Assembly (NCBI GenBank): GCA_016181305.1
Contig: JACOZN010000010.1
Location: 66,814-130,813 of the forward strand
DNA length: 64,000 bases
Origin: Candidatus Woesearchaeota archaeon
GTDB taxonomy: Archaea > Nanobdellota > Nanobdellia > Woesearchaeales > GW2011-AR4
Reading direction: 5' to 3'
Each line of letters opens with the position of its first letter. Position 1 is the first letter of the stretch. The notes below the pieces were generated by a model, which made no database searches, had not been told where the DNA came from, and saw only the letters and a program-made list of their open reading frames with translations. The position numbers and the translations under genes are program-made. Shown in pieces: positions 1 through 64,000 of this stretch.

Positions 1-2718
1 GCTTAGGTTTACCAGCTGGGCATTTACATTCTTTGCAGTTATGTAGTTGGGCCTTGGTGCATAGTAAGTAACAACATCCAAGTCACTTTCCGAGAAAATT
101 ATAGGCGGCAGCTCAATTTTGTTATTCAGCTCCCTTTCTTTTCTCCTTGAAGTTATTGCCCCTTTCCATTTCCCGGTAAGCTCCTCCCTGCCAAGATTTG
201 CATTGCTGAACAAGGCATCAGCATCCAGCATGGCAAGCTCCTGCCTTGTAAAGCCCATTTCCTCTCCGGCAAGCGCTATAAGCTCGAGCGCGTCGCTCAG
301 GTTTTTTGTGAACTGGAATTTTGAGAGCTCTCTTGCCTCCAAAGCTGATTTTGTGAATTCAAGCAGCTGCATTGCATCAAATTTCAGGCCTTCCTGCTTC
401 AGGATTTTTGTAATTCTCTCATAAGCATCATTGTCTACTATAAAAGAATCTGAATGATCTTCATGCAAATCAAAGCTTAGGGTTTTCAATAGCCCGGGGT
501 TTGACTCGTACCTTGGGCTTGTAATGTCGTAAGAGCCAGGCCTTAAGTGGTAGTATTTCTTTACGAAGTCGTCATGATTCATCGCGCCTGAGCCAAGCAG
601 CCTGAAGTCCCTGCTCATTTCCTTGGCGACAGTGCTTATGGAGTTCATGAAATTGTCATAGAAGACAGAGCCTATTATGCTTTTGCGCACAAGGCTTTTC
701 AATATTATTTTGCCGACAAATGCCAGCCTTGCCAGCCTTGAAAACTCAACTGTGCCCTTTTTCCTGCAGTCGCCAAGCAGGAATTTTGCATTGCCAAGCA
801 TGGCTTCAACTGAATTGCCATGGGCTGAATTTTTCCTTATCCTTTCCCTGTTTGATTCCATTTCCTTGAGGCGCTTCAAATCCTCCCGGATTGATTCTTT
901 GGAATGCACCACAAGGCTGTTGGTTAGCTTTATCAGTGCTTGCTTAAGCTCTTCAATATCCTCTCTTGCAAAGCCTGATTTTGAAAGCTCCTCTGACCTT
1001 TCGCCAAACGCCATGTCATAGCATGTAAACAAAACCTCAAACTCCACCTTGTCCTGCATATCCGGATTTTTCTCGAGCTTGTCGAGATAAAAGTCAACGA
1101 GCTTCTCGCGCAGCTTCTGCGACAATGCAGCAGGCACGAATGAGTTAAAAGTGTTCCTAACGTCGATATAAGGCTTGTTGCCGAGCAAAACAACAAGCTT
1201 TGCCGGGTTTACATTATAATATCCCTGCGATGTCCTTGCCTCGTGCCATGCGCTGCCTGTTATGAGATAGTCATAAAGCGAATAGTCAAGATAATTCGGG
1301 TTGTCGCCTATTATTTCAGCAGGATTCCAGTCCGGCATGTCGGCAAGGATTGTCCTTTTCCCGGCAAGATGGGGCTTTCTGGCTGAAAGCTCGGCGAACC
1401 TAGCCTTTAGCAAGTCAATCCTGCTTTTGACTTCAGCATCGTCAGTCTCGTATTTGTTGCTTGTTGTCAATGGCCTTACCTGAAAGATTATCACTTCGTT
1501 TTTGTTGTTTACTGCAAACTCTATGTCAAGCCCTATATTCGGGGCTATGCCTTCTATCTCTTTTACAGCTGCCAGCAGGTTTTGCATGCTGCCAGGCAGC
1601 GAGCTTATTTCAGCAAACCTTGATATTTTCATTGTATTGCTCTCGACGCCTTTTGTGACTGTATCTGATTTTCCGGTTGAGCTGTCATAATTGACTACAT
1701 AATAAGGAGAATTTTTTTCCAAGGATCTTGTAAGTATCACGCCGCTCATTACAATATTCTCTGTCTGCTGCTGAATAAGGACTTGGTTGAATGAATTCTC
1801 GGATGACTTGTGCTTGTACGAGCTTATTACTTTCTTTACAGCAGCCTCGATCTCCTTTGAATCTGCTGAGCCAACATTAAGCTCTGTTGCAAAATAGCCT
1901 GCCATTGAGCTGTCAAGAGTATCTTCGTTGACAGCAGAGCTCCTGACTGCGATTTTGAAAGGCTGGAATTCCTCTTTTACTCTTTTGAGCAGTTCGTCTT
2001 TTTTGTTCTTCCAGTCTGAGACAGAAAACACATATGATTTTTCAATCCTTGATTTTTTAAGCAACGGCTTGAGCGCAGTCAATGTGTCTGCTTTTGTCGA
2101 GATTATAACCTTGTTGCCTTTTTGGTACTCCTTGTCAAGCTTGACTTCCCCCTTTATCAATGACTCAAAGTGGATAACATCCTTCAGCTTGTCCTTGCTT
2201 TCTATAAGCTCTGTTATGATTTTATATGTTGAAAGCCTTCCATAATATGGATGTTGTATGACTTTGCCGCCTATTTGGCTTATGTATTCAGAGCCGTGCA
2301 CATAGCTTAAGTCAGAGCCGTGGACAAGTGTTATTTCTGCATCAGGGAACTCCTCGTGTATCTTCTTGAGGTTCTCTGTTGGGTCTCTTGAGTCCTGCAC
2401 CATAACCCTGTCAACGCAGTTGAGGCTTGAAATTATGGATTTTCTTTCCTGAAGATTGGCAATCGGCTTTGCCCTGTATTCCTCCACAGCCTTGTCAGTC
2501 AGCACACCAACTATATTATAGTCAGAAATAGACTTGGCAAACTGGATTGAATGCAGATGCCCGTAATGAAACAAATCTGCTGCAACTCCGCTGTATGCTA
2601 TTCTCTTTATAGATGCTCTTTTTACCTCTACTATATCGCCTTCCCTGATGCTTGAGCCTGTAGGAATTGTAATGCACAGCTGGTTATTGGATTTGTTTTT
2701 CCATACTATCTTTTTCAT
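1..2718 (-). CDS. Partial fusion protein (C-terminus lies beyond the left edge): HxGH cytidylyltransferase-like domain + PEP/pyruvate-binding (PPDK_N / PEP-synthase-type ATP-grasp) domain
   Basis: Absent from the ORF track because it runs off the window. Hand translation from ATG 2718-2716 stays open for 906 codons down to base 1 (MKKIVWKNKSNNQLCITIPTG...). 'IAYSGVAADLFHYGHLHSIQFAK' is an HxGH nucleotidyltransferase motif. 'VRSSAVNEDTLDSSMAGYFATELNV' is the RSS..ED...AG signature of PPDK/PEP-synthase N-terminal domains. Confidence 0.75.
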   Translation of the reverse strand, partial: MKKIVWKNKSNNQLCITIPTGSSIREGDIVEVKRASIKRIAYSGVAADLFHYGHLHSIQFAKSISDYNIVGVLTDKAVEEYRAKPIANLQERKSIISSLNCVDRVMVQDSRDPTENLKKIHEEFPDAEITLVHGSDLSYVHGSEYISQIGGKVIQHPYYGRLSTYKIITELIESKDKLKDVIHFESLIKGEVKLDKEYQKGNKVIISTKADTLTALKPLLKKSRIEKSYVFSVSDWKNKKDELLKRVKEEFQPFKIAVRSSAVNEDTLDSSMAGYFATELNVGSADSKEIEAAVKKVISSYKHKSSENSFNQVLIQQQTENIVMSGVILTRSLEKNSPYYVVNYDSSTGKSDTVTKGVESNTMKISRFAEISSLPGSMQNLLAAVKEIEGIAPNIGLDIEFAVNNKNEVIIFQVRPLTTSNKYETDDAEVKSRIDLLKARFAELSARKPHLAGKRTILADMPDWNPAEIIGDNPNYLDYSLYDYLITGSAWHEARTSQGYYNVNPAKLVVLLGNKPYIDVRNTFNSFVPAALSQKLREKLVDFYLDKLEKNPDMQDKVEFEVLFTCYDMAFGERSEELSKSGFAREDIEELKQALIKLTNSLVVHSKESIREDLKRLKEMESNRERIRKNSAHGNSVEAMLGNAKFLLGDCRKKGTVEFSRLARLAFVGKIILKSLVRKSIIGSVFYDNFMNSISTVAKEMSRDFRLLGSGAMNHDDFVKKYYHLRPGSYDITSPRYESNPGLLKTLSFDLHEDHSDSFIVDNDAYERITKILKQEGLKFDAMQLLEFTKSALEARELSKFQFTKNLSDALELIALAGEEMGFTRQELAMLDADALFSNANLGREELTGKWKGAITSRRKERELNNKIELPPIIFSESDLDVVTYYAPRPNYITAKNVNAQLVNLS

Positions 2719-2721
2719 ATT

Positions 2722-2731
2722 TCACTAGTGA
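2722..2731. promoter_or_regulatory. Perfect 10-bp palindrome TCACTAGTGA between the TATA box and the ATG of the 1..2718 gene (candidate operator/initiator region)
   Basis: Read directly from the sequence. A related ACTAGTGAATATG leader recurs at 24924-24936. Confidence 0.35.
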
Positions 2732-2743
2732 GACTAGTAAAAC

Positions 2744-2758
2744 TATTTAAAGATTACT
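2744..2758 (-). promoter_or_regulatory. BRE/TATA promoter element (minus-strand AGTAATCTTTAAATA)
   Basis: The TTTAAATA core ends 26 nt upstream of ATG 2718. The identical 15-mer recurs at 22362-22376. Confidence 0.5.
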
Positions 2759-2819
2759 ATTTATGATGTTATTTAATATATAGGTTAAAATATAGATGTT
2801 TAAGAATAGAATAGTTATG

Positions 2820-4109
2820 TTAAATTAAACCTTTATTTTTCAAGCTATTATAAACAATCCCAGCCACAACTTTGCTGCCATAGTTGGAGTAGTGCCCGCC
2901 GTACTTGTTGTCATCAGAGTAGATGCCATTCAGGTCCTTGCGGTTAATCAAGTTCTGTGTAAGGTCAATCACATTCAATTTTTTGCCTGCACTTTCAATG
3001 AAATCACCATAATACGGCTTTTTTCTTTTCCTGTTGAAAAGCAGGTCATCCTTCTGCGGCATCAGTAGGAAAACAGGAACGAATTTGTTTTTCCTGCCGT
3101 AATTTGAAAATTCCTCGAGCAGTTTTTCAAACAGCTTTACAGCGTATTTGTTTTTTTGGTAAAGCCTGCACCTCAGCTTCAGGTTAACCAACATAATGAC
3201 TTTCATCGGCGCTGGATAAGGCTGGAGCTTGCCTTCTTTCCTGAACAATTTGTCCCATAAAACCAAAAATATAAGCGGGATGTTCCTTAAGGGGCTGCCC
3301 AGAATCGATACAAAATACGGGAATCTTATCATCTCTTTCCTGAACTTGTTCTCGTAGAAGTAATCGTGCTTCCTTATCCGGGGCAGGTATTTTTTGTAAA
3401 CAAGAAATTTTTCCTCGCTGTCTATGAAATTCTTGACTAATTTCAGCTTTCCGTTTTTCAGGATAAACCTCGGCTTGAACCCGAATATGTTTCCAAATTC
3501 ATTGTAGTGCTTCCACATGTCCATTATCCTGACGATTGTCGAGGGGACAACAGCCATTATCACTATTTTTGTCCTGTTTCTTGGATATTCCCTTTTCAGC
3601 CTCAAAAATGCCTGATCAATGCCGTAATTGCCGACTCCAAAATTCAGTACATTGGTTTTTGTAAGCTCTGAAAGATGCCACTGGCATGTCTCGTTGTCAT
3701 TAACCTGCCTGCCGAATATGAAGGAATCGCCATAAAAGGATATTTTCTTTGGGAGCTTTTCATGCCCGGGGTTGCTTCTTGAGCCGTTTTTGCCAATATG
3801 GTATTTTGTTATCCCGAACTTGCCGATTTCATCTTTTTCAGTATTGGGCTTTCTTGCCCAGCCAATCTCAGGATCATAGCCGTGGCTTATGAACTTTTTG
3901 AGCCCCTCCCTGCTGAATTCAGGATGCTCGTCTTCGGGAGTTATAAGCCACTGGAAGCTTTTCTTCAGGCTCTTAATCAGGAAATACGACAGGATTTCCA
4001 GAACTAAAAGCGCTATGATATAATAGGCAAAAAGCCTGTAATATTTTATGAAAAGAAATATGCCTGCAAAAACAAGGACAGTGCATGCAATAAGCCTTTT
4101 TGTTTCCAT
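2820..4109 (-). CDS. Membrane-anchored SGNH/GDSL-type hydrolase-like protein (possible glycan O-acyl esterase/transferase)
   Basis: N-terminal hydrophobic helices (LIACTVLVFAGIFLFI, YYIIALLVLEILSYFLI). 'ISFYGDSFIFG' is GDS block I, 'NFGVGNYG' is block II, and C-terminal 'DDNKYGGHYS' is the D..H block. ATG verified at 4109-4107. Confidence 0.6.
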   Translation of the reverse strand: METKRLIACTVLVFAGIFLFIKYYRLFAYYIIALLVLEILSYFLIKSLKKSFQWLITPEDEHPEFSREGLKKFISHGYDPEIGWARKPNTEKDEIGKFGITKYHIGKNGSRSNPGHEKLPKKISFYGDSFIFGRQVNDNETCQWHLSELTKTNVLNFGVGNYGIDQAFLRLKREYPRNRTKIVIMAVVPSTIVRIMDMWKHYNEFGNIFGFKPRFILKNGKLKLVKNFIDSEEKFLVYKKYLPRIRKHDYFYENKFRKEMIRFPYFVSILGSPLRNIPLIFLVLWDKLFRKEGKLQPYPAPMKVIMLVNLKLRCRLYQKNKYAVKLFEKLLEEFSNYGRKNKFVPVFLLMPQKDDLLFNRKRKKPYYGDFIESAGKKLNVIDLTQNLINRKDLNGIYSDDNKYGGHYSNYGSKVVAGIVYNSLKNKGLI

Positions 4110-4126
4110 TTGCTGAAATTACCGAT

Positions 4127-5296
4127 TTATCTGTTTTTGTTTAAAAAATCAATTATGAACCTGGCGCCTGCGGCTGAAGAGCTGCCAAGGTTGAAAACGT
4201 GCTTTTTTCTTGCTTTTATAATTTCTTTCCTGTACTTAGCTTTTTCTTTTATCAGCTTTGCGGCTATTGAATCAATCTTGCCAACATTATCCGGATGCAA
4301 AACAAACCCAATTTTGTTCCTTATTTTGATGTCGATAGGCTCTGTGCTGAATTTTCTGTATTCGGGGTTGTTTATTTTTATGGGAGTGTCTATGAACAGC
4401 ACAGGCCTTTCTGTCCCGAAAGCATACTCATATACAACCCCTGACCAGTCGCTTATCATTATATCGGAGCTGTAAAAATTTTCAAGCGACGAGACATTCT
4501 CTTCTGCCATAAAATTTTTGAAATTCCTGAATTCATCATAAAGCGCGTCCAGAAATTCGGGATATTTTTTCCTTGTCATAGGGTGAGGCCTCAGAATCAC
4601 TTCATAGTTTGACTCGAGCAGTTTTCTTACCAGTTTGCTGCCGCAGATGTCCAGCATGCTTGTCCTTTCCCCCCACGGGCCCCAGCCAGGCGCAACAAGT
4701 ATCCTGGCCTTGAACTTTGTTTTCCTTTTTTTGCCTGCGCTTTTCCATTTTTTGTAGTCCCTATGTATTTTGTCCAGCCTGTAATAGCCGAATTTTACGA
4801 TTTTTCTTTCAGGCAGCTTGTAAAGCTCCTCCTCATTCCTCAGCTCCCTGATATGATGGGGGCCGACTGCAAACATTATGTCATAGTAAAAAAGCCCTCC
4901 ATGCCTTATTACATGGAAATAGCTGCCGATGTTGTGGAACAAATAAGCATGGCTGGCTCCCCTGACGGACTTTTTGATATGGAACTGGTTCAAGTCAGGC
5001 ATTGTCATCAGCACAAGCTTTGAGTCCAGAAGCAGCATGAAAAATCCAAGCAAATGCCTTATGTAGAATGCATTAACGTTCTTTCTTTTGCTGTGCAGCA
5101 TAGGGTCATTGCACTCTGATGTGACATAGCACAGCTTCATGTTGTGCCTGCCTGCAAGCTCGCCTATAATCCCCTCAAAAAAGGTGTAGTATGAGCTGTC
5201 TTCGGAATAAACCACAACATCCCTCTGGGCTTTGTCTAATTTGAAGAACCTGCGAAATTCCCTGAATTCCTTTGCAAACAGAGTCCATTCTTTCAT
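4127..5296 (-). CDS. CDP-glycerol/CDP-polyol phosphotransferase family protein (TagB/TagF-like)
   Basis: 'YEVILRPHPMT' and 'SDIMISDWSGVVYEYAFGTERPVLFID' resemble the conserved C-terminal core of teichoic-acid glycerophosphotransferases. The gene lies 17 nt from the downstream gene. Confidence 0.6.
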   Translation of the reverse strand: MKEWTLFAKEFREFRRFFKLDKAQRDVVVYSEDSSYYTFFEGIIGELAGRHNMKLCYVTSECNDPMLHSKRKNVNAFYIRHLLGFFMLLLDSKLVLMTMPDLNQFHIKKSVRGASHAYLFHNIGSYFHVIRHGGLFYYDIMFAVGPHHIRELRNEEELYKLPERKIVKFGYYRLDKIHRDYKKWKSAGKKRKTKFKARILVAPGWGPWGERTSMLDICGSKLVRKLLESNYEVILRPHPMTRKKYPEFLDALYDEFRNFKNFMAEENVSSLENFYSSDIMISDWSGVVYEYAFGTERPVLFIDTPIKINNPEYRKFSTEPIDIKIRNKIGFVLHPDNVGKIDSIAAKLIKEKAKYRKEIIKARKKHVFNLGSSSAAGARFIIDFLNKNR

Positions 5297-5309
5297 AATA
5301 ATTGGTTAA

Positions 5310-7193
5310 TTAATTTTGTTCGATTTTCTCGAGCTCTTTCTCCAAAAATCTTCTTTTTGTTATATTTACGTTATAAAGATTTAGTTTCTCCTGCGGGTCA
5401 GCATTGATATTAAACAGGGAGGAGTACATCCTGTTTTTCGGATCTTCCGGCTTTATCAGGAGAAGCTTCCACCCATCGTCAAAAATTGCCTGCTGCACGC
5501 TCTCATTCAGTTTTGGCCTTCCATAAAGCTCAGAAATCACGTAACTGCCGACAGGGCTTTTGTTAGTCTTAATCAGGGGGAGCAGGCTGGCGCTATCCAC
5601 ATTCCCAGGCGATTCGGTATTTGCCACGTCAAGCACTGTTGAAAATATGTCAATTGTGCTGACAGTCTCCTTTATCCTTTTTGGAGGCAGTTTGGCAGGG
5701 TAATAAATCAGCAAAGGAACGTGCACGTTCTCGTAGTATAAAGTATGGTGCATAAAGCCGCCGTGGTCGTAGAACTCCTCCCCGTGGTCTGCCGTGATTA
5801 TTATCATTGTCTTGTCCTTCAAGCCCAGCTGGTCAAGCTTGCCAATCAGCTTTCCTATGCTGCTGTCAACAGAGTAGATTTCAGCATCATAAAGCGCTTT
5901 TGCCATCTCTATTGTTGAGTTCGGAATCGGCAGGTACCTTTCAATTGCGTAAGAAGGCTTTGGCCTGTAAACAGTTGCAAGCTGTATGTCTTTGTTTGTT
6001 TTCCAGACGTCATAAAGTGTTATCCTTTCATTGGAGAACATGCTCCTGTATTGCAGGCCGCGGTTGTAGGGATGATGGGGCTCGATGTAATGAACCCACA
6101 AAAAGAATTTGTTGTTTGAATTCTTCTCCAGAAACCTGAAAGCATCTCGGTTTATTTCCTCGGCTTTCCTCTCGCCGTCAGTCCTGAAAATGAAAGTGCG
6201 CATTCCGGGCATATAGTCAAGCAGCCTCTTCATGCTGAACTTATTGTAAGTCTGCGTGTATTCAAAAAAATCAAGCCTGTCCCTGTATTCCATAAAGCCC
6301 TGTCCAGCCCCGTACTTTGACTTGATGTAAACAGCGCTAATCATGCCTGTTGTCACATAGCCCTTATCTTTCAGCAGTTCGCTGATAAGAAGCTCTTTTT
6401 CATTAATCACCGGATTCCTTAAGGTAGTATTATGGCGGTACTGGTATCTGCCGGTTAAAACAGACGCCATTGAAGTTTGGGTGTCCGGGCCGGGAGCTAT
6501 GGCATTGTCAAATACAACAGAATGTTCCGCCAATTTGTTGAGATTTGGCGTGGTGTTCAGTTGATAGCCATAAAGAGAAAGGTGGTCAGCCCTTGTCGCG
6601 TCTATTGTTATCAGGATTATATTTGAGTAGTCTTTAAGCCTGCTGTCTGATTTGTAACCCGGGCTGTAATGCAGCATGTACACGTCAATAAAAAGCGACA
6701 CTGCAGCAAATACAAACATTGCAAAGATATAGTTTCCCAAAAACTTTTTTACTCTTGGCTTTTTCAGTTGCAGGAGAATCTGTGACAAAACATTCTTTCC
6801 TTTTAGGAAAATGGCAAAGCAGAATATCGCTGAAACTGCAACAACAAGCAGGCTGAGGCTGAACGATGCAGGCTCTATTATGCTCAAAGGGCTCAGCAGG
6901 AAGTTGTTTACAAGCACCAGGCCATAGAACATCAAAATAAACGATATTGTGCCAGCAACATAAGCATTCCTGGCTTGTTCCTGCTTTAGGGGTTTTCCGA
7001 ACAACCAAACAAAAAATCCAAAAGCCAGAAAGAACAGCACAGACGCAGCAATCGATATAAACAATGCCTGGTAAAGCTCGAACCATTCGAAGCTCCATGA
7101 GAATATTCTGGCCAGTACATCAACTGTGCCGATTAAAGAGCCGGCCAGCAATCCTGCTGCGGCTGCGAGCTTTAAATGCCTTGTCAATTTCAT
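5310..7193 (-). CDS. Polytopic membrane protein with alkaline-phosphatase/sulfatase-fold domain (LtaS / phosphoglycerol- or phosphoethanolamine-transferase-like)
   Basis: About 5-6 N-terminal hydrophobic segments precede 'IILITIDATRADHLSLYGY...PDTQTSMASVLTGRY' and 'IIITADHGEEFYDHGG'. There is no C/S-x-P-x-R sulfatase motif, and Thr occupies the nucleophile position. Confidence 0.65.
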   Translation of the reverse strand: MKLTRHLKLAAAAGLLAGSLIGTVDVLARIFSWSFEWFELYQALFISIAASVLFFLAFGFFVWLFGKPLKQEQARNAYVAGTISFILMFYGLVLVNNFLLSPLSIIEPASFSLSLLVVAVSAIFCFAIFLKGKNVLSQILLQLKKPRVKKFLGNYIFAMFVFAAVSLFIDVYMLHYSPGYKSDSRLKDYSNIILITIDATRADHLSLYGYQLNTTPNLNKLAEHSVVFDNAIAPGPDTQTSMASVLTGRYQYRHNTTLRNPVINEKELLISELLKDKGYVTTGMISAVYIKSKYGAGQGFMEYRDRLDFFEYTQTYNKFSMKRLLDYMPGMRTFIFRTDGERKAEEINRDAFRFLEKNSNNKFFLWVHYIEPHHPYNRGLQYRSMFSNERITLYDVWKTNKDIQLATVYRPKPSYAIERYLPIPNSTIEMAKALYDAEIYSVDSSIGKLIGKLDQLGLKDKTMIIITADHGEEFYDHGGFMHHTLYYENVHVPLLIYYPAKLPPKRIKETVSTIDIFSTVLDVANTESPGNVDSASLLPLIKTNKSPVGSYVISELYGRPKLNESVQQAIFDDGWKLLLIKPEDPKNRMYSSLFNINADPQEKLNLYNVNITKRRFLEKELEKIEQN

Positions 7194-7295
7194 TAAACAT
7201 TACCTTTTGCAGGCTTAATATGAGTCGATAAAGCTCATAGCAAAAGACAGGCATTTTAAAATGTTTTGCTTTGATTTGCAGGACATAATTTGCAC

Positions 7296-8147
7296 TTACC
7301 TTTCCAGAAGTATGTTGGCATACCTGCTTCCCTGGCATAATCTAATCAGCGAGGAGCTGCCAATCGGCTCTGTCCGCTTCTTTTTCTCGTTTATCAGCCT
7401 GATTTTGAATCCATGGCTTTCCAGCCTGCTTAAGAACTCCTGAGGGGAATCGCCGCATTTCATCAAGCCCTTTGGATAAAACTCGCACACCAGCCTTATG
7501 ACTTTACTTGACTCCAGCAATTTGGCCATGCCCTTCACTGCCAGAAACTCGGCGCCTTCAGCGTCAATCTTGACAAAATCTGGCTTTGCCTTGTTTCTGA
7601 CGAAATTGTCTATCGTTATTGAATCCACTTCTATGGGCTTGCTTCCCGCGCCAAGATCTGACATGCTGTGGTCTCCCTTATAGGCTTCTGACACAAAAAA
7701 TTTCACTTTTCCGGATTTGTCAGAAACGGCTTTTTTGACTGCTCTGACGTTTTTGCAGCTGTTTGCTTTTATGTTTTTTACGAGCAGCCTGTAGTTCTCA
7801 GGCTCCGGCTCGAATGCGTAAACCACCCCATTTTTGCCAACCAAATCTGAGAAAATTAAAGTGTAATAGCCTATGTTTGCCCCTATATCATAAACAACCA
7901 TTCCCTTTCTGACAATCCTGCCCAGCAGCTTTGCCTCAAAAGCCTCAAGCGCAGAAAACTTCCACAGCAGCAGCGCGAAAATCCTGTCAAGCGTGCCTGC
8001 ATACATTTTGTGCATGCCGACTTTTACCATGATGTCTTTTCCAGGGCTAAAATGCCTGTTGACAAAACTGGCTATTTTTTTAGCCATGCCACTGGAAGCA
8101 AGGCTCACAATAAATCCCGAAGCGCCATTCAGAACATTGAAGCCCAT
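7296..8147 (-). CDS. FkbM-family SAM-dependent methyltransferase
   Basis: 'VVYDIGANIGYYTLIFS', 'VYAFEPEPENY' and 'PDFVKIDAEGAEF' match the FkbM (Methyltransf_21) pattern. Confidence 0.7.
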   Translation of the reverse strand: MGFNVLNGASGFIVSLASSGMAKKIASFVNRHFSPGKDIMVKVGMHKMYAGTLDRIFALLLWKFSALEAFEAKLLGRIVRKGMVVYDIGANIGYYTLIFSDLVGKNGVVYAFEPEPENYRLLVKNIKANSCKNVRAVKKAVSDKSGKVKFFVSEAYKGDHSMSDLGAGSKPIEVDSITIDNFVRNKAKPDFVKIDAEGAEFLAVKGMAKLLESSKVIRLVCEFYPKGLMKCGDSPQEFLSRLESHGFKIRLINEKKKRTEPIGSSSLIRLCQGSRYANILLER

Positions 8148-8170
8148 TTTGGTTTTTAGAATCCAGCATT

Positions 8171-8180
8171 GTATATAAAA
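8171..8180 (-). promoter_or_regulatory. TATA box (minus-strand TTTTATATAC) for the FkbM-like gene
   Basis: The proximal edge is 24 nt upstream of ATG 8147. Confidence 0.45.
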
Positions 8181-8256
8181 TTATTGAAACAATGGCAAAA
8201 CGCATTTGCATTTCCCTGAATCCTGCGTTTTTCACTACAAATTCAAAAGGGCAAAG

Positions 8257-8266
8257 TTTTAAAATA
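8257..8266 (+). promoter_or_regulatory. TATA-like box TTTTAAAATA for the 8295 gene
   Basis: It ends 29 nt upstream of ATG 8295, within the divergent intergenic region. Confidence 0.35.
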
Positions 8267-8294
8267 GGCGTTTTTTATAGGGTATTTTTGACAG

Positions 8295-9773
8295 ATGAAA
8301 ACAAAGCCGTTGGTTTGGGGGCATAAAAGCAGCACTTGGCTTCTGATTATTTTAGCTTTTGCCCTTGCCCTGAGACTCGTGTTCTTTACAGGCACTGACG
8401 CTTCTGACCCGCTGGCTTATACAAAATACGCAGACATGCTTGCGAAGGGCGAGCCGATAAATGTTGAGAGGGGCGATGCATTCAGGATAGGGCTGCTGCT
8501 GCCTGTTTCTGTGCTGTACAGGATATTTGGATTTAATGAGTTTTCATCAAATGTGCTTGTTATCCTGGCTTCATTGGCTTCAATAGCCCTGATATACAAG
8601 TTTGGGGCAATGCTGTTTAACGAGAAAGCCGGCCTGCTCAGCGCATTTTTGCTGAGCTTTTTCCCATTTGACGTGCTGTATTCTACAAGGCTTATGACTG
8701 AGCTGCCTTCGGCATTTTTTGTTTCATTGGCTGTTTATTTGTTTCTGAAATCTGAAAAAACCGCAAATAAAAGAAAATCATATGCTTACTGCCTTTTCTC
8801 GGGCTTGGCTGTTGGAATGGCGTACCTGATAAAGGAGCTGTCTGTATTAATCATCCTATTTTTTATCGCCTACACTATCTATTATAAAAAAATAAGAGCC
8901 AGATACTGGCTGATTCCATTGGGATTTGCAATAATATTTTTTGTAGAGGCGCTTTATTTTTTAAAGACGGCAGGCAACATGCTCTTTAGGTTTGACACTA
9001 TAACAACGGCAACATACTCCATAGTGCTGGAAAATTATGGCAGGGGCAGCCTTCCATTTTCCCTTTTCCACTTCTTTTACATTGCGTTCACAGACAGCAG
9101 CTTGGGGTTGTTTTACCCGTTTATATTCGTGGCAATATTTTTCTGCATAGCCAGAAAAAAGAAAGATACCTACAACCTGTTGTTATGGTTCATACCTTTG
9201 TTTTTGTATATCAGCTTCGGCTCAATCAGCTTTACAAAATACATACTTTTCCCGGTTACAACACGGCTGTTTTCGATAGTCACCTTTCCGGGAATTTTGC
9301 TGCTGGCATATTTACTTTCGCAGGAAGATAAGCTAATCAAAAGAACGCTGATGCCAATCATCTTAATACTTCTTTTCGTGACATCAATAGGCTATATACA
9401 TGTCTCGCGCCAGAAATCCTTAATCGACAGTGAAAAGGCAGCGTACGAATTCGTAAAAGGGCTTGACAACAGCATATACACTGACGAAAGGACTTTTAAT
9501 ATTTTTGATTATTTATCAGGCTACGATCTGCCGGACAACATCAGGAAGTTCAGCCACTACGAGCCGCTGAACCCGCAGAACACAAGCGCTGTGGAGCTCG
9601 GCAAAATAACAGATTCTTATGTTGTAGTAAACCGCAAGCTGGTAAATTTCTATTTGTCTTACAAGAAAGGCGCCAAGTTTCCCGCTGAAATTTTTAACGT
9701 GCCAAAAGAATGGATTTTAAAAAAAAGCATTGGAAAAGGGGAAAACAGCATTGAGGTATATTACATCCCTTAA
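8295..9773 (+). CDS. GT-C fold integral-membrane glycosyltransferase (GT39 / ArnT / PMT_2-like)
   Basis: About 10 or more hydrophobic segments with an N-terminal-loop acidic motif region ('FFTGTDASDPLAY') and 'FPFDVLYSTRLMTELPSAFF'. This is the typical ArnT/PMT-like architecture with a C-terminal soluble domain. Confidence 0.6.
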   Translation: MKTKPLVWGHKSSTWLLIILAFALALRLVFFTGTDASDPLAYTKYADMLAKGEPINVERGDAFRIGLLLPVSVLYRIFGFNEFSSNVLVILASLASIALIYKFGAMLFNEKAGLLSAFLLSFFPFDVLYSTRLMTELPSAFFVSLAVYLFLKSEKTANKRKSYAYCLFSGLAVGMAYLIKELSVLIILFFIAYTIYYKKIRARYWLIPLGFAIIFFVEALYFLKTAGNMLFRFDTITTATYSIVLENYGRGSLPFSLFHFFYIAFTDSSLGLFYPFIFVAIFFCIARKKKDTYNLLLWFIPLFLYISFGSISFTKYILFPVTTRLFSIVTFPGILLLAYLLSQEDKLIKRTLMPIILILLFVTSIGYIHVSRQKSLIDSEKAAYEFVKGLDNSIYTDERTFNIFDYLSGYDLPDNIRKFSHYEPLNPQNTSAVELGKITDSYVVVNRKLVNFYLSYKKGAKFPAEIFNVPKEWILKKSIGKGENSIEVYYIP

Positions 9774-9805
9774 TTATTCCATGATTGGCTGGATTTTATC
9801 TTCTT

Positions 9806-10570
9806 CTATTCTTGCAGCTTCTTTTCCCTGTAATACACCACAATCAGGTTGTCAATCGGCTTGTTGTGCCATATGGCTTCCAGGCCGCATTGCCCGCCCA
9901 GCGCTATCATATCCCTTAGGCGGAAATAGTAAAGGTGCTCTGTCGGCATTATGTGCTTCCAAGCCCTTCCCTCTTTCCTGTGGTTGCTGCATTCAAAATC
10001 ATGGGTGCCTATGGCTATCACTCCGCCTGCAGCCAGCCTTTTCCGCATCTCAATTAAAAGCCTGTCAGGACTTACCAAATGCTCTATTGTGTTGTAGCAT
10101 GTTATTGCATCAAACTTTTCAAGCGGATAATTTTCCAGCGTGCTTCTTATAAGCTTTACATTGTATCTTTTCCTTCCCTCTTCAAGGGTTTTCTCGCTTA
10201 AGTCAATTCCAACTGCATCAAATCCTGCATCCTTGGCGGCCTTCACAAGAAAGCCCATTGAGCACCCTACATCAAGAAATTTTCCTTTTGCCTTGAATTT
10301 TGACAAAAATTTGATTCTTTCCCTTGATATCTCCATAAACTCATTAAGCCTTTCGTGTATGTCCTTCTCGCCGACTGACACCTGATAGCTTTCCCAGTAA
10401 TCTCCTGCATACACATCCTGGAAATGCCCGTCCTCAGGCATGGGAAAAACAAATGCAAAGCCGCAGCCGCTGCACTTCACAATATTTTGCCTTTCAAAAT
10501 CATACACAATCTTATGCTCTTTTGAGCCGCACAGAAGGCAGCTGCCTTTGCCATATTTTGGCTTTTCCAT
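9806..10570 (-). CDS. Class I SAM-dependent methyltransferase with N-terminal Cys4 zinc ribbon
   Basis: 'CLLCGSKEHK...CSGCGFAF' is a zinc ribbon and 'FLDVGCSMGFLVKAAKDAGFDAVGIDLS' is SAM motif I. The ORF track start is 10591. I prefer ATG 10570, which gives a TAATG junction with the upstream stop. Confidence 0.7.
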   Translation of the reverse strand: MEKPKYGKGSCLLCGSKEHKIVYDFERQNIVKCSGCGFAFVFPMPEDGHFQDVYAGDYWESYQVSVGEKDIHERLNEFMEISRERIKFLSKFKAKGKFLDVGCSMGFLVKAAKDAGFDAVGIDLSEKTLEEGRKRYNVKLIRSTLENYPLEKFDAITCYNTIEHLVSPDRLLIEMRKRLAAGGVIAIGTHDFECSNHRKEGRAWKHIMPTEHLYYFRLRDMIALGGQCGLEAIWHNKPIDNLIVVYYREKKLQE

Positions 10571-11520
10571 TAGTGGTTCATCCCGTACCATTCCAATGTT
10601 TTCTTTATGCCTTCCCTCAGCTTTGTCTGCGGCTCCCAGTTCAGCTTTTCCTTCATTTTGTCCACGACAAGTATTTTTTTCATGGCTCCGTCAGGCTTTT
10701 CCGGCTGCAGGACAAACTCACCTTCCCATCCGACAGTTTCTTTTATTATATTAGCCAACTCAATCACCGAGATGCCTTTTGTCACTCCAATGTTCATTAT
10801 CTCATTGCGCTCAAACTTGTCAAGATTTTCAATGGCTTTCAGTATTCCCTCGGCAGCATCCTTCACATAAATCCATTCCCTTACAGGCTTGCCGGTGCCC
10901 CATATCTCAACAATTTTTTTGTCCTGTTTTTTTGCATCGACAATTTTTGTGATGAAAGCCCCCAGGGCATGCGACTTTACAATTTCAAAATGGTCATTTG
11001 GGCCGTACATGTTCGGAAACACCAGATGTATGGGCCTGAATTCCGGGTTTTTCTGGCAGTAGGCAAAGCAGTCTCCCCAAAACATCTTTCTTGGAAGCCC
11101 GTAAGTAAGGACGCTGTCATGTATGGGGCCGTCCCAGAACTTTGACTCCTCGTATTCCTCCAGATGCCCTGGGTAAGTGCAGTTCGGCATTATGTTAACC
11201 AGATTATTGACTTGAGATTCGCTGCAAGCCCTGACAACACTCAGTCCAATGCTGACATTGTCCTCGAATACTTCCACAGGATGCAAAGCGTTGTATGCTA
11301 TTCCGCCTACATGCGCGGCGCAGTGAACCACTAATTCGGGCTTGAGTTTATCGACAAATTCCTTGAATTGGCTGTAGTTCCGGATATCAATGCCTTCCCT
11401 CCTGCTGCATGAATGCACGTCAAACCCCCTGTTTCTGAGCAATTCCACTACATTGCTGCCCAAAAATCCGGTTCCTCCTGTTACAAGCACTTTCATTTTA
11501 GCCATTTTTGTTTTTTTCAT
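10570..11520 (-). CDS. NAD(P)-dependent sugar epimerase/reductase, GDP-L-fucose synthase (Fcl/GER1)-like
   Basis: 'KVLVTGGTGFLGSNV', 'HCAAHVGGIAYN', 'FPNMYGPNDHF' and 'IWGTGKPVREWIYVKD' follow the Fcl-like pattern. In-frame alternative ATGs at 11505 and 11496 are possible starts. Confidence 0.65.
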   Translation of the reverse strand: MKKTKMAKMKVLVTGGTGFLGSNVVELLRNRGFDVHSCSRREGIDIRNYSQFKEFVDKLKPELVVHCAAHVGGIAYNALHPVEVFEDNVSIGLSVVRACSESQVNNLVNIMPNCTYPGHLEEYEESKFWDGPIHDSVLTYGLPRKMFWGDCFAYCQKNPEFRPIHLVFPNMYGPNDHFEIVKSHALGAFITKIVDAKKQDKKIVEIWGTGKPVREWIYVKDAAEGILKAIENLDKFERNEIMNIGVTKGISVIELANIIKETVGWEGEFVLQPEKPDGAMKKILVVDKMKEKLNWEPQTKLREGIKKTLEWYGMNH

Positions 11521-12607
11521 AAAATTCCCTGATTGAGCCGCAGATGTATTTTATCTGCTCGTCTTTAAGGCTGTAAAAGACAGGCAGTGACAATCCTTCG
11601 TCATAAGCCTTGTTCGAAACTGGAAACTCATCTTCTTTGTAGCCAAGGTGCGCAAGGTAGGGCTGCCTGTGCAATGGGTAAAAAAGGCGCCTTGTCTGAA
11701 TGCCTTTGCCCTCAAGGAAAGGTATCAATTCCGCTAATTTTTCCGCCCATATGTTCACCCTGAAAGGGACAAAATTTGAAAAATCGTTGCCTTTCAAGAA
11801 GCTTACATTTTTAACATCTCGAAGCAGCCTGCGGTAAAGCTCATAATGCTCCAGCTTTACCTTTTCAATCTTTTTGAATTTCCTGATCTGGGCTACGCCG
11901 ACAGCGCACTGCAAATCTGTCATCCTGAAGTTCATTCCCAGGCCCGGGTGCACAAATGTGCCGCTGTGCGGCCTTCCCTGGTTTCGCAGCAGCTTGAGCC
12001 TGCTGTAAAGCTCTTCATTGTTCGTGAGCACAACAGCGCCCTCTCCGGTTGTTATTGTCTTGTCTGCAAAAAAAGATATTATTCCCAGGTCGCCTATTGC
12101 GCCGACATGATTTCCCCTGCAATAAACTCCAAAGCCCTGCGCCGCATCCTCGAGCACCTTTATGCCGCGCCTGGCTGCAATTTCCATAATCTTTCCCATG
12201 TCGCAGCTTCTGCCGTAAATATGCACGGGCATTATGGCCTTGGTTTTTGGCGTTATTGCCTGCTCTATTTTACCTGTGTCTATGTTTAAGTCATCATCAA
12301 GAACATCGACAAATTTTGGAACAGCTCCCCTGAATATCACAGGCGATGCCGAGGCGCTGAAGGTGAAGTCCGGCAAGATTACCTCATCGCCTTCCCTGAT
12401 GCCCAATGCCGCCAAAGAAAGGTACAATGCCAGTGTGCCGTTGCTGGCCAAAACAGCGTACCTTGCTTTTGTGAATTTTTTTATATCCTCCAGAAACTCC
12501 TCGGAAAAAGGGCCTTCTGTTATCCACCTGGTTTCTATGACTTTTTTCAGGTTGTTCAGCTCGTCTTCGTCAAAATACGGCTCCAATTGGGGAACTTTGT
12601 ATTTCAT
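11498..12607 (-). CDS. DegT/DnrJ/EryC1/StrS-family PLP-dependent sugar aminotransferase
   Basis: 'LASNGTLALYLSLAALGIREGDEVILPDFTF', 'IMPVHIYG' and 'SFFADKTITTGEGAVV' (catalytic Lys region). Confidence 0.8.
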   Translation of the reverse strand: MKYKVPQLEPYFDEDELNNLKKVIETRWITEGPFSEEFLEDIKKFTKARYAVLASNGTLALYLSLAALGIREGDEVILPDFTFSASASPVIFRGAVPKFVDVLDDDLNIDTGKIEQAITPKTKAIMPVHIYGRSCDMGKIMEIAARRGIKVLEDAAQGFGVYCRGNHVGAIGDLGIISFFADKTITTGEGAVVLTNNEELYSRLKLLRNQGRPHSGTFVHPGLGMNFRMTDLQCAVGVAQIRKFKKIEKVKLEHYELYRRLLRDVKNVSFLKGNDFSNFVPFRVNIWAEKLAELIPFLEGKGIQTRRLFYPLHRQPYLAHLGYKEDEFPVSNKAYDEGLSLPVFYSLKDEQIKYICGSIREFYEKNKNG

Positions 12608-12611
12608 GCAG

Positions 12612-12616
12612 TCACC
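12612..12616 (-). promoter_or_regulatory. Shine-Dalgarno GGTGA for the DegT gene, embedding the TGA stop of the upstream gene
   Basis: The minus strand reads AAGGTGACTGCATG, with 4 nt of spacing between GGTGA and ATG 12607. Confidence 0.4.
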
Positions 12617-13379
12617 TTAGCTTACAGACAAAGTTTATTTTCCAGTCATTTTCGGCAATTTTTTTGCTTGGCTCCTTGTAAGGGAATGCCTGCACGACTT
12701 TCAGGCCTGAAGCATCAAGAGCACTCGCAATCTCGTTGTATGTGAAAAAGTTGATTACAATGCTGGGATTGGCGCGCTCTGCAAGCCTGCCGTTCTTATA
12801 AGCTTTTATGTCATACTTCAGCGTGCAAACCTGCCTTAAAAAATCAGTCTTTGGGATTGCTTTCCTCTCAATTTTTAACCCTTTCCATTCGATTGTCTTT
12901 GTTTTTATTTCCGGGGGATGCAGAAAAACAGCGCTGCCGTTCCATGCATCGAAAATGAATATTGAGCCATTTTTCATGTTTTTAGCCACTGAACTGAAAA
13001 AGCCCACAAGATTCTTGTACGGGCCAAGCGCATTCACGACATCAAACAAGGATATGATTACATCAAACGGCTCATTTACATCTTTAAAGCTTTTGCACTC
13101 AAAATGCAGCCCTGTGGACTTGCCTCTTGCAATGCCAATCATGTGCCTTGACACATCAAATCCATATGCCCTGTAGCCCATCCTGGAAAATGCAATGGTG
13201 TGGTTTCCGGTGCCGCAGCCCACATCAGCCAGCTTAAGGCTTTTTTTCCCTGAATTTTCTTTCTTTAAATATTTCCTTATGACAGAATCTATTACTCTGG
13301 CTTCTCCATCATAGTCCTTGCCCTTGTTTATCAAATCGTAATACTTCGAAAATGTCCCGCTGTAATTGGTGTTTTTCAT
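12612..13379 (-). CDS. Class I SAM-dependent methyltransferase
   Basis: 'LADVGCGTGNHTIAFSRMGYRAYGFDVS' is motif I/II. 'FDVIISLFDVVNAL' and 'MKNGSIFIFD' are also present. Confidence 0.7.
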   Translation of the reverse strand: MKNTNYSGTFSKYYDLINKGKDYDGEARVIDSVIRKYLKKENSGKKSLKLADVGCGTGNHTIAFSRMGYRAYGFDVSRHMIGIARGKSTGLHFECKSFKDVNEPFDVIISLFDVVNALGPYKNLVGFFSSVAKNMKNGSIFIFDAWNGSAVFLHPPEIKTKTIEWKGLKIERKAIPKTDFLRQVCTLKYDIKAYKNGRLAERANPSIVINFFTYNEIASALDASGLKVVQAFPYKEPSKKIAENDWKINFVCKLR

Positions 13380-13381
13380 GC

Positions 13382-14797
13382 CTATACCCTGAATTTGAAC
13401 AGTTTCATTGCCTTCAATGATATTTTAAGCAGCATCCAGCCGTGCTTGATGGCATTGATTTTTGTTTTACCATACTTCCTCGGCAGGTATGTTATCGGGA
13501 CCTCAACCAGCTTAAGGTTGTTCTTCATGCACCAGAATATCATCTCAAAATCGCCAAAAGGATCCAAGTCCCTGAAAAAGTTTTTTTGCTTCTCAAACTG
13601 CCTGTACCTTTCCCTGGACATGGCTTTCACTCCTGAAAGCGTGTCTGTAAACCTCTGGCCAACTATCCATGTGAATATTTTTGCGAACATGCCGTTTCCG
13701 AAATAATTAAGCTTTGGCATGGCTTTTTTGTTCATCCTGTAAACAAGCCTTGATCCCTGTATGTACTCGCCGTAGCCCTTTTTATAGATGTCCCAGACAT
13801 ATGATATTTCTTCAGGAGGCGTTGTGAGATCTGCTTCCAGAAGTATGATAAAGTCGCCTTTTGCATACCCAAAGCCCGTGTAAATTGCGTCTTTTGGGCC
13901 GATGCCCTTCTGCTTCAGCAGCTTTATGTCCTTTTTCGGGTATTTTTTAATCATCTCCCTTATCTTGCCGTAAGTATTGTCCTTTGAGCCGCCTTCCACA
14001 AAAATCAGCTCTGTATGCCCTCCCATGCTTGGCGTTCTTTTTACAAGCTCCTCTATGTTGCCCTCTTCGTCCTTGCAGGTCAGGACAACAGACACATTTT
14101 TTGCATCTTTAGGGGCTTCATTCAGCCTGAAAATAAGGAATTGGTTGATGCACAGGCCGTTAATTAAAGGCAGCTTTGCAAGCACTTTGTTTAAGAATGC
14201 CGACAGAATCGGGATATATTTGGGCATCAGCCCGAATTTGTCCCTTTTTATCAGCTGGTAGCCGTTGATGTTTATGATATTCTCTATGTCCTTGACGGCA
14301 AGCTCGTTTATCTTGACTTCAGGCATCTTGAGCCTCAGCTTCTCTGAGAGCCTGAGCAAAGGAGACCAAATCCGGTTGTACTCGGAGATTATTATCCTTG
14401 TGTCATGATTGCAGGATTTTTTTATGTTCTGCAGCAGTTTCTGCATGTTGGTTATGCTTAAAATGCCGGATATTATTATATAGTCAAATTTCTCTTTTGT
14501 GCTGAAATCATCATAGGCTGAGCATACAAACTTGATGCCGGGATAGCTTTTTCTTGCAGCCTTGATTGTTTCATCGCTGAAATCAACTCCGACTCCGTAA
14601 GACGGATTGAGGCTGCCTATTATGTAGCCTATGCCGCAGCCAAGCTCAAGAACCCTGCTATTCTCGGGCACCACGAAAGAATAGTATTTCAGCATCTGCC
14701 CGTGATAATATTTGTTTTTCCTTATCCACTGGTGCCTTTCTTTCGCGTAAGAGTCGTAATGCTCCCGTATATTCCTTAAAAGATTCCTGTCTATCAT
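13382..14797 (-). CDS. Two-domain protein: N-terminal SAM methyltransferase + C-terminal GT2 (dolichyl-phosphate sugar synthase-like) glycosyltransferase
   Basis: N-terminal 'VLELGCGIGYIIGSL' and 'FDYIIISGIL'. C-terminal 'VSVVLTCKDEEGNIEELV', 'ELIFVEGGSKDNT' and 'GDFIILLEADLTTPPEE' (GT-A DxD-like region). Confidence 0.7.
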   Translation of the reverse strand: MIDRNLLRNIREHYDSYAKERHQWIRKNKYYHGQMLKYYSFVVPENSRVLELGCGIGYIIGSLNPSYGVGVDFSDETIKAARKSYPGIKFVCSAYDDFSTKEKFDYIIISGILSITNMQKLLQNIKKSCNHDTRIIISEYNRIWSPLLRLSEKLRLKMPEVKINELAVKDIENIININGYQLIKRDKFGLMPKYIPILSAFLNKVLAKLPLINGLCINQFLIFRLNEAPKDAKNVSVVLTCKDEEGNIEELVKRTPSMGGHTELIFVEGGSKDNTYGKIREMIKKYPKKDIKLLKQKGIGPKDAIYTGFGYAKGDFIILLEADLTTPPEEISYVWDIYKKGYGEYIQGSRLVYRMNKKAMPKLNYFGNGMFAKIFTWIVGQRFTDTLSGVKAMSRERYRQFEKQKNFFRDLDPFGDFEMIFWCMKNNLKLVEVPITYLPRKYGKTKINAIKHGWMLLKISLKAMKLFKFRV

Positions 14798-14828
14798 AAG
14801 AGTTTTTGCCCCCTAAAAAAGCCAAAAT

Positions 14829-15767
14829 TCAGACATTTGAATAAACCCTTGGCACCTGTATGACTTCCATTGCGCGTATAAGCTCCTTGATGCCCTTGTG
14901 TATGTCTATGACTGTGCGGAAGCCAAGGCTGTTGATTTTTTTATATGACACTTCGTAGTTTCTTTGGTCCTCATCCTTGCCGCTGTCGGCAAAATGCAGG
15001 TAGTAATCCTTGTATTTCTTTAATATGAGGGCTATGTCCTCCTTGCTGTAGTTCATGCCATTGTCCCCGACGTTGTACACCTGCCTTGCCATCTTACCCC
15101 TGTTTTCCAGAGCGAATATTACGGACCTCGCTATGTCCCTTACATGGATGAAAGTCCTTTTGAATTCCTTTTCATAAATTAAAAGGTAGTTGTTTTTTAC
15201 CATCTGGTAGACAAAGTCGTTAATCAGCAGGTCCAGCCTCATTCTTGGGGAAACCCCGAATGCAGTTGCATACCTGTATATGACTACATTGCATGACTTG
15301 TTTGCGAGAAAATGCCTTTCTGCATTTGTCTTCGTCTCGCCGTAAACTGTCAACGGGCTTAAAGGCGTTTCTTCAGTGCATACTTCGTCAGTTACAGCGC
15401 CGTAATTGCTTCCGGTTGATGTGAACACGACCAGCTGCTCAGGGCTTACGTTATCGGCAATGAATTTTGACGAGTCCTCGTTTATCTGCTTTGCAAGCAC
15501 AGGGTCTTTTTTGCATGCCGGATAGCCCACTATAGCGGCTAAATGTACTATTGAGTCGGCATCTGAAATAGCTTTCTTCAGCGCATTTCCATCGCGGACA
15601 TCCCCTTTGATAAAATGGAAGCTGTCATTATGGAAAAGCGGCAATATGCCGTCGCCGCCATACATAAGGCTGTCAAAGACTGTGACATCATAGCCTTTCT
15701 CCAGCAGCATAGGAACCAGCACAGAACCTACATATCCTGCCCCGCCGGTAACAAGCACTTTTTCCAT
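14829..15767 (-). CDS. NAD-dependent sugar epimerase/dehydratase (extended SDR)
   Basis: 'MEKVLVTGGAGYVGSVLVPML' and 'YGETK' (YxxxK). The ORF track start is 15845. I prefer ATG 15767 because a TATA box (15791-15798) sits 24 nt upstream of it. Confidence 0.75.
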   Translation of the reverse strand: MEKVLVTGGAGYVGSVLVPMLLEKGYDVTVFDSLMYGGDGILPLFHNDSFHFIKGDVRDGNALKKAISDADSIVHLAAIVGYPACKKDPVLAKQINEDSSKFIADNVSPEQLVVFTSTGSNYGAVTDEVCTEETPLSPLTVYGETKTNAERHFLANKSCNVVIYRYATAFGVSPRMRLDLLINDFVYQMVKNNYLLIYEKEFKRTFIHVRDIARSVIFALENRGKMARQVYNVGDNGMNYSKEDIALILKKYKDYYLHFADSGKDEDQRNYEVSYKKINSLGFRTVIDIHKGIKELIRAMEVIQVPRVYSNV

Positions 15768-15790
15768 AGCTCTTGGTATTGAATGCGCTC

Positions 15791-15798
15791 TTTTAAAG
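15791..15798 (-). promoter_or_regulatory. TATA box (minus-strand CTTTAAAA) for the SDR gene
   Basis: It lies 24 nt upstream of ATG 15767. Confidence 0.45.
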
Positions 15799-15869
15799 TT
15801 TTCGATAGGGCATCGTCTTGGGCTCGGCATTCTGAACATTGACAAGGCGCAAATTCAAAATCAAAAACG

Positions 15870-15877
15870 TTTAAATA
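15870..15877 (+). promoter_or_regulatory. TATA box TTTAAATA for the flippase gene
   Basis: It ends 23 nt upstream of ATG 15900. Confidence 0.55.
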
Positions 15878-15899
15878 AAGACTGGGCAAACCACTGAAA

Positions 15900-17390
15900 A
15901 TGGAGAACTACACCAAGTTTGCCATCAGGGGCGCTGCCATAGTGTTTGTCATTTCAATTATAGCAGCCTTTATGGGATATATTGTCAGGATACTGCTGGC
16001 AAGGAATCTGAGCATAGAGGACTTTGGCTTGTTTTACGCTGTTGTCTCATTCCTGGGGCTCATAGGGGTTTTTAAGAGCCTTGGGTTTGACAGGGCGCTG
16101 ACAAAGTTCATTCCTGAATTCGAGAGCAAAGGCAGGAATGACCTGATAAAAAGCTCAATAATCTATGTTTTGGCTATACAAGTTGTGGTAAATTCTGTCG
16201 TCATTATTGCCGTTTATCTTCTCTCGAATTACCTCAGCTCTCATTTTTTTCACAATGCAAATGCGGGCTTTGTGCTTAAGCTGATGGCAATAGCATTCTT
16301 CATAGACAGCTTTACGATAGTGCTGAAGTTTGCTTTCCAGGGATTCAGGAAGATGTGGTATTTCTCATTGGTGGATTTGGTCAGGATGCTGCTGATCATA
16401 GGCATAATTCTTATCGGGCTGAAAACTGGCTTTGGATTGAAGATTCCTGTATATGCCTATATACTAACGCCGCTTATTCTGACGATAATTTTCGGCTTTA
16501 TTTTTGTGAAAAAAGTTTTCCCAAAGTTCTTTGAGTCAAAATTTTCCTGGAGCAGGAGACTGTTCAGGAGGATATCAAAATACAGCATATTTGTGCTGGC
16601 AAATGATGTTGGCGGCGTTATTTTGGGAAATACTGATGTGACAATGCTGACTTATTTCACTGACTTGAAGAATGTTGCCTTGTACAGCGTTGCTTACCCG
16701 ACAGCAAGGGTTCTTCTGTACTTTCCGAGGGCTACAGGGCAGGTGCTGTTTCCATTGACAAGCGAGCTGTGGGCAAAGAAAAGAAAAGACCTTCTCAAGG
16801 CAGGCATCGAATCATTATACAAGTATTCCATAATAACAATAATACCAATAGTTTTTGTGGTGTTTTCATTTGCCGACCTTATAATAAGCACGTTATACGG
16901 GAAAGATTACCTGCTCGCGGGCAATGTGATGAAAATACTTGTTTTGGGCATCATGTTTGCAGTCATACACCATGTCAACGGAAATTTTTTTGCAGGCATA
17001 GGAAAGCCGCAGGTAACGAGCAGGATTGTTTATGCGGCTGCTGTTTTCAACTTTGCCGCAAACCTTGCAATGATTCCATTTTTGGGCATACTGGGGGCTG
17101 CCATCACGACTGCAGCAGGATATCTTATAATGATGGTTATGGGGCTTATTGAAATCAGAAAATTCATCGCAATTTCTTACCCCATAAAGCCGTGGCTGGG
17201 CACTCTTGCTGCAGGCATTGCTGCCACAGCAGCAATATGGCTTCTGAAGGAAGCAATTTCCCTTAATGTATGGCTGGAAACAGGAATAATTTTAGCAATA
17301 TCAGGGCTTTTGTACATAGCTGTGCTGTTTCTGCTTAGGGTTGTAAAGGTTCAGGAATTGAAAGATTTGTACAAAAGAGTGTTAAAATAA
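15900..17390 (+). CDS. Wzx-like oligosaccharide/polysaccharide flippase (MOP superfamily)
   Basis: About 12-14 hydrophobic segments over 496 aa. The N-terminus 'FAIRGAAIVFVISIIAAFMGYIVRILLARNLSIEDFG' is typical of Polysacc_synt proteins. Confidence 0.7.
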   Translation: MENYTKFAIRGAAIVFVISIIAAFMGYIVRILLARNLSIEDFGLFYAVVSFLGLIGVFKSLGFDRALTKFIPEFESKGRNDLIKSSIIYVLAIQVVVNSVVIIAVYLLSNYLSSHFFHNANAGFVLKLMAIAFFIDSFTIVLKFAFQGFRKMWYFSLVDLVRMLLIIGIILIGLKTGFGLKIPVYAYILTPLILTIIFGFIFVKKVFPKFFESKFSWSRRLFRRISKYSIFVLANDVGGVILGNTDVTMLTYFTDLKNVALYSVAYPTARVLLYFPRATGQVLFPLTSELWAKKRKDLLKAGIESLYKYSIITIIPIVFVVFSFADLIISTLYGKDYLLAGNVMKILVLGIMFAVIHHVNGNFFAGIGKPQVTSRIVYAAAVFNFAANLAMIPFLGILGAAITTAAGYLIMMVMGLIEIRKFIAISYPIKPWLGTLAAGIAATAAIWLLKEAISLNVWLETGIILAISGLLYIAVLFLLRVVKVQELKDLYKRVLK

Positions 17391-17392
17391 GG

Positions 17393-18187
17393 TTATTTTA
17401 CATACCCAAAGAACTTCCTCCTTACCAAGTCAAAGTCGTCAAACCTGTATAATGCAAAATCGAGCTTATCCAGCAGATTAAGCCTTTTGAGGTGGTGCAG
17501 TGCAAGCAGGTGGCTTGAGCATTGGCATTCCTTTAGATATGAATCAAGATTATCATAAAGCGCTGCAAACCTGTCCATGAAATCTGAGTTGGAGAAGAAA
17601 AACAAGTCAGACAGCCCTTCGTTGTTGTGTGGGTAGCCAATCGGCTTTTTTGCATATTTGGACATGTCTGCTTTCTTCGCGACATCCCAGTATTGGCTGT
17701 TTGGGACTTCCTTTCCGTCGGGGCTTACATACCTGTAAGCATGGGGAGCGTAAAATCTGCCCAGATCATAATTCTCAAATGTAACATCGCTGAAAAATGC
17801 CAAGTCAAACCTTGAGATGAAAACGCAGTCGTACCTGAAATTGTTTTCTTCCTCATATTGTCTTTTAAGCCCTATGGCTTTTTTAGTGCTGTACCACCTG
17901 CTGGAAGTGGCGTGCTTCATGTAGGGGCGCTTGTCAATTATTTTTTTCAGGAAATTCGGCTTGTCAAAGATTATCTGCTTCTCAAAAAGGCTCTTTTTCG
18001 GCTTGTATACCTTTTTAATTTCGTCCTCAAACTGCACGCTCCATGTATGCAGGAATACATCACAGTCATTTTTGTCAAGAATATGCTTTTTGTAGTGCTC
18101 GTAGCCTATCTTGAAGTCAACAGGCATTCCCTCGTATTTCTCACTTAACCCTCCTGCCAGTCCATGCAAACAGAATGCAACTTTCAT
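17393..18187 (-). CDS. Hypothetical soluble protein (no family recognised)
   Basis: A clean ORF. The track start at 18196 is GTG, and the first ATG is at 18187 (MKVAFCLHGLAGG...). It is tightly packed between the flippase and the cupin gene. Confidence 0.5.
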   Translation of the reverse strand: MKVAFCLHGLAGGLSEKYEGMPVDFKIGYEHYKKHILDKNDCDVFLHTWSVQFEDEIKKVYKPKKSLFEKQIIFDKPNFLKKIIDKRPYMKHATSSRWYSTKKAIGLKRQYEEENNFRYDCVFISRFDLAFFSDVTFENYDLGRFYAPHAYRYVSPDGKEVPNSQYWDVAKKADMSKYAKKPIGYPHNNEGLSDLFFFSNSDFMDRFAALYDNLDSYLKECQCSSHLLALHHLKRLNLLDKLDFALYRFDDFDLVRRKFFGYVK

Positions 18188-18227
18188 CACAACCACTTTG
18201 TAATTCCTGCCAGATTGATTGTTCTCT

Positions 18228-18632
18228 TTACTGCGAATGCTCTGAATCTATCCTGCCGTCAGGCCTTCCGGCATCGTCCTCTATCCTTATCACATCATCC
18301 ACTTCAGGAGTCGAGACTTCCTGCAGGATTACATCAGTCAATGCTATCACGCGGTGCTTTCTGGGCGGCTTGACTGTAAAAAAGCTGCCTTTTTCCATGA
18401 TTTTTTCCTCCACAATTCCTTTGTCGTTCTCGAGCCAGACTTCGGCCTTTCCGTCTATTATATAATTGGTTTCAAGCTTTTTTTTGTGGTACTGGAAGCT
18501 TGTCCTTGCGCCCTTGTTGATGCAGATCCGCTTATAGCAGTATTTTTCGTTTAATTCCAGCCAGATCTCCTTTCCCCACGGCTTCCTTACGATTTTTGGG
18601 AACCCGCCGCCATCAAGGTTTTTTTCTGCCAT
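18228..18632 (-). CDS. Cupin-domain protein, phosphomannose-isomerase type II C-terminal-like
   Basis: 'RKPWGKEIWL', 'RTSFQYHKKKLETNYIIDGKAEVW', 'KHRVIAL' and 'DDVIRIEDDAGRPDG' follow the pattern of the ManC-type PMI cupin. Confidence 0.65.
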   Translation of the reverse strand: MAEKNLDGGGFPKIVRKPWGKEIWLELNEKYCYKRICINKGARTSFQYHKKKLETNYIIDGKAEVWLENDKGIVEEKIMEKGSFFTVKPPRKHRVIALTDVILQEVSTPEVDDVIRIEDDAGRPDGRIDSEHSQ

Positions 18633-19629
18633 ATGCTGATTGGTAATGCCCGATTACTTCCATTATGCTGTTTATTATAGTTTCCTGGATTTCCACCCTT
18701 TTTTCGAGCAGCCCAATTATCTTTTTATAGCCATCAGAGGCAAAATGGTAGTGCCCTGCCATAAGCGCGCACAGGAACTTGTTTTCAGGATTGCTGCTGT
18801 GCATCCATTTCTTCCATTTTCCTCCCCTGTAAACTTCCTCGGCGAAATCATCAAACTTTATCCCGTATTCAAGGCATTTGCCCAGCACAACGCTTGTCTG
18901 CACCACCCCGAGCTGCGGCGCTATGTTCATAGCATCAACAATGCCAATCCTATCGGAAATCTCTTCCCTAGAAAGGTAGTCTGCATTATGCTCCTTTAAT
19001 TTGAGGCTGTTTTCCTTTAAGATTGGGCGGACTTTTTCTATGAATTTTTTGTTGAAATTGCCGACCTGGCTGATTTCCTTTACAAGGCTGCCTGTCTGCA
19101 CCACATAAAACTCAGGATTGCAGAAACCCTTGAAAAAGCTGATTTCTTCCCTCAGCTCCGGCACGTTCATAAACCCGAAATTCATTCCTGTGTTTTCATC
19201 AGTGCCGACTTCCAGAAGAATTTTGGGGTTTAATGACAGGCACCTCTCAATCGCTTTTTTTGACTCTTCAAACCTCTCGTCCTTGCTTCCCTTGAAATGG
19301 CAAAAATCTATATGAATCAGGTCGAAGCCGTTTTTGATATCGGTTTCAATGGTTTTGTAAGTGTCCTCCAAATCATAAATTCCATTAAAGCCGGGCCCGC
19401 AATGGTCCCTGCACACCTTGACGCTGCTGAAATGATATTTTTTCCCCATTTCATTCAGAAAGCCGGCATACTGGCTTGTTGTCCAATTGTTGACATATCC
19501 TCCAGAATGGTCTATCTGGTTTTTTGAAGCTATCAGCATCAGCTCTGTTCTTTGGTAATTTGAGTACCTGAACGCAGCTTCTATAATCTCAGAACTTAAC
19601 GGGCCGATTCCAAGGTTTGATTTGAGCAT
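18613..19629 (-). CDS. GatZ/KbaZ-family (class II aldolase-like TIM barrel; tagatose-phosphate aldolase subunit / hexose-phosphate epimerase family) protein, short form
   Basis: By-eye alignment to GatZ: 'LIASKNQIDHSGGYVNNWT' vs LIEATSNQVNQFGGYTGMT, 'CRDHCGP' vs GGDHLGP, 'LIHIDFCH' vs KIHLDASM, 'LEVGTDEN', and 'KEHNADYL' vs EAHSTDYQ. Confidence 0.6.
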   Translation of the reverse strand: MLKSNLGIGPLSSEIIEAAFRYSNYQRTELMLIASKNQIDHSGGYVNNWTTSQYAGFLNEMGKKYHFSSVKVCRDHCGPGFNGIYDLEDTYKTIETDIKNGFDLIHIDFCHFKGSKDERFEESKKAIERCLSLNPKILLEVGTDENTGMNFGFMNVPELREEISFFKGFCNPEFYVVQTGSLVKEISQVGNFNKKFIEKVRPILKENSLKLKEHNADYLSREEISDRIGIVDAMNIAPQLGVVQTSVVLGKCLEYGIKFDDFAEEVYRGGKWKKWMHSSNPENKFLCALMAGHYHFASDGYKKIIGLLEKRVEIQETIINSIMEVIGHYQSAYGRKKP

Positions 19630-19655
19630 AAGCTAATGCCTCATGGCTTTCTTTT

Positions 19656-21245
19656 TTAGCCAGATTCCTTCAGGGATTTATAAAGCATGCTCTTTCCAAG
19701 GTAGTACAGCATCAGGTCAAATGGGTCGTTGTGCAGCGGCGCCATGTTCAGGAATATGAGGGAGGTGAGTATTTTTACCTTGCTGATATCAAAATTGTTT
19801 CTTTTCAGGAACCTTTCATATTCTTCCTTTGCCTCGAGCAAATCGCTTTTTATGTAGTAATTGTAATAGACGCTTGAGCCGCTTGTGTCAAAAGAGAACA
19901 TGCCCTCTTTAATTAGCTGGTAAGAGATAATAACGCCGCCGTAAAGCTTTGCAAGGTCATAGTACAGGTCGCCTGCCTTCATAAACCCACCAAAGTCCTG
20001 GCGCCAGTCCAGCAGGATAAATTTTTGAAGGTGGCTTTTCTCGTCTCGGGCAGCCAGAATATTGTCAAACTGCAGGTCTCCGTGGAACATTACAGGGATT
20101 CCGTCGCATACGCTGTCCCAGTTTATTTTCTCCAGAAGCTCCTTAAGCATCGGGACTGATACGCCGTTGATGTTGTTTGAATGGTCAATCACCCCTGTTT
20201 TGCCGTAAAAGCGCTCCAGCCTGTTCATGGTCTTGTCGTAGTAAAATTTGCGGCATGCTTTCCTGAATTCTTCAAGCTCCTCTTTCTGCAGCTCCGGATT
20301 CTTCCAGAGGTTTGTTTTTGCCCAATAAAGGAAGTCGGTGACTATCTGGGTGTTAAGGACGCTGTAGAGCACGTTGCCGTCTATTTTTCTGTACGCAAAG
20401 AAGCTGCCTTTTTGCGACTCTATCCCGGGCACAAGCCCTTTCAGGTAGCGGGCGCGCTCGCACCTTTTTCTTGTAACTTCAGGATCTGCAAAATATTTTA
20501 TAACCTTGCCGTTGATAAAGTAAATGAACCCGTCTGCCTTGCTGAAGTCAAATTTCTGCTCCCCTCCTGAAAAGTTCTTGTTGGTCTCCGCATAATTTTC
20601 AAAAGTCCCTGTGTCAAACCATGTGAATCCTATCGGGACAAGCTTTTTTTCTATGAGCTTCTTGAAGCCGTTTGAAACCTGGATTTCCCCGCTTACCGGC
20701 TCCTTGTTTTTTTCCAAGGCCTCAAAAAAAGCCCCGTAATCATAAACACCTGCAAGGCCTATGAACGCGTACTTGTTGTCTGTTTTAATCTTGTCGTCCA
20801 GCTGGTAAATAAGCTCGTTCCTGATTTTCACAGTGCAGTATTTCTCTGTTTCCTTTACAGGCGCTATGCCAAACCAGTTTTTGTCTGGAACAGGCACATC
20901 TTCAAGCACTATTGTGTCGGCAGCAAAGAATATGAAAGGGCACTGGAGCAAGTCCCTGCACTGCAGCAAAGAATACCCAGGACCGGTCCCGGGACCCATG
21001 TACCTGTCCACTGCAACAAAGCTGAATTTTCTCTCAGGATAAGCTATTGACAGGTAGTCTATTACAGTCTCCTTCTTATGCCCGACAGCTACGACTATCT
21101 CTATATCTTTTGGAAATTTCTCGACAATGTAAGAAATCACGCCCTTGAAATTCACAGGGAGTATTGCCTTGTTGACATGGTTGTAGATATCGCCCATTCT
21201 GCTTCCTATGCCTGCCGCCAAAATGCATACTTTGTAGTTCATCAT
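19656..21245 (-). CDS. Bifunctional sugar-phosphate nucleotidyltransferase (N-terminal) / APH-fold sugar or small-molecule kinase (C-terminal)
   Basis: N-terminal 'CILAAGIGSRMG...NKAILPV' is the NTP-transferase G-rich loop. C-terminal 'MFHGDLQFDNIL' and 'ILLDWRQDFGG' are the catalytic and DFG-like loops of aminoglycoside/choline-kinase-fold kinases. Confidence 0.7.
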   Translation of the reverse strand: MMNYKVCILAAGIGSRMGDIYNHVNKAILPVNFKGVISYIVEKFPKDIEIVVAVGHKKETVIDYLSIAYPERKFSFVAVDRYMGPGTGPGYSLLQCRDLLQCPFIFFAADTIVLEDVPVPDKNWFGIAPVKETEKYCTVKIRNELIYQLDDKIKTDNKYAFIGLAGVYDYGAFFEALEKNKEPVSGEIQVSNGFKKLIEKKLVPIGFTWFDTGTFENYAETNKNFSGGEQKFDFSKADGFIYFINGKVIKYFADPEVTRKRCERARYLKGLVPGIESQKGSFFAYRKIDGNVLYSVLNTQIVTDFLYWAKTNLWKNPELQKEELEEFRKACRKFYYDKTMNRLERFYGKTGVIDHSNNINGVSVPMLKELLEKINWDSVCDGIPVMFHGDLQFDNILAARDEKSHLQKFILLDWRQDFGGFMKAGDLYYDLAKLYGGVIISYQLIKEGMFSFDTSGSSVYYNYYIKSDLLEAKEEYERFLKRNNFDISKVKILTSLIFLNMAPLHNDPFDLMLYYLGKSMLYKSLKESG

Positions 21246-21442
21246 TTTTGCTCAAAATTTGTTATGCCAAACCAATGCATAAAATGTAAAGTTAGTCTTT
21301 TTGATTTGTCAAAAACCATTCATTATCAGGTAGTATGCTTGCTTTTATAAAACATTTGCATGATTTTGGACACTCAAAATTACGCTAATTTTACCTTTGG
21401 TTTTCACACAAAATTCCATGATATGTATTCGTTACAATTCTT

Positions 21443-22276
21443 CTATTTCAGACGAGTGGAATTTTGTTGTTTAAAGCTGTCTAATGCCTGCCTGATGAAA
21501 CTTTCCGGCAGCTCTTTTCCTGCGTATATCCTGAACTGCTCAGCAGCCTGGTAAACTGCCATTTTGCAGCCGGGTATTATTATTTTTTTTTGCCTTAAAG
21601 CCTCGTGAATAAGCTGTGTTTCGGGTATTACAACGTCCATTACTGCATAAAAATTTGAAACCGTCTTTTTTGAAACAGCGGTCTCGCTTTTGCTGTCCAT
21701 TCCAATGCTTGTTGCATTAACCAGCAAATATCCTTGTTCTTTTGCAATGTCTTTCCAGCCTATTAAAGATGCTTTCAATGCTTTTGCAAGCATCTCGCCA
21801 TTGTTTTTTGTCCTGTTGGCGATTGCCAGTTTCCCGCCAAGCTCCTTAACAGCGTGGCCTATTGCCCTTGCCGCCCCTCCTGCGCCGAGCATGAGCACCT
21901 TTTTGTTTTTGACTGAAAGCGTCTTTTGCAGCGCCGTTTTTGCGCCGTAAAAATCAGTGTTGTAGCCCTTTAATTTTCCATTCTGGTTCAATATTGTGTT
22001 CACTGCGCCTGTCTTTTTTGCTGAATCGTCAAGAGCATCAACCATGCCTGCAGCACGAGCCTTGTGGGGCATTGAAACGCTGCAGCCATGAAAATTGCGC
22101 CTGACTAATCCAATCACAGGCTCAAGCTCCCCATAGCTGACTTTTAGCGGGAAATATATGTAGTTAAGCCCGAGCAGCGCATAGCCTTTATTGTGGAATT
22201 CAACTCCAAAAGTGCCTGGCTTTTCGGCGATTGAAATGCACTTTTTTGTGTTTTTGTCGAATCTGGCGGATGTCAT
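21443..22276 (-). CDS. aroE: Shikimate/quinate dehydrogenase (AroE) family oxidoreductase, atypical N-terminal substrate motif
   Basis: 'GCSVSMPHK', 'GAVNTI', 'GYNTDFYG' and 'GAGGAARAI' match AroE family blocks. The usual HSxSP block is replaced by 'PGTFGVEFHN'. Confidence 0.65.
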   Translation of the reverse strand: MTSARFDKNTKKCISIAEKPGTFGVEFHNKGYALLGLNYIYFPLKVSYGELEPVIGLVRRNFHGCSVSMPHKARAAGMVDALDDSAKKTGAVNTILNQNGKLKGYNTDFYGAKTALQKTLSVKNKKVLMLGAGGAARAIGHAVKELGGKLAIANRTKNNGEMLAKALKASLIGWKDIAKEQGYLLVNATSIGMDSKSETAVSKKTVSNFYAVMDVVIPETQLIHEALRQKKIIIPGCKMAVYQAAEQFRIYAGKELPESFIRQALDSFKQQNSTRLK

Positions 22277-22361
22277 TTTGTCGGATGAATGCCTTTAAAT
22301 ACAATTCTCAGCGAATATATGGTTAATTATATTTTACCCCATCCACGATAAACTCCATCAA

Positions 22362-22376
22362 TATTTAAAGATTACT
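22362..22376 (-). promoter_or_regulatory. Second copy of the BRE/TATA 15-mer AGTAATCTTTAAATA
   Basis: Identical to 2744-2758. It lies 86 nt upstream of the aroE-like ATG (22276). A second TATA-like TATTTAAA (22295-22302) sits closer to the ATG. Confidence 0.4.
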
Positions 22377-22414
22377 CTCTCTTAGTGCTGCAAACTTTGG
22401 AGAGACAATAGAAA

Positions 22415-23536
22415 TTATTGCATACCCTGAAGCTGCTCCCACAACTGACTTTCTATCGCGGGCTCTTTCCCAGCGAGATTTTTGGCTTCGGACTTGTCTT
22501 TCTCAAGATTGTAAAGCTCTTTCTTTTTACTTGTCTCGTTGTATATTAGCTTCCAATTGTTTGTGCGCACAGCCTTAACGTTATGCTTTTCCGGAGAAGG
22601 TGTTGGTCCGCCCAAGCCGCCTGTTTCTGAGTATGCAATCCTGTCCTCTTCTTTTCCGTGAATAATATCCAAAAATGATTTTCCCTGAACCGGCTTGTAG
22701 CCGTTTTTTTCTATTATATCAAGAATTTCAAGTATGGTTGGCATTAAGTCAATGCTCCTTATCTGGGAGTTTATTATTTTGCCTTTTGGGAACTGCTTCC
22801 CTATTGCATAAAGAAAGCATCTTATTGTGTAATCATAAAGATACACTCCATATGCCTTTTCGCCAATCCTGTCTCCCACACTCACTCCATGGTCCGTGAA
22901 AATAAAAATTATTGAATCGTCCCATAAGCCAAGCTCTTTTATTCTGCCTAGAATTATCTTGAGGTAGTCGGCGCTTGACCGCAATGAGTTTAGATAATTC
23001 TTAAGATTTGCTTCCTTGTTCTTAAAGTATTCCTCATCAAAATCAGTGTATTTCTTGATTACATTTTTGAGAAGCTCGGGGTGAATCTTGACATAATCCA
23101 GGTAGAGAAAAAAAGGCTGCTTTGGCTTTATCTGGTTGAGGACTTCCAAGTGCCTTGCGGTTAAGTCATCTTTGAACTCATCGTAAACTCTTACCTTGTC
23201 AAAGCCCTGGGTTGGAAGCACATTTTCATTGTGAATGTCTGTTTCTGTGCAGTAGCCATTGCCTTTGAGGTACTGCGCCAGCGTGAAGCACCCCTTCTTG
23301 TCAAAGCCGAAGCTTTTGTAGTAGCCGTTGACGCCGTTTGAATTGCCGTACATGCCCGAGAATGTGGCGTGCAAAGAAGCGATAGTATAAGGAGCGTAAG
23401 TAATCATTGACGGGAAGAACGTTGATTCTTTTTTCAGCTCCTCGTAGATTGGAACTTTGCCTATCAGGTCATGCCTGGCGCCATCTACCAGAATCATAAT
23501 TACGTTCGGTTTTTTCTTTTTGAAGAGGCTCAGCAT
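22415..23536 (-). CDS. Alkaline-phosphatase superfamily (sulfatase-fold) protein, cytoplasmic-looking, Thr at nucleophile position
   Basis: 'VIMILVDGARHD', 'APYTIASLHATFSGMYG' and 'IIFIFTDHGVSVGD'. No N-terminal hydrophobic segment and no CxPxR motif. Confidence 0.65.
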   Translation of the reverse strand: MLSLFKKKKPNVIMILVDGARHDLIGKVPIYEELKKESTFFPSMITYAPYTIASLHATFSGMYGNSNGVNGYYKSFGFDKKGCFTLAQYLKGNGYCTETDIHNENVLPTQGFDKVRVYDEFKDDLTARHLEVLNQIKPKQPFFLYLDYVKIHPELLKNVIKKYTDFDEEYFKNKEANLKNYLNSLRSSADYLKIILGRIKELGLWDDSIIFIFTDHGVSVGDRIGEKAYGVYLYDYTIRCFLYAIGKQFPKGKIINSQIRSIDLMPTILEILDIIEKNGYKPVQGKSFLDIIHGKEEDRIAYSETGGLGGPTPSPEKHNVKAVRTNNWKLIYNETSKKKELYNLEKDKSEAKNLAGKEPAIESQLWEQLQGMQ

Positions 23537-23549
23537 TTTAATTGAGGCT

Positions 23550-24926
23550 TTATTCCATATAGCCCAGCTCTCTCAGCAGCTTTTTTGATTTATCATCCAT
23601 GCTTGACAAGTCAGCATCACCTTCATTGCTTTGCTGCTTTAAAAAATCCAGCATCTTTTGTTTCATTTCAGATGCAACTTCTTTTTCTTTATTTATCAGA
23701 TTATTTGTCTCATTGGGGTCGTCCTTTAGGTTGTAAAGCTCAAAAATATCGTTTTGTGGGTGCGGAATGTAGATGAGTTTCCAGTCTCCTATTATCATCG
23801 TACGCCATTTTCCCCTTATTCCCGGGAAGAATATTCTCTTATGCCCCTTGAAATGCTCTTCAAGGCTCTCGGCAAAGACAAACTCCCTGCCTTTTAGGGT
23901 TTCTCCCTTAATTAAAGGCAGCAGGCTCATGCCGTCCACCCTGTCAATCAAAGGCACGTTGAGCATGTCCATTATCGTGGGCATTATGTCGATGTTCTGC
24001 ACTCTTTGCTTTATAATCTTGCCCTTTGGAACCAGTTTTGGATGCCTGAATATTAAAGGTATCCTCAAGCTCGGCTCATAGAGGCTTGCAGCATGCTGGA
24101 AGTAAAAATCATGCTCGCCGAAATTCTCGCCATGGTCCGATGTAAGAATGACTAAAGTTTCATCTTCAAGCCCAGTCTCCTTTAACGTGTCCAGGATTCT
24201 GCCAATCTGGGTGTCAACATATTTTATAGCTCCGTCATAATGCGCTATTGCATGCTCCATCTCCTCTTTTGGAAACTTGACATGCCCGAACAAGATGTCG
24301 CCTCTTGCCAGTTTCCCATCGGCTAATGTGTTGAAGTCGTGGCTGCCTTTATAGCCGGAATCAAACATATGTTCATAGGGCTTTGGAGGCCAGTAAGGCC
24401 AGTGCAGGTCTATGGGATGGTGGCATAAAAAGAATTTTTCATTGGAGTGCTTTTTTATCCACCTTATCGCTATTTGAGTATGCTGCTCAGTCAGGCCAAG
24501 AAAATTCTTGGGATTTAATATTTTATAAATGCCCCTTTTGATTTTGTTTTCAATTTTCCACGTGAGCGGATTGAACTCCTGAAACCCTTTTTTCATGGCT
24601 GGCTCGCTCAGAACGTCTACATCAAGGTATGCATTCCTGAAGCCGTGGCTTTGAAGTATTTCAGGCAATGTTGTTACAGACTCATTGAACTTGTTGTTGG
24701 AGACAAGCCTTATGCCATGGTTATGCGGATAGACTCCTGTGAATGCGGACAATATGGATGAATTTGTCCATGGAAAAGGGCAATACGCGTTCGAGAAGCT
24801 CGTGCCTTCTTTTGCCAGCCTGTCTATGTTCGGGCTTGTAGCCCTTGCATAGCCGTTTGCGCTTAAATGGTCAGGGCGCAGTGCATCCACTATAAACATG
24901 ATTATGTTCATTTTGCCTAAGGGCAT
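23550..24926 (-). CDS. Sulfatase-fold (alkaline-phosphatase superfamily) protein, non-canonical active-site motif
   Basis: 'IIMFIVDALRPDHLSANGY', 'PWTNSSILSAFTGVYP' and 'LTSDHGENFGEHDFYFQH'. The track start at 24932 is GTG, and the first ATG is 24926. Confidence 0.7.
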   Translation of the reverse strand: MPLGKMNIIMFIVDALRPDHLSANGYARATSPNIDRLAKEGTSFSNAYCPFPWTNSSILSAFTGVYPHNHGIRLVSNNKFNESVTTLPEILQSHGFRNAYLDVDVLSEPAMKKGFQEFNPLTWKIENKIKRGIYKILNPKNFLGLTEQHTQIAIRWIKKHSNEKFFLCHHPIDLHWPYWPPKPYEHMFDSGYKGSHDFNTLADGKLARGDILFGHVKFPKEEMEHAIAHYDGAIKYVDTQIGRILDTLKETGLEDETLVILTSDHGENFGEHDFYFQHAASLYEPSLRIPLIFRHPKLVPKGKIIKQRVQNIDIMPTIMDMLNVPLIDRVDGMSLLPLIKGETLKGREFVFAESLEEHFKGHKRIFFPGIRGKWRTMIIGDWKLIYIPHPQNDIFELYNLKDDPNETNNLINKEKEVASEMKQKMLDFLKQQSNEGDADLSSMDDKSKKLLRELGYME

Positions 24927-24962
24927 ATTCACTAGTTTAAAAATCTATATTAAGCATGCAAA

Positions 24963-25826
24963 TCAGCCGGTTCTGCGATTCTTTAATGCCGCCAATACTT
25001 TATAGGGAACTTTAAGTTTTCCGAGAACCTGCCCTTCCCTTCCGTGAAAGTCAGAGCCGCCTGTCTCGAGAAGCCTGTATTTTCCGGCTATATTCCGGAA
25101 CTTTTTGTTGATTTTGCTGCTTTGCGCAAAGCCTGTGTGGTATCTTGAGCTTTCATAATTGTAGTATGTCTCCAGCCCGTCTCCGCCGTTTTTTATAAAG
25201 TATTTTATGAATTCTTCAATGCTGAAATTGCTGTACACGCCGGGATGAGATATTAAAGCAAAGCCTTTTGCAGAGTGTATTGCATTTATCGCCTGCTTTA
25301 TGCCTATCTTGTTTTTTCTCTCAGCATAAGCCTTTTTGCCCACTGCAAGGTACTTATCAAAAATCTTATCTATAGAGTTTACTTTATCGGGGTTGTTCTT
25401 TAGGATTGCTTTGGCAATATGCGGCCTTCCTATCTCGCCTTTTGCGAGTTTCTTGACTTCTTGGTACGTGATTTTGAAGCCCAGTTTTTGGAATTTTTTA
25501 ATTATGTCTTTTTTTTGGCTTTCCCTGTATTGCTGGGCTTTTCTCAACAGGGAATTTAAGGATTTGTTTTTATGGTTGATAAACAATCCGAGAATATGTG
25601 TATCCACAAATCCTTTGTCATCGCAGCTTATCTCAACACCCGGAATAACCTCTATGCCTTTTCCCTTGGCGGCGCTTAAAGCCTCGTCTATGCCGCCTAC
25701 AGAGTCATGGTCTGTTATTGCTATTGCTTTCAGCTTTTTCCTCAAAGCCAGCCTGACAAGCCCTTTCGGGGTTAATGCCCCGTCAGAAGCTGTTGTGTGG
25801 CACTGGAGGTCTATGTTTTTTGGCAT
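24963..25826 (-). CDS. PHP-domain metal-dependent phosphoesterase
   Basis: 'IDLQCHTTASDGALTP', 'AIAITDHDSVGG', 'ISHPG' and 'GGSDFHG'. The track start at 25862 is TTG and overlaps proS. ATG 25826 leaves a 19-nt gap. Confidence 0.75.
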   Translation of the reverse strand: MPKNIDLQCHTTASDGALTPKGLVRLALRKKLKAIAITDHDSVGGIDEALSAAKGKGIEVIPGVEISCDDKGFVDTHILGLFINHKNKSLNSLLRKAQQYRESQKKDIIKKFQKLGFKITYQEVKKLAKGEIGRPHIAKAILKNNPDKVNSIDKIFDKYLAVGKKAYAERKNKIGIKQAINAIHSAKGFALISHPGVYSNFSIEEFIKYFIKNGGDGLETYYNYESSRYHTGFAQSSKINKKFRNIAGKYRLLETGGSDFHGREGQVLGKLKVPYKVLAALKNRRTG

Positions 25827-25845
25827 TTTTATTTTTGATATTATT

Positions 25846-27222
25846 TTAATAAGCCGGCGCAAATACAGCCGAGTAAGCTGCTTTTTTGCCGCAATGCACG
25901 CATTTGCCTGACTTTATCGGACGAACAACCCTAACTGAATTTTTGTTTGCCTTTTCCCTTATCTGCTTTGCGCAGCCTATACTGCCGCACCATAATGCCT
26001 CTATAAACCCTTTCTTTCCGGAAGCAATTTTCTCAAATTCCTGCCATGAGCCTACTTTTGAGATATGGCTGCTGTGGAATTCTTTGGCTTTCCTGCAGAG
26101 GTTGTCCTGAATTGAATTTAATGTTTTTTGTATTTCTTTTAATAATAAATTTTTACTTGTCTTGGTTTTTTCCAATGTGTCCCTTCTAATTAATGTAAAG
26201 TTATTTTTTTCAGATAAAACTATGATCGGGGCGCCCATCAAAATCCAATAGCCAATTTTTTCATTATTGCTTTTTTTTGACTCATCATTAAAAACCCTGA
26301 TTCCATTATTTTTTAATAAATCAAACATTTTTTCATTGAAATCCGCAAAAACAACTTGATAAGGCGCGATTTTCGGCGGAATTACCAGCCCTTTGTTGTC
26401 GCCATGAAGCATGGCTAATGCCCCGATAACCCTCGTTGTTATCCCGTTGCAGGCTTGATAGGCAAACTCGCCTTTTCCGCTTTTATTCCTGAATTTTATG
26501 CTGAATGCCTTGCTGAAATTCTGCCCTAGATAATGCGATGTTGCAGTCTGGACTGACTTGAAGTCAGGCATCAGCGATTCAAGGGCAAGCGTGTATTCAG
26601 CGCCCGGGAACATCCTATGCTCCGGCTTAAAGCCGCTTATTACCGGCATTGCAAGGCAATTTTCATGCAAATCCCTGTAGACATCCAGTATCTTCCTGAC
26701 ATATTCGTCTGCCTCTTTTTTTGTGGAATGGACTGAATGGCTTTCCTGCCACAGGAACTCGTTGCCTCTCAATAAAGGCATATTCGGCTTGAACGACTCC
26801 CATCTCATCACAGAGCAGTATTGGTTTATGCACAGAGGAAGATGCTTTTCCTCCTTGACCCATTTTGCTAGGGATTCATAGATTATTGCCTCTGAGGTTG
26901 GCCTTATCACATATTCCTCCTCAAGAGTGCTGTGCCCTGCCTTGGACACAACAAGAACTTCCCTGAAGAAATCCTCAAAGTGCTTTGTCTGCTTCTTGAA
27001 GGACTTCAATGGAATGAGCGCAGGGAAGTAATATTCTTTAAATCCCAACGGCATTAATTTATTGTCTAAATAGCTCTTTATCAGGCTCCATATCATAAGG
27101 CAGTATTCATGATAAACGACGCAGCCTTTCACTGCAGAAAAATCAACAAGCTTGGAAGCTTCTATAACTTCATGGTACCACTTCACAAAGTCTTCTTCCT
27201 TATTGGTTTTGACAGAAATCAT
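25846..27222 (-). CDS. proS: Prolyl-tRNA synthetase, archaeal/eukaryal type
   Basis: N-terminal 'DFVKWYHEVIEASKLVDFSAVKGCVVY', class II core blocks, and a C-terminal Cys-containing domain ending in '...CVHCGKKAAYSAVFAPAY' (terminal Tyr is typical of this type). Confidence 0.85.
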   Translation of the reverse strand: MISVKTNKEEDFVKWYHEVIEASKLVDFSAVKGCVVYHEYCLMIWSLIKSYLDNKLMPLGFKEYYFPALIPLKSFKKQTKHFEDFFREVLVVSKAGHSTLEEEYVIRPTSEAIIYESLAKWVKEEKHLPLCINQYCSVMRWESFKPNMPLLRGNEFLWQESHSVHSTKKEADEYVRKILDVYRDLHENCLAMPVISGFKPEHRMFPGAEYTLALESLMPDFKSVQTATSHYLGQNFSKAFSIKFRNKSGKGEFAYQACNGITTRVIGALAMLHGDNKGLVIPPKIAPYQVVFADFNEKMFDLLKNNGIRVFNDESKKSNNEKIGYWILMGAPIIVLSEKNNFTLIRRDTLEKTKTSKNLLLKEIQKTLNSIQDNLCRKAKEFHSSHISKVGSWQEFEKIASGKKGFIEALWCGSIGCAKQIREKANKNSVRVVRPIKSGKCVHCGKKAAYSAVFAPAY

Positions 27223-27231
27223 ATTGGCGAA

Positions 27232-28305
27232 TCAGCGCTGAACCTTTATATATTCTTCACCCCTTCTTGTTGTGTAGCTTTCAAAATAGCCTATTACAAT
27301 CCTGTAGTATTCTTCCCCGCTTTTCAGCGGAGTAACCTTTTCCAGGATGCCTGCTGCAACTATGCTTTCCCCCTTGAAAGCCTGCAGCATGAAATCCCTC
27401 GCGTATGTTACAACTTTCTTTACATTGACATCAGGACCCTGGATTACTCTTGCATTTTCCAGTTCATAGTAGCCCGGGCGCACAACTCCATTGTAATCAT
27501 CCTTGACTTTTCCTTTTACGGTAGCCATTCCCATGGGGGTGTATTTTTCATCACCCCACTTGACGGATAATTCATCAGGATTCTCAACGCCGAAAACCGA
27601 GACAACTGTCTCTCCAAAATAGACGTCAATAAATTTCCTCCTTGAATGCCAGATAAACTCGTCCTCTGAAATGAACAGTCCGGCATTGTAAGAGGCGAAG
27701 TATTTCTTCCACTCCTCAAGGCTTTTCCATCTCAGCCACGGGTGCTTTGCATTTTGTATGAAATTTATATATTTCCAGTAATTATCCTTTCCAAAAACTA
27801 TTATATCAATATCCGACCTTCCATAAGTATAAGTGCCAAGCAATGTGGAGTTGGTTACTCCCAAGTCAGAGGCTTTCAAGCCGCTTTCCAAAACTAAGCT
27901 TAAAAATCCATGCGCCCTCTTCATGTAATCGTCCATCTCAGAGCCTTTCATCGCAAGGATTCTTTTCACGCCGTCTTTTGGATTGGGAAGCTTTGCTATC
28001 TTGTTTCTTGGAACCCCCATAAACCACGTTTTATGCAGTGGGCTGTCATACATGTAGTCCGGGTACGCTTTTCTGAAGTCATCTATGTACGACTTCAGCC
28101 TTTTCTCGTCAACTGCCCAATAGTCAAACCTTCTCACGTCGCTGCCATGTATGTTTCTTTCCTGGAATCCCGAGCAGTCTATCTTATGCCTTGGAATGTA
28201 TTTTGGCTTTGCTATCACAAAGCCGTCAGGATGGTCGTTTGCATAGCTCTTCAGCTGCAGTCCATCATCGCTCCACATTATCATGGACTCGTAAAAGTGC
28301 GTCAT
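27232..28305 (-). CDS. Predicted Pol-beta-superfamily nucleotidyltransferase with C-terminal OB-like domain
   Basis: 'GVTNSTLLGTYTYGRSDIDIIVFG' is a G[ST]...DxD minimal nucleotidyltransferase motif. The C-terminal region 'ATVKGKVKDDYNGVVRPGYYELENARVI' looks beta-rich. The start overlaps the upstream stop as ATGA. Confidence 0.55.
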   Translation of the reverse strand: MTHFYESMIMWSDDGLQLKSYANDHPDGFVIAKPKYIPRHKIDCSGFQERNIHGSDVRRFDYWAVDEKRLKSYIDDFRKAYPDYMYDSPLHKTWFMGVPRNKIAKLPNPKDGVKRILAMKGSEMDDYMKRAHGFLSLVLESGLKASDLGVTNSTLLGTYTYGRSDIDIIVFGKDNYWKYINFIQNAKHPWLRWKSLEEWKKYFASYNAGLFISEDEFIWHSRRKFIDVYFGETVVSVFGVENPDELSVKWGDEKYTPMGMATVKGKVKDDYNGVVRPGYYELENARVIQGPDVNVKKVVTYARDFMLQAFKGESIVAAGILEKVTPLKSGEEYYRIVIGYFESYTTRRGEEYIKVQR

Positions 28306-29705
28306 TTTGCCTCCTGTGAATTTGCTACAAATTTGCTTTTACCCATATATTCCAGAAACTCCCTTACATTGTGAATTTCAAGAAGGTTTGTCCTTTTTGA
28401 CTTGCTGTGGAAGATGGACGCTATTATGGCTATCTGGTCCGTTTTTCCTATAAATCCCTTTTTTAGCGCCTTCATAATGACTTTCTTTTTGTCGTTGTTT
28501 GATATGTCATCAGTGTCCATATCAACATGCAGCGGGCATATGCCCCATAACAGATGAAGCTGCCTGAAAATTTTCATTCTTGAGGTTGCCGCTATGGTTT
28601 TGCATTTCAGCCTTTTGCCCGATATCATCCTTGCAGAATACCCCCCCGATGTCATTATAAGCAAGGCGTCTATGCACAAAATCTTCTCCAGCTCTGAAAC
28701 TGCATCGCCTATGAATCTCGTCAAGTCATGGCTTGCGCTCCTGGAAGCTTCTTCAACTGCAATCTCAGCATTCTTTATAATTCTGGAAAGTGTTTCGACT
28801 GATTTGAGCGGGAATTTCCCAGCTGAGGTTTCATCCGACAGCATTATGCAGGATGCACCTTCAATAACGGCATTTGAAATGTCGTATACCTCCGGCTGCA
28901 TCAATGGTTCTCCTGAAACCGAGGAGTTAAGAATATTGCCCGATATTATGACGGGCTTTCCATAAGCGCTGCACTTATTGATGACTTCTTTCTGGAATTT
29001 CGGTAGGGCTTCAATGCCAGCGCCTGCAAAACTGCTCCTGTCGAAAACAATTCCGTAAGCCTCATCAATTATCTCTTGATTATTTTTCAGCGATTTCCTG
29101 CCAATTTTTGCTATTACCTTGATTTTGTCGCCTATGACTTGACTTATATCGCTATAGCCCAGAAGCCTGCTGACTTGGCGTATGTCCTCTGCACTATCAG
29201 CCGGAACAATAACAAAATCTATGTCATTTTTTACGGCAAACTTTATCCAGCTTCTGCTTTGCTTTGCGCTGATGTCAAGCAGTATCGGGATGTCGCCTGA
29301 CGCGTGCCTGATGTTGTGGATTATGCTGAGCACAGCCTTGTCATCTATGCCTGAGGCGTCAATCCTGGCAGCGTCCATTCCGCTCCCAACCAATTTCCTG
29401 ACTTTGGCTGGGTTATTTGAAGCCGGCCCTATGGTGCACATGACTTTGGTTTTCTTTTTTCTTTTTTTGTTTTCTTTCTCTTCAATTGCATCATAGAATT
29501 CTTTGGCCCTGCCGGATTCATTCACCTCGTAGAAGAGCGCGTTATTCCTGCGGTTTGCAGCAACATTGCCGGATTTTTCCAGACTCTTTAACACCTTGAA
29601 TGCGCTTCCCACGCTTATGCCGAGCATTCTGGCTATCTGGTTGATATTGTAGCCATTTCCGTGGTTCTTGTATAAAAACTCGAAGATTTTTGCCTTGTTG
29701 TCCAT
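28302..29705 (-). CDS. Winged-helix DNA-binding domain fused to a degenerate pyruvate-kinase-like scaffold (lid domain and Mg ligands missing; C-terminal allosteric domain kept)
   Basis: N-terminal 'YNINQIARMLGISVGSAFKVLKSLEKSGNV' is a wHTH. It is followed by 'KKTKVMCTIGPAS...GMDAARIDAS' (PK N-terminal barrel), 'ILLDISAKQSRS' running straight into 'IDFVIVPADSAEDIR', then 'AKIG', 'FDRSSFAGAG', 'IMLSDETSAGKFPLKSV', and a PK_C-like end 'LLIMTSGGYSARMIS'. Confidence 0.7.
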   Translation of the reverse strand: MDNKAKIFEFLYKNHGNGYNINQIARMLGISVGSAFKVLKSLEKSGNVAANRRNNALFYEVNESGRAKEFYDAIEEKENKKRKKKTKVMCTIGPASNNPAKVRKLVGSGMDAARIDASGIDDKAVLSIIHNIRHASGDIPILLDISAKQSRSWIKFAVKNDIDFVIVPADSAEDIRQVSRLLGYSDISQVIGDKIKVIAKIGRKSLKNNQEIIDEAYGIVFDRSSFAGAGIEALPKFQKEVINKCSAYGKPVIISGNILNSSVSGEPLMQPEVYDISNAVIEGASCIMLSDETSAGKFPLKSVETLSRIIKNAEIAVEEASRSASHDLTRFIGDAVSELEKILCIDALLIMTSGGYSARMISGKRLKCKTIAATSRMKIFRQLHLLWGICPLHVDMDTDDISNNDKKKVIMKALKKGFIGKTDQIAIIASIFHSKSKRTNLLEIHNVREFLEYMGKSKFVANSQEAK

Positions 29706-29708
29706 TTT

Positions 29709-29784
29709 AAAAGTGAATAATAATTATAAAAAAGTGAATAAAAAGCGTTTATAAATGTTTCTATTTTTAAGGATGTTATTCACT
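29709..29784. repeat. Three copies of the octamer GTGAATAA (two direct at 29713-29720 and 29734-29741; one inverted at 29777-29784) in the divergent promoter region
   Basis: Read directly from the sequence. The two direct copies are each preceded by AAAA and flank the putative TATA box of the wHTH-PK-like gene. Confidence 0.5.
29724..29732 (-). promoter_or_regulatory. TATA-like box (minus-strand TTTTTATAA) for the wHTH-PK-like gene
   Basis: The proximal edge is 19 nt upstream of ATG 29705. This is somewhat short, and an alternative TTTATAAA lies at 29748-29755. Confidence 0.3.
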
Positions 29785-29842
29785 ATTTTGGCTGAAATGC
29801 TGCTGACAGCCCTGCCGGAGGAGGAAGCTGCCTTAAGAAAGG

Positions 29843-29850
29843 CTTAAATA
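29843..29850 (+). promoter_or_regulatory. TATA box CTTAAATA for the 29873 gene
   Basis: It ends 23 nt upstream of ATG 29873. Confidence 0.5.
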
Positions 29851-29872
29851 GTGGGCGGGAAAACACAAAATT

Positions 29873-30757
29873 ATGGAAAAAGCCGATAATATAACTTATA
29901 AGGCGATAAGGGCAAAGCAGGCTGCTGACTTAAAATCAAAAAGCATAAGGTACATGGTTTACAGGCGCTTCTCAACGCCCTTTACTTATGCATTTGTAAA
30001 GTTGGGAATGTCGCCAGCTTCTGTGTCCATATTAAATTTTTTTGTTCCTTTGGTGGGCTTTTATTTTTTAATAAGGGGCTCTTACGCATCGATGATTATT
30101 GGATTATCTTTTTTCATGTTATTTAAAACGCTTGACTGCTGCGACGGCGAAGTTGCCAGGATACAAAACCCGAAGGCAATGGACCCCATGCACAGAAGAT
30201 TGGAAGGGGCTTATTTCGATGGGCTCTCAAATTACATATACGCTGTTTTTCTGGGGATGGGCCTTGGAATCGGGCTTTCTGAGATGTACGGCAGCAGGCT
30301 TTTTGTCAGCCTTGGGGTGATTTTGACAATTTTTTTGACGCTTGAGGTAGCAATAATTGATGTCATGAAATCGTATTTCAGAAGAGGGCTGATAGAGAGG
30401 AAATTGATGAAGATAACTGATAAATATGCGATGGAAAAGCTGATAGGGAAAATAAACAGTATAGAAAGTGGGGAAGTAAGCATATTCAAAAAATTGCTTC
30501 GGGTATATCCGACACCAGGCTTGCTTTATGCAACTGAATTTTTTGCACTTGTATTGATTGTAATAACATTGGCGGAATATGCCATGATAAAAAATTTTAA
30601 TGCGGGGTTTATATTTTATCAGTTTAGCATACTTGCATTATACCTTTTAATAGTGACTGTTGTAAGGGCGATGAACATTTCAATATTTGTATATAAAATG
30701 AAAAAGCACGAGTACATGACAAGTTTGCTGGAAGAGCTTCAGGGCAAAAAGTTATAG
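29873..30757 (+). CDS. CDP-alcohol phosphatidyltransferase-like integral membrane protein with a deviant signature
   Basis: 'LDCCDGEVARIQNPKAMDPMHRRLEGAYFDGLSNY' has DGxxAR present, but the spacer to G is about 15 aa rather than 8, and the last Asp of GxxxDxxxD is Asn. Several hydrophobic segments are present. Confidence 0.5.
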   Translation: MEKADNITYKAIRAKQAADLKSKSIRYMVYRRFSTPFTYAFVKLGMSPASVSILNFFVPLVGFYFLIRGSYASMIIGLSFFMLFKTLDCCDGEVARIQNPKAMDPMHRRLEGAYFDGLSNYIYAVFLGMGLGIGLSEMYGSRLFVSLGVILTIFLTLEVAIIDVMKSYFRRGLIERKLMKITDKYAMEKLIGKINSIESGEVSIFKKLLRVYPTPGLLYATEFFALVLIVITLAEYAMIKNFNAGFIFYQFSILALYLLIVTVVRAMNISIFVYKMKKHEYMTSLLEELQGKKL

Positions 30758-31228
30758 GTTTCTTGCTACGGATTTGCTTGATTTTTTATGCTTTGCTAAA
30801 ATGACTGCCAAGTACACAATGGCGCTCCCTATCAAAATGTAGATTGAATGGTTTGGCCATATAAGGTTGAGTGTGTAGTTCTTGTTTGTAAAAGGAAAAA
30901 ACAAGCGGGTGCCGACCTCCGTAAAATGCCTGATTGAAAGGTCTGACAGATAATGGCTCACGGAGCCCAGATTGAAGTACAGGACGATTTTTGTTTTATC
31001 ATAATTGAATAACGGGATTGTAAGCATGCTTAACAGAAGGGACATGAATGGAGTGTGAAATGAAACAAAAGAGACAAGAGCAGGGGCTTTAAAGTAGAGG
31101 TAAAACAGATTCATTTTTGACAGCAAATCAGGCGTAAGCGCCCCGAGAATAACTATGCTTTTTTTCTTTATATTGAACAACTCCGCCAATATAAGCCCTA
31201 TTATCAGATGGGACATCAGGTCAGGCAT
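30752..31228 (-). CDS. DUF457/YdjM-like membrane-bound metal-dependent hydrolase family protein
   Basis: The 'MPDLMSHLIIGLILAELF' start and internal 'SFHTPF' and 'SHYLSD' His-containing motifs are typical of this family. Confidence 0.6.
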   Translation of the reverse strand: MPDLMSHLIIGLILAELFNIKKKSIVILGALTPDLLSKMNLFYLYFKAPALVSFVSFHTPFMSLLLSMLTIPLFNYDKTKIVLYFNLGSVSHYLSDLSIRHFTEVGTRLFFPFTNKNYTLNLIWPNHSIYILIGSAIVYLAVILAKHKKSSKSVARNL

Positions 31229-31670
31229 TTTTGAAGCCCCCTGAAGTGAGCTTCCACTCCCTTAAGAATATTGCAAGAAACAGGATGATTGCAACGAATG
31301 ATATTATGTACAGTATGTGGTTGTAGTTGTAATTATGGTAGTCAATCATTTCTATAGTGCCGTCGCCCCTGAAATTTGCATACAAAGCCGTTTCGCCCAA
31401 AACAGGCTTTTTGATGCCTGAGCCTGAGATTTTTAAGTCCGTGCTGCCGATATTAAAAACAAAATGCCCCTGGCTTATGTTCACTACCCTCCCCATAATC
31501 TCCATCTTATGCCCGTCGTATTTTTCCGGGCTGCTCAGGTAGTTGCTTATGGTGAAGCCGTCCTTTGCCTTGCCAAAAGTCCTCAGATTGTCGTAAACAA
31601 AAGCCCCTATAAACAAAGCCAGAACCAAAAGATAAAGTGCCCTGCTGAGATTCCCTGATTTTTGTGCCAT
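31221..31670 (-). CDS. Hypothetical membrane protein (N- and C-terminal TM helices flanking a small beta-rich/OB-like domain)
   Basis: 'ALYLLVLALFIGAFVY' and 'ILYIISFVAIILFLAIFL' are hydrophobic segments. The 8-nt overlap with the downstream gene suggests a real CDS. Confidence 0.5.
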   Translation of the reverse strand: MAQKSGNLSRALYLLVLALFIGAFVYDNLRTFGKAKDGFTISNYLSSPEKYDGHKMEIMGRVVNISQGHFVFNIGSTDLKISGSGIKKPVLGETALYANFRGDGTIEMIDYHNYNYNHILYIISFVAIILFLAIFLREWKLTSGGFKNA

Positions 31671-31676
31671 GCAGTT

Positions 31677-33479
31677 TTAATTAAACCCGTTTGCATACTG
31701 GTCAAGCCAGAGCTTCAATATAAAAATTGTCCACAAGCCGCTGGTATAGTCTTTTTCCTTATTGTAGTGCAGCCTGAGCAATTTGTCCAGGTAATTCCTG
31801 CTGACGTACCTGTCAAGCTCACTTTTCTCTGACAAGCTTCCCCTAACCAATTCTTTTAGTTCTTTCCGCATGTAGATCTCCAACGGGAATGTAAATCCCT
31901 GCTTTTTCCTGTAGATTATGCTCTTAGGGAGAATACCAACAAGTGATTTTTTAAGTATGTATTTGGCTTCATTTCCTTTCAGCTTCAGGCTCGTGGGTAT
32001 TTTTGCCGAGAACTCCATGAAACCATAGTCAAGGAAGGGCGCCCTTGCCTCAAGGCTTACAAACATTGATGACCTGTCAAGCTTTGTCAAAATGTCGTCC
32101 ACGAGATAGGTGTTTATGTCTGCATTGCTTATATTATCCAGATAGTCCGGGTAAACAAAAAATTTTTTGCAGTAATCAGAGAAATCAAAATTGCCCAAAA
32201 AAAGGTTTTTTCTCAGATCGGACCTGAAATTTGCCCTTAACTCGGCATATTTTTCATATTGATTTAATTTGATGAACTCAAGATAGTTTCTTAATTTTCC
32301 GAATGGCAACGATAACAGTGGGCTGATAAATTTTTTGGGCAGGTAATCCTGCAAAGCCAGGAGCCTGTACTGCAGATACCTCTCATAGCCCAGAAAAGAC
32401 TCGTCACCGCCGTCCCCCGACAACGAGACTGTGACGTGCTTTCTCGCGACCTTGGAAACAAGATATGTAGGAACCATGGAAGGGTCCCCGAACGGCTCAT
32501 CGTACTGCTTCACAAGATTTGGGAGCAGTTCCCTGACGTCGTCTGCATCAAATGAAATATCATGATGCTCTGTATCAAACTTCTCGGAAACCATTCTGGC
32601 GTATTTTGACTCGTCAAACTGGCTGTAGTCAAAGCTGATTGAAAATGTCTTCAAGTCGCTCTTATATTTTTTAATGCAAGCAACAATTGCGCTGCTGTCC
32701 AGCCCGCCTGACAGGAAAGCCCCAACAGGCACGTCTGCTACCAGCCTTCTTTTTACAGCCAAGTCCAAATGCTCCCTTATTTTTTTTACAAAAAAATCCT
32801 CGCTTTCGTTTATTTTGTCTGAAAAGCCCATCTGCCAGTACCTTTCTATGCCTATTTTGGAGTCCTTAAACAGCAATGTGCAGCCTGCCTCCAGCTTGTT
32901 GATATTGTTAAAGATGGATTTATTTGCCGGCGTATAGCCATAAGTCAGGTAAAAATAAAGCGCCTCTTTGTTTATTGAGGCTCTTATTCCTGCCCCGAGT
33001 ATTGACTTGATTTCTGATGCAAAAACGAGCTTTTTGCCGTTGTGAAAGTAAAAAAGCGGTTTTTTTCCGAGCCTGTCCCTTGCAATAAAAAGCTCCTTCC
33101 TTTTTGAGTCCCATATCGCAAAGGCAAACATTCCGTTGAATTTTTCAACACATCTTCTGCCGTATTCCTCATATGCATGAATTATGGCTTCTGTGTCTGT
33201 GCCTGTCCTGAACTTATGCCCTTTTTTTTTGAGCTCCTGCCTTAGCTCGATGAAGTTGTAGATTTCACCATTAAACACAATCCACTTTGTGCCGTCCTCA
33301 TTTGAAATAGGCTGCTTTCCCTTCTCACTCAAGTCAATGATGCTCAGCCTTCTGCTGCCAAGGCTTACGCGCCTGTCAGTATAGAAGCCTGAATCATCAG
33401 GCCCCCTGTGCCTTATCTCGTCAGACATAGCTTTGATTAATCTTTTGTCATTCCAGTTGAACCCCACAATGCCGCACAT
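31677..33479 (-). CDS. asnB: Asparagine synthase (glutamine-hydrolysing)-family amidotransferase
   Basis: 'MCGIVG' is the N-terminal nucleophile Cys, and 'VGAFLSGGLDSS' is the PP-loop. Confidence 0.85.
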   Translation of the reverse strand: MCGIVGFNWNDKRLIKAMSDEIRHRGPDDSGFYTDRRVSLGSRRLSIIDLSEKGKQPISNEDGTKWIVFNGEIYNFIELRQELKKKGHKFRTGTDTEAIIHAYEEYGRRCVEKFNGMFAFAIWDSKRKELFIARDRLGKKPLFYFHNGKKLVFASEIKSILGAGIRASINKEALYFYLTYGYTPANKSIFNNINKLEAGCTLLFKDSKIGIERYWQMGFSDKINESEDFFVKKIREHLDLAVKRRLVADVPVGAFLSGGLDSSAIVACIKKYKSDLKTFSISFDYSQFDESKYARMVSEKFDTEHHDISFDADDVRELLPNLVKQYDEPFGDPSMVPTYLVSKVARKHVTVSLSGDGGDESFLGYERYLQYRLLALQDYLPKKFISPLLSLPFGKLRNYLEFIKLNQYEKYAELRANFRSDLRKNLFLGNFDFSDYCKKFFVYPDYLDNISNADINTYLVDDILTKLDRSSMFVSLEARAPFLDYGFMEFSAKIPTSLKLKGNEAKYILKKSLVGILPKSIIYRKKQGFTFPLEIYMRKELKELVRGSLSEKSELDRYVSRNYLDKLLRLHYNKEKDYTSGLWTIFILKLWLDQYANGFN

Positions 33480-33509
33480 TTTCTTTGAAAATCCCAGATA
33501 AGTATAGTA

Positions 33510-33519
33510 TTTATAAATA
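33510..33519 (-). promoter_or_regulatory. TATA box (TTTATAAA palindromic core) for asnB
   Basis: It lies about 30 nt upstream of ATG 33479. Confidence 0.45.
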
Positions 33520-33550
33520 TATACTTACCGCCTAAGGCAGAATAGAACAA

Positions 33551-35626
33551 TTAAACAACTTCAAATATTACAATTCCATTGTTGCCGAAAACCGGCTTGA
33601 ATTTTCCTGAGCTTATGAAGTCGCGTACTTTTTCATTTGTTGCATTAATGCCGAATTTTCTTGATGCCTGCCCGTCGATAACTATGTACCTGTATTTTTC
33701 TTTTTTAAGCCACTCGTAGCTTTGCCCGGCAGTCTCGTTAAAGCTGCTGCGCTGGTAAACTCTGACATTTTCGCACCAATGGCACGTAAACTTGTCCATG
33801 CCTACAACCACAGCATTGTTTGAAAACGTGAAGACTTTTGCTCCTGAAGGCAGGTTGTCTTTAATCCATACATAGCCCTGTATTTCTTCAGCTGACGTCC
33901 AGAAAGCCCCGGCCGGCCATCGCTCATCGGTATTGACTGCATATTTTTGGACAAAGGAAGTCATTATAACGCCGTATGCGGCCAGCGCTACCACAGCCAG
34001 AGATACAAAAGCCAGGATTCTGCCTGATTTGACAAAGCTGCCGGCAAGGTTCCTTGCAAGCCCTGCAATCATGCTCATACCCTCGCCTGCCAGCAGGGAG
34101 GCAGGCACTGCGAGCAGCGACCATGCCCTAAAAGGTGACAGCTTGTAATAAAAAGGACCTGCATTGACGGCGTAGAAGCTGAAAATAAACCACAATAAAA
34201 CCACTATCAAGTGCTTTTCCCTGAATTCCGCTTTTTTATAGCTGATTATGGCTAATAGTGTAAAAACAAACAAGGATATTAACAGGATAAAAACCATGAA
34301 TCTCTGGTCTGAAAGGAACTCCAAAAACGGGACAGTGCCCCTTTCAAGCGATTGAACATCCTTTTTCTCGACAAACTTCACATAATTCTGGGAAAGGAAA
34401 AACAGCAATATGCCGCTTATGATAAGAAATGCCGCTAAGACCATGGCTTTATTTTTTTTGAGCTCCCCATAGTATTTGCCAACCAGCAGCACAAGCGCGG
34501 CAAGTACAAGCAAAGAGAGCACAAGCCCTATCCCTATCGGGTTGTTTACCATATTGACGCTTTTTGCAAAAACAAAATCCGCCATCGTGTAAGCCCTGTC
34601 TCCGGTGCCAGGCGTTGTCAAAACAGTAGTTCCTGACAGCCCCAAACCGCTTAAAGTGCCCCCAAAGCCATGCTTCATTATCATCGGCAGCCACCACAGA
34701 ATAAAGGACAAAAGAAAGCCTGCAAGCGCGGCAGCAAGCCCGTAAATTAAAAATTTTTTCTCGGTTAAAACCTTTGCAGCGAGGTATATTACTAAAAAAA
34801 TACCGAAATAAGCACTATGAGAGGGCGATGAAGTTACAGTTGCCGCTATTGCTACTGCCGATATTACCCACCATCTTTTATCGTCTTTAACCTTTTCTAT
34901 TGAATAGAATGAAACAAAAAAAAGCGGCATTGTGATGGATATTGCCCATATAAAATGGCTTAGGTGGGCAGGCATGGAAAACATGGCAAAAGCCGCGAAC
35001 AATGCCGCCCTGGGGCTGTTTGTGAGGGCTCTTGCAAAAAAATAAAAAAAGATTATGCTCAATGACGCCAGAAGCGCGTTGAAAAACTTTAGTGTCCAGT
35101 AGACTGAGCTGTTTGTCTGGTGCATTATGCCCAAAAGCATGTCGTATGCAGGCGGGTAAGGGTCAGTATAGTGAAACCCAAAGGCGGTTTTCTCGAAGGC
35201 TGTTTTTTCAACAGCTATGTACTTGACTCCAAGGGCATGGCTCCATGAGTCATCATCCTCAAGATAAGGATATGAAAATGCGCCTTTTGCGTACATATAG
35301 AATGACATGAAAAACAGCACCAGGGCAATGGCAGAGAAAAGATTGATTGAAAATTTCGGAATCTTCAGAACATTTGCTTCTTTTTTGTAGCGGATATAAG
35401 CCCTCAGGCAGACAAGCAGAATGGATGCAAGCAGGTAAATCCTCCAGTCAATCGGTATTCTGAGAAGGTTCAGCAAAAGCCCGAGCGCAATCACAGCGCC
35501 TATGCCTATGCCGACCCTCATTATGTTCCTTTCAAGAAAATCCTCCGATTCCCTGGCTAGCAAGCCTAATCCAAAGCCAAAACTCCAGGTATATGCAAAA
35601 AATAGTATTATGCTAAGTACGTACAT
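33551..35626 (-). CDS. Large polytopic membrane protein, GT-C-type glycosyltransferase-like (ArnT/PMT/STT3-like architecture, family unresolved)
   Basis: More than 12 hydrophobic segments, an early loop 'YPYLEDDDSWSHALG' (acidic motif), and a C-terminal soluble domain. The track start at 35644 is TTG, and ATG 35626 fits a TATA box at about 35655-35665. Confidence 0.5.
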   Translation of the reverse strand: MYVLSIILFFAYTWSFGFGLGLLARESEDFLERNIMRVGIGIGAVIALGLLLNLLRIPIDWRIYLLASILLVCLRAYIRYKKEANVLKIPKFSINLFSAIALVLFFMSFYMYAKGAFSYPYLEDDDSWSHALGVKYIAVEKTAFEKTAFGFHYTDPYPPAYDMLLGIMHQTNSSVYWTLKFFNALLASLSIIFFYFFARALTNSPRAALFAAFAMFSMPAHLSHFIWAISITMPLFFVSFYSIEKVKDDKRWWVISAVAIAATVTSSPSHSAYFGIFLVIYLAAKVLTEKKFLIYGLAAALAGFLLSFILWWLPMIMKHGFGGTLSGLGLSGTTVLTTPGTGDRAYTMADFVFAKSVNMVNNPIGIGLVLSLLVLAALVLLVGKYYGELKKNKAMVLAAFLIISGILLFFLSQNYVKFVEKKDVQSLERGTVPFLEFLSDQRFMVFILLISLFVFTLLAIISYKKAEFREKHLIVVLLWFIFSFYAVNAGPFYYKLSPFRAWSLLAVPASLLAGEGMSMIAGLARNLAGSFVKSGRILAFVSLAVVALAAYGVIMTSFVQKYAVNTDERWPAGAFWTSAEEIQGYVWIKDNLPSGAKVFTFSNNAVVVGMDKFTCHWCENVRVYQRSSFNETAGQSYEWLKKEKYRYIVIDGQASRKFGINATNEKVRDFISSGKFKPVFGNNGIVIFEVV

Positions 35627-35698
35627 TAACTTCCCCTGCTTCAAAAAATGACATGTATATAAAAAGCTTGCCCATCAGCGTGTTCTTATAGCAAGGTA

Positions 35699-35706
35699 TT
35701 TAAATA
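35699..35706 (+). promoter_or_regulatory. TATA box TTTAAATA (within the palindrome TATTTAAATA) for the GT2 gene
   Basis: It ends 21 nt upstream of ATG 35727. Confidence 0.55.
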
Positions 35707-35726
35707 GTCTGCTGTTTGTTTGGTAT

Positions 35727-36608
35727 ATGAAAATCGTTGTTACCGTACCTGCGTATAATGAATCAGGCAGCATTGGAAAAGTCATAAATGACATAAGGAA
35801 AGTCATGAATTCAAACAAATATGACTATAGGGTACTTGTTGTGGATGACGGAAGCACCGACAGGACGGCAGAGGCTGCAAGAAAAAGCGGAGCAATTGCC
35901 TATTCCCACCCAAAAAATTACGGGCTGGCTGAAACTTTTATAACCGAGATAAAGAAATGCCTTGAACTTAAGGCAGACGTAATTGTGCATATAGATGCTG
36001 ACGGGCAGTACCTCCCAAGCGAGATACCAAATCTGGTAAGCGAGATAAAAAAGGGCTATGACCTGGTGCTTGGAAGCAGGTTTAAAGGCGAGATAGAGTC
36101 TATGCCTCTCGTTAAAAGGATTGGAAATATCGCTTTTTCCAAGGTTGTGTCCCAGATTACAAACATGAAGATTACAGATGCGCAGACCGGGTTCAGGGCG
36201 TTCACAAGCGAGCTGGCAAAAAGCGTCAATATAAGGTCCAAGCATACGTACACCCAGGAGCAGATAATAAGGGCAGTGATGCAGAAGTTCAGAATAAAGG
36301 AAGTTCCTGTCTATTTCAGGAAAAGGAGCGGCAAAAGCAGGCTGATAAAAAATACTTTTGGCTATGCTGCAAGGGCATGGATAAACATCATCAGGATTTA
36401 CAGGGACTACGAGCCGTTAAAATTTTTCGGGCTGTTGGGCTCTTTTATATTCTCAATAGGGTTTCTCATAGGATTGTATCTGGTGTACCTTCATTTCACA
36501 AGCGGAATAGTGGGGCATTTTGCCTTGCTCATGCTCGATGTCCTGATTCTGAGCATAGGGCTGCAGATAACAATATTCGGGTTTTTGGCTGACATGGAAA
36601 AAAGATAG
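35727..36608 (+). CDS. GT2 polyprenyl/dolichyl-phosphate sugar synthase-like glycosyltransferase (Dpm1/GtrB/AglK-like) with C-terminal TM helices
   Basis: 'IVVTVPAYNESGSIGKVI', 'VLVVDDGSTDRT', 'HIDADGQY' and 'TDAQTGFRAF', plus a C-terminal hydrophobic pair. Confidence 0.75.
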   Translation: MKIVVTVPAYNESGSIGKVINDIRKVMNSNKYDYRVLVVDDGSTDRTAEAARKSGAIAYSHPKNYGLAETFITEIKKCLELKADVIVHIDADGQYLPSEIPNLVSEIKKGYDLVLGSRFKGEIESMPLVKRIGNIAFSKVVSQITNMKITDAQTGFRAFTSELAKSVNIRSKHTYTQEQIIRAVMQKFRIKEVPVYFRKRSGKSRLIKNTFGYAARAWINIIRIYRDYEPLKFFGLLGSFIFSIGFLIGLYLVYLHFTSGIVGHFALLMLDVLILSIGLQITIFGFLADMEKR

Positions 36609-36677
36609 AAATTTTGAGAGCACTAGCATTTACAGAAAATAAAAATACTTAAAAACAGGCATTTGTTTCTATACCAA

Positions 36678-37769
36678 ATGAAGATACTTGTGTTTACAAG
36701 CAGGTACACTGCAGGCAGGGACATAATAAGCGAGGATTTCGGAAGGCAGGTCAGGATATTTGAGCAGCTGGGGAAGCTCGGGCACAAAATAGACTTTTTC
36801 TGCGTTGACTACAAGAGGCTTGAAAACAAAAGCTTGTATTTGCATGGCATGAGGATTTTCATAAAGCCTTTCAAGCCGTTAAAATTTTTTAGCCTGTTGT
36901 CTGAATTAAGAAAAACCATGAAATCCAATAATTATGATATTCTTATAGCCACTTCTGACCCCTTATGGGGCGTTATAGGTTATTTTATGTCAAAGAAGCG
37001 CGGAATAAAGTTTGTATATGATGTCCAGGACAACTACAGGCTTTACGAAAGCTACAGGATTCCTTTTTTCGGGCTGTTTGAGAGGCATGCCGCGAGAAAT
37101 GCCGACTTGGTCATATGCGCAAGCAATGCGCTCACAGACGATGTGAAAGGCATTAGGAAGAAAAAAACTATAACAATACCTAATGGCGTTGACATGGGGG
37201 TTTTCAAGCCGCTGGACAAAGCCAACTCCAGAAAAATGCTGAAACTGCCTCTTGATGCAAAAATAATATCATACATGGGCTCTATACAAAAGCTGCACGG
37301 AGTTGACATCCTAATAAAAACATTTGAAGAGCTGAGAAAAGATGTGAAAGGGGCAAGGCTTATGCTTGCCGGAAAAGTGATAAATGCAAATGAGGGTTTT
37401 GACTTGAGAAAAAAATATATCATATACCTTGGCTCACTGCCGCAGAAAAAGGTTGTCTCTGCAATCAATGCCACTGACGTTGTTGTAATACCATACCCCA
37501 ACAACAGCTTTACAAGGTATATGCAGGCTCCCTACAAGCTGATGGAGTTCATGGCGTGCAATGTGCCCCTTGTTATTACAGATGCAGGGGAGATGCACAA
37601 GAGCATGAAAGACAAAAAGCTGGTTGCAAAAGCAGGAAGCATTGACGATTTAAAGGAGAAAATAAAGTACGCGCTTAGACTGAAGAAACTCAATTCCAGA
37701 GATGTGGCGGCTGAGTACGACTGGGAGAATATAGCATCTAAATTGAATGCTGTGATAAGGGATATGTAA
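36678..37769 (+). CDS. GT4-family (GT-B) glycosyltransferase
   Basis: 'MKILVFTSRY...', with a C-terminal half carrying 'ISYMGSIQKLHGVDILI' and 'EFMACNVPLVITDAGEM' (E-x7-E-like region). The track start at 36663 is TTG. Confidence 0.7.
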   Translation: MKILVFTSRYTAGRDIISEDFGRQVRIFEQLGKLGHKIDFFCVDYKRLENKSLYLHGMRIFIKPFKPLKFFSLLSELRKTMKSNNYDILIATSDPLWGVIGYFMSKKRGIKFVYDVQDNYRLYESYRIPFFGLFERHAARNADLVICASNALTDDVKGIRKKKTITIPNGVDMGVFKPLDKANSRKMLKLPLDAKIISYMGSIQKLHGVDILIKTFEELRKDVKGARLMLAGKVINANEGFDLRKKYIIYLGSLPQKKVVSAINATDVVVIPYPNNSFTRYMQAPYKLMEFMACNVPLVITDAGEMHKSMKDKKLVAKAGSIDDLKEKIKYALRLKKLNSRDVAAEYDWENIASKLNAVIRDM

Positions 37770-37827
37770 TAGTTACTTATTTTAATCAAAACAATAAGTT
37801 TTATAAGCCACTATATAATTCTGGAAA

Positions 37828-38868
37828 ATGATTAAATTGGCAAATATAGGCGTCATTGGATGCGGCTACTGGGGGCCGAACCTGATCAGGAATTTCAGCC
37901 AGATAAAGGACTGCAAAGTTTTATGGTGCGCTGACCTGAGGGATGAAAGGCTGCAGCATATAAAAGAGGCTTACCCAAGCGTGCAGACAACGAAAAGCTA
38001 TATGGATATCATCAATGACAAAAATGTTGATGCTGTTGCAATTGCAACTCCTGTATCATTGCATTTTGGGCAGGCAAAAAAGGCACTGGAAAGCGGCAAG
38101 CATGTTCTTGTTGAAAAGCCAATCACAAGCAATTCAAAAGATGCTGAAGAATTAATCAGAATAGCAGAAAAAAGCAAGAAAATTCTAATGGTGGACCATA
38201 CTTTCGAGTACTCGCCTGCTGTAAACAAAATAAAGGAGATAATTGACTCAAATGAGCTTGGAAAAATATTCACGATAGACATGATAAGAGTTAATCTTGG
38301 ACTTTTCCAGAAGGACATAAATGTTGTTTGGGATTTGGCGCCGCATGACATTTCCATATTGCTTTTTCTGCTGAGGAAAATGCCTCTCAGCGTCAGGGCT
38401 GACGGCGTTGATTTTGTGCAGAAAGGAATTGAGGATGATGCGCATCTGGCTTTGAAGTTTCCAGACAAGGTTATGGCGCACATGCACGTAAGCTGGCTTG
38501 ACCCATTAAAGATAAGAAAAGTTACAATTGTGGGCAACAGGAAAATGCTTGTTTATGACGACACTGCCCAAAATGAAAAGATAAAGATTTATGACAAAGG
38601 TGTTAATCTGGAGAAGAACAGCCTGCCAAGGGACGAATACTACAGCACATGGGAAGGATTTAAGCTTGTGTACAGGAGCGGAGATGTCAACATACCGAGA
38701 ATCGAGGAGAAAGAGCCATTAAGCATAATGTGCAGGCACTTCATTGACTGCATAAAAACTGGAAAAAAGCCGATAAGCAACGGCAATTCAGGCTTGAATG
38801 TAATAAGGGTTATAGAAGCGATGCAGGAATCGCTGAAAAACAACGGCGCAGAGGTTCATTTGAAATGA
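37828..38868 (+). CDS. Gfo/Idh/MocA-family NAD-dependent sugar-nucleotide dehydrogenase (WbpB-like)
   Basis: '[17 protein letters not shown]' and 'HVLVEKPIT'. It is the first gene of an ATGA-coupled four-gene operon. Confidence 0.75.
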
Positions 38869-39344
38869 AAAATCAAATCATCAGCAATGTAAAGCTCGGG
38901 AAAAATGTCATGATATACAATTTTGTGAACATATACGGCTGCGAGATAGGCAACAACACAAAAGTAGGCAGTTTTGTTGAAATAAGGGACGGGGTTAAAA
39001 TAGGGAAAAACTGCAAGATACAGGCGTTTGCATTTCTGCCGCAGGGCGTCATTCTCGAAGACGAGGTTTTCATAGGGCCGCATGCATGCTTTGTCAATGA
39101 CAAAGTCCCAAGGGCCACGACAGGCGGAAGGCTAAAGGAAATCGGGAAGGACTGGAAGCCCTTGGCTACAATAGTCAAAAAAGGCGCTTCCATAGGCGCA
39201 AACGCGACAATACTCGGAGGTATCACTATAGGAAGAAATTCAATTGTTGGCGCTGGCGCTGTCGTGACTAAGGATGTTCCTGACAATTCCATAGTCGCTG
39301 GAAATCCTGCAAGAGTCATAGGCAGAGTAAAAGATATAAAATGA
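38865..39344 (+). CDS. Left-handed beta-helix (hexapeptide-repeat) N-acetyltransferase (WbpD/WlbB-like)
   Basis: Repeated [LIV]G-x4 hexapeptides ('[45 protein letters not shown]') and '[17 protein letters not shown]'. Confidence 0.75.
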
Positions 39345-40435
39345 TAAAATTTGTTGATTTGGAAGCGCAATACAGCTCGATAAAAAATGACATAGACAAT
39401 GCAATAGGCAAAGTTCTTGAGTCAACAAATTTTATACTCGGCGAAAATGTCAGGGAGTTTGAAAATGAGTTTGCATCTTTCTGCAATGAAAAATACTCTG
39501 TAGGGGTTAATTCAGGCACGTCTGCCTTGCATCTTGCGCTGCTTGCAAAAGGAGTAGGCAAAGGTGACGAGGTTGTAACAACCGCAAATACTTTTATAGC
39601 AACTTGCGAGGCAATATCCTATGCAGGGGCTATCTCAAGGCTGATTGACATAGAGCCAGACACTTACAACATGGACCCAAAAAAGCTTGAAAAGGCTGTA
39701 ACTGCAAGAACAAAGGCTATAATTCCTGTGCATCTTTACGGGCAGCCGGCAAATATAAAGGAAATTATGGAAATAGCAAAAAAGCACAATATTGCTGTGA
39801 TTGAGGATGCGTGCCAAGCCCACGGTGCAGAGCATCACGGCAAAAAAGTGCCGGTATCAGGAATCGGGTGCTTCAGCTTTTATCCGGGCAAAAACTTGGG
39901 CGCTTATGGGGAAGGCGGCATGATTGTAAGCAATGACAGGGAATTTGATGAGAAACTAAGGGCTTACAGGGACCATGGACAGACTAAAAAGAATGTCCAT
40001 AAATATATTGGCTACAATTACAGGCTTGAGGAAGTCCAGGCTGCCATTTTAAGGGTTAAATTAAGGCATCTTGCCAAATGGACTGATATGAGGAGGAAAA
40101 ATGCGCTGCTGTACAATGAGATGCTTGAAGGCTGCGATATTGCAACGCCTGTTGAAAAAAAATATAACAAGCACGTCTATCATCTGTATGTGGTAAGGGC
40201 TAAAAACAGGCAAAGGCTGGCTGAGCACCTAAGCTCGAGAGAAATACAAACGGGAGTTCATTACCCAACTCCAATACACCTGCAAGAGGCATACTCGCAT
40301 CTAGGCTATAAAAAAGGCGGCTTCCCTGTTGCAGAGCAGTACGCAGATGAAATACTTTCTTTGCCGATGTTTCCGGAGCTTACAGAAGAACAAATAAGCC
40401 ATGTGTCAAAAAGCATAAGGGACTTTCTAAAATGA
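39341..40435 (+). CDS. DegT-family PLP-dependent sugar aminotransferase (WbpE-like)
   Basis: '[15 protein letters not shown]', '[35 protein letters not shown]', 'PVHLYGQPA' and '[18 protein letters not shown]'. Confidence 0.85.
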
Positions 40436-41007
40436 TTGTAAGATTTATCATAAAACTCATAACAAAGCTTTTGTCTACCGGGTATTTTTTAAGGCTGTTG
40501 TTTAATGTCGACATTGGCGAAAACAAGATGAACTTTCAGAGCGGATTTGCTTCGCTTTTGATGAAAAAAGCCATCAAAAAATATGTTAGAAAGGGCGAGA
40601 GGGTGCTTGACATAGGCACCGGCCCGTATGCCATCCACAGCATCTGGATGAGGAAAAACATGGATATTGATGCGGTTGCAACAGACATCAATGATGAATA
40701 CATAAAAAATGCCGTGAAAGTTATGGCCATCAATAAAGTAAGTTTCAAAGTAATTAAAAGCGACTTATTTAAAAACATAAAGGGAAAATTTGAATGGGCA
40801 ATTTTTAACCCTCCTGATTACAGGCTGGTGGAGAGGCTGCTGGATGAGGCTCCTGCAAATATCAAATTAATACTCTCGATGAATCTTTTCTACATAAACC
40901 GCAGGAAAGCTGAAGGAATAATAAGAAACAGCAATTACAAAGTTATTGATATCATGGCAGAGTTTCTTAACCCAGCCAAGGTTTTCATACTGGAAAAAAA
41001 ATCATAG
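40432..41007 (+). CDS. Small class I SAM methyltransferase with an (N/D)PP-type motif IV (amino-group methyltransferase-like)
   Basis: 'VLDIGTGPYAIHSIW', 'ATDIN' and 'AIFNPPDY'. The start is coupled by ATGA to the aminotransferase stop. Confidence 0.6.
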   Translation: MIVRFIIKLITKLLSTGYFLRLLFNVDIGENKMNFQSGFASLLMKKAIKKYVRKGERVLDIGTGPYAIHSIWMRKNMDIDAVATDINDEYIKNAVKVMAINKVSFKVIKSDLFKNIKGKFEWAIFNPPDYRLVERLLDEAPANIKLILSMNLFYINRRKAEGIIRNSNYKVIDIMAEFLNPAKVFILEKKS

Positions 41008-43194
41008 TATCCTTATGTGCTTTGCATTTGACGGCACATTATACATGAATATATTCCTCCCAACTGGCTTGAATTCTACATCATGGTAGTCCTTTTCGTC
41101 CAGCGTGAATTGAATCTTCCTGATTTTCTTGTTTATATTATGGATTAAGGTTATTTCAGTGAAAAAATCAGGAGAAAGATTATTTATAAACTCAATTATG
41201 AATTCTTTGCCCTGCTTTTTAACTCTGCCGATTGTCATATTCTCCCTGCACTTGTAGTATTTTATTATATCGTCTGCGCCTGCAAACCAAATGTCGCTAT
41301 GCTTTTCAAAAAAACTGAACATGTCCCTGACATATTGCGGGCATTCCGCGTTATAATCCGGGACATGCCCTGATATAAGCATGTAGTCCGAGCCGTTGTT
41401 GTATCTCTTGATGAATTCTTCCCTGATTTTGCGGCAGTTGCCCTTGTCAAAAAACTCGCCAACACATATTCCCCAGAAAAGCCTTGAAGGAAGAAAAAAA
41501 TCAATCGGGGCATTCGGCACAGGCCAGTGCCTTATCCATTGCAGATTCTCAGATGCTGAAAATGCAGCCTTTTCCATAGTACCATTTCCGGTGGCAAGCC
41601 CATACGGGGATGCATAAGAAAATATATGGGACAAAGGCGTTTGGCATTTCCATTTATCCTTCCAGACTTTCTCTGATTTTTCGATCTCGTTTATTATTTC
41701 CGCTGAATTAAGCCTGTAAATTCTTGGGTGCGTATTGGTATGCGGCAGATACGAAAAATTCTCATTTTCAAACTTTTTCCTTAACGGCTTTCCAATCCCG
41801 AACAAGCAAAGCAAAGTGCTTAACAGCGTGGAAATTTTTGGATATTTTTTCAGGCAGAATATTTTATTCCCAACATAGCAGAACCTGTGGTAATTAATCC
41901 CGTATAATGTCCTTGTTGCTATGGCTATCTGCGCCCATTTTGGCAGTTTTCCCTCTGCCCTGTAAAGATAGTCGTTAATCTTGGCGTCGTCGGTAATTGC
42001 ATTGAACGCCATTTTTTTGTTGTACTTCCACCTTGCTATGAAGGCGTTTGACACCGGCTCGCTGCCCATGTGCAAAATGCTTTGTATCTTTGGCTGGTAA
42101 GATAATGCAGATGCTATGCTTTCAATATTTTCCTTTGAACTGCTGAGGCACATGCCTATTCTCCAATACGCCCTAAGCGAATGAGGCGGGAAACAGCCCT
42201 GCGGCTTTCCCGTGGATTCTTTTTTGGATTTATCCAGCCAGTAAGGCTCTTTCGGCTCCGGCATGGAATGCCAGCATGCGCCGAAAAAATTTTTGCCTTT
42301 TTCTACATGGATGCCGTCATTCGGCAAAGCCATGTAAGGGCACATTGCAAAGAACAGGCTTCTGCCGTGGAAATATGCATAATAGGGGTGCTCCAAAGTC
42401 ATTATGCTGCTTTCTTCCATGGCATTGGTGTAAAATGCGCTTGCTGGCAGTTTGCCAGTGTAGTTTTCCATCCTGTACCACAGCAGAGGATCCAAAAAAT
42501 CAGCTTTAGAGCTGTCTAAATTTTTTGCCTCGTCAAATTTCAGCACAATCTCGGCTTTTGACATCAAAATTTTGCCGTCGGGGCTCCAGAAATAATGGGT
42601 TATTTCAAAAGGAAGAAAGCCTTGATTTTTGCATTTGTCACCTTCAATTTTCATTGCTCCTTCAATTTTTAATATCTTTAATATGCCCGAATCAGAGATA
42701 ATGTCAAATTTTGCGTCTTTCACGTCTTTTTGAAAAAATAGATCTCCTCCTGATGCTGCAAGGTGCAAAGGGCCGTATTCTTCATTATCTGCAGTGATTT
42801 TTTCTATGTAATAGCCGTTCTTGTTGAATAAGGCTGATATTTTCCCGGCGGAAACTGCTAAATGAGAATCATTCTCAAGCGAGACTGTCGTGTCCGGCTT
42901 CTGGCGCTGGCTCGGCTTGTTGGAGATTTTATAGACTACCTTTAGGTATTTAACATTCTCACTGTTTATTATGACAGCTATGTGGCTTTCATTTATATCA
43001 TTCAGGTAGCTGAATTTTTTAATGCAGCCTTTCTTATGAATCAAGTCAAACAGCAGCTTTCTGTTGCTGCTGTCAAGAACTTTTATGCTTCCGAAATCAA
43101 CATCATGGGGCAGCTTCAAGTCATCAAAACTGACAATCAGAACAGAGTTTTTGTTCAATGGGTGGGCATTTAATATTATGCTCTCTTCTTTCAT
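41002..43194 (-). CDS. Large two-part protein: unknown beta-rich N-terminal half + C-terminal NodB/CE4-like polysaccharide deacetylase-type domain
   Basis: 'MAFNAITDDA' (TFDDG-like), 'LPHTNTHP' (H-x3-H), 'ASPYGL' (xPYG) and 'MLISGHV' (LxH). I prefer ATG 43194, which gives an ATGA overlap with the upstream GT4 stop, over the track start at 43242. Confidence 0.5.
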   Translation of the reverse strand: MKEESIILNAHPLNKNSVLIVSFDDLKLPHDVDFGSIKVLDSSNRKLLFDLIHKKGCIKKFSYLNDINESHIAVIINSENVKYLKVVYKISNKPSQRQKPDTTVSLENDSHLAVSAGKISALFNKNGYYIEKITADNEEYGPLHLAASGGDLFFQKDVKDAKFDIISDSGILKILKIEGAMKIEGDKCKNQGFLPFEITHYFWSPDGKILMSKAEIVLKFDEAKNLDSSKADFLDPLLWYRMENYTGKLPASAFYTNAMEESSIMTLEHPYYAYFHGRSLFFAMCPYMALPNDGIHVEKGKNFFGACWHSMPEPKEPYWLDKSKKESTGKPQGCFPPHSLRAYWRIGMCLSSSKENIESIASALSYQPKIQSILHMGSEPVSNAFIARWKYNKKMAFNAITDDAKINDYLYRAEGKLPKWAQIAIATRTLYGINYHRFCYVGNKIFCLKKYPKISTLLSTLLCLFGIGKPLRKKFENENFSYLPHTNTHPRIYRLNSAEIINEIEKSEKVWKDKWKCQTPLSHIFSYASPYGLATGNGTMEKAAFSASENLQWIRHWPVPNAPIDFFLPSRLFWGICVGEFFDKGNCRKIREEFIKRYNNGSDYMLISGHVPDYNAECPQYVRDMFSFFEKHSDIWFAGADDIIKYYKCRENMTIGRVKKQGKEFIIEFINNLSPDFFTEITLIHNINKKIRKIQFTLDEKDYHDVEFKPVGRNIFMYNVPSNAKHIRIL

Positions 43195-44405
43195 TTTACC
43201 GACTCTACAAGCCTGTTGAATTTTTTTCCGATTAAGTCCCATGAATAGGCTCTTTTTACATGATTATGCCCGTTAAAAACCAATGATTTCCTGAGTTTCG
43301 GGCTTGACAATAATTTTATTATTGCATTTGCCAGCTCTTCAGAATTTTTTTGCCTTACCAGCAAGCCTGTCTTATTGTGCTTTATAATGTCCGGAATGCC
43401 GCCCACATCGCTTCCTATGACGCAAGTGCCTGACGCCAGCGCCTCAAGGAATGCAACCCCGAGCCCTTCTGTATCGCCGCTTTCCGTCACAATCGAAGGG
43501 CCCACAAACAAATCAGCAGATGCATAGTACTGAGGCAGAAGCCTGTTCTCCACCCTGCCGGCAAATGCTACATTATTTCCAAGTCCAAGTTCTTCCACAA
43601 GCAATTCCAAGCTTCCCCTTTCAGGCCCGTCCCCTGCAATAACAAGCTTTGCCTGCGGGAATTTTTTGACTACCTGGCTCATTGCTGTTACAAGGTACCT
43701 GTACCCTTTTTTTTCAACAAGCCTGCCGACACCCAGAATAAACTCTTTTTTTATTCTAAATTTTCTCCTTAATTTATCATTTTTGCCCCTTTTCCTGAAA
43801 ATTTTCATATCAACTCCCATAGGTATCAGGTTTATGCCTTTTTTATCGAATATCTGCTCCAGCTTGCGCCTGGTAAAGGCGCTGTTGGCTGTGCAATATG
43901 CGGAGTTTTTTATGACTAATGTGGCTAAAATCCTGAGGATGGGGGACTTGATGGGAAAGATATCGCCTGCATGCGCTGTAGCAATGTATGGAGTCCCAAA
44001 AAGCTTTTTGCACAAGTATGCGGCAACACCCTGAGGGATTATCCAGTGGGCATGTACAATGTCAATTTTTTCTTTTTTTATCAGCTTGGCCATGCTGAAA
44101 AATTCCGACAAAAAAAGCAGCGGGAGCTGGAATACGGCAATTTTGTGCCTTTTTAAGTTTGCCAGAATTCCCCCTTCATAGCAGACCTTTTGGAGCCTAT
44201 ACGGCACAAAATATGAAAACCTGTAGATTTTGACATTGCCAATAATTTCATGTTTTTTTGCATTATGGAAATGCGGCGCCAAAGCTATTACATTATGCCC
44301 GCAGCCTGCAAGCTGCCTGCACAATTCAAAAACAAAACCCGGCTCGGTGTCATTTTTCCATCTCGGGAATGTCGTGGCTGCCTCGAGTATGCTTCTTTTT
44401 GGCAT
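43191..44405 (-). CDS. GT4-family (GT-B) glycosyltransferase
   Basis: 'EGLGVAFLEALASGTCVIGSDVGGIPDII' is the classic Glycos_transf_1 E-x7-E region. The N-terminal half is Glyco_trans_4-like. Confidence 0.8.
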   Translation of the reverse strand: MPKRSILEAATTFPRWKNDTEPGFVFELCRQLAGCGHNVIALAPHFHNAKKHEIIGNVKIYRFSYFVPYRLQKVCYEGGILANLKRHKIAVFQLPLLFLSEFFSMAKLIKKEKIDIVHAHWIIPQGVAAYLCKKLFGTPYIATAHAGDIFPIKSPILRILATLVIKNSAYCTANSAFTRRKLEQIFDKKGINLIPMGVDMKIFRKRGKNDKLRRKFRIKKEFILGVGRLVEKKGYRYLVTAMSQVVKKFPQAKLVIAGDGPERGSLELLVEELGLGNNVAFAGRVENRLLPQYYASADLFVGPSIVTESGDTEGLGVAFLEALASGTCVIGSDVGGIPDIIKHNKTGLLVRQKNSEELANAIIKLLSSPKLRKSLVFNGHNHVKRAYSWDLIGKKFNRLVESVK

Positions 44406-44427
44406 GGCTTATAAAAACAAGCCATGG

Positions 44428-44437
44428 TTTAAAAATA
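44428..44437 (-). promoter_or_regulatory. TATA box (minus-strand TATTTTTAAA) for the GT4 gene
   Basis: The proximal edge is 23 nt upstream of ATG 44405. Confidence 0.45.
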
Positions 44438-44467
44438 TTGTCAAAATGATATTTGCCAAAAACAAAC

Positions 44468-44476
44468 TTTTAAATA
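44468..44476 (+). promoter_or_regulatory. TATA box TTTTAAATA for the second flippase gene
   Basis: It ends 23 nt upstream of ATG 44499. Confidence 0.55.
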
Positions 44477-44498
44477 AGCTGTCGGGAAACTTTAAGCC

Positions 44499-45935
44499 AT
44501 GAACGGAGTAAAAAACATAGCAATAAACACTGCCAGCCTGATAATATCAGAGGTAATCACAAAGATCGTGCAGTTCCTGATATTTGTGTTCATTGCCCGC
44601 TCTTTGGGCAGCGTTGTATTTGGAAAGTTCAATTTTGCCTATTCTTTTTCCATGATTGCCGTGCTCCTTATGGACTTGGGCATAAACTACATGCTGGTAA
44701 GAAACATGGCAAAAAACAAGAAGCTCGCAGGCGATTACATAATTAACTCCTTTGCGATAAAAATCATATTGTCGGCCATATCCTTCGCGGCAATATACTT
44801 TATTTTCAGCATGTCAAACTATCCTGAAGACACCAGAATGATAGTTTATATATTGGTGCTGTTTGCATTTTTGAGGTCTTTCACAGAGCTTGTATTTTCC
44901 GTGTTCAAGGCTTATGAAGCAATGCATTACGAGGCCTTCCTGAAAATTCTGAGGATGATTGCCACGCTTATATTTGGGCTTGCGGCGCTCAAGATACGCA
45001 AGGACATTGTGCTTTTGGCCATAATCTTCCTGCTTGTTGAGGGCGCAGTTTTCATCATAAGCCTTGTGATTGCCTTGTCTAAGTTCCTGAAGCTTAAGCT
45101 TTCCCTGAGCTTCGGTTTTTCCAGAGAAATCCTAAAAGAGGCTTTCCCATTCAGCCTTTCGTTTGTATTCGCCAGCGTATATTTCTACATTGGCAGCGTA
45201 ATGCTTTCTGCAATGAAAGGCGACAGCGCAGTCGGGATATACAGCGCGGCATACAACCTTACTTTAGCTATTCTTTTCATTCCAGGAATGTACACATTTG
45301 CCATCTACCCCGTCATTTCAAAAAACTTCGGCAAATTCAGGGACAGGGTAGTGCTGATATACGAAAAATCATTCAAATATATGTACATAATCGGGCTTCC
45401 GATAAGCATTGGATTTTTCATGCTCGCAGAAAAAATCATATTATTTTTTTATGGAAGAGAGTTTGCAGAGTCAGTGCTTGTGCTAAAGCTTGTATCATGG
45501 TTTGTTTTCATAAAGTTCATAAGCTTCATTACAGGCATAATATTGTCTGTGCAGATACAAAGGCTAAGGGCATTTGCACAGGGTGTCACCGCAGTGCTGA
45601 ACCTTGCGCTTAACTTTTTGCTGATACCAAAATACAGCTACATTGGGGCTGCGGTTGCAACGTTAATAAGCGAAACGGCGCTGTTTGCGCTTACTTTGAT
45701 GTTTGTTTCAAAATATTTCCATGTTTTTGACATATTGAAATTATTGCACAAGCCGCTGCTAGCATCTGCAATCATGGCGGCATTTATTATTTATCTAAAT
45801 ATAAACCTGTTTGCAGTCATGGCAGTCGGGGCAATAGTATATTTTGCGGCATTATTTTTGCTGAAAACATTTGATGAAAGGGACTATTCCCTGATGAAGA
45901 GCCTGGTAAAAATCGACAATGGGCAAGAATATTAG
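44499..45935 (+). CDS. Wzx-like oligosaccharide/polysaccharide flippase (MOP superfamily), second copy
   Basis: 478 aa with about 12-14 hydrophobic segments. The N-terminus 'IAINTASLIISEVITKIVQFLIFVFIARSLG' is typical of Polysacc_synt proteins. Confidence 0.7.
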   Translation: MNGVKNIAINTASLIISEVITKIVQFLIFVFIARSLGSVVFGKFNFAYSFSMIAVLLMDLGINYMLVRNMAKNKKLAGDYIINSFAIKIILSAISFAAIYFIFSMSNYPEDTRMIVYILVLFAFLRSFTELVFSVFKAYEAMHYEAFLKILRMIATLIFGLAALKIRKDIVLLAIIFLLVEGAVFIISLVIALSKFLKLKLSLSFGFSREILKEAFPFSLSFVFASVYFYIGSVMLSAMKGDSAVGIYSAAYNLTLAILFIPGMYTFAIYPVISKNFGKFRDRVVLIYEKSFKYMYIIGLPISIGFFMLAEKIILFFYGREFAESVLVLKLVSWFVFIKFISFITGIILSVQIQRLRAFAQGVTAVLNLALNFLLIPKYSYIGAAVATLISETALFALTLMFVSKYFHVFDILKLLHKPLLASAIMAAFIIYLNINLFAVMAVGAIVYFAALFLLKTFDERDYSLMKSLVKIDNGQEY

Positions 45936-47172
45936 ACTATGGGCGGAAAACGGGAATTCAATTCTTGAGGGAATAAGAAACAGGAGCGTGGAAAGCCATG
46001 TTGCTGCTGATTTTCTGCAGAAGGAACTGCATGAGGCAGTTTACTCGTATGTAAACGGCGGGTTTTCGAAAGCAGGGTATATCCTGTACCCATTTGTAAA
46101 AGGCCTTTCAAAGGATATTTTCAACAAGCTAAGCGATGTTAAGGCCGCAGCTGAATTTCTGGATGAATCAGGCTGCGATTTCAGCAATTCCCTGAGCCTG
46201 TACAGGAATACGAAATTGAGCGGGAAGAGCGCGCCGGTTTTTATATCGAAGCTTTACCAGGATTTCTCAGAGATTGAAAAATCAGGAGTGAAAAATAAGA
46301 AAGTCAGATTCAAGAAAATTGATATCAAAGATTACGACAAGAGGGATTCTGAATACCTAAAGCCTGTAATTGGGCTCAAGGACTTTGCAAATGACAGCTT
46401 AAGGGATTTTGCTGTTGATATGCATATACACGGCAGCATAGCCACCAGAGACTATGTAAAGGGCTGGAGCGACCTTGACACGCTTATTATAATAAAAAAT
46501 GGCGTTATAAACGACCCAGAACTGCTGGCTGAGCTGAGGAATACCCTTTACAAATCAAAAAAATATTTTTATTTGGTTGACCCTCTGCAGCACCACGGGC
46601 ATATGGCTGTAACAGAATATGACATGGAATATTACTGCCAGTCATTCTTTCCGCTTGTCTTGTTTGATTATTCAAAATCGGTTTTTGGCAGCAAATACCT
46701 GAATTTCGGCGTAAGGGACGACAAAGCTGAAAGGATGGAAAGATTTCGTGTATTTTCAGGCTATTTTAAAAGCCTTTATTCAGGCAGGATAAAAAGAATG
46801 GGCTGCTACGAGCTTAAATTCCTGCTGCACATGATTTCCCTTTTCCCGACAATGTACCTCCAGGCAAAAGGCATGCACGTCTACAAGAAGTTCTCATTCG
46901 GGATAGCCAAAAGGGATTTCAGCAAAAGCGAATGGAATCCAATAGAAGCAGCGACAGGCATAAGGAGCAGGTGGAAAGCGCCGGCAAAAATGCCTTTCAC
47001 AGCAATGGCTTCGCGCATAAATCCGTTGCTGGCTTACCAGGCAAATGCAAAATACTGGGACATGACAAATAATATCAATAACCTGAACAGGGTGAATGTC
47101 CAAAGCCTTGTAAATGGAATGCACATATTGTCTGAAAAAGCAAAAGCTAGGATAGAGGGCTTTTTTAAATAG
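45919..47172 (+). CDS. Hypothetical protein with a Pol-beta-fold nucleotidyltransferase core
   Basis: 'DMHIHGSIATRDYVKGWSDLDTLIIIKNG' fits the hG[GS]-x9-13-DhD minimal NTase pattern. It overlaps the flippase stop by 17 nt. Confidence 0.5.
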   Translation: MGKNIRLWAENGNSILEGIRNRSVESHVAADFLQKELHEAVYSYVNGGFSKAGYILYPFVKGLSKDIFNKLSDVKAAAEFLDESGCDFSNSLSLYRNTKLSGKSAPVFISKLYQDFSEIEKSGVKNKKVRFKKIDIKDYDKRDSEYLKPVIGLKDFANDSLRDFAVDMHIHGSIATRDYVKGWSDLDTLIIIKNGVINDPELLAELRNTLYKSKKYFYLVDPLQHHGHMAVTEYDMEYYCQSFFPLVLFDYSKSVFGSKYLNFGVRDDKAERMERFRVFSGYFKSLYSGRIKRMGCYELKFLLHMISLFPTMYLQAKGMHVYKKFSFGIAKRDFSKSEWNPIEAATGIRSRWKAPAKMPFTAMASRINPLLAYQANAKYWDMTNNINNLNRVNVQSLVNGMHILSEKAKARIEGFFK

Positions 47173-48385
47173 ATTCTATACCAACATTCTTTAATGTACT
47201 TCTTATGTAAAAAAGCGCCCTCCTGAACAGGGAATTGCTCGTTATTATGACGTACAGCAAAATCATCTTGTTTTTCAGGCCCTTTTCTGTCTTGTACCCT
47301 AGTGGGAAAAAGCATGGAAAGTGGGAATGCTTAAGGCTGTTTGCCAATTCGACCTGCTCATTAAGATTTATTATTCTCTTCTCCAGAACCTGGTCCAATT
47401 TTTCCTGAAAGCAATTTATGCTGAGCCTCCTTCTGATGTACCTGCTCAGCCTTCCCTTGGCGCTTGAATAGCAGCAAAGCTGCTTCAGAAGGCTTATCGG
47501 GAGTATTGAGTAGAAATTCTTGTGCTTAATGAAATGGCTTATCATCCGGGATATGGCCTTATCAGGGTGCCACTCAGCTGTAAATGATATCCTTGCCTTG
47601 TAGCCCCTAAACAGCACATCACGCTGCTTCGCATGCAGCAGGCTGTTTTTATCCCTGGACAAGAATGCGTCAAATTCCTTTACAAAGTCTGATGATATGT
47701 AAACTGACTCTTTCAGCAGGCCAAGAAGCATGTCTTTTCTGATGTTGTCATCCATATCAAACCAGTTTTTCCTTATATGGCTTATTTTTTCAGAGAATTT
47801 TTTCCATTCAGGCTTTTTGACGCCCGATATGTCATGAAACATTCTGAAGGTATGGCTTATGGCGTTAAGCCTAAGCAGGCACATCCTTATGTTGATTTTT
47901 TTTGACAGAAGTATGTAAAGAAAGTCCACAGGAAAATGCCTTAATGTGGTGTCTGTGACAAGATACTTCTTGATTTTTTTAATTTCTGTATCTTTTGGCT
48001 TGTAAATCTCTATTTCTTTGCCGTATATTTTTATGTAGTCCGAGCTCGGATATATGTACCTTATGTTCTTGAATATATTCTCGGTAAAAATCAGGAAGGG
48101 GTGGAAAACAAGGTATTTTGAATCATCGTCTATGTAGTTTTTCTTCAGGAGGGGCGGCAATTTAGAGCCTTCTTTAAGCACAAATATCAGGTCGATGTCC
48201 GATATTCCAGGGGCGCTTACCTTGCCGAATCCATAAACCGACAGAATCCGGTGCTCTTTTTGCACCTTCTTTTTTATCCTTCCAAGCACCCTGCCGTAAT
48301 CTTCCAGCCTGTACTTTACAGGGTGTCCGTAAAAAGAAAGCTCTTCTTTTTTTAGATTTCTGATGTAATTATTTTTTATTTCCAT
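47165..48385 (-). CDS. Hypothetical protein with a Pol-beta-fold nucleotidyltransferase core (distant paralog of 45919..47172)
   Basis: 'LSVYGFGKVSAPGISDIDLIFVLKEG' fits the same G-x-DxD pattern. The gene is convergent, and its 3' end overlaps the partner gene by 8 nt. Confidence 0.5.
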   Translation of the reverse strand: MEIKNNYIRNLKKEELSFYGHPVKYRLEDYGRVLGRIKKKVQKEHRILSVYGFGKVSAPGISDIDLIFVLKEGSKLPPLLKKNYIDDDSKYLVFHPFLIFTENIFKNIRYIYPSSDYIKIYGKEIEIYKPKDTEIKKIKKYLVTDTTLRHFPVDFLYILLSKKINIRMCLLRLNAISHTFRMFHDISGVKKPEWKKFSEKISHIRKNWFDMDDNIRKDMLLGLLKESVYISSDFVKEFDAFLSRDKNSLLHAKQRDVLFRGYKARISFTAEWHPDKAISRMISHFIKHKNFYSILPISLLKQLCCYSSAKGRLSRYIRRRLSINCFQEKLDQVLEKRIINLNEQVELANSLKHSHFPCFFPLGYKTEKGLKNKMILLYVIITSNSLFRRALFYIRSTLKNVGIESI

Positions 48386-48398
48386 GCGGCCAAGAATC

Positions 48399-49202
48399 CT
48401 ACCTGAACCTTATTGGGTTTCTCTTTTTCATCTCCGTGTACAGATAATCAAACTCCTCTTTGCTTATTTTTTTGGTGTTGATTTTTTCCATTACCATCCC
48501 AAAATCATGATTTCCCGAGCCGATCCTGAAATAGTCAATAACCTTAAAGCCGATAAACTGGAAGAATGTCTCGTAAAGGCTGCTGATGTAAGCGCCGTGG
48601 CAGTGTATGCTGTAGCCGTGCTTTTTTGTCAGATTGGACATCACTGCATACAATTCCATGCTCCGGTAGACATTAGAATGGGCATCGTCCTCGATGCCCG
48701 AGTTGTCATGCAGAAGGCTGTCAGAGAATGTTATGTCAAACTCCTTGTTTGCTTTTGAGCTGAAATTCTGCAGGTCAAGGCTGCCGGAATTCTCCTTCAC
48801 AGGAAGGGCTGAAGCCTCGGCGCCAAGCTTTTTGAGGAAATCCAGATGCTCTCTCTTTGAATCGTTAGGCGCCAGCTCCAAAACAGATATTCCTGACATT
48901 GCGCCTGCGGTAATAAGCGCTTTTTTTAACTCGTTGACTTTTAAATCCTCCATCTCAAATATCTTTTTTGAGAGGTTGAACTCCACAAACGGCTCTATAA
49001 CGCTGAAAAATCCGCCTAAGTCGTTTTTAACAAGGAAGGAGCAGTTTATCGTGAGGAACAGCAGAGGGTCGTAGCCTGAATCCAAAATGCGCGGAAATTT
49101 GCCCTTTTCAAACAGGGCAATTCCGTTGCCAGTGTTCTCATAGAATATCTGCACCTTGCTGCTTATGCTGTCATCAATACCGCTTTCAATCCTTACTTCC
49201 AT
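48399..49202 (-). CDS. Hypothetical protein; the C-terminal half is vaguely class-I-methyltransferase-like without an obvious Gly-rich SAM loop
   Basis: 'ISVLELAPND', 'FDITFSDSLLHD' and 'LTKKHGYSIH'. The track start at 49280 is TTG, and the first ATG is 49202. Confidence 0.4.
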   Translation of the reverse strand: MEVRIESGIDDSISSKVQIFYENTGNGIALFEKGKFPRILDSGYDPLLFLTINCSFLVKNDLGGFFSVIEPFVEFNLSKKIFEMEDLKVNELKKALITAGAMSGISVLELAPNDSKREHLDFLKKLGAEASALPVKENSGSLDLQNFSSKANKEFDITFSDSLLHDNSGIEDDAHSNVYRSMELYAVMSNLTKKHGYSIHCHGAYISSLYETFFQFIGFKVIDYFRIGSGNHDFGMVMEKINTKKISKEEFDYLYTEMKKRNPIRFR

Positions 49203-49305
49203 AAAACAGGGTGCGGCAACTCGGTTTATAAAGCTTTTCTTGACTCGCTGCGTAATAAACTGCCATAATAAAAAAGGCAAAAGAGGCCATATTTGCCGAT
49301 TATGC

Positions 49306-50850
49306 TTATGCTGCGCTGATGAAATTCTTCAGCTTTATCTTGCTATCCATGCTCAGGCTGTTATAGATTCTGAGCTTGATGTGCTCCGGCAGAGTGTAAA
49401 GATACGTCAAAAACAGCGGAAAATTCCTGTATTTTTCAAAGAATTTTATAGCCGAGTCTTTCAGCAGGAGTTTTACCAGGAATTTTGGTATTTTGCCGCT
49501 CTTCCATCCCTTATGGGTGCCCGAAATCCAGAAAATGAGATTGTTGAGGTATATGTTGGTTGCTTTCTTCACATGGTAATTCACGTTGAAATAGTCTGCA
49601 GTGTAGCCGGCATCCTCCTCCTGCTTGATAACGCCGTCTTCCTTTGCCTTGTTGTACAGCGCAATGCCCGGGAAAAAAACAAGATTGTAGGAGTCAAGCC
49701 TGAAAGGCTCGGGCAGGCTCATTGCCAAATCTATTGTCTGGAGCAGGTCGTTCCTCTCCTCGTAGGGGTTTGAGTATATGAGCTCGTATCTTGGCATCAG
49801 CCTGTCCCTGAATTTATTGACAACCTGCGCTGCTTTCAGGATATCTTCCCTGAATATCGGCCTGTTGTAGTACTCAAGGGTTCTTCTGCTGCCGGACTGC
49901 ACGCCTATCAGAATTTCCTTCAGGCCGGCGTCAACAAGCAGCCCCAGCTTGTCCTCGACAATGTGCTTGGCAATCCCATAGCACCTGAAAGGGAGATTGA
50001 TGTGCTTTTTGTACAATTCGTTGAAAAGTGCCAAGTCTTCTCTGGTTCTCATTACAAGGCAGTCGTCAGTGAACCAGATTTTATTCATTGACGGCAGGTT
50101 CTTCTTTATCTCGAGAAGCTCTTTTATGACATAGGGTATGCTTTTTTTCCTGACTATCCTGAACTTGCCCGAGTACAGCTCATTGAACGTGTGGTTGCTG
50201 CAAAAGGAGCATGTGTAAGGGCAGCCGCGCTGAGTGTAGACAAGGACAAGGTTTTCCTTGTATTTCTCGAAAAAATAATCTTCCTTCATCTTAACAAGCT
50301 TGCCCTCGACAAGTATGTGCTCATCATCAAGGTTGTAGTCCGGAATGGGCAGTGCATCCAGGTCATTATTCAGCGGCCTCAGCTCATTTTTTATTACAAC
50401 ACCATTTTTCCTCAGCCACAGGTTTTTAATGTCTGAAACATCCTGATTTTTTTCAATCCTCTGGACGAATTCAAGCACGGCAAGCTCGCTTTCCCCCCTG
50501 AAAACATAGTCGACTGACTCGATGCACTTGTCGGGATTCATTGTGGGGTAGGCGCCTCCCCAAAGCAGTATCTTGCCTTTAAGCACATTGAACAGCTGCT
50601 TTGCCCTTTCGGCAGTAAGCGCCATCGAGGTAACGCCGACAATATCAGAGTCTTTTGTCAGCTCCTTAACCTGCTCAATAACCCTTTCAGAGTATACTGC
50701 AGAAGAAAGTATGTTGCCGTCTGTTATTTCATTGCTTGTCGTAAGAAAAATCATCCTGACTCTATGCCCGTGGCTTTTCAGGAGAGAAGATATCGACCTT
50801 AATCCATGATGTGCTACATCATTGTCAACGCTTATGAGGGTTATATTCAT
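49306..50850 (-). CDS. B12-binding-domain radical SAM enzyme (class B-like)
   Basis: An N-terminal Rossmann-like B12-type domain plus 'RGCPYTCSFCSN' (CxxxCxxC). The track start at 50859 is GTG. ATG 50850 is preceded by GAGGTGG. Confidence 0.8.
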   Translation of the reverse strand: MNITLISVDNDVAHHGLRSISSLLKSHGHRVRMIFLTTSNEITDGNILSSAVYSERVIEQVKELTKDSDIVGVTSMALTAERAKQLFNVLKGKILLWGGAYPTMNPDKCIESVDYVFRGESELAVLEFVQRIEKNQDVSDIKNLWLRKNGVVIKNELRPLNNDLDALPIPDYNLDDEHILVEGKLVKMKEDYFFEKYKENLVLVYTQRGCPYTCSFCSNHTFNELYSGKFRIVRKKSIPYVIKELLEIKKNLPSMNKIWFTDDCLVMRTREDLALFNELYKKHINLPFRCYGIAKHIVEDKLGLLVDAGLKEILIGVQSGSRRTLEYYNRPIFREDILKAAQVVNKFRDRLMPRYELIYSNPYEERNDLLQTIDLAMSLPEPFRLDSYNLVFFPGIALYNKAKEDGVIKQEEDAGYTADYFNVNYHVKKATNIYLNNLIFWISGTHKGWKSGKIPKFLVKLLLKDSAIKFFEKYRNFPLFLTYLYTLPEHIKLRIYNSLSMDSKIKLKNFISAA

Positions 50851-50855
50851 CCAAG

Positions 50856-50862
50856 CCACCTC
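50856..50862 (-). promoter_or_regulatory. Shine-Dalgarno GAGGTGG for the 49306..50850 gene
   Basis: The minus strand reads AAAGAGGTGGCTTGGATG, with 5 nt of spacing to the ATG. Confidence 0.4.
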
Positions 50863-50940
50863 TTTAAACTCATTCTGGAAATATATTGATTATTGTTTAT
50901 AATACTTTTCCTTTTTATACTGCCGGTAATTCGTCCCAGT

Positions 50941-52365
50941 TCAAAAAATGCCAAGCCTGTCAACTATCTTTTCACCATAAGATCTTATAAAGTTGTAGCG
51001 CGACAATTTCCATGCAAGATACCCAAGCGGCTTGCCCAGCATGTTCTGGAGCGTCCATTTCTCGGCTTCACTTGTGCATATCCTGTAAGCCTTTACCCTT
51101 TCTTCTTTCGGGAAGTCGTCTGTTTCGTATACTATCCCCATATCCTCGGCTTCTGTCTTGAGCGTTCCAAGCGTTTGCGATGCTTTTGTATGTGATGTTT
51201 CTATGTCCATCACAGGCTTTGCATTCTTCTTTGCCCACTCATACAGCTCTGTCTGCGGCATTGGAACTGCATGGCTGTACCTTGGCATGTCAATTCCTGT
51301 CCTTTTGAAAAACTCTATGCTGTCCAGCTCTTTTTTGAATGTAGAGCCGGGCAATCCTATTATAAAGAACCCCTTGACTTTTATCCCGGCTTCCTTGCAG
51401 ATTTTTATTGCATTTTCTATTGTTGATATGCGAGACGGCTTCTTTATGTTTGCCAATACATCGTCATGGACAGACTCTATGCCTATTGACACCATTGTGC
51501 ATCCTGACTCCCTCATCTTAACCATCATGTCCTTGTTGACAGAGTTGGCTGTCAGCCCCTGCCCGACAACCCACCTGATTTTCAGCTTTCTTTTTATTAT
51601 ATCGTCACAAATCCCTATAACCCTGTCCTTGAACAGCCCTATATTGTCATCCATAACCTGAAAATTGTCAATGCCAAGCCTTTTGTTGGCATATTCAATC
51701 TCATCAACTACATTCTTCGGGGACCTGTACCTGTATTTAACGAAAATTGAGGGTATAGTGCAAAAGATGCATTTGTGCGGGCAGCCCCTTGCTGTCATAA
51801 TTGGCAGCTGTATTCTTTTTGGGTTTTTGTTATAGTCCCTAAGGTTGAAAAGGTGCCATGCAGGGAAAGGTATGTCATCAAGATTTTCAGGTAATTCCCT
51901 TGGGTTTATGGTTATTTTCCCTTCTTCCTTGTAGCCCAGCCCGGGGATGCTTTTCCAATCCTCGTTTTTTTCATATTTTTCAAGGAATTTCGGAAGAACA
52001 AAGTCGCCTTCACCAACCACAACAAAGTCAACATCAGATTTGGGCAGTATGGACTCTGACAATGTCGTGACTTCGGGGCCGCCGGCAATTACTATGGCTT
52101 TTGGATTTTGCGATTTCACCTTTTTCATGATTTCAAATGCGTGCTCCAAAGTCAGCGAAGCCAGGCTGATGCACAGCACATCAGGATTAAACTCCTCCAA
52201 TACAGAGTTAAAATTTTTTTCAACTTTTCTGACCCTTAAATCCAGGATGGCTACCTTATGCCCTGCTTTCTCAAGAGCAGCGGCCAGGTAAGCCTGCGCA
52301 AGCAAAGGCCTTTTTGGAGCATAATTCTCCATTGAGTCTTTTGGCTGTATAAGTAGGACTTTCAT
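50941..52365 (-). CDS. B12-binding-domain radical SAM enzyme (class B-like)
   Basis: 'MKVLLIQPK...AYLAAALEKAGHKVAILD' is the B12-type N-domain and 'RGCPHKCIFCT' is the CxxxCxxC motif. Confidence 0.8.
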   Translation of the reverse strand: MKVLLIQPKDSMENYAPKRPLLAQAYLAAALEKAGHKVAILDLRVRKVEKNFNSVLEEFNPDVLCISLASLTLEHAFEIMKKVKSQNPKAIVIAGGPEVTTLSESILPKSDVDFVVVGEGDFVLPKFLEKYEKNEDWKSIPGLGYKEEGKITINPRELPENLDDIPFPAWHLFNLRDYNKNPKRIQLPIMTARGCPHKCIFCTIPSIFVKYRYRSPKNVVDEIEYANKRLGIDNFQVMDDNIGLFKDRVIGICDDIIKRKLKIRWVVGQGLTANSVNKDMMVKMRESGCTMVSIGIESVHDDVLANIKKPSRISTIENAIKICKEAGIKVKGFFIIGLPGSTFKKELDSIEFFKRTGIDMPRYSHAVPMPQTELYEWAKKNAKPVMDIETSHTKASQTLGTLKTEAEDMGIVYETDDFPKEERVKAYRICTSEAEKWTLQNMLGKPLGYLAWKLSRYNFIRSYGEKIVDRLGIF

Positions 52366-52377
52366 AAAGGCTTAGTC

Positions 52378-52386
52378 ATACTGCAT
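52378..52386 (-). repeat. ATGCAGTAT box (minus-strand copy), immediately downstream of the TATA box of the 52365 gene
   Basis: The plus strand reads atactgcat. It is the inverted partner of 52471-52479. Confidence 0.45.
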
Positions 52387-52387
52387 G

Positions 52388-52395
52388 GTATAAAA
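52388..52395 (-). promoter_or_regulatory. TATA box (minus-strand TTTTATAC)
   Basis: It lies 23 nt upstream of ATG 52365. Confidence 0.5.
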
Positions 52396-52457
52396 GTTTT
52401 TCTGTTATTTGGGCATATAAGATTCGTGCAATATGCGCTGTTAAAATCACAGAAAAG

Positions 52458-52467
52458 TTTATATAAA
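52458..52467 (+). promoter_or_regulatory. TATA box TTTATATAAA
   Basis: It ends 32 nt upstream of ATG 52499. Confidence 0.45.
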
Positions 52468-52470
52468 GAA

Positions 52471-52479
52471 ATGCAGTAT
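52471..52479 (+). repeat. ATGCAGTAT box (plus-strand copy) downstream of the TATA box of the 52499 gene
   Basis: Read directly from the sequence. It is the inverted partner of 52378-52386. Confidence 0.45.
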
Positions 52480-52498
52480 TAACAATTGTGAAGATTTC

Positions 52499-53902
52499 AT
52501 GAAAGTATTGCTTGTATTGCCTCCGAATATCGGCAGGTACATAGTAGCCACTATTCCGCATGCAGGAATAGCGTATCTTGCGGCTTTTCTGGAAAGGGAT
52601 GGGCATAAGGTTGAAGTGCATGACATGAGGATTGATGCTGACGACAAGCACCTTGCAAGCAAAATCGAGAGCTTCAAGCCTGAGCTTATAGGTGTTTCTT
52701 CAGCGAGCATAGGCTATAAGATGGCTTACGAAATAATCAACTCCATTAAAAGAAGGTATCCAAATATACCTGTGGCAATGGGCGGCTCTTACGCATCCAC
52801 AGTGCATACAAAAATTCTCGAAGATACAAAGGCTGATTATACTGTGTACGGCGAAGGGGAGATGACTTTCCTGGACCTTGCTAATGGCACGGAGCCAGAC
52901 AAAATAAAAGGGCTTATATGGCGCAATAATGATGAGGTTGTAATGAATCCCCCATATCCTCCGGTAAAGGATCTGGACAGCATGCCATTCCCAAAATTCG
53001 AGAAATTCCAGCTTGACAAGATGCTTGAGAAAAGAATTCCCATAGTAAGCTCGAGAGGGTGCCCAAACAGATGCACTTTTTGCTCAATCCAGCTTGTCAT
53101 GGGCTATCCGTTCAGGTCAAGGAGCCCTGAAAATGTGCTGGAAGAGATAAAATACTGGCATAATAAAGGTTATGACACATTTGAGTTCAGCGATGACAAC
53201 TTCACATTCAACATGCCAAGGGCTGAAAAGATATGTGACTTGATAATTGAAAGCGGAATGAAGCTAAAGCTGATTTTTGGCAACGGGTTAAGGGCTGACA
53301 GGGTCAATGAAAACCTGCTTCGAAAATTAAAGGCTGCAGGCTGCATCTGGATAGGGTACGGGCTGGAGACATCAGACCTGCACAGCCTTGAACTGCTAAA
53401 AAAGGACCTTGACTTAAACCAGCTGAAATGGGCTGTGCAGGAGACAAAAAAGCTTGGCATAAGCGTGCAGGTTCATTTCATAATCGGAACACCGGGCTCT
53501 ACATTTGACACTTTTATGAGGGACATAAAATTCGCCGACAGCCTTGATCTTCATCAGGTAAGATTCTTTAACATGGTGCCTTATCCAGGAACTGAGATGT
53601 ATGAGTGGGTAAAACAAAACGGAAGGTTTTTGCACAAGCCGGATGACTACCTTAACAATCTTGATTACTGGGGAGAGGAGCCTGTCTTTGAAACTGAAGA
53701 CTTTACACGTGATGAAAGGATAAAGGCATTCCGCATTGGGCAGGACAAGGTTATGGAGCTGCATTTGAGAAGGCATTTCGGCAAAAATATTGGCAAGCTG
53801 GGCTACAAACTCTATAAAAACAGGCTTGTAAAAAAGTACGGCATGAATGCTGCAACAAAGGCATGGATTATGCTTAAAAGATTAAGGATAAAGCAACAAT
53901 GA
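52499..53902 (+). CDS. B12-binding-domain radical SAM enzyme (class B-like)
   Basis: 'MKVLLVLPP...AYLAAFLERDGHKVEVHD' is the B12-type N-domain and 'RGCPNRCTFCS' is the CxxxCxxC motif. It is a clear paralog of 50941..52365. Confidence 0.8.
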   Translation: MKVLLVLPPNIGRYIVATIPHAGIAYLAAFLERDGHKVEVHDMRIDADDKHLASKIESFKPELIGVSSASIGYKMAYEIINSIKRRYPNIPVAMGGSYASTVHTKILEDTKADYTVYGEGEMTFLDLANGTEPDKIKGLIWRNNDEVVMNPPYPPVKDLDSMPFPKFEKFQLDKMLEKRIPIVSSRGCPNRCTFCSIQLVMGYPFRSRSPENVLEEIKYWHNKGYDTFEFSDDNFTFNMPRAEKICDLIIESGMKLKLIFGNGLRADRVNENLLRKLKAAGCIWIGYGLETSDLHSLELLKKDLDLNQLKWAVQETKKLGISVQVHFIIGTPGSTFDTFMRDIKFADSLDLHQVRFFNMVPYPGTEMYEWVKQNGRFLHKPDDYLNNLDYWGEEPVFETEDFTRDERIKAFRIGQDKVMELHLRRHFGKNIGKLGYKLYKNRLVKKYGMNAATKAWIMLKRLRIKQQ

Positions 53903-53914
53903 GCATTTTGTAGT

Positions 53915-54841
53915 TTACTTCTTAAAAAACTCTATTGTTTCGGCCAAACCTTCCCTTAGCCCGATTTTAGGCTGCCATTTAAGCTCTTTTTTTGCTTTTG
54001 CTATGTCCGGGCACCTTACATGGGGGTCGTCTTTAGGCAGTGGCTTGAAGATAATTTTGCTGCTGCTTTTTGTCAATGCCTTTATCAGTTCAGCAAACTC
54101 AAGTATTGTATGCTCTTCGGGATTGCCGAGATTGACAGGCTCGTTTAAGCCTGAAATCATCAGCCTGTATATGCCGTCTATCAAATCAGTTACGTAGCAA
54201 AAGCTTCTTGTCTGGGCGCCGTCTCCATAGACGGTTATTGGCTTGCCGTTCAGCGCCTGTGTTATAAAATTAGGGACAACTCTTCCGTCATCTTTCCTCA
54301 TTCTTGGGCCATAGGTGTTGAATATTCTCACTATCTTCGTGTCAAGCCCGTGTATCCGATGGTAAGCCATTGCCAGCGCCTCTGAGAATCTCTTTGCCTC
54401 GTCATAGCAGCCCCTCACGCCGATAGGATTTACATTGCCCCAGTAGCTTTCGGGCTGCGGATTGACTAATGGGTCGCCGTAAACTTCGGATGTTGATGCA
54501 AGCATGTACTTTGCCTTTTTTGCCAATGCCAAGCCAAGAGTGTTATGGGTGCCGAGGCTGCCAACCTTCAGGGTTTGTATCGGTATTTTCTGGTAATCGG
54601 CAGGGCTTGCTGGGCTGGCAAAATGAAGCACATAATCCACTTCCCCGTTAACGGCTATGTGCTTGCTTACATCATGGTGAATGTACGTAAAATTGCTGTT
54701 TCCCCTCATATGCTCTATGTTTTTCAAGCCGCCTGTTACAAGGTTGTCCATGGCTATGACTTTGTACCCTTTGCCCAAAAGAAGCTCGCACAAATGGCTT
54801 CCGATAAACCCAGCTCCGCCTGTAACCAATGCTGTTTTCAT
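53915..54841 (-). CDS. UDP-glucuronate decarboxylase (UDP-xylose synthase, UXS-type SDR)
   Basis: '[15 protein letters not shown]', '[12 protein letters not shown]', '[27 protein letters not shown]' and '[13 protein letters not shown]' closely match the UXS consensus. Confidence 0.85.
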
Positions 54842-54847
54842 TTCAGT

Positions 54848-55579
54848 TTATTCCCTGTAATGCCTGTCTGCTTTCTTCAGCTGCTCAATGCTTCCTATGT
54901 CATACCACTTCTTGTCAGTCACGTATGAGTGCACAATGTCTCTCTTGTGCAGCCATTCTATAAAACTGCCGGTCTTGTCAGGGTTGTTGCCCTGTGCAAT
55001 GTATTTGCTTATTAACTGTATTGTTTTTTTCGGGAAAATGTATATCCCTGTGGATGCAAGCGTGGATTTCGGAGAGAGCGGCTTTTCCTCAAAATTCACA
55101 ACAACGCTGCCGTCAATTTCGACAATGCCATAATGCCTTGCCAGCTCAAAGTCCTTAACGTCGTGAAGCACTATGACATTCGACTTTCTCTTCCTAAAAA
55201 AATTGAAAACATCAGCCAGCGACAGCTCAAAAAGGTTGTCGCCCGCCACTATTATTATGTCATCTTTAATATCCTTTGAATTTATTGTGTAATATACGTC
55301 ACCCAAGGCTCCCAGCCTGTCCTCGTTGCTCTTGGTTCCGTCATTTACAATTTCAATGGGCTTTTCAGAGCCGAAGCCCTGAAGCCATTTTTTGAAATGC
55401 TGCTCGAACTTGCTGTTTGTAACTATGTAGATTTTGCCGATGGACGCAATCTGCTCCAGTTTCCTTATTATGTGCGCTATTATTGGCTTGCCTGCCACGC
55501 TCAGCAGCGGCTTCGGCATGTTTTCCGTCAATGGATACAGCCTTGTTGCATAGCCTGCAGCCAGTATTATCGCATCCAT
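54848..55579 (-). CDS. Sugar-1-phosphate nucleotidyltransferase (glucose-1-phosphate uridylyl/thymidylyltransferase-like)
   Basis: 'MDAIILAAGYATRLYPLTENMPKPLL' is the G-x-G-T-R-L signature. Confidence 0.8.
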   Translation of the reverse strand: MDAIILAAGYATRLYPLTENMPKPLLSVAGKPIIAHIIRKLEQIASIGKIYIVTNSKFEQHFKKWLQGFGSEKPIEIVNDGTKSNEDRLGALGDVYYTINSKDIKDDIIIVAGDNLFELSLADVFNFFRKRKSNVIVLHDVKDFELARHYGIVEIDGSVVVNFEEKPLSPKSTLASTGIYIFPKKTIQLISKYIAQGNNPDKTGSFIEWLHKRDIVHSYVTDKKWYDIGSIEQLKKADRHYRE

Positions 55580-56881
55580 TTACAGCACTTCCTTTCTTCC
55601 TATGCTTATGTAGACAAAGCCTTCCTTCCTCATCTCTTCAGGATTGTAAATGTTTCTTCCGTCTATAATCAGGGGATGCTTCATTAGCGGCTTTATCCTC
55701 TTCAAGTCCAGCTCCTTAAACTCTTTCCATTCCGTAAGGATTACCAATGCGTCAGAGCCTGCTGCAGCCTCATATGGGCTGTTGCAGTAAGTTATTCCAT
55801 TGAAAATCTGCCCTGCCTTCTGCATTGCCTCTGGATCATAAGCTTTTATTTTTGCACCTTCTTTCTGCAGCTGGGATATGATGTCTATTGAAGGCGCCAG
55901 CCTCATATCGTCTGTATTTGGCTTGAAAGCCAGCCCCAGAACGCCGATTGTCTTGCCCTTGACAACCCACAATGCCTTTTCTATCTTTTTCATGAAATTA
56001 TCCCTTTGGGCATTGTTGATTTCCTGGACTGCCTTAAGCAGCCTGAAATCATAGCCAAACTTCTCAGCTATCCTGACAAATGCATCAACATCTTTCGGAA
56101 AGCAGGAGCCTCCGTAGCCTATCCCGGCATTCAGAAAAGACCTGCCTATCCTCTTGTCAAAGCCCATCCCTTCAGAAACCTTCTCAATATCAGCGCCTGC
56201 CAGCTCGCAGATGTTTGCGATAGCATTGATGAATGATATCTTTGCAGCTAAAAATGAGTTCGAGGCGTGCTTTATGATCTCGGCGCTTTTTATGTCCGTA
56301 AAAATAATAGGGGCGTTTAAAGGGGAATACAGCTCTTTCATCACATTTCTTGACCTTTCATTTTCGCATCCTATGACTACCCGGTCAGGGTGCATGAAAT
56401 CGTTAACAGCGCTGCCTTCCCTCAGGAACTCCGGGTTGCTGACAACATCAAAATCCGCCTTATGCACATTATACGCCCTTATGGTCCTTGCAACCTTTTC
56501 CCCGGTTTCGACAGGGACTGTGCTCTTCTCGACAATAACCTTGTACGAGTCCATCGCCTCTGCTATTGCCCTTGCAACGTTCTCAACATAGCTCAGGTCA
56601 GCCTCACCGTTTTCCTTTGGGGGGGTGCCGACGCATATAAAAACCACACCGCATTCTTTGATGGACTTTTTCAGGTCGGATGTGAATTCCAGCCTGCCGG
56701 CTTTTTTGTTATTTGCAACAAGCCCGTCCAAGCCGGGCTCGTATATCGGTATTATGCCCTTGTTCAGGCTTTTTATCTTTTCCTCGTCTATGTCGACGCA
56801 AACAACCTCGTTGCCCAAGTCGGCAAGGCACGTGCCTGTAACCAGGCCCACGTAGCCCGTCCCCACAACTGCAATTTTCAT
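55580..56881 (-). CDS. ugd: UDP-glucose (or UDP-N-acetylhexosamine) 6-dehydrogenase
   Basis: 'MKIAVVGTGYVGLVTGTCLA' and 'GYGGSCFPKDV' (catalytic Cys). The track start at 56893 is TTG, and ATG 56881 sits 23 nt downstream of a TATA box. Confidence 0.85.
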   Translation of the reverse strand: MKIAVVGTGYVGLVTGTCLADLGNEVVCVDIDEEKIKSLNKGIIPIYEPGLDGLVANNKKAGRLEFTSDLKKSIKECGVVFICVGTPPKENGEADLSYVENVARAIAEAMDSYKVIVEKSTVPVETGEKVARTIRAYNVHKADFDVVSNPEFLREGSAVNDFMHPDRVVIGCENERSRNVMKELYSPLNAPIIFTDIKSAEIIKHASNSFLAAKISFINAIANICELAGADIEKVSEGMGFDKRIGRSFLNAGIGYGGSCFPKDVDAFVRIAEKFGYDFRLLKAVQEINNAQRDNFMKKIEKALWVVKGKTIGVLGLAFKPNTDDMRLAPSIDIISQLQKEGAKIKAYDPEAMQKAGQIFNGITYCNSPYEAAAGSDALVILTEWKEFKELDLKRIKPLMKHPLIIDGRNIYNPEEMRKEGFVYISIGRKEVL

Positions 56882-56903
56882 AGGCTTTTGCAAAGCAAAG
56901 CAG

Positions 56904-56913
56904 ATTTAAATAT
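56904..56913 (-). promoter_or_regulatory. TATA box (ATATTTAAAT on the minus strand) for the ugd operon
   Basis: It lies 23 nt upstream of ATG 56881. Confidence 0.5.
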
Positions 56914-56976
56914 CTTACTATTATCCTACTTTATACTACTCCCTAAAAATGGCGAAATAAAATCGCAAACAACAAA

Positions 56977-56985
56977 ATATATAAA
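56977..56985 (+). promoter_or_regulatory. TATA box ATATATAAA for the 57008 gene
   Basis: It ends 23 nt upstream of ATG 57008. Confidence 0.5.
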
Positions 56986-57007
56986 CAAAACTTCCCTAGT
57001 TTTTATT

Positions 57008-57883
57008 ATGGAAACGAGGGACAAAATTCTTGAAATTGTAAAGGCAAAAGGGCCTGTGCTTCCTGTGCAGGTCTCAAAGGAGATAGGAAGCAACATACTG
57101 ATGGCATCTGCCCATCTGGCTGAGCTTACTGCAAGCGGCAAGCTTAAAATATCGCACATAAAGGTAGGCGGCTCCCCGCTTTACTATCTTTCAGGGCAGG
57201 AAGAAATGCTCCAGAAATTCACAGGCAACATGAACGACAAGGAAAAAAAGGCTTATGATTTGCTGAGCCAGAGCACGGTTTTGAGAGATTCGGAGCAGGA
57301 GCCTGTTGTAAGAGTTGCATTAAGGGAGATAAAGGATTTTGCGCTGCCACTCAATGTAAATTACAACAACAATAAAGAGATATTCTGGAAGTGGCATATG
57401 ACGAGCAATGACGAGGCAGAGCAGCTTATTAAACAAAAACTGGAAATTTCAGAAAAACCCCCTGAGAAAAAGGCTGAGGAAGCCAAAGAGCAGAAAATTG
57501 AGGAAAAACAAGCCCAAAAACAGCTGAAAGAAAAGTCAAAAGAGCCAAGAAGATACAAGCCAAGGGAAAGGGAGGATATTTTTTTGAGGGATTTGACTAG
57601 GTTCTTTGAGAGGAACAAAGTAAATATTGTGAGCAGCGAGACTATTAAAAAAAATTCAGAGATAGACTTTATTGTGGAAATCCCGAGCGTTGTCGGGAAC
57701 CTGCAGTACTACTGCAAGGCAAAAAACAAGAAAAGGATAAATGACTCTGACTTAAGCAATGCTTACGTGAAAGGGCAGCTGAAGAGGCTGCCTGTCATCT
57801 TCCTGTCCCAGGGGGAATTAAGCGCGAAAGCCCAGGAGATGATCGGGAAAGAGCTGAGCAATTTAACTTTCAAGAAGATATAA
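57008..57883 (+). CDS. Winged-helix protein (tandem wH-like N-terminus), Lys/Glu-rich linker, small C-terminal alpha/beta domain; function unknown
   Basis: 'METRDKILEIVKAKGPVLPVQVSKEIGSNILMASAHLAELTASGKLKI' is wH-like, followed by the charged 'EKPPEKKAEEAKEQKIEEKQAQKQLKEKSKE'. The track ORF (56390..) is an antisense extension into ugd. The ATG at 57008 fits the TATA spacing. Confidence 0.55.
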   Translation: METRDKILEIVKAKGPVLPVQVSKEIGSNILMASAHLAELTASGKLKISHIKVGGSPLYYLSGQEEMLQKFTGNMNDKEKKAYDLLSQSTVLRDSEQEPVVRVALREIKDFALPLNVNYNNNKEIFWKWHMTSNDEAEQLIKQKLEISEKPPEKKAEEAKEQKIEEKQAQKQLKEKSKEPRRYKPREREDIFLRDLTRFFERNKVNIVSSETIKKNSEIDFIVEIPSVVGNLQYYCKAKNKKRINDSDLSNAYVKGQLKRLPVIFLSQGELSAKAQEMIGKELSNLTFKKI

Positions 57884-57884
57884 A

Positions 57885-58922
57885 ATGGGAGTAGCCTTAA
57901 CAGAATTGCTGATTATAAAGGAGACGAGCCTGGAGCATCTTCAGAATAAAATTCTGGCGGTTGATGCCTCAATGTGGCTTTACCAGTTCCTGAGCTCTAT
58001 AAGGCAGCGTGACGGAGCTCTTCTGATGGACTCCAAAGGAAAGGTCACATCACATTTAATGGGATTGATGACAAGAATTTCGAACTTGTCACAACAAAGC
58101 ATAAAGCTTGCTTTCGTCTTTGACGGCGAGCCGCCCAAGCTTAAGCATCTGACTCTTGAGAAGAGGAAAGAAATAAAGATTGAGGCAGAGAAAAAGTTTG
58201 AGAAAGCAAAGGAGAAGGAAGACACGGAGCTTATGAGGAAATATGCCTCAAGAACCTCAAGGCTTACAGACGGAATGGTAGAAGAGGCAAAAAGGCTTGT
58301 GGAGGCTTTTGGGCTGCCTGTGATAGAAGCGCCTTCTGAGGCAGAGGCCCAGGCATCATTGATTGTAAAAAATGGCGACGCTTTTGCGCTTGCAACAAAC
58401 GACGCAGACTCGCTGCTTTTTGAGGCTCCAAGGATTGTTAGGAACCTGAATATGGCAGGCAGGAGGAAGAAAACGAATAAACTGAGCTTTGATACAATAA
58501 AGCCCGACATGGTAGTCCTGGAGGAAAATCTAAAGCATCTTGGCATTGGCCAGGAGCAGCTGATTGCGCTGGCAATGCTGATAGGGACAGACTACAACTC
58601 GGGAGGCATAAGGGGGATCGGGCCGAAAACTGCATTGAAGCTTGTCAGGGAGCACGGCTCAAATTTTGAAAAGCTGTTCGCAGAGGCAAAATGGGATGAT
58701 TTTTTTGATTTTTCATGGAGAGAAGTGTTAGAGCTTATAAAGAACATGCCAGTTGACAGGCACTATAAACTTGAATGGAAGAGTGCAGACGAAGACAAAA
58801 TAATGAAGCTTCTTGTGGACGGGCATGACTTCTCTGAAGAAAGGGTAAAAAGCCAGATTGAAGGCTTGGCTAAAAACAGGCTGCAGAAAACCCAAAAGGG
58901 ATTGGGCGATTTTCTCGGGTAG
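57885..58922 (+). CDS. fen1: Flap endonuclease 1
   Basis: 'MGVALTELL...LAVDASMWLYQFLSSIRQRDGALLMDSKGKVTSHLMGL' (XPG-N), 'VIEAPSEAEAQAS' (XPG-I) and 'IGTDYNSGGIRGIGPKTALKL' (H3TH). Confidence 0.9.
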   Translation: MGVALTELLIIKETSLEHLQNKILAVDASMWLYQFLSSIRQRDGALLMDSKGKVTSHLMGLMTRISNLSQQSIKLAFVFDGEPPKLKHLTLEKRKEIKIEAEKKFEKAKEKEDTELMRKYASRTSRLTDGMVEEAKRLVEAFGLPVIEAPSEAEAQASLIVKNGDAFALATNDADSLLFEAPRIVRNLNMAGRRKKTNKLSFDTIKPDMVVLEENLKHLGIGQEQLIALAMLIGTDYNSGGIRGIGPKTALKLVREHGSNFEKLFAEAKWDDFFDFSWREVLELIKNMPVDRHYKLEWKSADEDKIMKLLVDGHDFSEERVKSQIEGLAKNRLQKTQKGLGDFLG

Positions 58923-58947
58923 GCTTTTGGTTATGCATGCAAAAATA

Positions 58948-59772
58948 TCATGCCTTCACTTTTCTGAACAGGTAGTGGTTATTGCCGAGCAGATTCCTTT
59001 CATCAACTATGTAGACGTTTACAAGCTGCAGGTTAAGCTTCCTTGTGCAGAAATCAAAGACTTCCTGGGGATGGGCAAACTCGTAAGGCAGCCCGCCAAG
59101 CCAGTCTATGACATCGTGCCTGAATGACATTCCCCTGTTCAACGTGCTGCTTTCTTTCTCGAGTATTATTCTGAATGGATTCCTGAGCTGCAGTATATTC
59201 TTCAGGAAAAAGCTTCCTATGACTGCATATTCGAGAGATTTCTTAAAAATAAACGGCGACAGATTGTATAGTTTCTTGAGCCTCAGCTGGCTCTTCGAGC
59301 CCCTAAGCCCTGTCTTTTTGTTGTAGATTGCAAAATAAAAATAGCCATTGTCCTTAAGCCTGCCTGCCGCGTTCTCAATCGCTTCCCACATTTTTCCCGT
59401 ATGGTGGAAAACGCCGAACGCATATACAATGTCAGCCTTCGGGAGCCCTGCAAGAAAATTCTTGTCAAGGGCAGAGCCGTGATATACCTCCCAGTTGCCG
59501 GGGTTTGATTCTTTGCTTCTCAGGTATTTGCAGCACTTGACTGAATGGGGGTCGATGTCAAAGCTGATGACTTTTTTTGCGCCAAGCTTGAAAGCGCTTA
59601 AAGAAAAAATTCCTGAGCCGCATCCCACATCCAGAAATATTTTGCCTTTTAAGTTCTTGATGCCGAAAAAGCCCATTATTGACTTCTTGGCTATCTCCAG
59701 GCGCTTCTGGTTAAAAGACTCTGCAACGTAGCTTTCCCAGTTTTTCCCGAACGAAAAAGTCACTTTTTCCAT
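58948..59772 (-). CDS. Class I SAM-dependent methyltransferase
   Basis: 'FLDVGCGSGIFSLSAFKLGAKKVISFDID' and 'ADIVYAFGVFHH'. The track start at 59790 is TTG, and ATG 59772 is 24 nt from the shared TATA box. Confidence 0.7.
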   Translation of the reverse strand: MEKVTFSFGKNWESYVAESFNQKRLEIAKKSIMGFFGIKNLKGKIFLDVGCGSGIFSLSAFKLGAKKVISFDIDPHSVKCCKYLRSKESNPGNWEVYHGSALDKNFLAGLPKADIVYAFGVFHHTGKMWEAIENAAGRLKDNGYFYFAIYNKKTGLRGSKSQLRLKKLYNLSPFIFKKSLEYAVIGSFFLKNILQLRNPFRIILEKESSTLNRGMSFRHDVIDWLGGLPYEFAHPQEVFDFCTRKLNLQLVNVYIVDERNLLGNNHYLFRKVKA

Positions 59773-59795
59773 TGAGGCGCGCTTCACCAATAAAC

Positions 59796-59805
59796 TATTT
59801 AAATA
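59796..59805. promoter_or_regulatory. Perfectly palindromic TATA element TATTTAAATA shared by two divergent genes
   Basis: It lies 21 nt from the plus-strand ATG 59826 and 24 nt from the minus-strand ATG 59772. The whole intergenic region is 53 bp. Confidence 0.5.
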
Positions 59806-59825
59806 TATTGATTTCCGGAAATTAT

Positions 59826-61037
59826 ATGGAAAAGATAAAAGTGCTGGCTCTGATAGGCTCCTTCCCCACGAAAATTAATCCTAGCGCTGCAATTTTCGTG
59901 CTTAACCAGCTGGAGCACATGAAAAAACACTGCCAGTTCAAGGTTGTCGTGCCATACGCCTATGTGCCGAATTTCAAGCATGTTAACCCGTTCTACAGGT
60001 TCTCAAAAATCCCTTTAATCGAGGACATCAGCGGCATAGAGGTTTACAGGCCAAGGTACCTGCAAATTTCAAGGTTTTTCCTATTTAGCCCTATTTTAAG
60101 GAGCGCGGCAATGCTCATTGAAACAGCAAATATTTATCTCTCGGCAATCTCTGTCGTGAAAAATATTGAAAAAAAATGGAAATTTGACGTAATACACATC
60201 CACGGCCCCATATCAGAGGGCGTGCTCGGGGTATCGGCAAAAAGAATGTACAAAAAGCCCTTGGCCATAACTTTCCACGGCGAGGATGCCACGATACTTT
60301 CAAAAATGGGGCTTTTAAAATTTGTTTGCAGAAGAACCCTGAAAAACTGCGATGCATTCATATTTGTGACAGGCTACCTGCAAAAAGCCCTTGGCCAGAA
60401 ACTGCCTGGCGAAAAGGTGGCTATCATACCAAGCGGCTATATGGTAAGCAGGTTCAAGCCCATGGGCAGGGAAAAATGCGCCAAAAGGCTCGGGCTGCCA
60501 AAGCGCAGAAAGACAATTATTTTTGTCGGCGGCTTTACCGAAAGGAAGGGAGTTGAATATCTGCTCAAAGCTGTGGGAATAGCATCAAAACAGGGCAATG
60601 ATATAACGTGCCTGATGGTGGGCGGCGGGAAGCTCATGAAAAAGCTGCAAAGTCTTGCGCAGAATCTTGGAATTGGGGGCAATGTGATTTTTGCAGGCTA
60701 CAGGGCTCCCGATGAAGTCCCTCTATGGATCAATGCGTCTGATTTGCTTGTGCTGCCAAGCCTTGACGAGGGGCTTCCGAATGTTGTTGTTGAGGCTCTT
60801 GCATGCGGCAAGCCTGTTGTTGCAACAAATGTAGGGGGCATTCCTGATGTTGTCAATGATGATGTGGGCTATCTTGTCAGGCCAAAGGACGAGAATGAGC
60901 TTGCCAAGAAGATAATTATGGCTCTTGAAAGGAAGTGGGACAGGAAGAAACTGATGAGGAGAGCCAGGCAGTTCAGCGTGGCAAAATCAGCAAAGAAATT
61001 GGTGGACGTTTACAAAAATATGCTTAAAATACGGTAA
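59826..61037 (+). CDS. GT4-family (GT-B) glycosyltransferase
   Basis: 'MEKIKVLALIGSFP', and 'EGLPNVVVEALACGKPVVATNVGGIPDVV' is the E-x7-E region. The track start at 59772 is TTG. Confidence 0.8.
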   Translation: MEKIKVLALIGSFPTKINPSAAIFVLNQLEHMKKHCQFKVVVPYAYVPNFKHVNPFYRFSKIPLIEDISGIEVYRPRYLQISRFFLFSPILRSAAMLIETANIYLSAISVVKNIEKKWKFDVIHIHGPISEGVLGVSAKRMYKKPLAITFHGEDATILSKMGLLKFVCRRTLKNCDAFIFVTGYLQKALGQKLPGEKVAIIPSGYMVSRFKPMGREKCAKRLGLPKRRKTIIFVGGFTERKGVEYLLKAVGIASKQGNDITCLMVGGGKLMKKLQSLAQNLGIGGNVIFAGYRAPDEVPLWINASDLLVLPSLDEGLPNVVVEALACGKPVVATNVGGIPDVVNDDVGYLVRPKDENELAKKIIMALERKWDRKKLMRRARQFSVAKSAKKLVDVYKNMLKIR

Positions 61038-61069
61038 AAACCAAGAAACGTGGAATTTCTTTAATTAAG

Positions 61070-61903
61070 ATGAAAAAGAACCTGAAATTTTACCTGAAAG
61101 ATAAATTAAGCAAAAGAGAGCTGCAATTAGCCCCAACCTCCTTTGATATTGTCGGCGATATCCTTATTTTTTCTGAGTTTCCGAAACAACTGACTAAAAA
61201 AGAAAAATTAATTGGAAATGTAATTTTGGAAAATTATAATCATATAAAAACAGTCCTCAAGAAAACCAGAAAATACTCCGGCAGGTTCAGGACTCCGAAA
61301 TTAAAGGTCATTGCTGGCGAGAAAAGAGAGGAAACAATTCACAAAGAGAACAATATCTTTGTAAAGCTCGATGTTGAGAAGGTTTATTTCTCTGTAAGAA
61401 TGTCGTCAGAAAGGAAGAGGATTGCAGGATTGGTTAAGCCTAATGAGTCAGTTTTGGTGATGTTCAGCGGCTCTGGCGTTTATCCACTGGTTATTGCGAG
61501 GAACTCTAAATGCAGGGAGGTTTATGGAATTGAAATAAACCAGATTGCACACAAGTATGCTTTGGAAAATGTCAAGAAAAATAAATTAGATGGCAAAATA
61601 AAATTATTTTTTGGGGATGTTAGAAAAATGATGCCAAAGCTGAAGAAAAAGTTTGACAGGATTCTTATGCCGCTGCCAAAAGGTGGTGAGAATTACCTAG
61701 ATTTGGCTTTAAAATATATAAAAAACAAAGGCATTGTCCATTTTTACGATTTTCTGCATGAAGATGAGTTCTACAAGGCAGGAGAAAAGATTAAAGACTC
61801 TTGCTATAAATCAAAGAAAAGGTGCGCCATCATTAAAATTATCAAATGCGGCCAATATTCCCCAGGATTTTACCGGGTTTGCGCCGATTTTTTTGTTGAT
61901 TAA
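61070..61903 (+). CDS. trm5: tRNA (guanine37-N1)-methyltransferase Trm5 / Taw2 (Met-10+) family
   Basis: 'FDIVGDILIFSEFP', 'VLVMFSGSGVYPLVIA', 'YGIEINQIAHKYALENVKKNKL' and 'FDRILMPLP'. Confidence 0.75.
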   Translation: MKKNLKFYLKDKLSKRELQLAPTSFDIVGDILIFSEFPKQLTKKEKLIGNVILENYNHIKTVLKKTRKYSGRFRTPKLKVIAGEKREETIHKENNIFVKLDVEKVYFSVRMSSERKRIAGLVKPNESVLVMFSGSGVYPLVIARNSKCREVYGIEINQIAHKYALENVKKNKLDGKIKLFFGDVRKMMPKLKKKFDRILMPLPKGGENYLDLALKYIKNKGIVHFYDFLHEDEFYKAGEKIKDSCYKSKKRCAIIKIIKCGQYSPGFYRVCADFFVD

Positions 61904-61910
61904 TGTTTTT

Positions 61911-61932
61911 GAGCTGTTTTTGCAGCTCTTTT
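61911..61932 (+). terminator. Hairpin GAGCTG-TTTTTG-CAGCTC followed by TTTT, within a T-rich tract after the trm5 stop
   Basis: Read directly from the sequence. Oligo-T tracts (61889-61910, 61929-61932) are the usual archaeal termination signal. The role of the hairpin is uncertain. Confidence 0.35.
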
Positions 61933-62136
61933 ACCTGTGCCTTGGATTGTCAAGACTTGTTGGTTTTTTCATTAATCCTTTTCCTGGGGTTTATCAGCCT
62001 GATGAGTTTAAACTGCTCACCTCCGGATTATTTGTCATTAAAATCCTCCATTATGTTTGAGTCCAAAACACCGATTACAAATTCCTTGCCTTTTTCCATA
62101 ACAAAATAAAAAGTTGACTGGGTATATAAAGAAATG

Positions 62137-62155
62137 TGGTGATATATAATCACCA
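62137..62155. promoter_or_regulatory. 19-bp palindrome TGGTGAT-ATATA-ATCACCA directly upstream of the trmB TATA box (candidate TrmB operator)
   Basis: Perfect 7-bp arms with a 5-bp spacer. The GTGAT/ATCAC half-sites resemble known TrmB-family sites. Confidence 0.45.
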
Positions 62156-62160
62156 TAAAA

Positions 62161-62168
62161 TTTAAATA
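62161..62168 (+). promoter_or_regulatory. TATA box TTTAAATA for the TrmB-family gene
   Basis: It ends 24 nt upstream of ATG 62192 but only 6 nt upstream of the track start at 62174. Confidence 0.55.
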
Positions 62169-62191
62169 GCTTTATGGATTATATTATCCAT

Positions 62192-62923
62192 ATGGAAAGC
62201 GTGCTTTACAAAATCGGTATGACGAGGAACGAGGCAAAGGTTTACATGGCTCTTCTTGACCTGGGAACAGCCCGAGCAGGGCAGATAACGGAAAAATCAG
62301 GCGTGCACAGGAGGAATGTCTATGACGCAATAGACAGGCTTATGGAAAAGGGGCTGTTAAGCTTTGTCATAGTGAACAGCAAGAAGCTATTCAGCCCGGT
62401 AAACCCGAAAAGGTTTCTTGAGCTGATAGAGGAGAAAAAATTCGAGCTGGACACAATAAAAAAGGATTTTCAGAGGATTCTGCCTGAACTGGAGCTTAAA
62501 GCAACGATGCAGGAAAGGCATGATGTAAGGTTCTACAAGGGCACGGAAGGGCTAAAAACAGTTTTTGAAGATATAATAAGGACAGGAAAGGGCTACATTG
62601 GGTACGGGCAGGGGCAGCAGCTGGAGAAGGTACTAAAGCGTTTTTTCAGGCTTTTCATCATAAAAAGAGTCAAGGCAAAAATAAGGCTGAGGCTGATATA
62701 CGACGAGGCTTCGAGAAGAACCTTAAAGAAAAACCCGCTGAGCGACATAAAGTATATGCCTGACCAGTACAGCTCCAGGGCGGCTTTGAGAATTTACGGC
62801 GACAAGGTTGCGATACTGCTGCTTTCTGAGGAAGAGCCACTGGCAATAGTCATAAAGAACAAGGCAATTGCGGACGGGTACAGGAAATATTTTGAGGTTA
62901 TGTGGAAAGCCGCAAAGAAATGA
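62192..62923 (+). CDS. TrmB-family (sugar-sensing type) transcriptional regulator
   Basis: 'LYKIGMTRNEAKVYMALLDLGTARAGQITEKSGVHRRNVYDAIDRLMEKGLL' is the TrmB wHTH. I prefer the start at 62192 (MESVLYK...) because of the TATA spacing. The track start is 62174. Confidence 0.75.
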   Translation: MESVLYKIGMTRNEAKVYMALLDLGTARAGQITEKSGVHRRNVYDAIDRLMEKGLLSFVIVNSKKLFSPVNPKRFLELIEEKKFELDTIKKDFQRILPELELKATMQERHDVRFYKGTEGLKTVFEDIIRTGKGYIGYGQGQQLEKVLKRFFRLFIIKRVKAKIRLRLIYDEASRRTLKKNPLSDIKYMPDQYSSRAALRIYGDKVAILLLSEEEPLAIVIKNKAIADGYRKYFEVMWKAAKK

Positions 62924-62928
62924 AAATC

Positions 62929-63001
62929 GTGTACGCTCATAAGTTACATCCGCATATCATCGCTTGCGCTCAACGGGTGTTCATAAAATCATCGCGTACA
63001 C
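62929..63001 (-). ncRNA. Candidate small structured RNA, C/D-box-like (non-canonical boxes), about 73 nt
   Basis: The minus strand reads GUGUACGC-GAUGAUUUUAUGAACACCCGUUGAGCGCAAGCGAUGAUAUGCGGAUGUAACUUAUGA-GCGUACAC. It has an 8-bp terminal stem, two GCGAUGA boxes (62989-62995, 62957-62963), and two xUGA boxes 15-16 nt after each. A TATA-like box lies about 23 nt upstream and a UUUU tract just downstream. The element is noticeably GC-richer than other spacers. Confidence 0.4.
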
Positions 63002-63022
63002 ATGACTGGTAAATGTATGATG

Positions 63023-63030
63023 TTTTTAAG
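63023..63030 (-). promoter_or_regulatory. TATA-like box (minus-strand CTTAAAAA) positioned for a transcript starting at about 63001
   Basis: The proximal edge at 63023 is 22 nt from the first base of the terminal stem at 63001. Confidence 0.35.
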
Positions 63031-63042
63031 ATTTTCCTAAAA

Positions 63043-64000
63043 TCAGCCAAACATGCCTATGTAGTCTTCACCTTCTATCTTTTCTTCCTGCTTGACCTTG
63101 TCAATGGCTTTCAGAAAATCTTCCCTTGTTACAAATGTCCTGTCAGCCCTGATTGCAAAATAGCCTGCCTCTGTGCAGACTGCCCTTATCTCAGCGCCGC
63201 TGAAGCCTTCCATTTTCACCGCAAGCGGCTCAAGCTTGACATTCTTGCCAAAGCTCATGTCCTTCGAGTGTATTTTAAGTATGTCAAGCCTTGCTTCCTT
63301 GTTGGGGATAGGGATGCTGATAAGCCTGTCAAGCCTTCCGGGCCTTATGACGGCAGGGTCGAGTATGTCTTTCCTGTTTGTAGCCCCGATTACCTTTACA
63401 TTGTCCAACGGCTTGAAGCCGTCCAGCTCCGAAAGCAGCTGCATAAATGTCCTGTTGACTTCCCTCTCGCCTGAAGTGCCAACCTCAATCCTTTTTGCCG
63501 CCAATGCATCCATCTCGTCGATAAATATTATTGAAGGGGCTTTTCTCCTCGCAAACTCAAATATCTCCTTAACAAGCTTTGCCCCTTCGCCTATGAATTT
63601 CTGCACAAGCTCTGAGCCGACAACCTCTATAAAGGTGGAATTTGTTGATGCTGCAACAGCCTTTGCCAGCAGAGTCTTGCCTGTGCCTGGCTCGCCGTGC
63701 AGCAGGACGCCTTTTGGAGGGGTGATGCCTATTTTCTTGAAAAGCTCGGGCTTTTTCAGCGGCAATTCCACCACTTCTTTTATCTCCTGTATTTGACGGC
63801 TTAATCCCCCTATCTCTTCCCATGTAATTGTTGGCTTTTCAACGATGACAAATTTCTCAACATTAAAGCGCCTTGTGATCGGGACTTTTTTTATTATTGT
63901 AAGGTTCTTCTGCTCCACCAAAACCAAGTCGCCTGACTTGAGCTTTTCGCAGTCGCTTGATATATTGACTAGAAACTGGTTGCCATTTGGGATTTTTATT
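63043..64000 (-). CDS. pan: Proteasome-activating nucleotidase (PAN, AAA+ ATPase), N-terminus outside the window
   Basis: 'GVLLHGEPGTGKTLLAKAVA' is Walker A and 'IIFIDEMDA' is Walker B. The track 'M' at 63927 is an internal TTG. The frame stays open to base 64000 (…IKIPNGNQFLVNISSDCEKLKSGDLVLVEQ… = OB domain). Confidence 0.85.
   Translation of the reverse strand, partial: IKIPNGNQFLVNISSDCEKLKSGDLVLVEQKNLTIIKKVPITRRFNVEKFVIVEKPTITWEEIGGLSRQIQEIKEVVELPLKKPELFKKIGITPPKGVLLHGEPGTGKTLLAKAVAASTNSTFIEVVGSELVQKFIGEGAKLVKEIFEFARRKAPSIIFIDEMDALAAKRIEVGTSGEREVNRTFMQLLSELDGFKPLDNVKVIGATNRKDILDPAVIRPGRLDRLISIPIPNKEARLDILKIHSKDMSFGKNVKLEPLAVKMEGFSGAEIRAVCTEAGYFAIRADRTFVTREDFLKAIDKVKQEEKIEGEDYIGMFG

Follow-up and report, generated by a model that had tools for sequence, protein, structure and literature searches.

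Predicted class B radical SAM enzymes at a conserved surface-sugar module in a DPANN-like archaeon, one in the module's core and two in a strain-variable slot

INTRODUCTION

Characterised class B radical SAM enzymes are mostly methylases, and C-methyltransferases occur in every group of the class B sequence network with a characterised member (2026 review, PMC12931638). No sequence feature distinguishes the methylases from the non-methylating enzymes of the class, and AprD4 and ArsL share the network yet bind no cobalamin (PMC12931638). GenD1 C-methylates gentamicin A at C-4'' (PMC4340712), and GenK and MoeK5 are listed among the Csp3 methyltransferases (PMC12931638). Complete cobalamin pathways are rare in Woesearchaeota (PMC8421398).

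Here, we describe three radical SAM genes in a 64,000-nucleotide stretch of DNA (the window) from a groundwater DPANN-like archaeon, where they are located in the surface-sugar gene island. The nearest solved structure to their products is that of methyl-coenzyme M reductase glutamine C-methyltransferase (QCMT; PDB 9CCB; TIGR04014), an sp3 C-methyltransferase.

RESULTS

Three proteins with cobalamin-binding and radical SAM domains

The three open reading frames were verified at positions 49306..50859 (- strand; rSAM1, P0001), 50941..52365 (- strand; rSAM2, P0002) and 52499..53902 (+ strand; rSAM3, P0003). rSAM1 likely starts at the ATG at 50850 rather than at the GTG at 50859. In a Pfam profile search, all three proteins exceeded the gathering scores for both the B12-binding (PF02310, 32.1 bits) and the Radical_SAM (PF04055, 29.5 bits) domains, with 43.7 and 55.3 bits, respectively, for rSAM1, 72.4 and 85.0 bits for rSAM2, and 77.6 and 75.3 bits for rSAM3. 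Together with the cluster motifs CPYTCSFC, CPHKCIFC and CPNRCTFC, these scores uphold the original prediction of three B12-type radical SAM genes. In their N-terminal domain, the proteins align with the cobalamin domains of TsrM, CysS, TokK, OxsB and QCMT, and similarity to these enzymes thus extends beyond the radical SAM core alone.

QCMT was the best PDB match of rSAM1 (E 2.4e-07) and of rSAM2 (9ccb, E 8e-20), and a profile built from 12 rSAM3 homologues matched 9ccb best, at E 8.2e-33, and also CysS, OxsB, TokK and TsrM. None of the three proteins reached a curated family cut-off in an NCBIfam profile search, and therefore no function can be transferred to them: the top matches were HpnJ for rSAM1 (99 bits versus a cut-off of 578), BchE for rSAM2 (175 versus 481), and ApyD and HpnJ for rSAM3 (both 166 bits, versus 750 and 578). 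As judged from their sequences, the three are genuine class B radical SAM enzymes, uncharacterised and in an uncharacterised pathway, and would add to the membership of a known enzyme class. The C-terminal tails of all three read as basic and aromatic-rich.

rSAM2 and rSAM3 share 34% identity over 466 aa (E 1e-86), and rSAM1 is just 22 to 23% identical to either. As rSAM2 and rSAM3 are transcribed divergently from a 133-bp spacer, their earlier description as a divergent paralogue pair holds. Related islands contain four class B orthogroups, and because the two genes fall in separate ones, the pair is ancient rather than the product of a recent duplication. The divergent promoter spacer (52366..52498) has mirror-image elements, with a 22-nt inverted repeat, 82% complementary, that spans both TATA boxes, and the exact 9-mer ATGCAGTAT on each coding strand. 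This 9-mer is confined to these two sites within the window, yet 11 of 100 shuffles yielded at least two matches.

A conserved module around rSAM3

The order Wzx, NT417, NT406, methyltransferase-fold ORF, rSAM3, then usually UDP-glucuronate decarboxylase (UXS), nucleotidyltransferase and UDP-glucose 6-dehydrogenase (Ugd), is conserved in relatives. The left edge of the block is a Wzx-type flippase (Polysacc_synt; 44499..45935, + strand; PF01943, 127.7 bits), which keeps its place in the block in relatives, at 45 to 95% identity. NT417 (about 417 aa; 45919..47172, + strand) has a weak Pol-beta nucleotidyltransferase (NTase) signature, with 17.1 bits for PF01909 (NTP_transf_2) and 28.2 bits in the L001 orthologue. 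Its constant partner is NT406 (47165..48385, - strand), an NTase-fold protein with a GISDIDLIFV motif and a helical C-terminal part; the two are adjacent in about 25 loci, at identities down to 24 to 40% for NT417 and 21 to 28% for NT406. Profile search found no Pfam match for NT406. Its AF2 model (pLDDT 88) had as top Foldseek matches the aminoglycoside adenylyltransferases AAD(9) and AadA, both weak (E 2e-3, TMq 0.25), and residues G54, P59, G60, S62, D63, D65 and H95 do not vary among 20 homologues.

The next gene (48399..49202, - strand) encodes an orphan protein of 267 aa without Pfam or NCBIfam match, for which a search of 1.84 billion representative proteins found just 21 relatives; in relatives of the window it is conserved and is the usual divergent neighbour of rSAM3. 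Foldseek assigned its AlphaFold (AF2) model (pLDDT 86) to the class I methyltransferase fold, with the sugar C-methyltransferases MtmC and KijD1 as best matches at a TMq of only 0.36. The window's subfamily has lost the GxGxG glycine-rich loop, which distant members keep as GxLGxxxG. The label "degenerate methyltransferase-like" given previously to this gene is fair, because the model has the class I methyltransferase fold and the loop is missing.

On the other side, the UXS gene (53915..54841, - strand) is convergent with rSAM3 and its product matches human UXS1 over its full length (E 1.6e-109). It is followed by a sugar-1-phosphate nucleotidyltransferase gene (54848..55579, - strand; PF00483, 133.8 bits), whose best NCBIfam matches are archaeal GlmU N-domain/AglF-like, all under cut-off, and by the Ugd gene (55580..56893, - strand). 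Ugd has all three UDPG_MGDP_dh domains and matches TuaD (620 bits), AglM and the NDP-sugar dehydrogenase subfamily (507 bits versus a cut-off of 190). The anticipated UXS, Ugd and NTase-fold neighbours are thus present, with NTase signals that are weak.

rSAM3, the conserved core of this module, has orthologues in every related block having enough flank, at 69 to 98% identity, the 98% orthologues coming from the near-identical contigs L094 and L095. The block of rSAM3, methyltransferase-fold ORF, NT406, NT417 and Wzx is kept in L005 and at least 11 metagenome loci. Across these, rSAM3 (69 to 84% identity) is as conserved as the nucleotide-sugar enzymes UXS (77 to 84%) and Ugd (65 to 77%), and its block partners drift to 34 to 71% (methyltransferase-fold ORF, 34 to 66%; NT406, 34 to 65%; NT417, 43 to 56%; Wzx, 45 to 71%). 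As the relatives sharing the module are fairly close, its synteny is modest evidence of functional coupling. The SDR and dehydrogenase next to the module in L103 share just 37 and 30% identity with UXS and Ugd, and therefore its link to xylose specifically is not strict.

A variable slot, and glycan genes in every neighbourhood

The slot between the methyltransferase-fold gene and rSAM3 is empty in L005, L096, L097, L099, L100, L103 and L106 to L108, holds one gene in L093, L098 and L101, and holds two in the window, L094 and L095. rSAM1 has orthologues of 80 to 96% identity, at differing positions, in L088, L093, L095, L098 and L101; those of rSAM2 (78 to 97%) are in L090, L095 and L099, elsewhere in those loci. 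A fourth class B type, of 495 aa, was found in relatives. By this distribution, rSAM1 and rSAM2 are accessory genes, inserted in a strain-variable manner.

For each of the three proteins, glycosyltransferase or nucleotide-sugar genes were present in all the homologue neighbourhoods examined. Glycan genes are enriched around homologues only 29 to 40% identical, in bacteria and archaea, and 120 neighbours of distant homologues included 10 GT2, 6 PMT_2 and 5 GT4 genes. The proposed embedding among glycan genes is therefore genuine. As to radical sugar chemistry in a glycan locus, the recurrent context speaks for it, but the notion of the three genes as one unit did not stand, since rSAM3 is core and the other two are strain-variable.

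DISCUSSION

With one gene in a conserved sugar module and two that are strain-variable, a methyl or other radical change on surface sugars is most likely. We tentatively propose, at slightly less than an even chance, that the three enzymes carry out cobalamin-dependent radical tailoring of surface-glycan building blocks, most likely C-methylation; cobalamin use, methylation and the substrate are what we infer here. The rarity of complete cobalamin pathways in Woesearchaeota weighs against this reading. The enzymes would be cytoplasmic and act on glycan building blocks through their cobalamin-binding and radical SAM domains. By analogy with the enzyme class, the CxxxCxxC [4Fe-4S] cluster would cleave SAM reductively to give a 5'-deoxyadenosyl radical, which would abstract hydrogen at an unactivated carbon of the sugar. 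The resulting substrate radical would most likely be quenched by the methyl of methylcobalamin, which a second SAM would regenerate, and the net product would be a C-methylated sugar. As rSAM3 is conserved like the nucleotide-sugar enzymes, its substrate is most likely small and conserved; it could derive from UDP-GlcA or UDP-Xyl, either as the nucleotide sugar or in the first lipid-linked units before the Wzx flip. rSAM1, rSAM2 and the 495-aa type would be accessory tailoring enzymes that, because they are gained and lost between strains, may diversify the glycan.

The radical chemistry on the sugar might instead be other than methylation, such as AprD4-like dehydration or deoxygenation, HpnJ- or OxsB-like ring contraction, epimerisation or BchE-like oxidative cyclisation, with cobalamin in another role or absent. 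We regard this as a doubtful but serious possibility. HpnJ and BchE are in the top NCBIfam matches of all three proteins, but at scores far under the family cut-offs; AprD4 is among the better PDB matches, and a top one, to the radical SAM core of rSAM2 and rSAM3, but it aligns over this core only, whereas the alignment to true cobalamin-binding enzymes takes in the N-terminal domain as well. Sequence does not tell non-methylating members apart, AprD4 and ArsL do without cobalamin, and many ordinary SAM methyltransferases are already encoded in the island; against this, methylases are the majority of the characterised enzymes (PMC12931638). That the genes are housekeeping radical SAM genes for tRNA or rRNA modification or haem or cofactor synthesis, present in the island by chance, is highly improbable. 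Homologues do carry generic labels such as "YgiQ family" or "anaerobic Mg-protoporphyrin cyclase", but the MiaB/RimO, MtaB, HemW, Elp3, MnmL and YgiQ models gave 15 to 49 bits versus cut-offs of 180 to 462, or 180 to 357 when MtaB and YgiQ are set aside, arguing for non-membership, gene presence differs between close strains, and the context is glycan-related throughout. The negligible model scores and variable gene content effectively refute a housekeeping identity.

Two further substrates are each improbable. A lipid, either the carrier (polyprenyl or dolichyl) or one scavenged from membranes, as for GrsA/B, HpnP/HpnR or ladderane-type enzymes, is quite unlikely: HpnJ, HpnR and TIGR04072, all lipid-associated models, gave generic matches and the C-terminal tails could lie along a membrane surface, but these scores, from a library without GrsA/B or Tes models, are far under cut-off, the conserved block is without isoprenoid or lipid-synthesis gene, the partners that recur are nucleotide-sugar enzymes, glycosyltransferases and flippases, and the carrier-lipid alternative gained no specific support. 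It is very unlikely that the target, at least for rSAM1, is a phosphonate or another phospho-head group and not a sugar carbon, with the enzyme working in the manner of Fom3 or PhpK by methylating a nucleotide-activated 2-hydroxyethylphosphonate attached to the glycan later. In L088, the rSAM1 orthologue (80% identical) is directly upstream of a 2-hydroxyethylphosphonate cassette (cytidylyltransferase, cytidylyltransferase-PEP mutase fusion, TPP decarboxylase, Fe-alcohol dehydrogenase and nucleotidyltransferase), and this locus shares with the window the asparagine synthase, both sulfatase-family genes, Wzx and a small cytidylyltransferase module. Generic matches were also obtained with the P-methyltransferase models Sden_1168 and PhpK, but far under cut-off. 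Moreover, a tblastn search of the 64-kb window for PEP mutase, decarboxylase and alcohol dehydrogenase found none of them, rSAM1 lies beside rSAM3 rather than phosphonate genes in L093, L098, L101 and the window, and the heptose or glycosyltransferase clusters that contain its homologues of 36 to 40% identity have no PEP mutase.

By structure, the closest comparison is QCMT, which like the present proteins is archaeal, measures about 450 aa and combines a radical SAM barrel with a cobalamin Rossmann domain at the N terminus. Unlike QCMT, the three score 40 to 130 bits against TIGR04014 (cut-off 360), and QCMT acts on a protein in methanogens, whereas their context is glycan-related in a DPANN-like archaeon. 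Generic matches to BchE, to AprD4 and to HpnJ, which catalyses hopanoid sugar ring contraction, rank near the top of the profile or PDB searches, and the substrates of HpnJ and AprD4 are sugar moieties; all their scores are, however, far under cut-off. Fom3 (fosfomycin) and PhpK act on phosphonates or phosphinates, and the cassette adjoining one rSAM1 orthologue has a Fom1-like fusion; the window differs in having no phosphonate genes, and the PhpK and Sden_1168 models give 60 to 156 bits versus cut-offs of 575 to 600. The 267-aa model shares the class I Rossmann methyltransferase fold with TylC3-type NDP-sugar C-methyltransferases (MtmC, KijD1), but the protein is only 8 to 12% identical to them and is without their glycine-rich SAM loop. 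By chemistry, GenD1 and GenK (gentamicin) and MoeK5 (moenomycin) are the precedent for cobalamin-dependent radical SAM methylation of unactivated sugar carbons. These enzymes are larger (GenD1 about 77 kDa) and serve secondary metabolism in bacteria, whereas here an archaeal primary surface glycan would be the substrate. The ring methylated by GenD1 is xylose-derived and the target of MoeK5 is uronic acid-derived, and these are the two sugars that this module can supply.

Three class B radical SAM proteins

The region 48399-53902 comprises four ORFs, three of which encode proteins with both a B12-binding and a Radical_SAM domain above the Pfam gathering scores (32.1 for PF02310 and 29.5 for PF04055). 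rSAM1 (P0001; 49306-50859, minus strand, 517 aa) scored 43.7 bits for PF02310 and 55.3 bits for PF04055, rSAM2 (P0002; 50941-52365, minus strand, 474 aa) 72.4 and 85.0 bits, and rSAM3 (P0003; 52499-53902, plus strand, 467 aa) 77.6 and 75.3 bits. The three B12-type radical SAM genes of the original prediction and the cluster motifs that it quoted, CPYTCSFC, CPHKCIFC and CPNRCTFC, respectively, are thus all present. Each protein combines the class B features, i.e., a radical SAM core with a CxxxCxxC [4Fe-4S] motif and an N-terminal cobalamin-binding Rossmann domain (PF02310). An rSAM3 profile aligned with the B12 domain of TsrM and across the N-terminal domain of each of CysS, OxsB and QCMT. rSAM1-3 are predicted to be cobalamin-binding proteins.

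The rSAM2 and rSAM3 genes are divergent, with a 133-bp spacer between them. Their products share 34% identity, and rSAM1 is 22-23% identical to either. A recent inverted duplication at the origin of the rSAM2/rSAM3 pair was rejected, given this low identity, their separate orthogroups and the presence of orthologues elsewhere. The start codon of rSAM1 is likely the ATG at 50850, which is preceded by a TATA-like box. In the rSAM2/rSAM3 spacer, positions 52378-52479 harbor mirror-image promoters, with a 22-nt inverted repeat (82% complementary) that spans both TATA boxes. The exact 9-mer ATGCAGTAT is found on each coding strand of the spacer and is absent from the rest of the window; as two chance matches occurred in 11 of 100 shuffles, only its symmetric placement is notable.

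Searches of NCBIfam returned long lists of class B models for each protein, none of which reached its curated cut-off (360-750). The class B equivalogs tested were BchE, HpnJ, HpnR, PhpK/Sden_1168, QCMT, BzaD, ApyD, KedN5, TsrM-type, ladderane and ArsL, and the best scores were 99 bits for rSAM1 (HpnJ), 175 bits for rSAM2 (BchE) and 166 bits for rSAM3 (ApyD, HpnJ). Among PDB sequences, 9CCB, identified as the QCMT that methylates a glutamine carbon of MCR (PMC12931638), was the best match of rSAM2, the sole match of rSAM1 and the top match of a 12-sequence rSAM3 profile (E 8.2e-33). That profile next matched AprD4 (radical SAM core only), CysS, OxsB, TokK and TsrM, and the single rSAM3 sequence found CysS first and 9CCB second.

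A glycan island from a probable groundwater archaeon

The window is largely a glycan island, with two Wzx flippases, GT2, GT4 and PMT_2 transferases, DegT aminotransferases, several SDR enzymes, many SAM methyltransferases and an asparagine synthase. Directly to the right of rSAM3 lie genes for the UDP-glucuronate decarboxylase UXS (53915-54841, minus strand; E 1.6e-109 against human UXS1), a sugar-1-P nucleotidyltransferase (54848-55579, minus strand) and the UDP-glucose 6-dehydrogenase Ugd (55580-56893, minus strand). Together, these three predicted activities would give a route from Glc-1-P to UDP-Xyl.

The island also contains three sulfatase/alkaline-phosphatase-family genes and a TagF-like CDP-glycerol glycerophosphotransferase gene (4127-7193 and 22415-24932). 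Two of the sulfatase-family genes are shared, at 53-67% identity, with L088, a related locus that carries phosphonate genes. The ORF at the window start (1-2718, minus strand) runs off the edge and codes for over 906 aa, with a cytidylyltransferase-like domain joined to a PPDK-like one. Its product scored 711 bits with NCBIfam NF004508 (PRK05849; cut-off 501), a family that includes the Campylobacter jejuni glutamine kinase that acts in the O-methyl phosphoramidate pathway. A further gene of the island (24963-25862, minus strand) codes for a PHP-domain protein similar to 3',5'-nucleoside bisphosphate phosphatases, with a score of 163 bits that falls short of the cut-off (400). These two genes might serve a phosphoramidate-type glycan decoration.

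The window encodes an archaeal FEN1 (NCBIfam), and the named homologues of rSAM1-3 are almost all from Woesearchaeota, Nanoarchaeota or Pacearchaeota. The region is present in groundwater metagenomes, the runs listed being DNA from groundwater and soil metagenomes. We infer that the source is a groundwater DPANN archaeon. Complete cobalamin pathways are rare in Woesearchaeota (PMC8421398). No Rfam family, the cobalamin riboswitch among them, and no tRNA gene was found in scans of the window.

Conserved gene order around rSAM3

The neighborhoods of close homologues, together with 60 metagenome loci found with the NTase-fold protein NT406, were mapped by tblastn; related loci are denoted by L-numbers. 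A block composed of the genes for Wzx (44499-45935, plus strand), the NTase-fold proteins NT417 (45919-47172, plus strand) and NT406 (47165-48385, minus strand), a 267-aa protein (48399-49202, minus strand) and rSAM3 recurs in a Woesearchaeota MAG (L005) and in at least 11 metagenome loci, usually followed by the genes for UXS, the nucleotidyltransferase and Ugd. Across these loci identity was 69-84% for rSAM3, 77-84% for UXS and 65-77% for Ugd, and 34-66% for the 267-aa protein, 34-65% for NT406, 43-56% for NT417 and 45-71% for Wzx. By this measure rSAM3 evolves like a nucleotide-sugar enzyme, unlike the glycan-specific genes, which hints that its substrate may be small and conserved.

The slot between the 267-aa protein gene and rSAM3 varies. 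It is empty at nine loci (L005, L096, L097, L099, L100, L103 and L106-L108) and holds rSAM1 alone at three (L093, L098 and L101); rSAM1 and rSAM2 occupy it together only in the window and in L094 and L095, two contigs nearly identical to the window. At L099, an rSAM2 orthologue lies on the opposite side of Wzx. Clustering sorted the class B enzymes of these islands into four orthogroups: rSAM3 (n=14), a 495-aa type (n=6), rSAM1 (n=6) and rSAM2 (n=4). Even at L116, with an NT406 of 21% identity, Wzx, NT417, NT406 and a class B enzyme follow each other in this order. The link of rSAM3 with xylose is not strict: at L103 the SDR adjacent to rSAM3 shows only 37% identity to UXS, and the dehydrogenase only 30% to Ugd.

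The partner proteins

The 267-aa protein is an orphan from an extremely small family: a search of 1.84 billion representative proteins found 21 relatives. Pfam searches at E <= 5 with this protein, NT406 and the orthologues of both gave no match for either of the two. The AF2 model of the 267-aa protein (pLDDT 86) has a class I (Rossmann) methyltransferase fold. Foldseek gave 93 PDB matches at E <= 1e-3, and those listed were overwhelmingly SAM- or SAH-bound methyltransferases; the top matches were the sugar C-methyltransferases MtmC and KijD1, with a TMq of only 0.36. The glycine-rich SAM loop (motif I, GxGxG) is lacking in the protein of the window, which reads VLELAPNDSK at this position, and distant family members retain GxLGxxxG. 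The original description of this ORF as a degenerate methyltransferase-like gene is therefore fair, the fold being predicted and the loop lost. Larger unannotated proteins (395-584 aa), for which Pfam gave no match, carry the C-terminal half of the 267-aa protein at their own C-terminus.

The AF2 model of NT406 (pLDDT 88) showed weak likeness in Foldseek to the aminoglycoside O-adenylyltransferases AAD(9) and AadA (E 2e-3). As these weak matches were all that was found, a LicD/fukutin-type phosphotransferase is unsupported. NT406 and NT417 are not recognizable as paralogues, with no significant similarity in BLASTP (E 0.23). The two genes (45919-48385 in the window) are adjacent in about 25 loci (L111-L127 among them), many of which have no class B gene, at identities down to 21-40%. 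This suggests that NT417 and NT406 may form a two-subunit enzyme.

Distant homologues and a phosphonate locus

Distant homologues of each of the three radical SAM proteins were again found within glycan clusters. An rSAM3 homologue (49% identity) is encoded at L006, where three class B genes lie among genes for GT2, GT4, PMT_2 and a carbamoyltransferase. rSAM2 homologues (82% and 44%; L090 and L092) occur in glycosyltransferase, flippase and carbamoyltransferase clusters, and rSAM1 homologues (36-40%; L089, L155 and L156) in heptose and glycosyltransferase clusters. In a scan of genome contigs with the rSAM3 profile, homologues among the matches listed were all at most 40% identical. We tallied two genes per side at 30 of these loci, from many phyla, with homologues of 29-40% identity. 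Among the 120 neighbors were 19 further radical SAM proteins, of which 12 have a B12 domain, as well as 10 GT2, 6 PMT_2, 5 GT4 and 5 methyltransferases.

L088 is an informative exception. Here an rSAM1 orthologue (80% identity) is encoded directly upstream of a 2-hydroxyethylphosphonate cassette, with genes for a cytidylyltransferase, a fusion of cytidylyltransferase and PEP mutase, a TPP decarboxylase, an Fe-alcohol dehydrogenase and a nucleotidyltransferase. The arrangement is reminiscent of the Fom1/Fom2/FomC/Fom3 logic of fosfomycin. Between 3766 and 16485, L088 combines this full cassette with three genes for class B radical SAM enzymes, two for methyltransferases and two of the sulfatase family, and Wzx is adjacent. 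Its gene content makes this island a candidate phosphonoglycan locus of an archaeon, where Fom3- or PhpK-like steps may take place. Intein domains are found in related glycan islands, in an SDR epimerase/dehydratase (L088, 18846-20951) and in a carbamoyltransferase (L090, 6949-9672); the evidence is Pfam Intein_splicing, a weak match in the case of the carbamoyltransferase, together with a faint match to LAGLIDADG.

Discussion

The most likely role of rSAM1-3 is cobalamin-dependent radical tailoring of glycan sugars, with C-methylation at unactivated carbons as the likeliest chemistry. Domain identity, synteny and gene context are observed, and the use of cobalamin, the chemistry and the substrate are predicted. 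Class B counts above 80,000 sequences, divided among more than 100 network groups, the largest of which are unexplored, and C-methyltransferases occur in every group with a characterized member (PMC12931638). rSAM3 would act on a unit derived from UDP-GlcA or UDP-Xyl before flipping by Wzx, and rSAM1 and rSAM2 would be accessory diversifiers of the glycan. We tentatively propose, as a possibility that we hold with some doubt, that rSAM3, the 267-aa protein and NT417/NT406 form an undescribed cobalamin-dependent pathway to a C-methylated or C-branched pentose or uronic acid, made from UDP-GlcA or UDP-Xyl for a DPANN surface glycan, with additional, strain-variable class B enzymes making further carbon-level modifications. 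If so, the surface-glycan identity of these reduced-genome archaea would depend on corrinoids from the community or a host.

Radical chemistry on sugars other than methylation is a rather doubtful reading. Non-methylating class B members are indistinguishable by sequence, and AprD4 and ArsL are Rossmann-bearing relatives that lack cobalamin (PMC12931638). Scores for the AprD4-type diol dehydratase model (NF033070, cut-off 500) were 31.2, 50.6 and 66.8 bits for rSAM1, rSAM2 and rSAM3, respectively. Modification of lipids is unlikely, as gene context argues against membership in the archaeal lipid-modifying GrsA/B or Tes families.

Phosphonate tailoring by rSAM1, for which the orthologue at L088 speaks, is very unlikely: the 64-kb window contains no PEP mutase, decarboxylase or alcohol dehydrogenase gene, and none is found near the rSAM1 homologues of 36-40% identity, so this reading was downgraded for the window. 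The original prediction had named clustering with housekeeping families as one outcome that would speak against it. Models for MiaB/RimO/MtaB, HemW/HemN-like proteins, Elp3, MnmL and YgiQ scored 15-49 bits against cut-offs of 180-462, so the prediction withstood this comparison, and a housekeeping role is hardly credible.

Class B genes without an assigned function are very common, and rSAM1-3 add a new set of uncharacterized subfamilies, not a new kind of enzyme. Tailoring of glycan sugars by C-methylation can be approached at this locus, a compact test case in which the candidate substrates UDP-Glc, UDP-GlcA and UDP-Xyl would be made next door to a conserved core enzyme, rSAM3, and in which natural variants, with none, one or two additional enzymes encoded in the slot next to rSAM3, provide built-in comparisons. 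Should these be ordinary tailoring enzymes, the analysis would still usefully annotate a common 'COG1032/YgiQ-like' gene class now mislabelled BchE.

A literature search on archaeal N-glycosylation yielded no mention of radical SAM enzymes. The words glycan, polysaccharide and sugar are absent from a 2026 class B review that lists sugar-modifying enzymes by name, among them GenK and MoeK5, class B precedents for sugar C-methylation (PMC12931638). GenD1 methylates C-4'' of gentamicin A (PMC4340712). If rSAM1-3 do C-methylate sugars, the glycan diversity of DPANN archaea would be tied to external vitamin B12, and the antibiotic chemistry of GenD1, GenK and MoeK5 would extend to primary archaeal cell-surface glycans.
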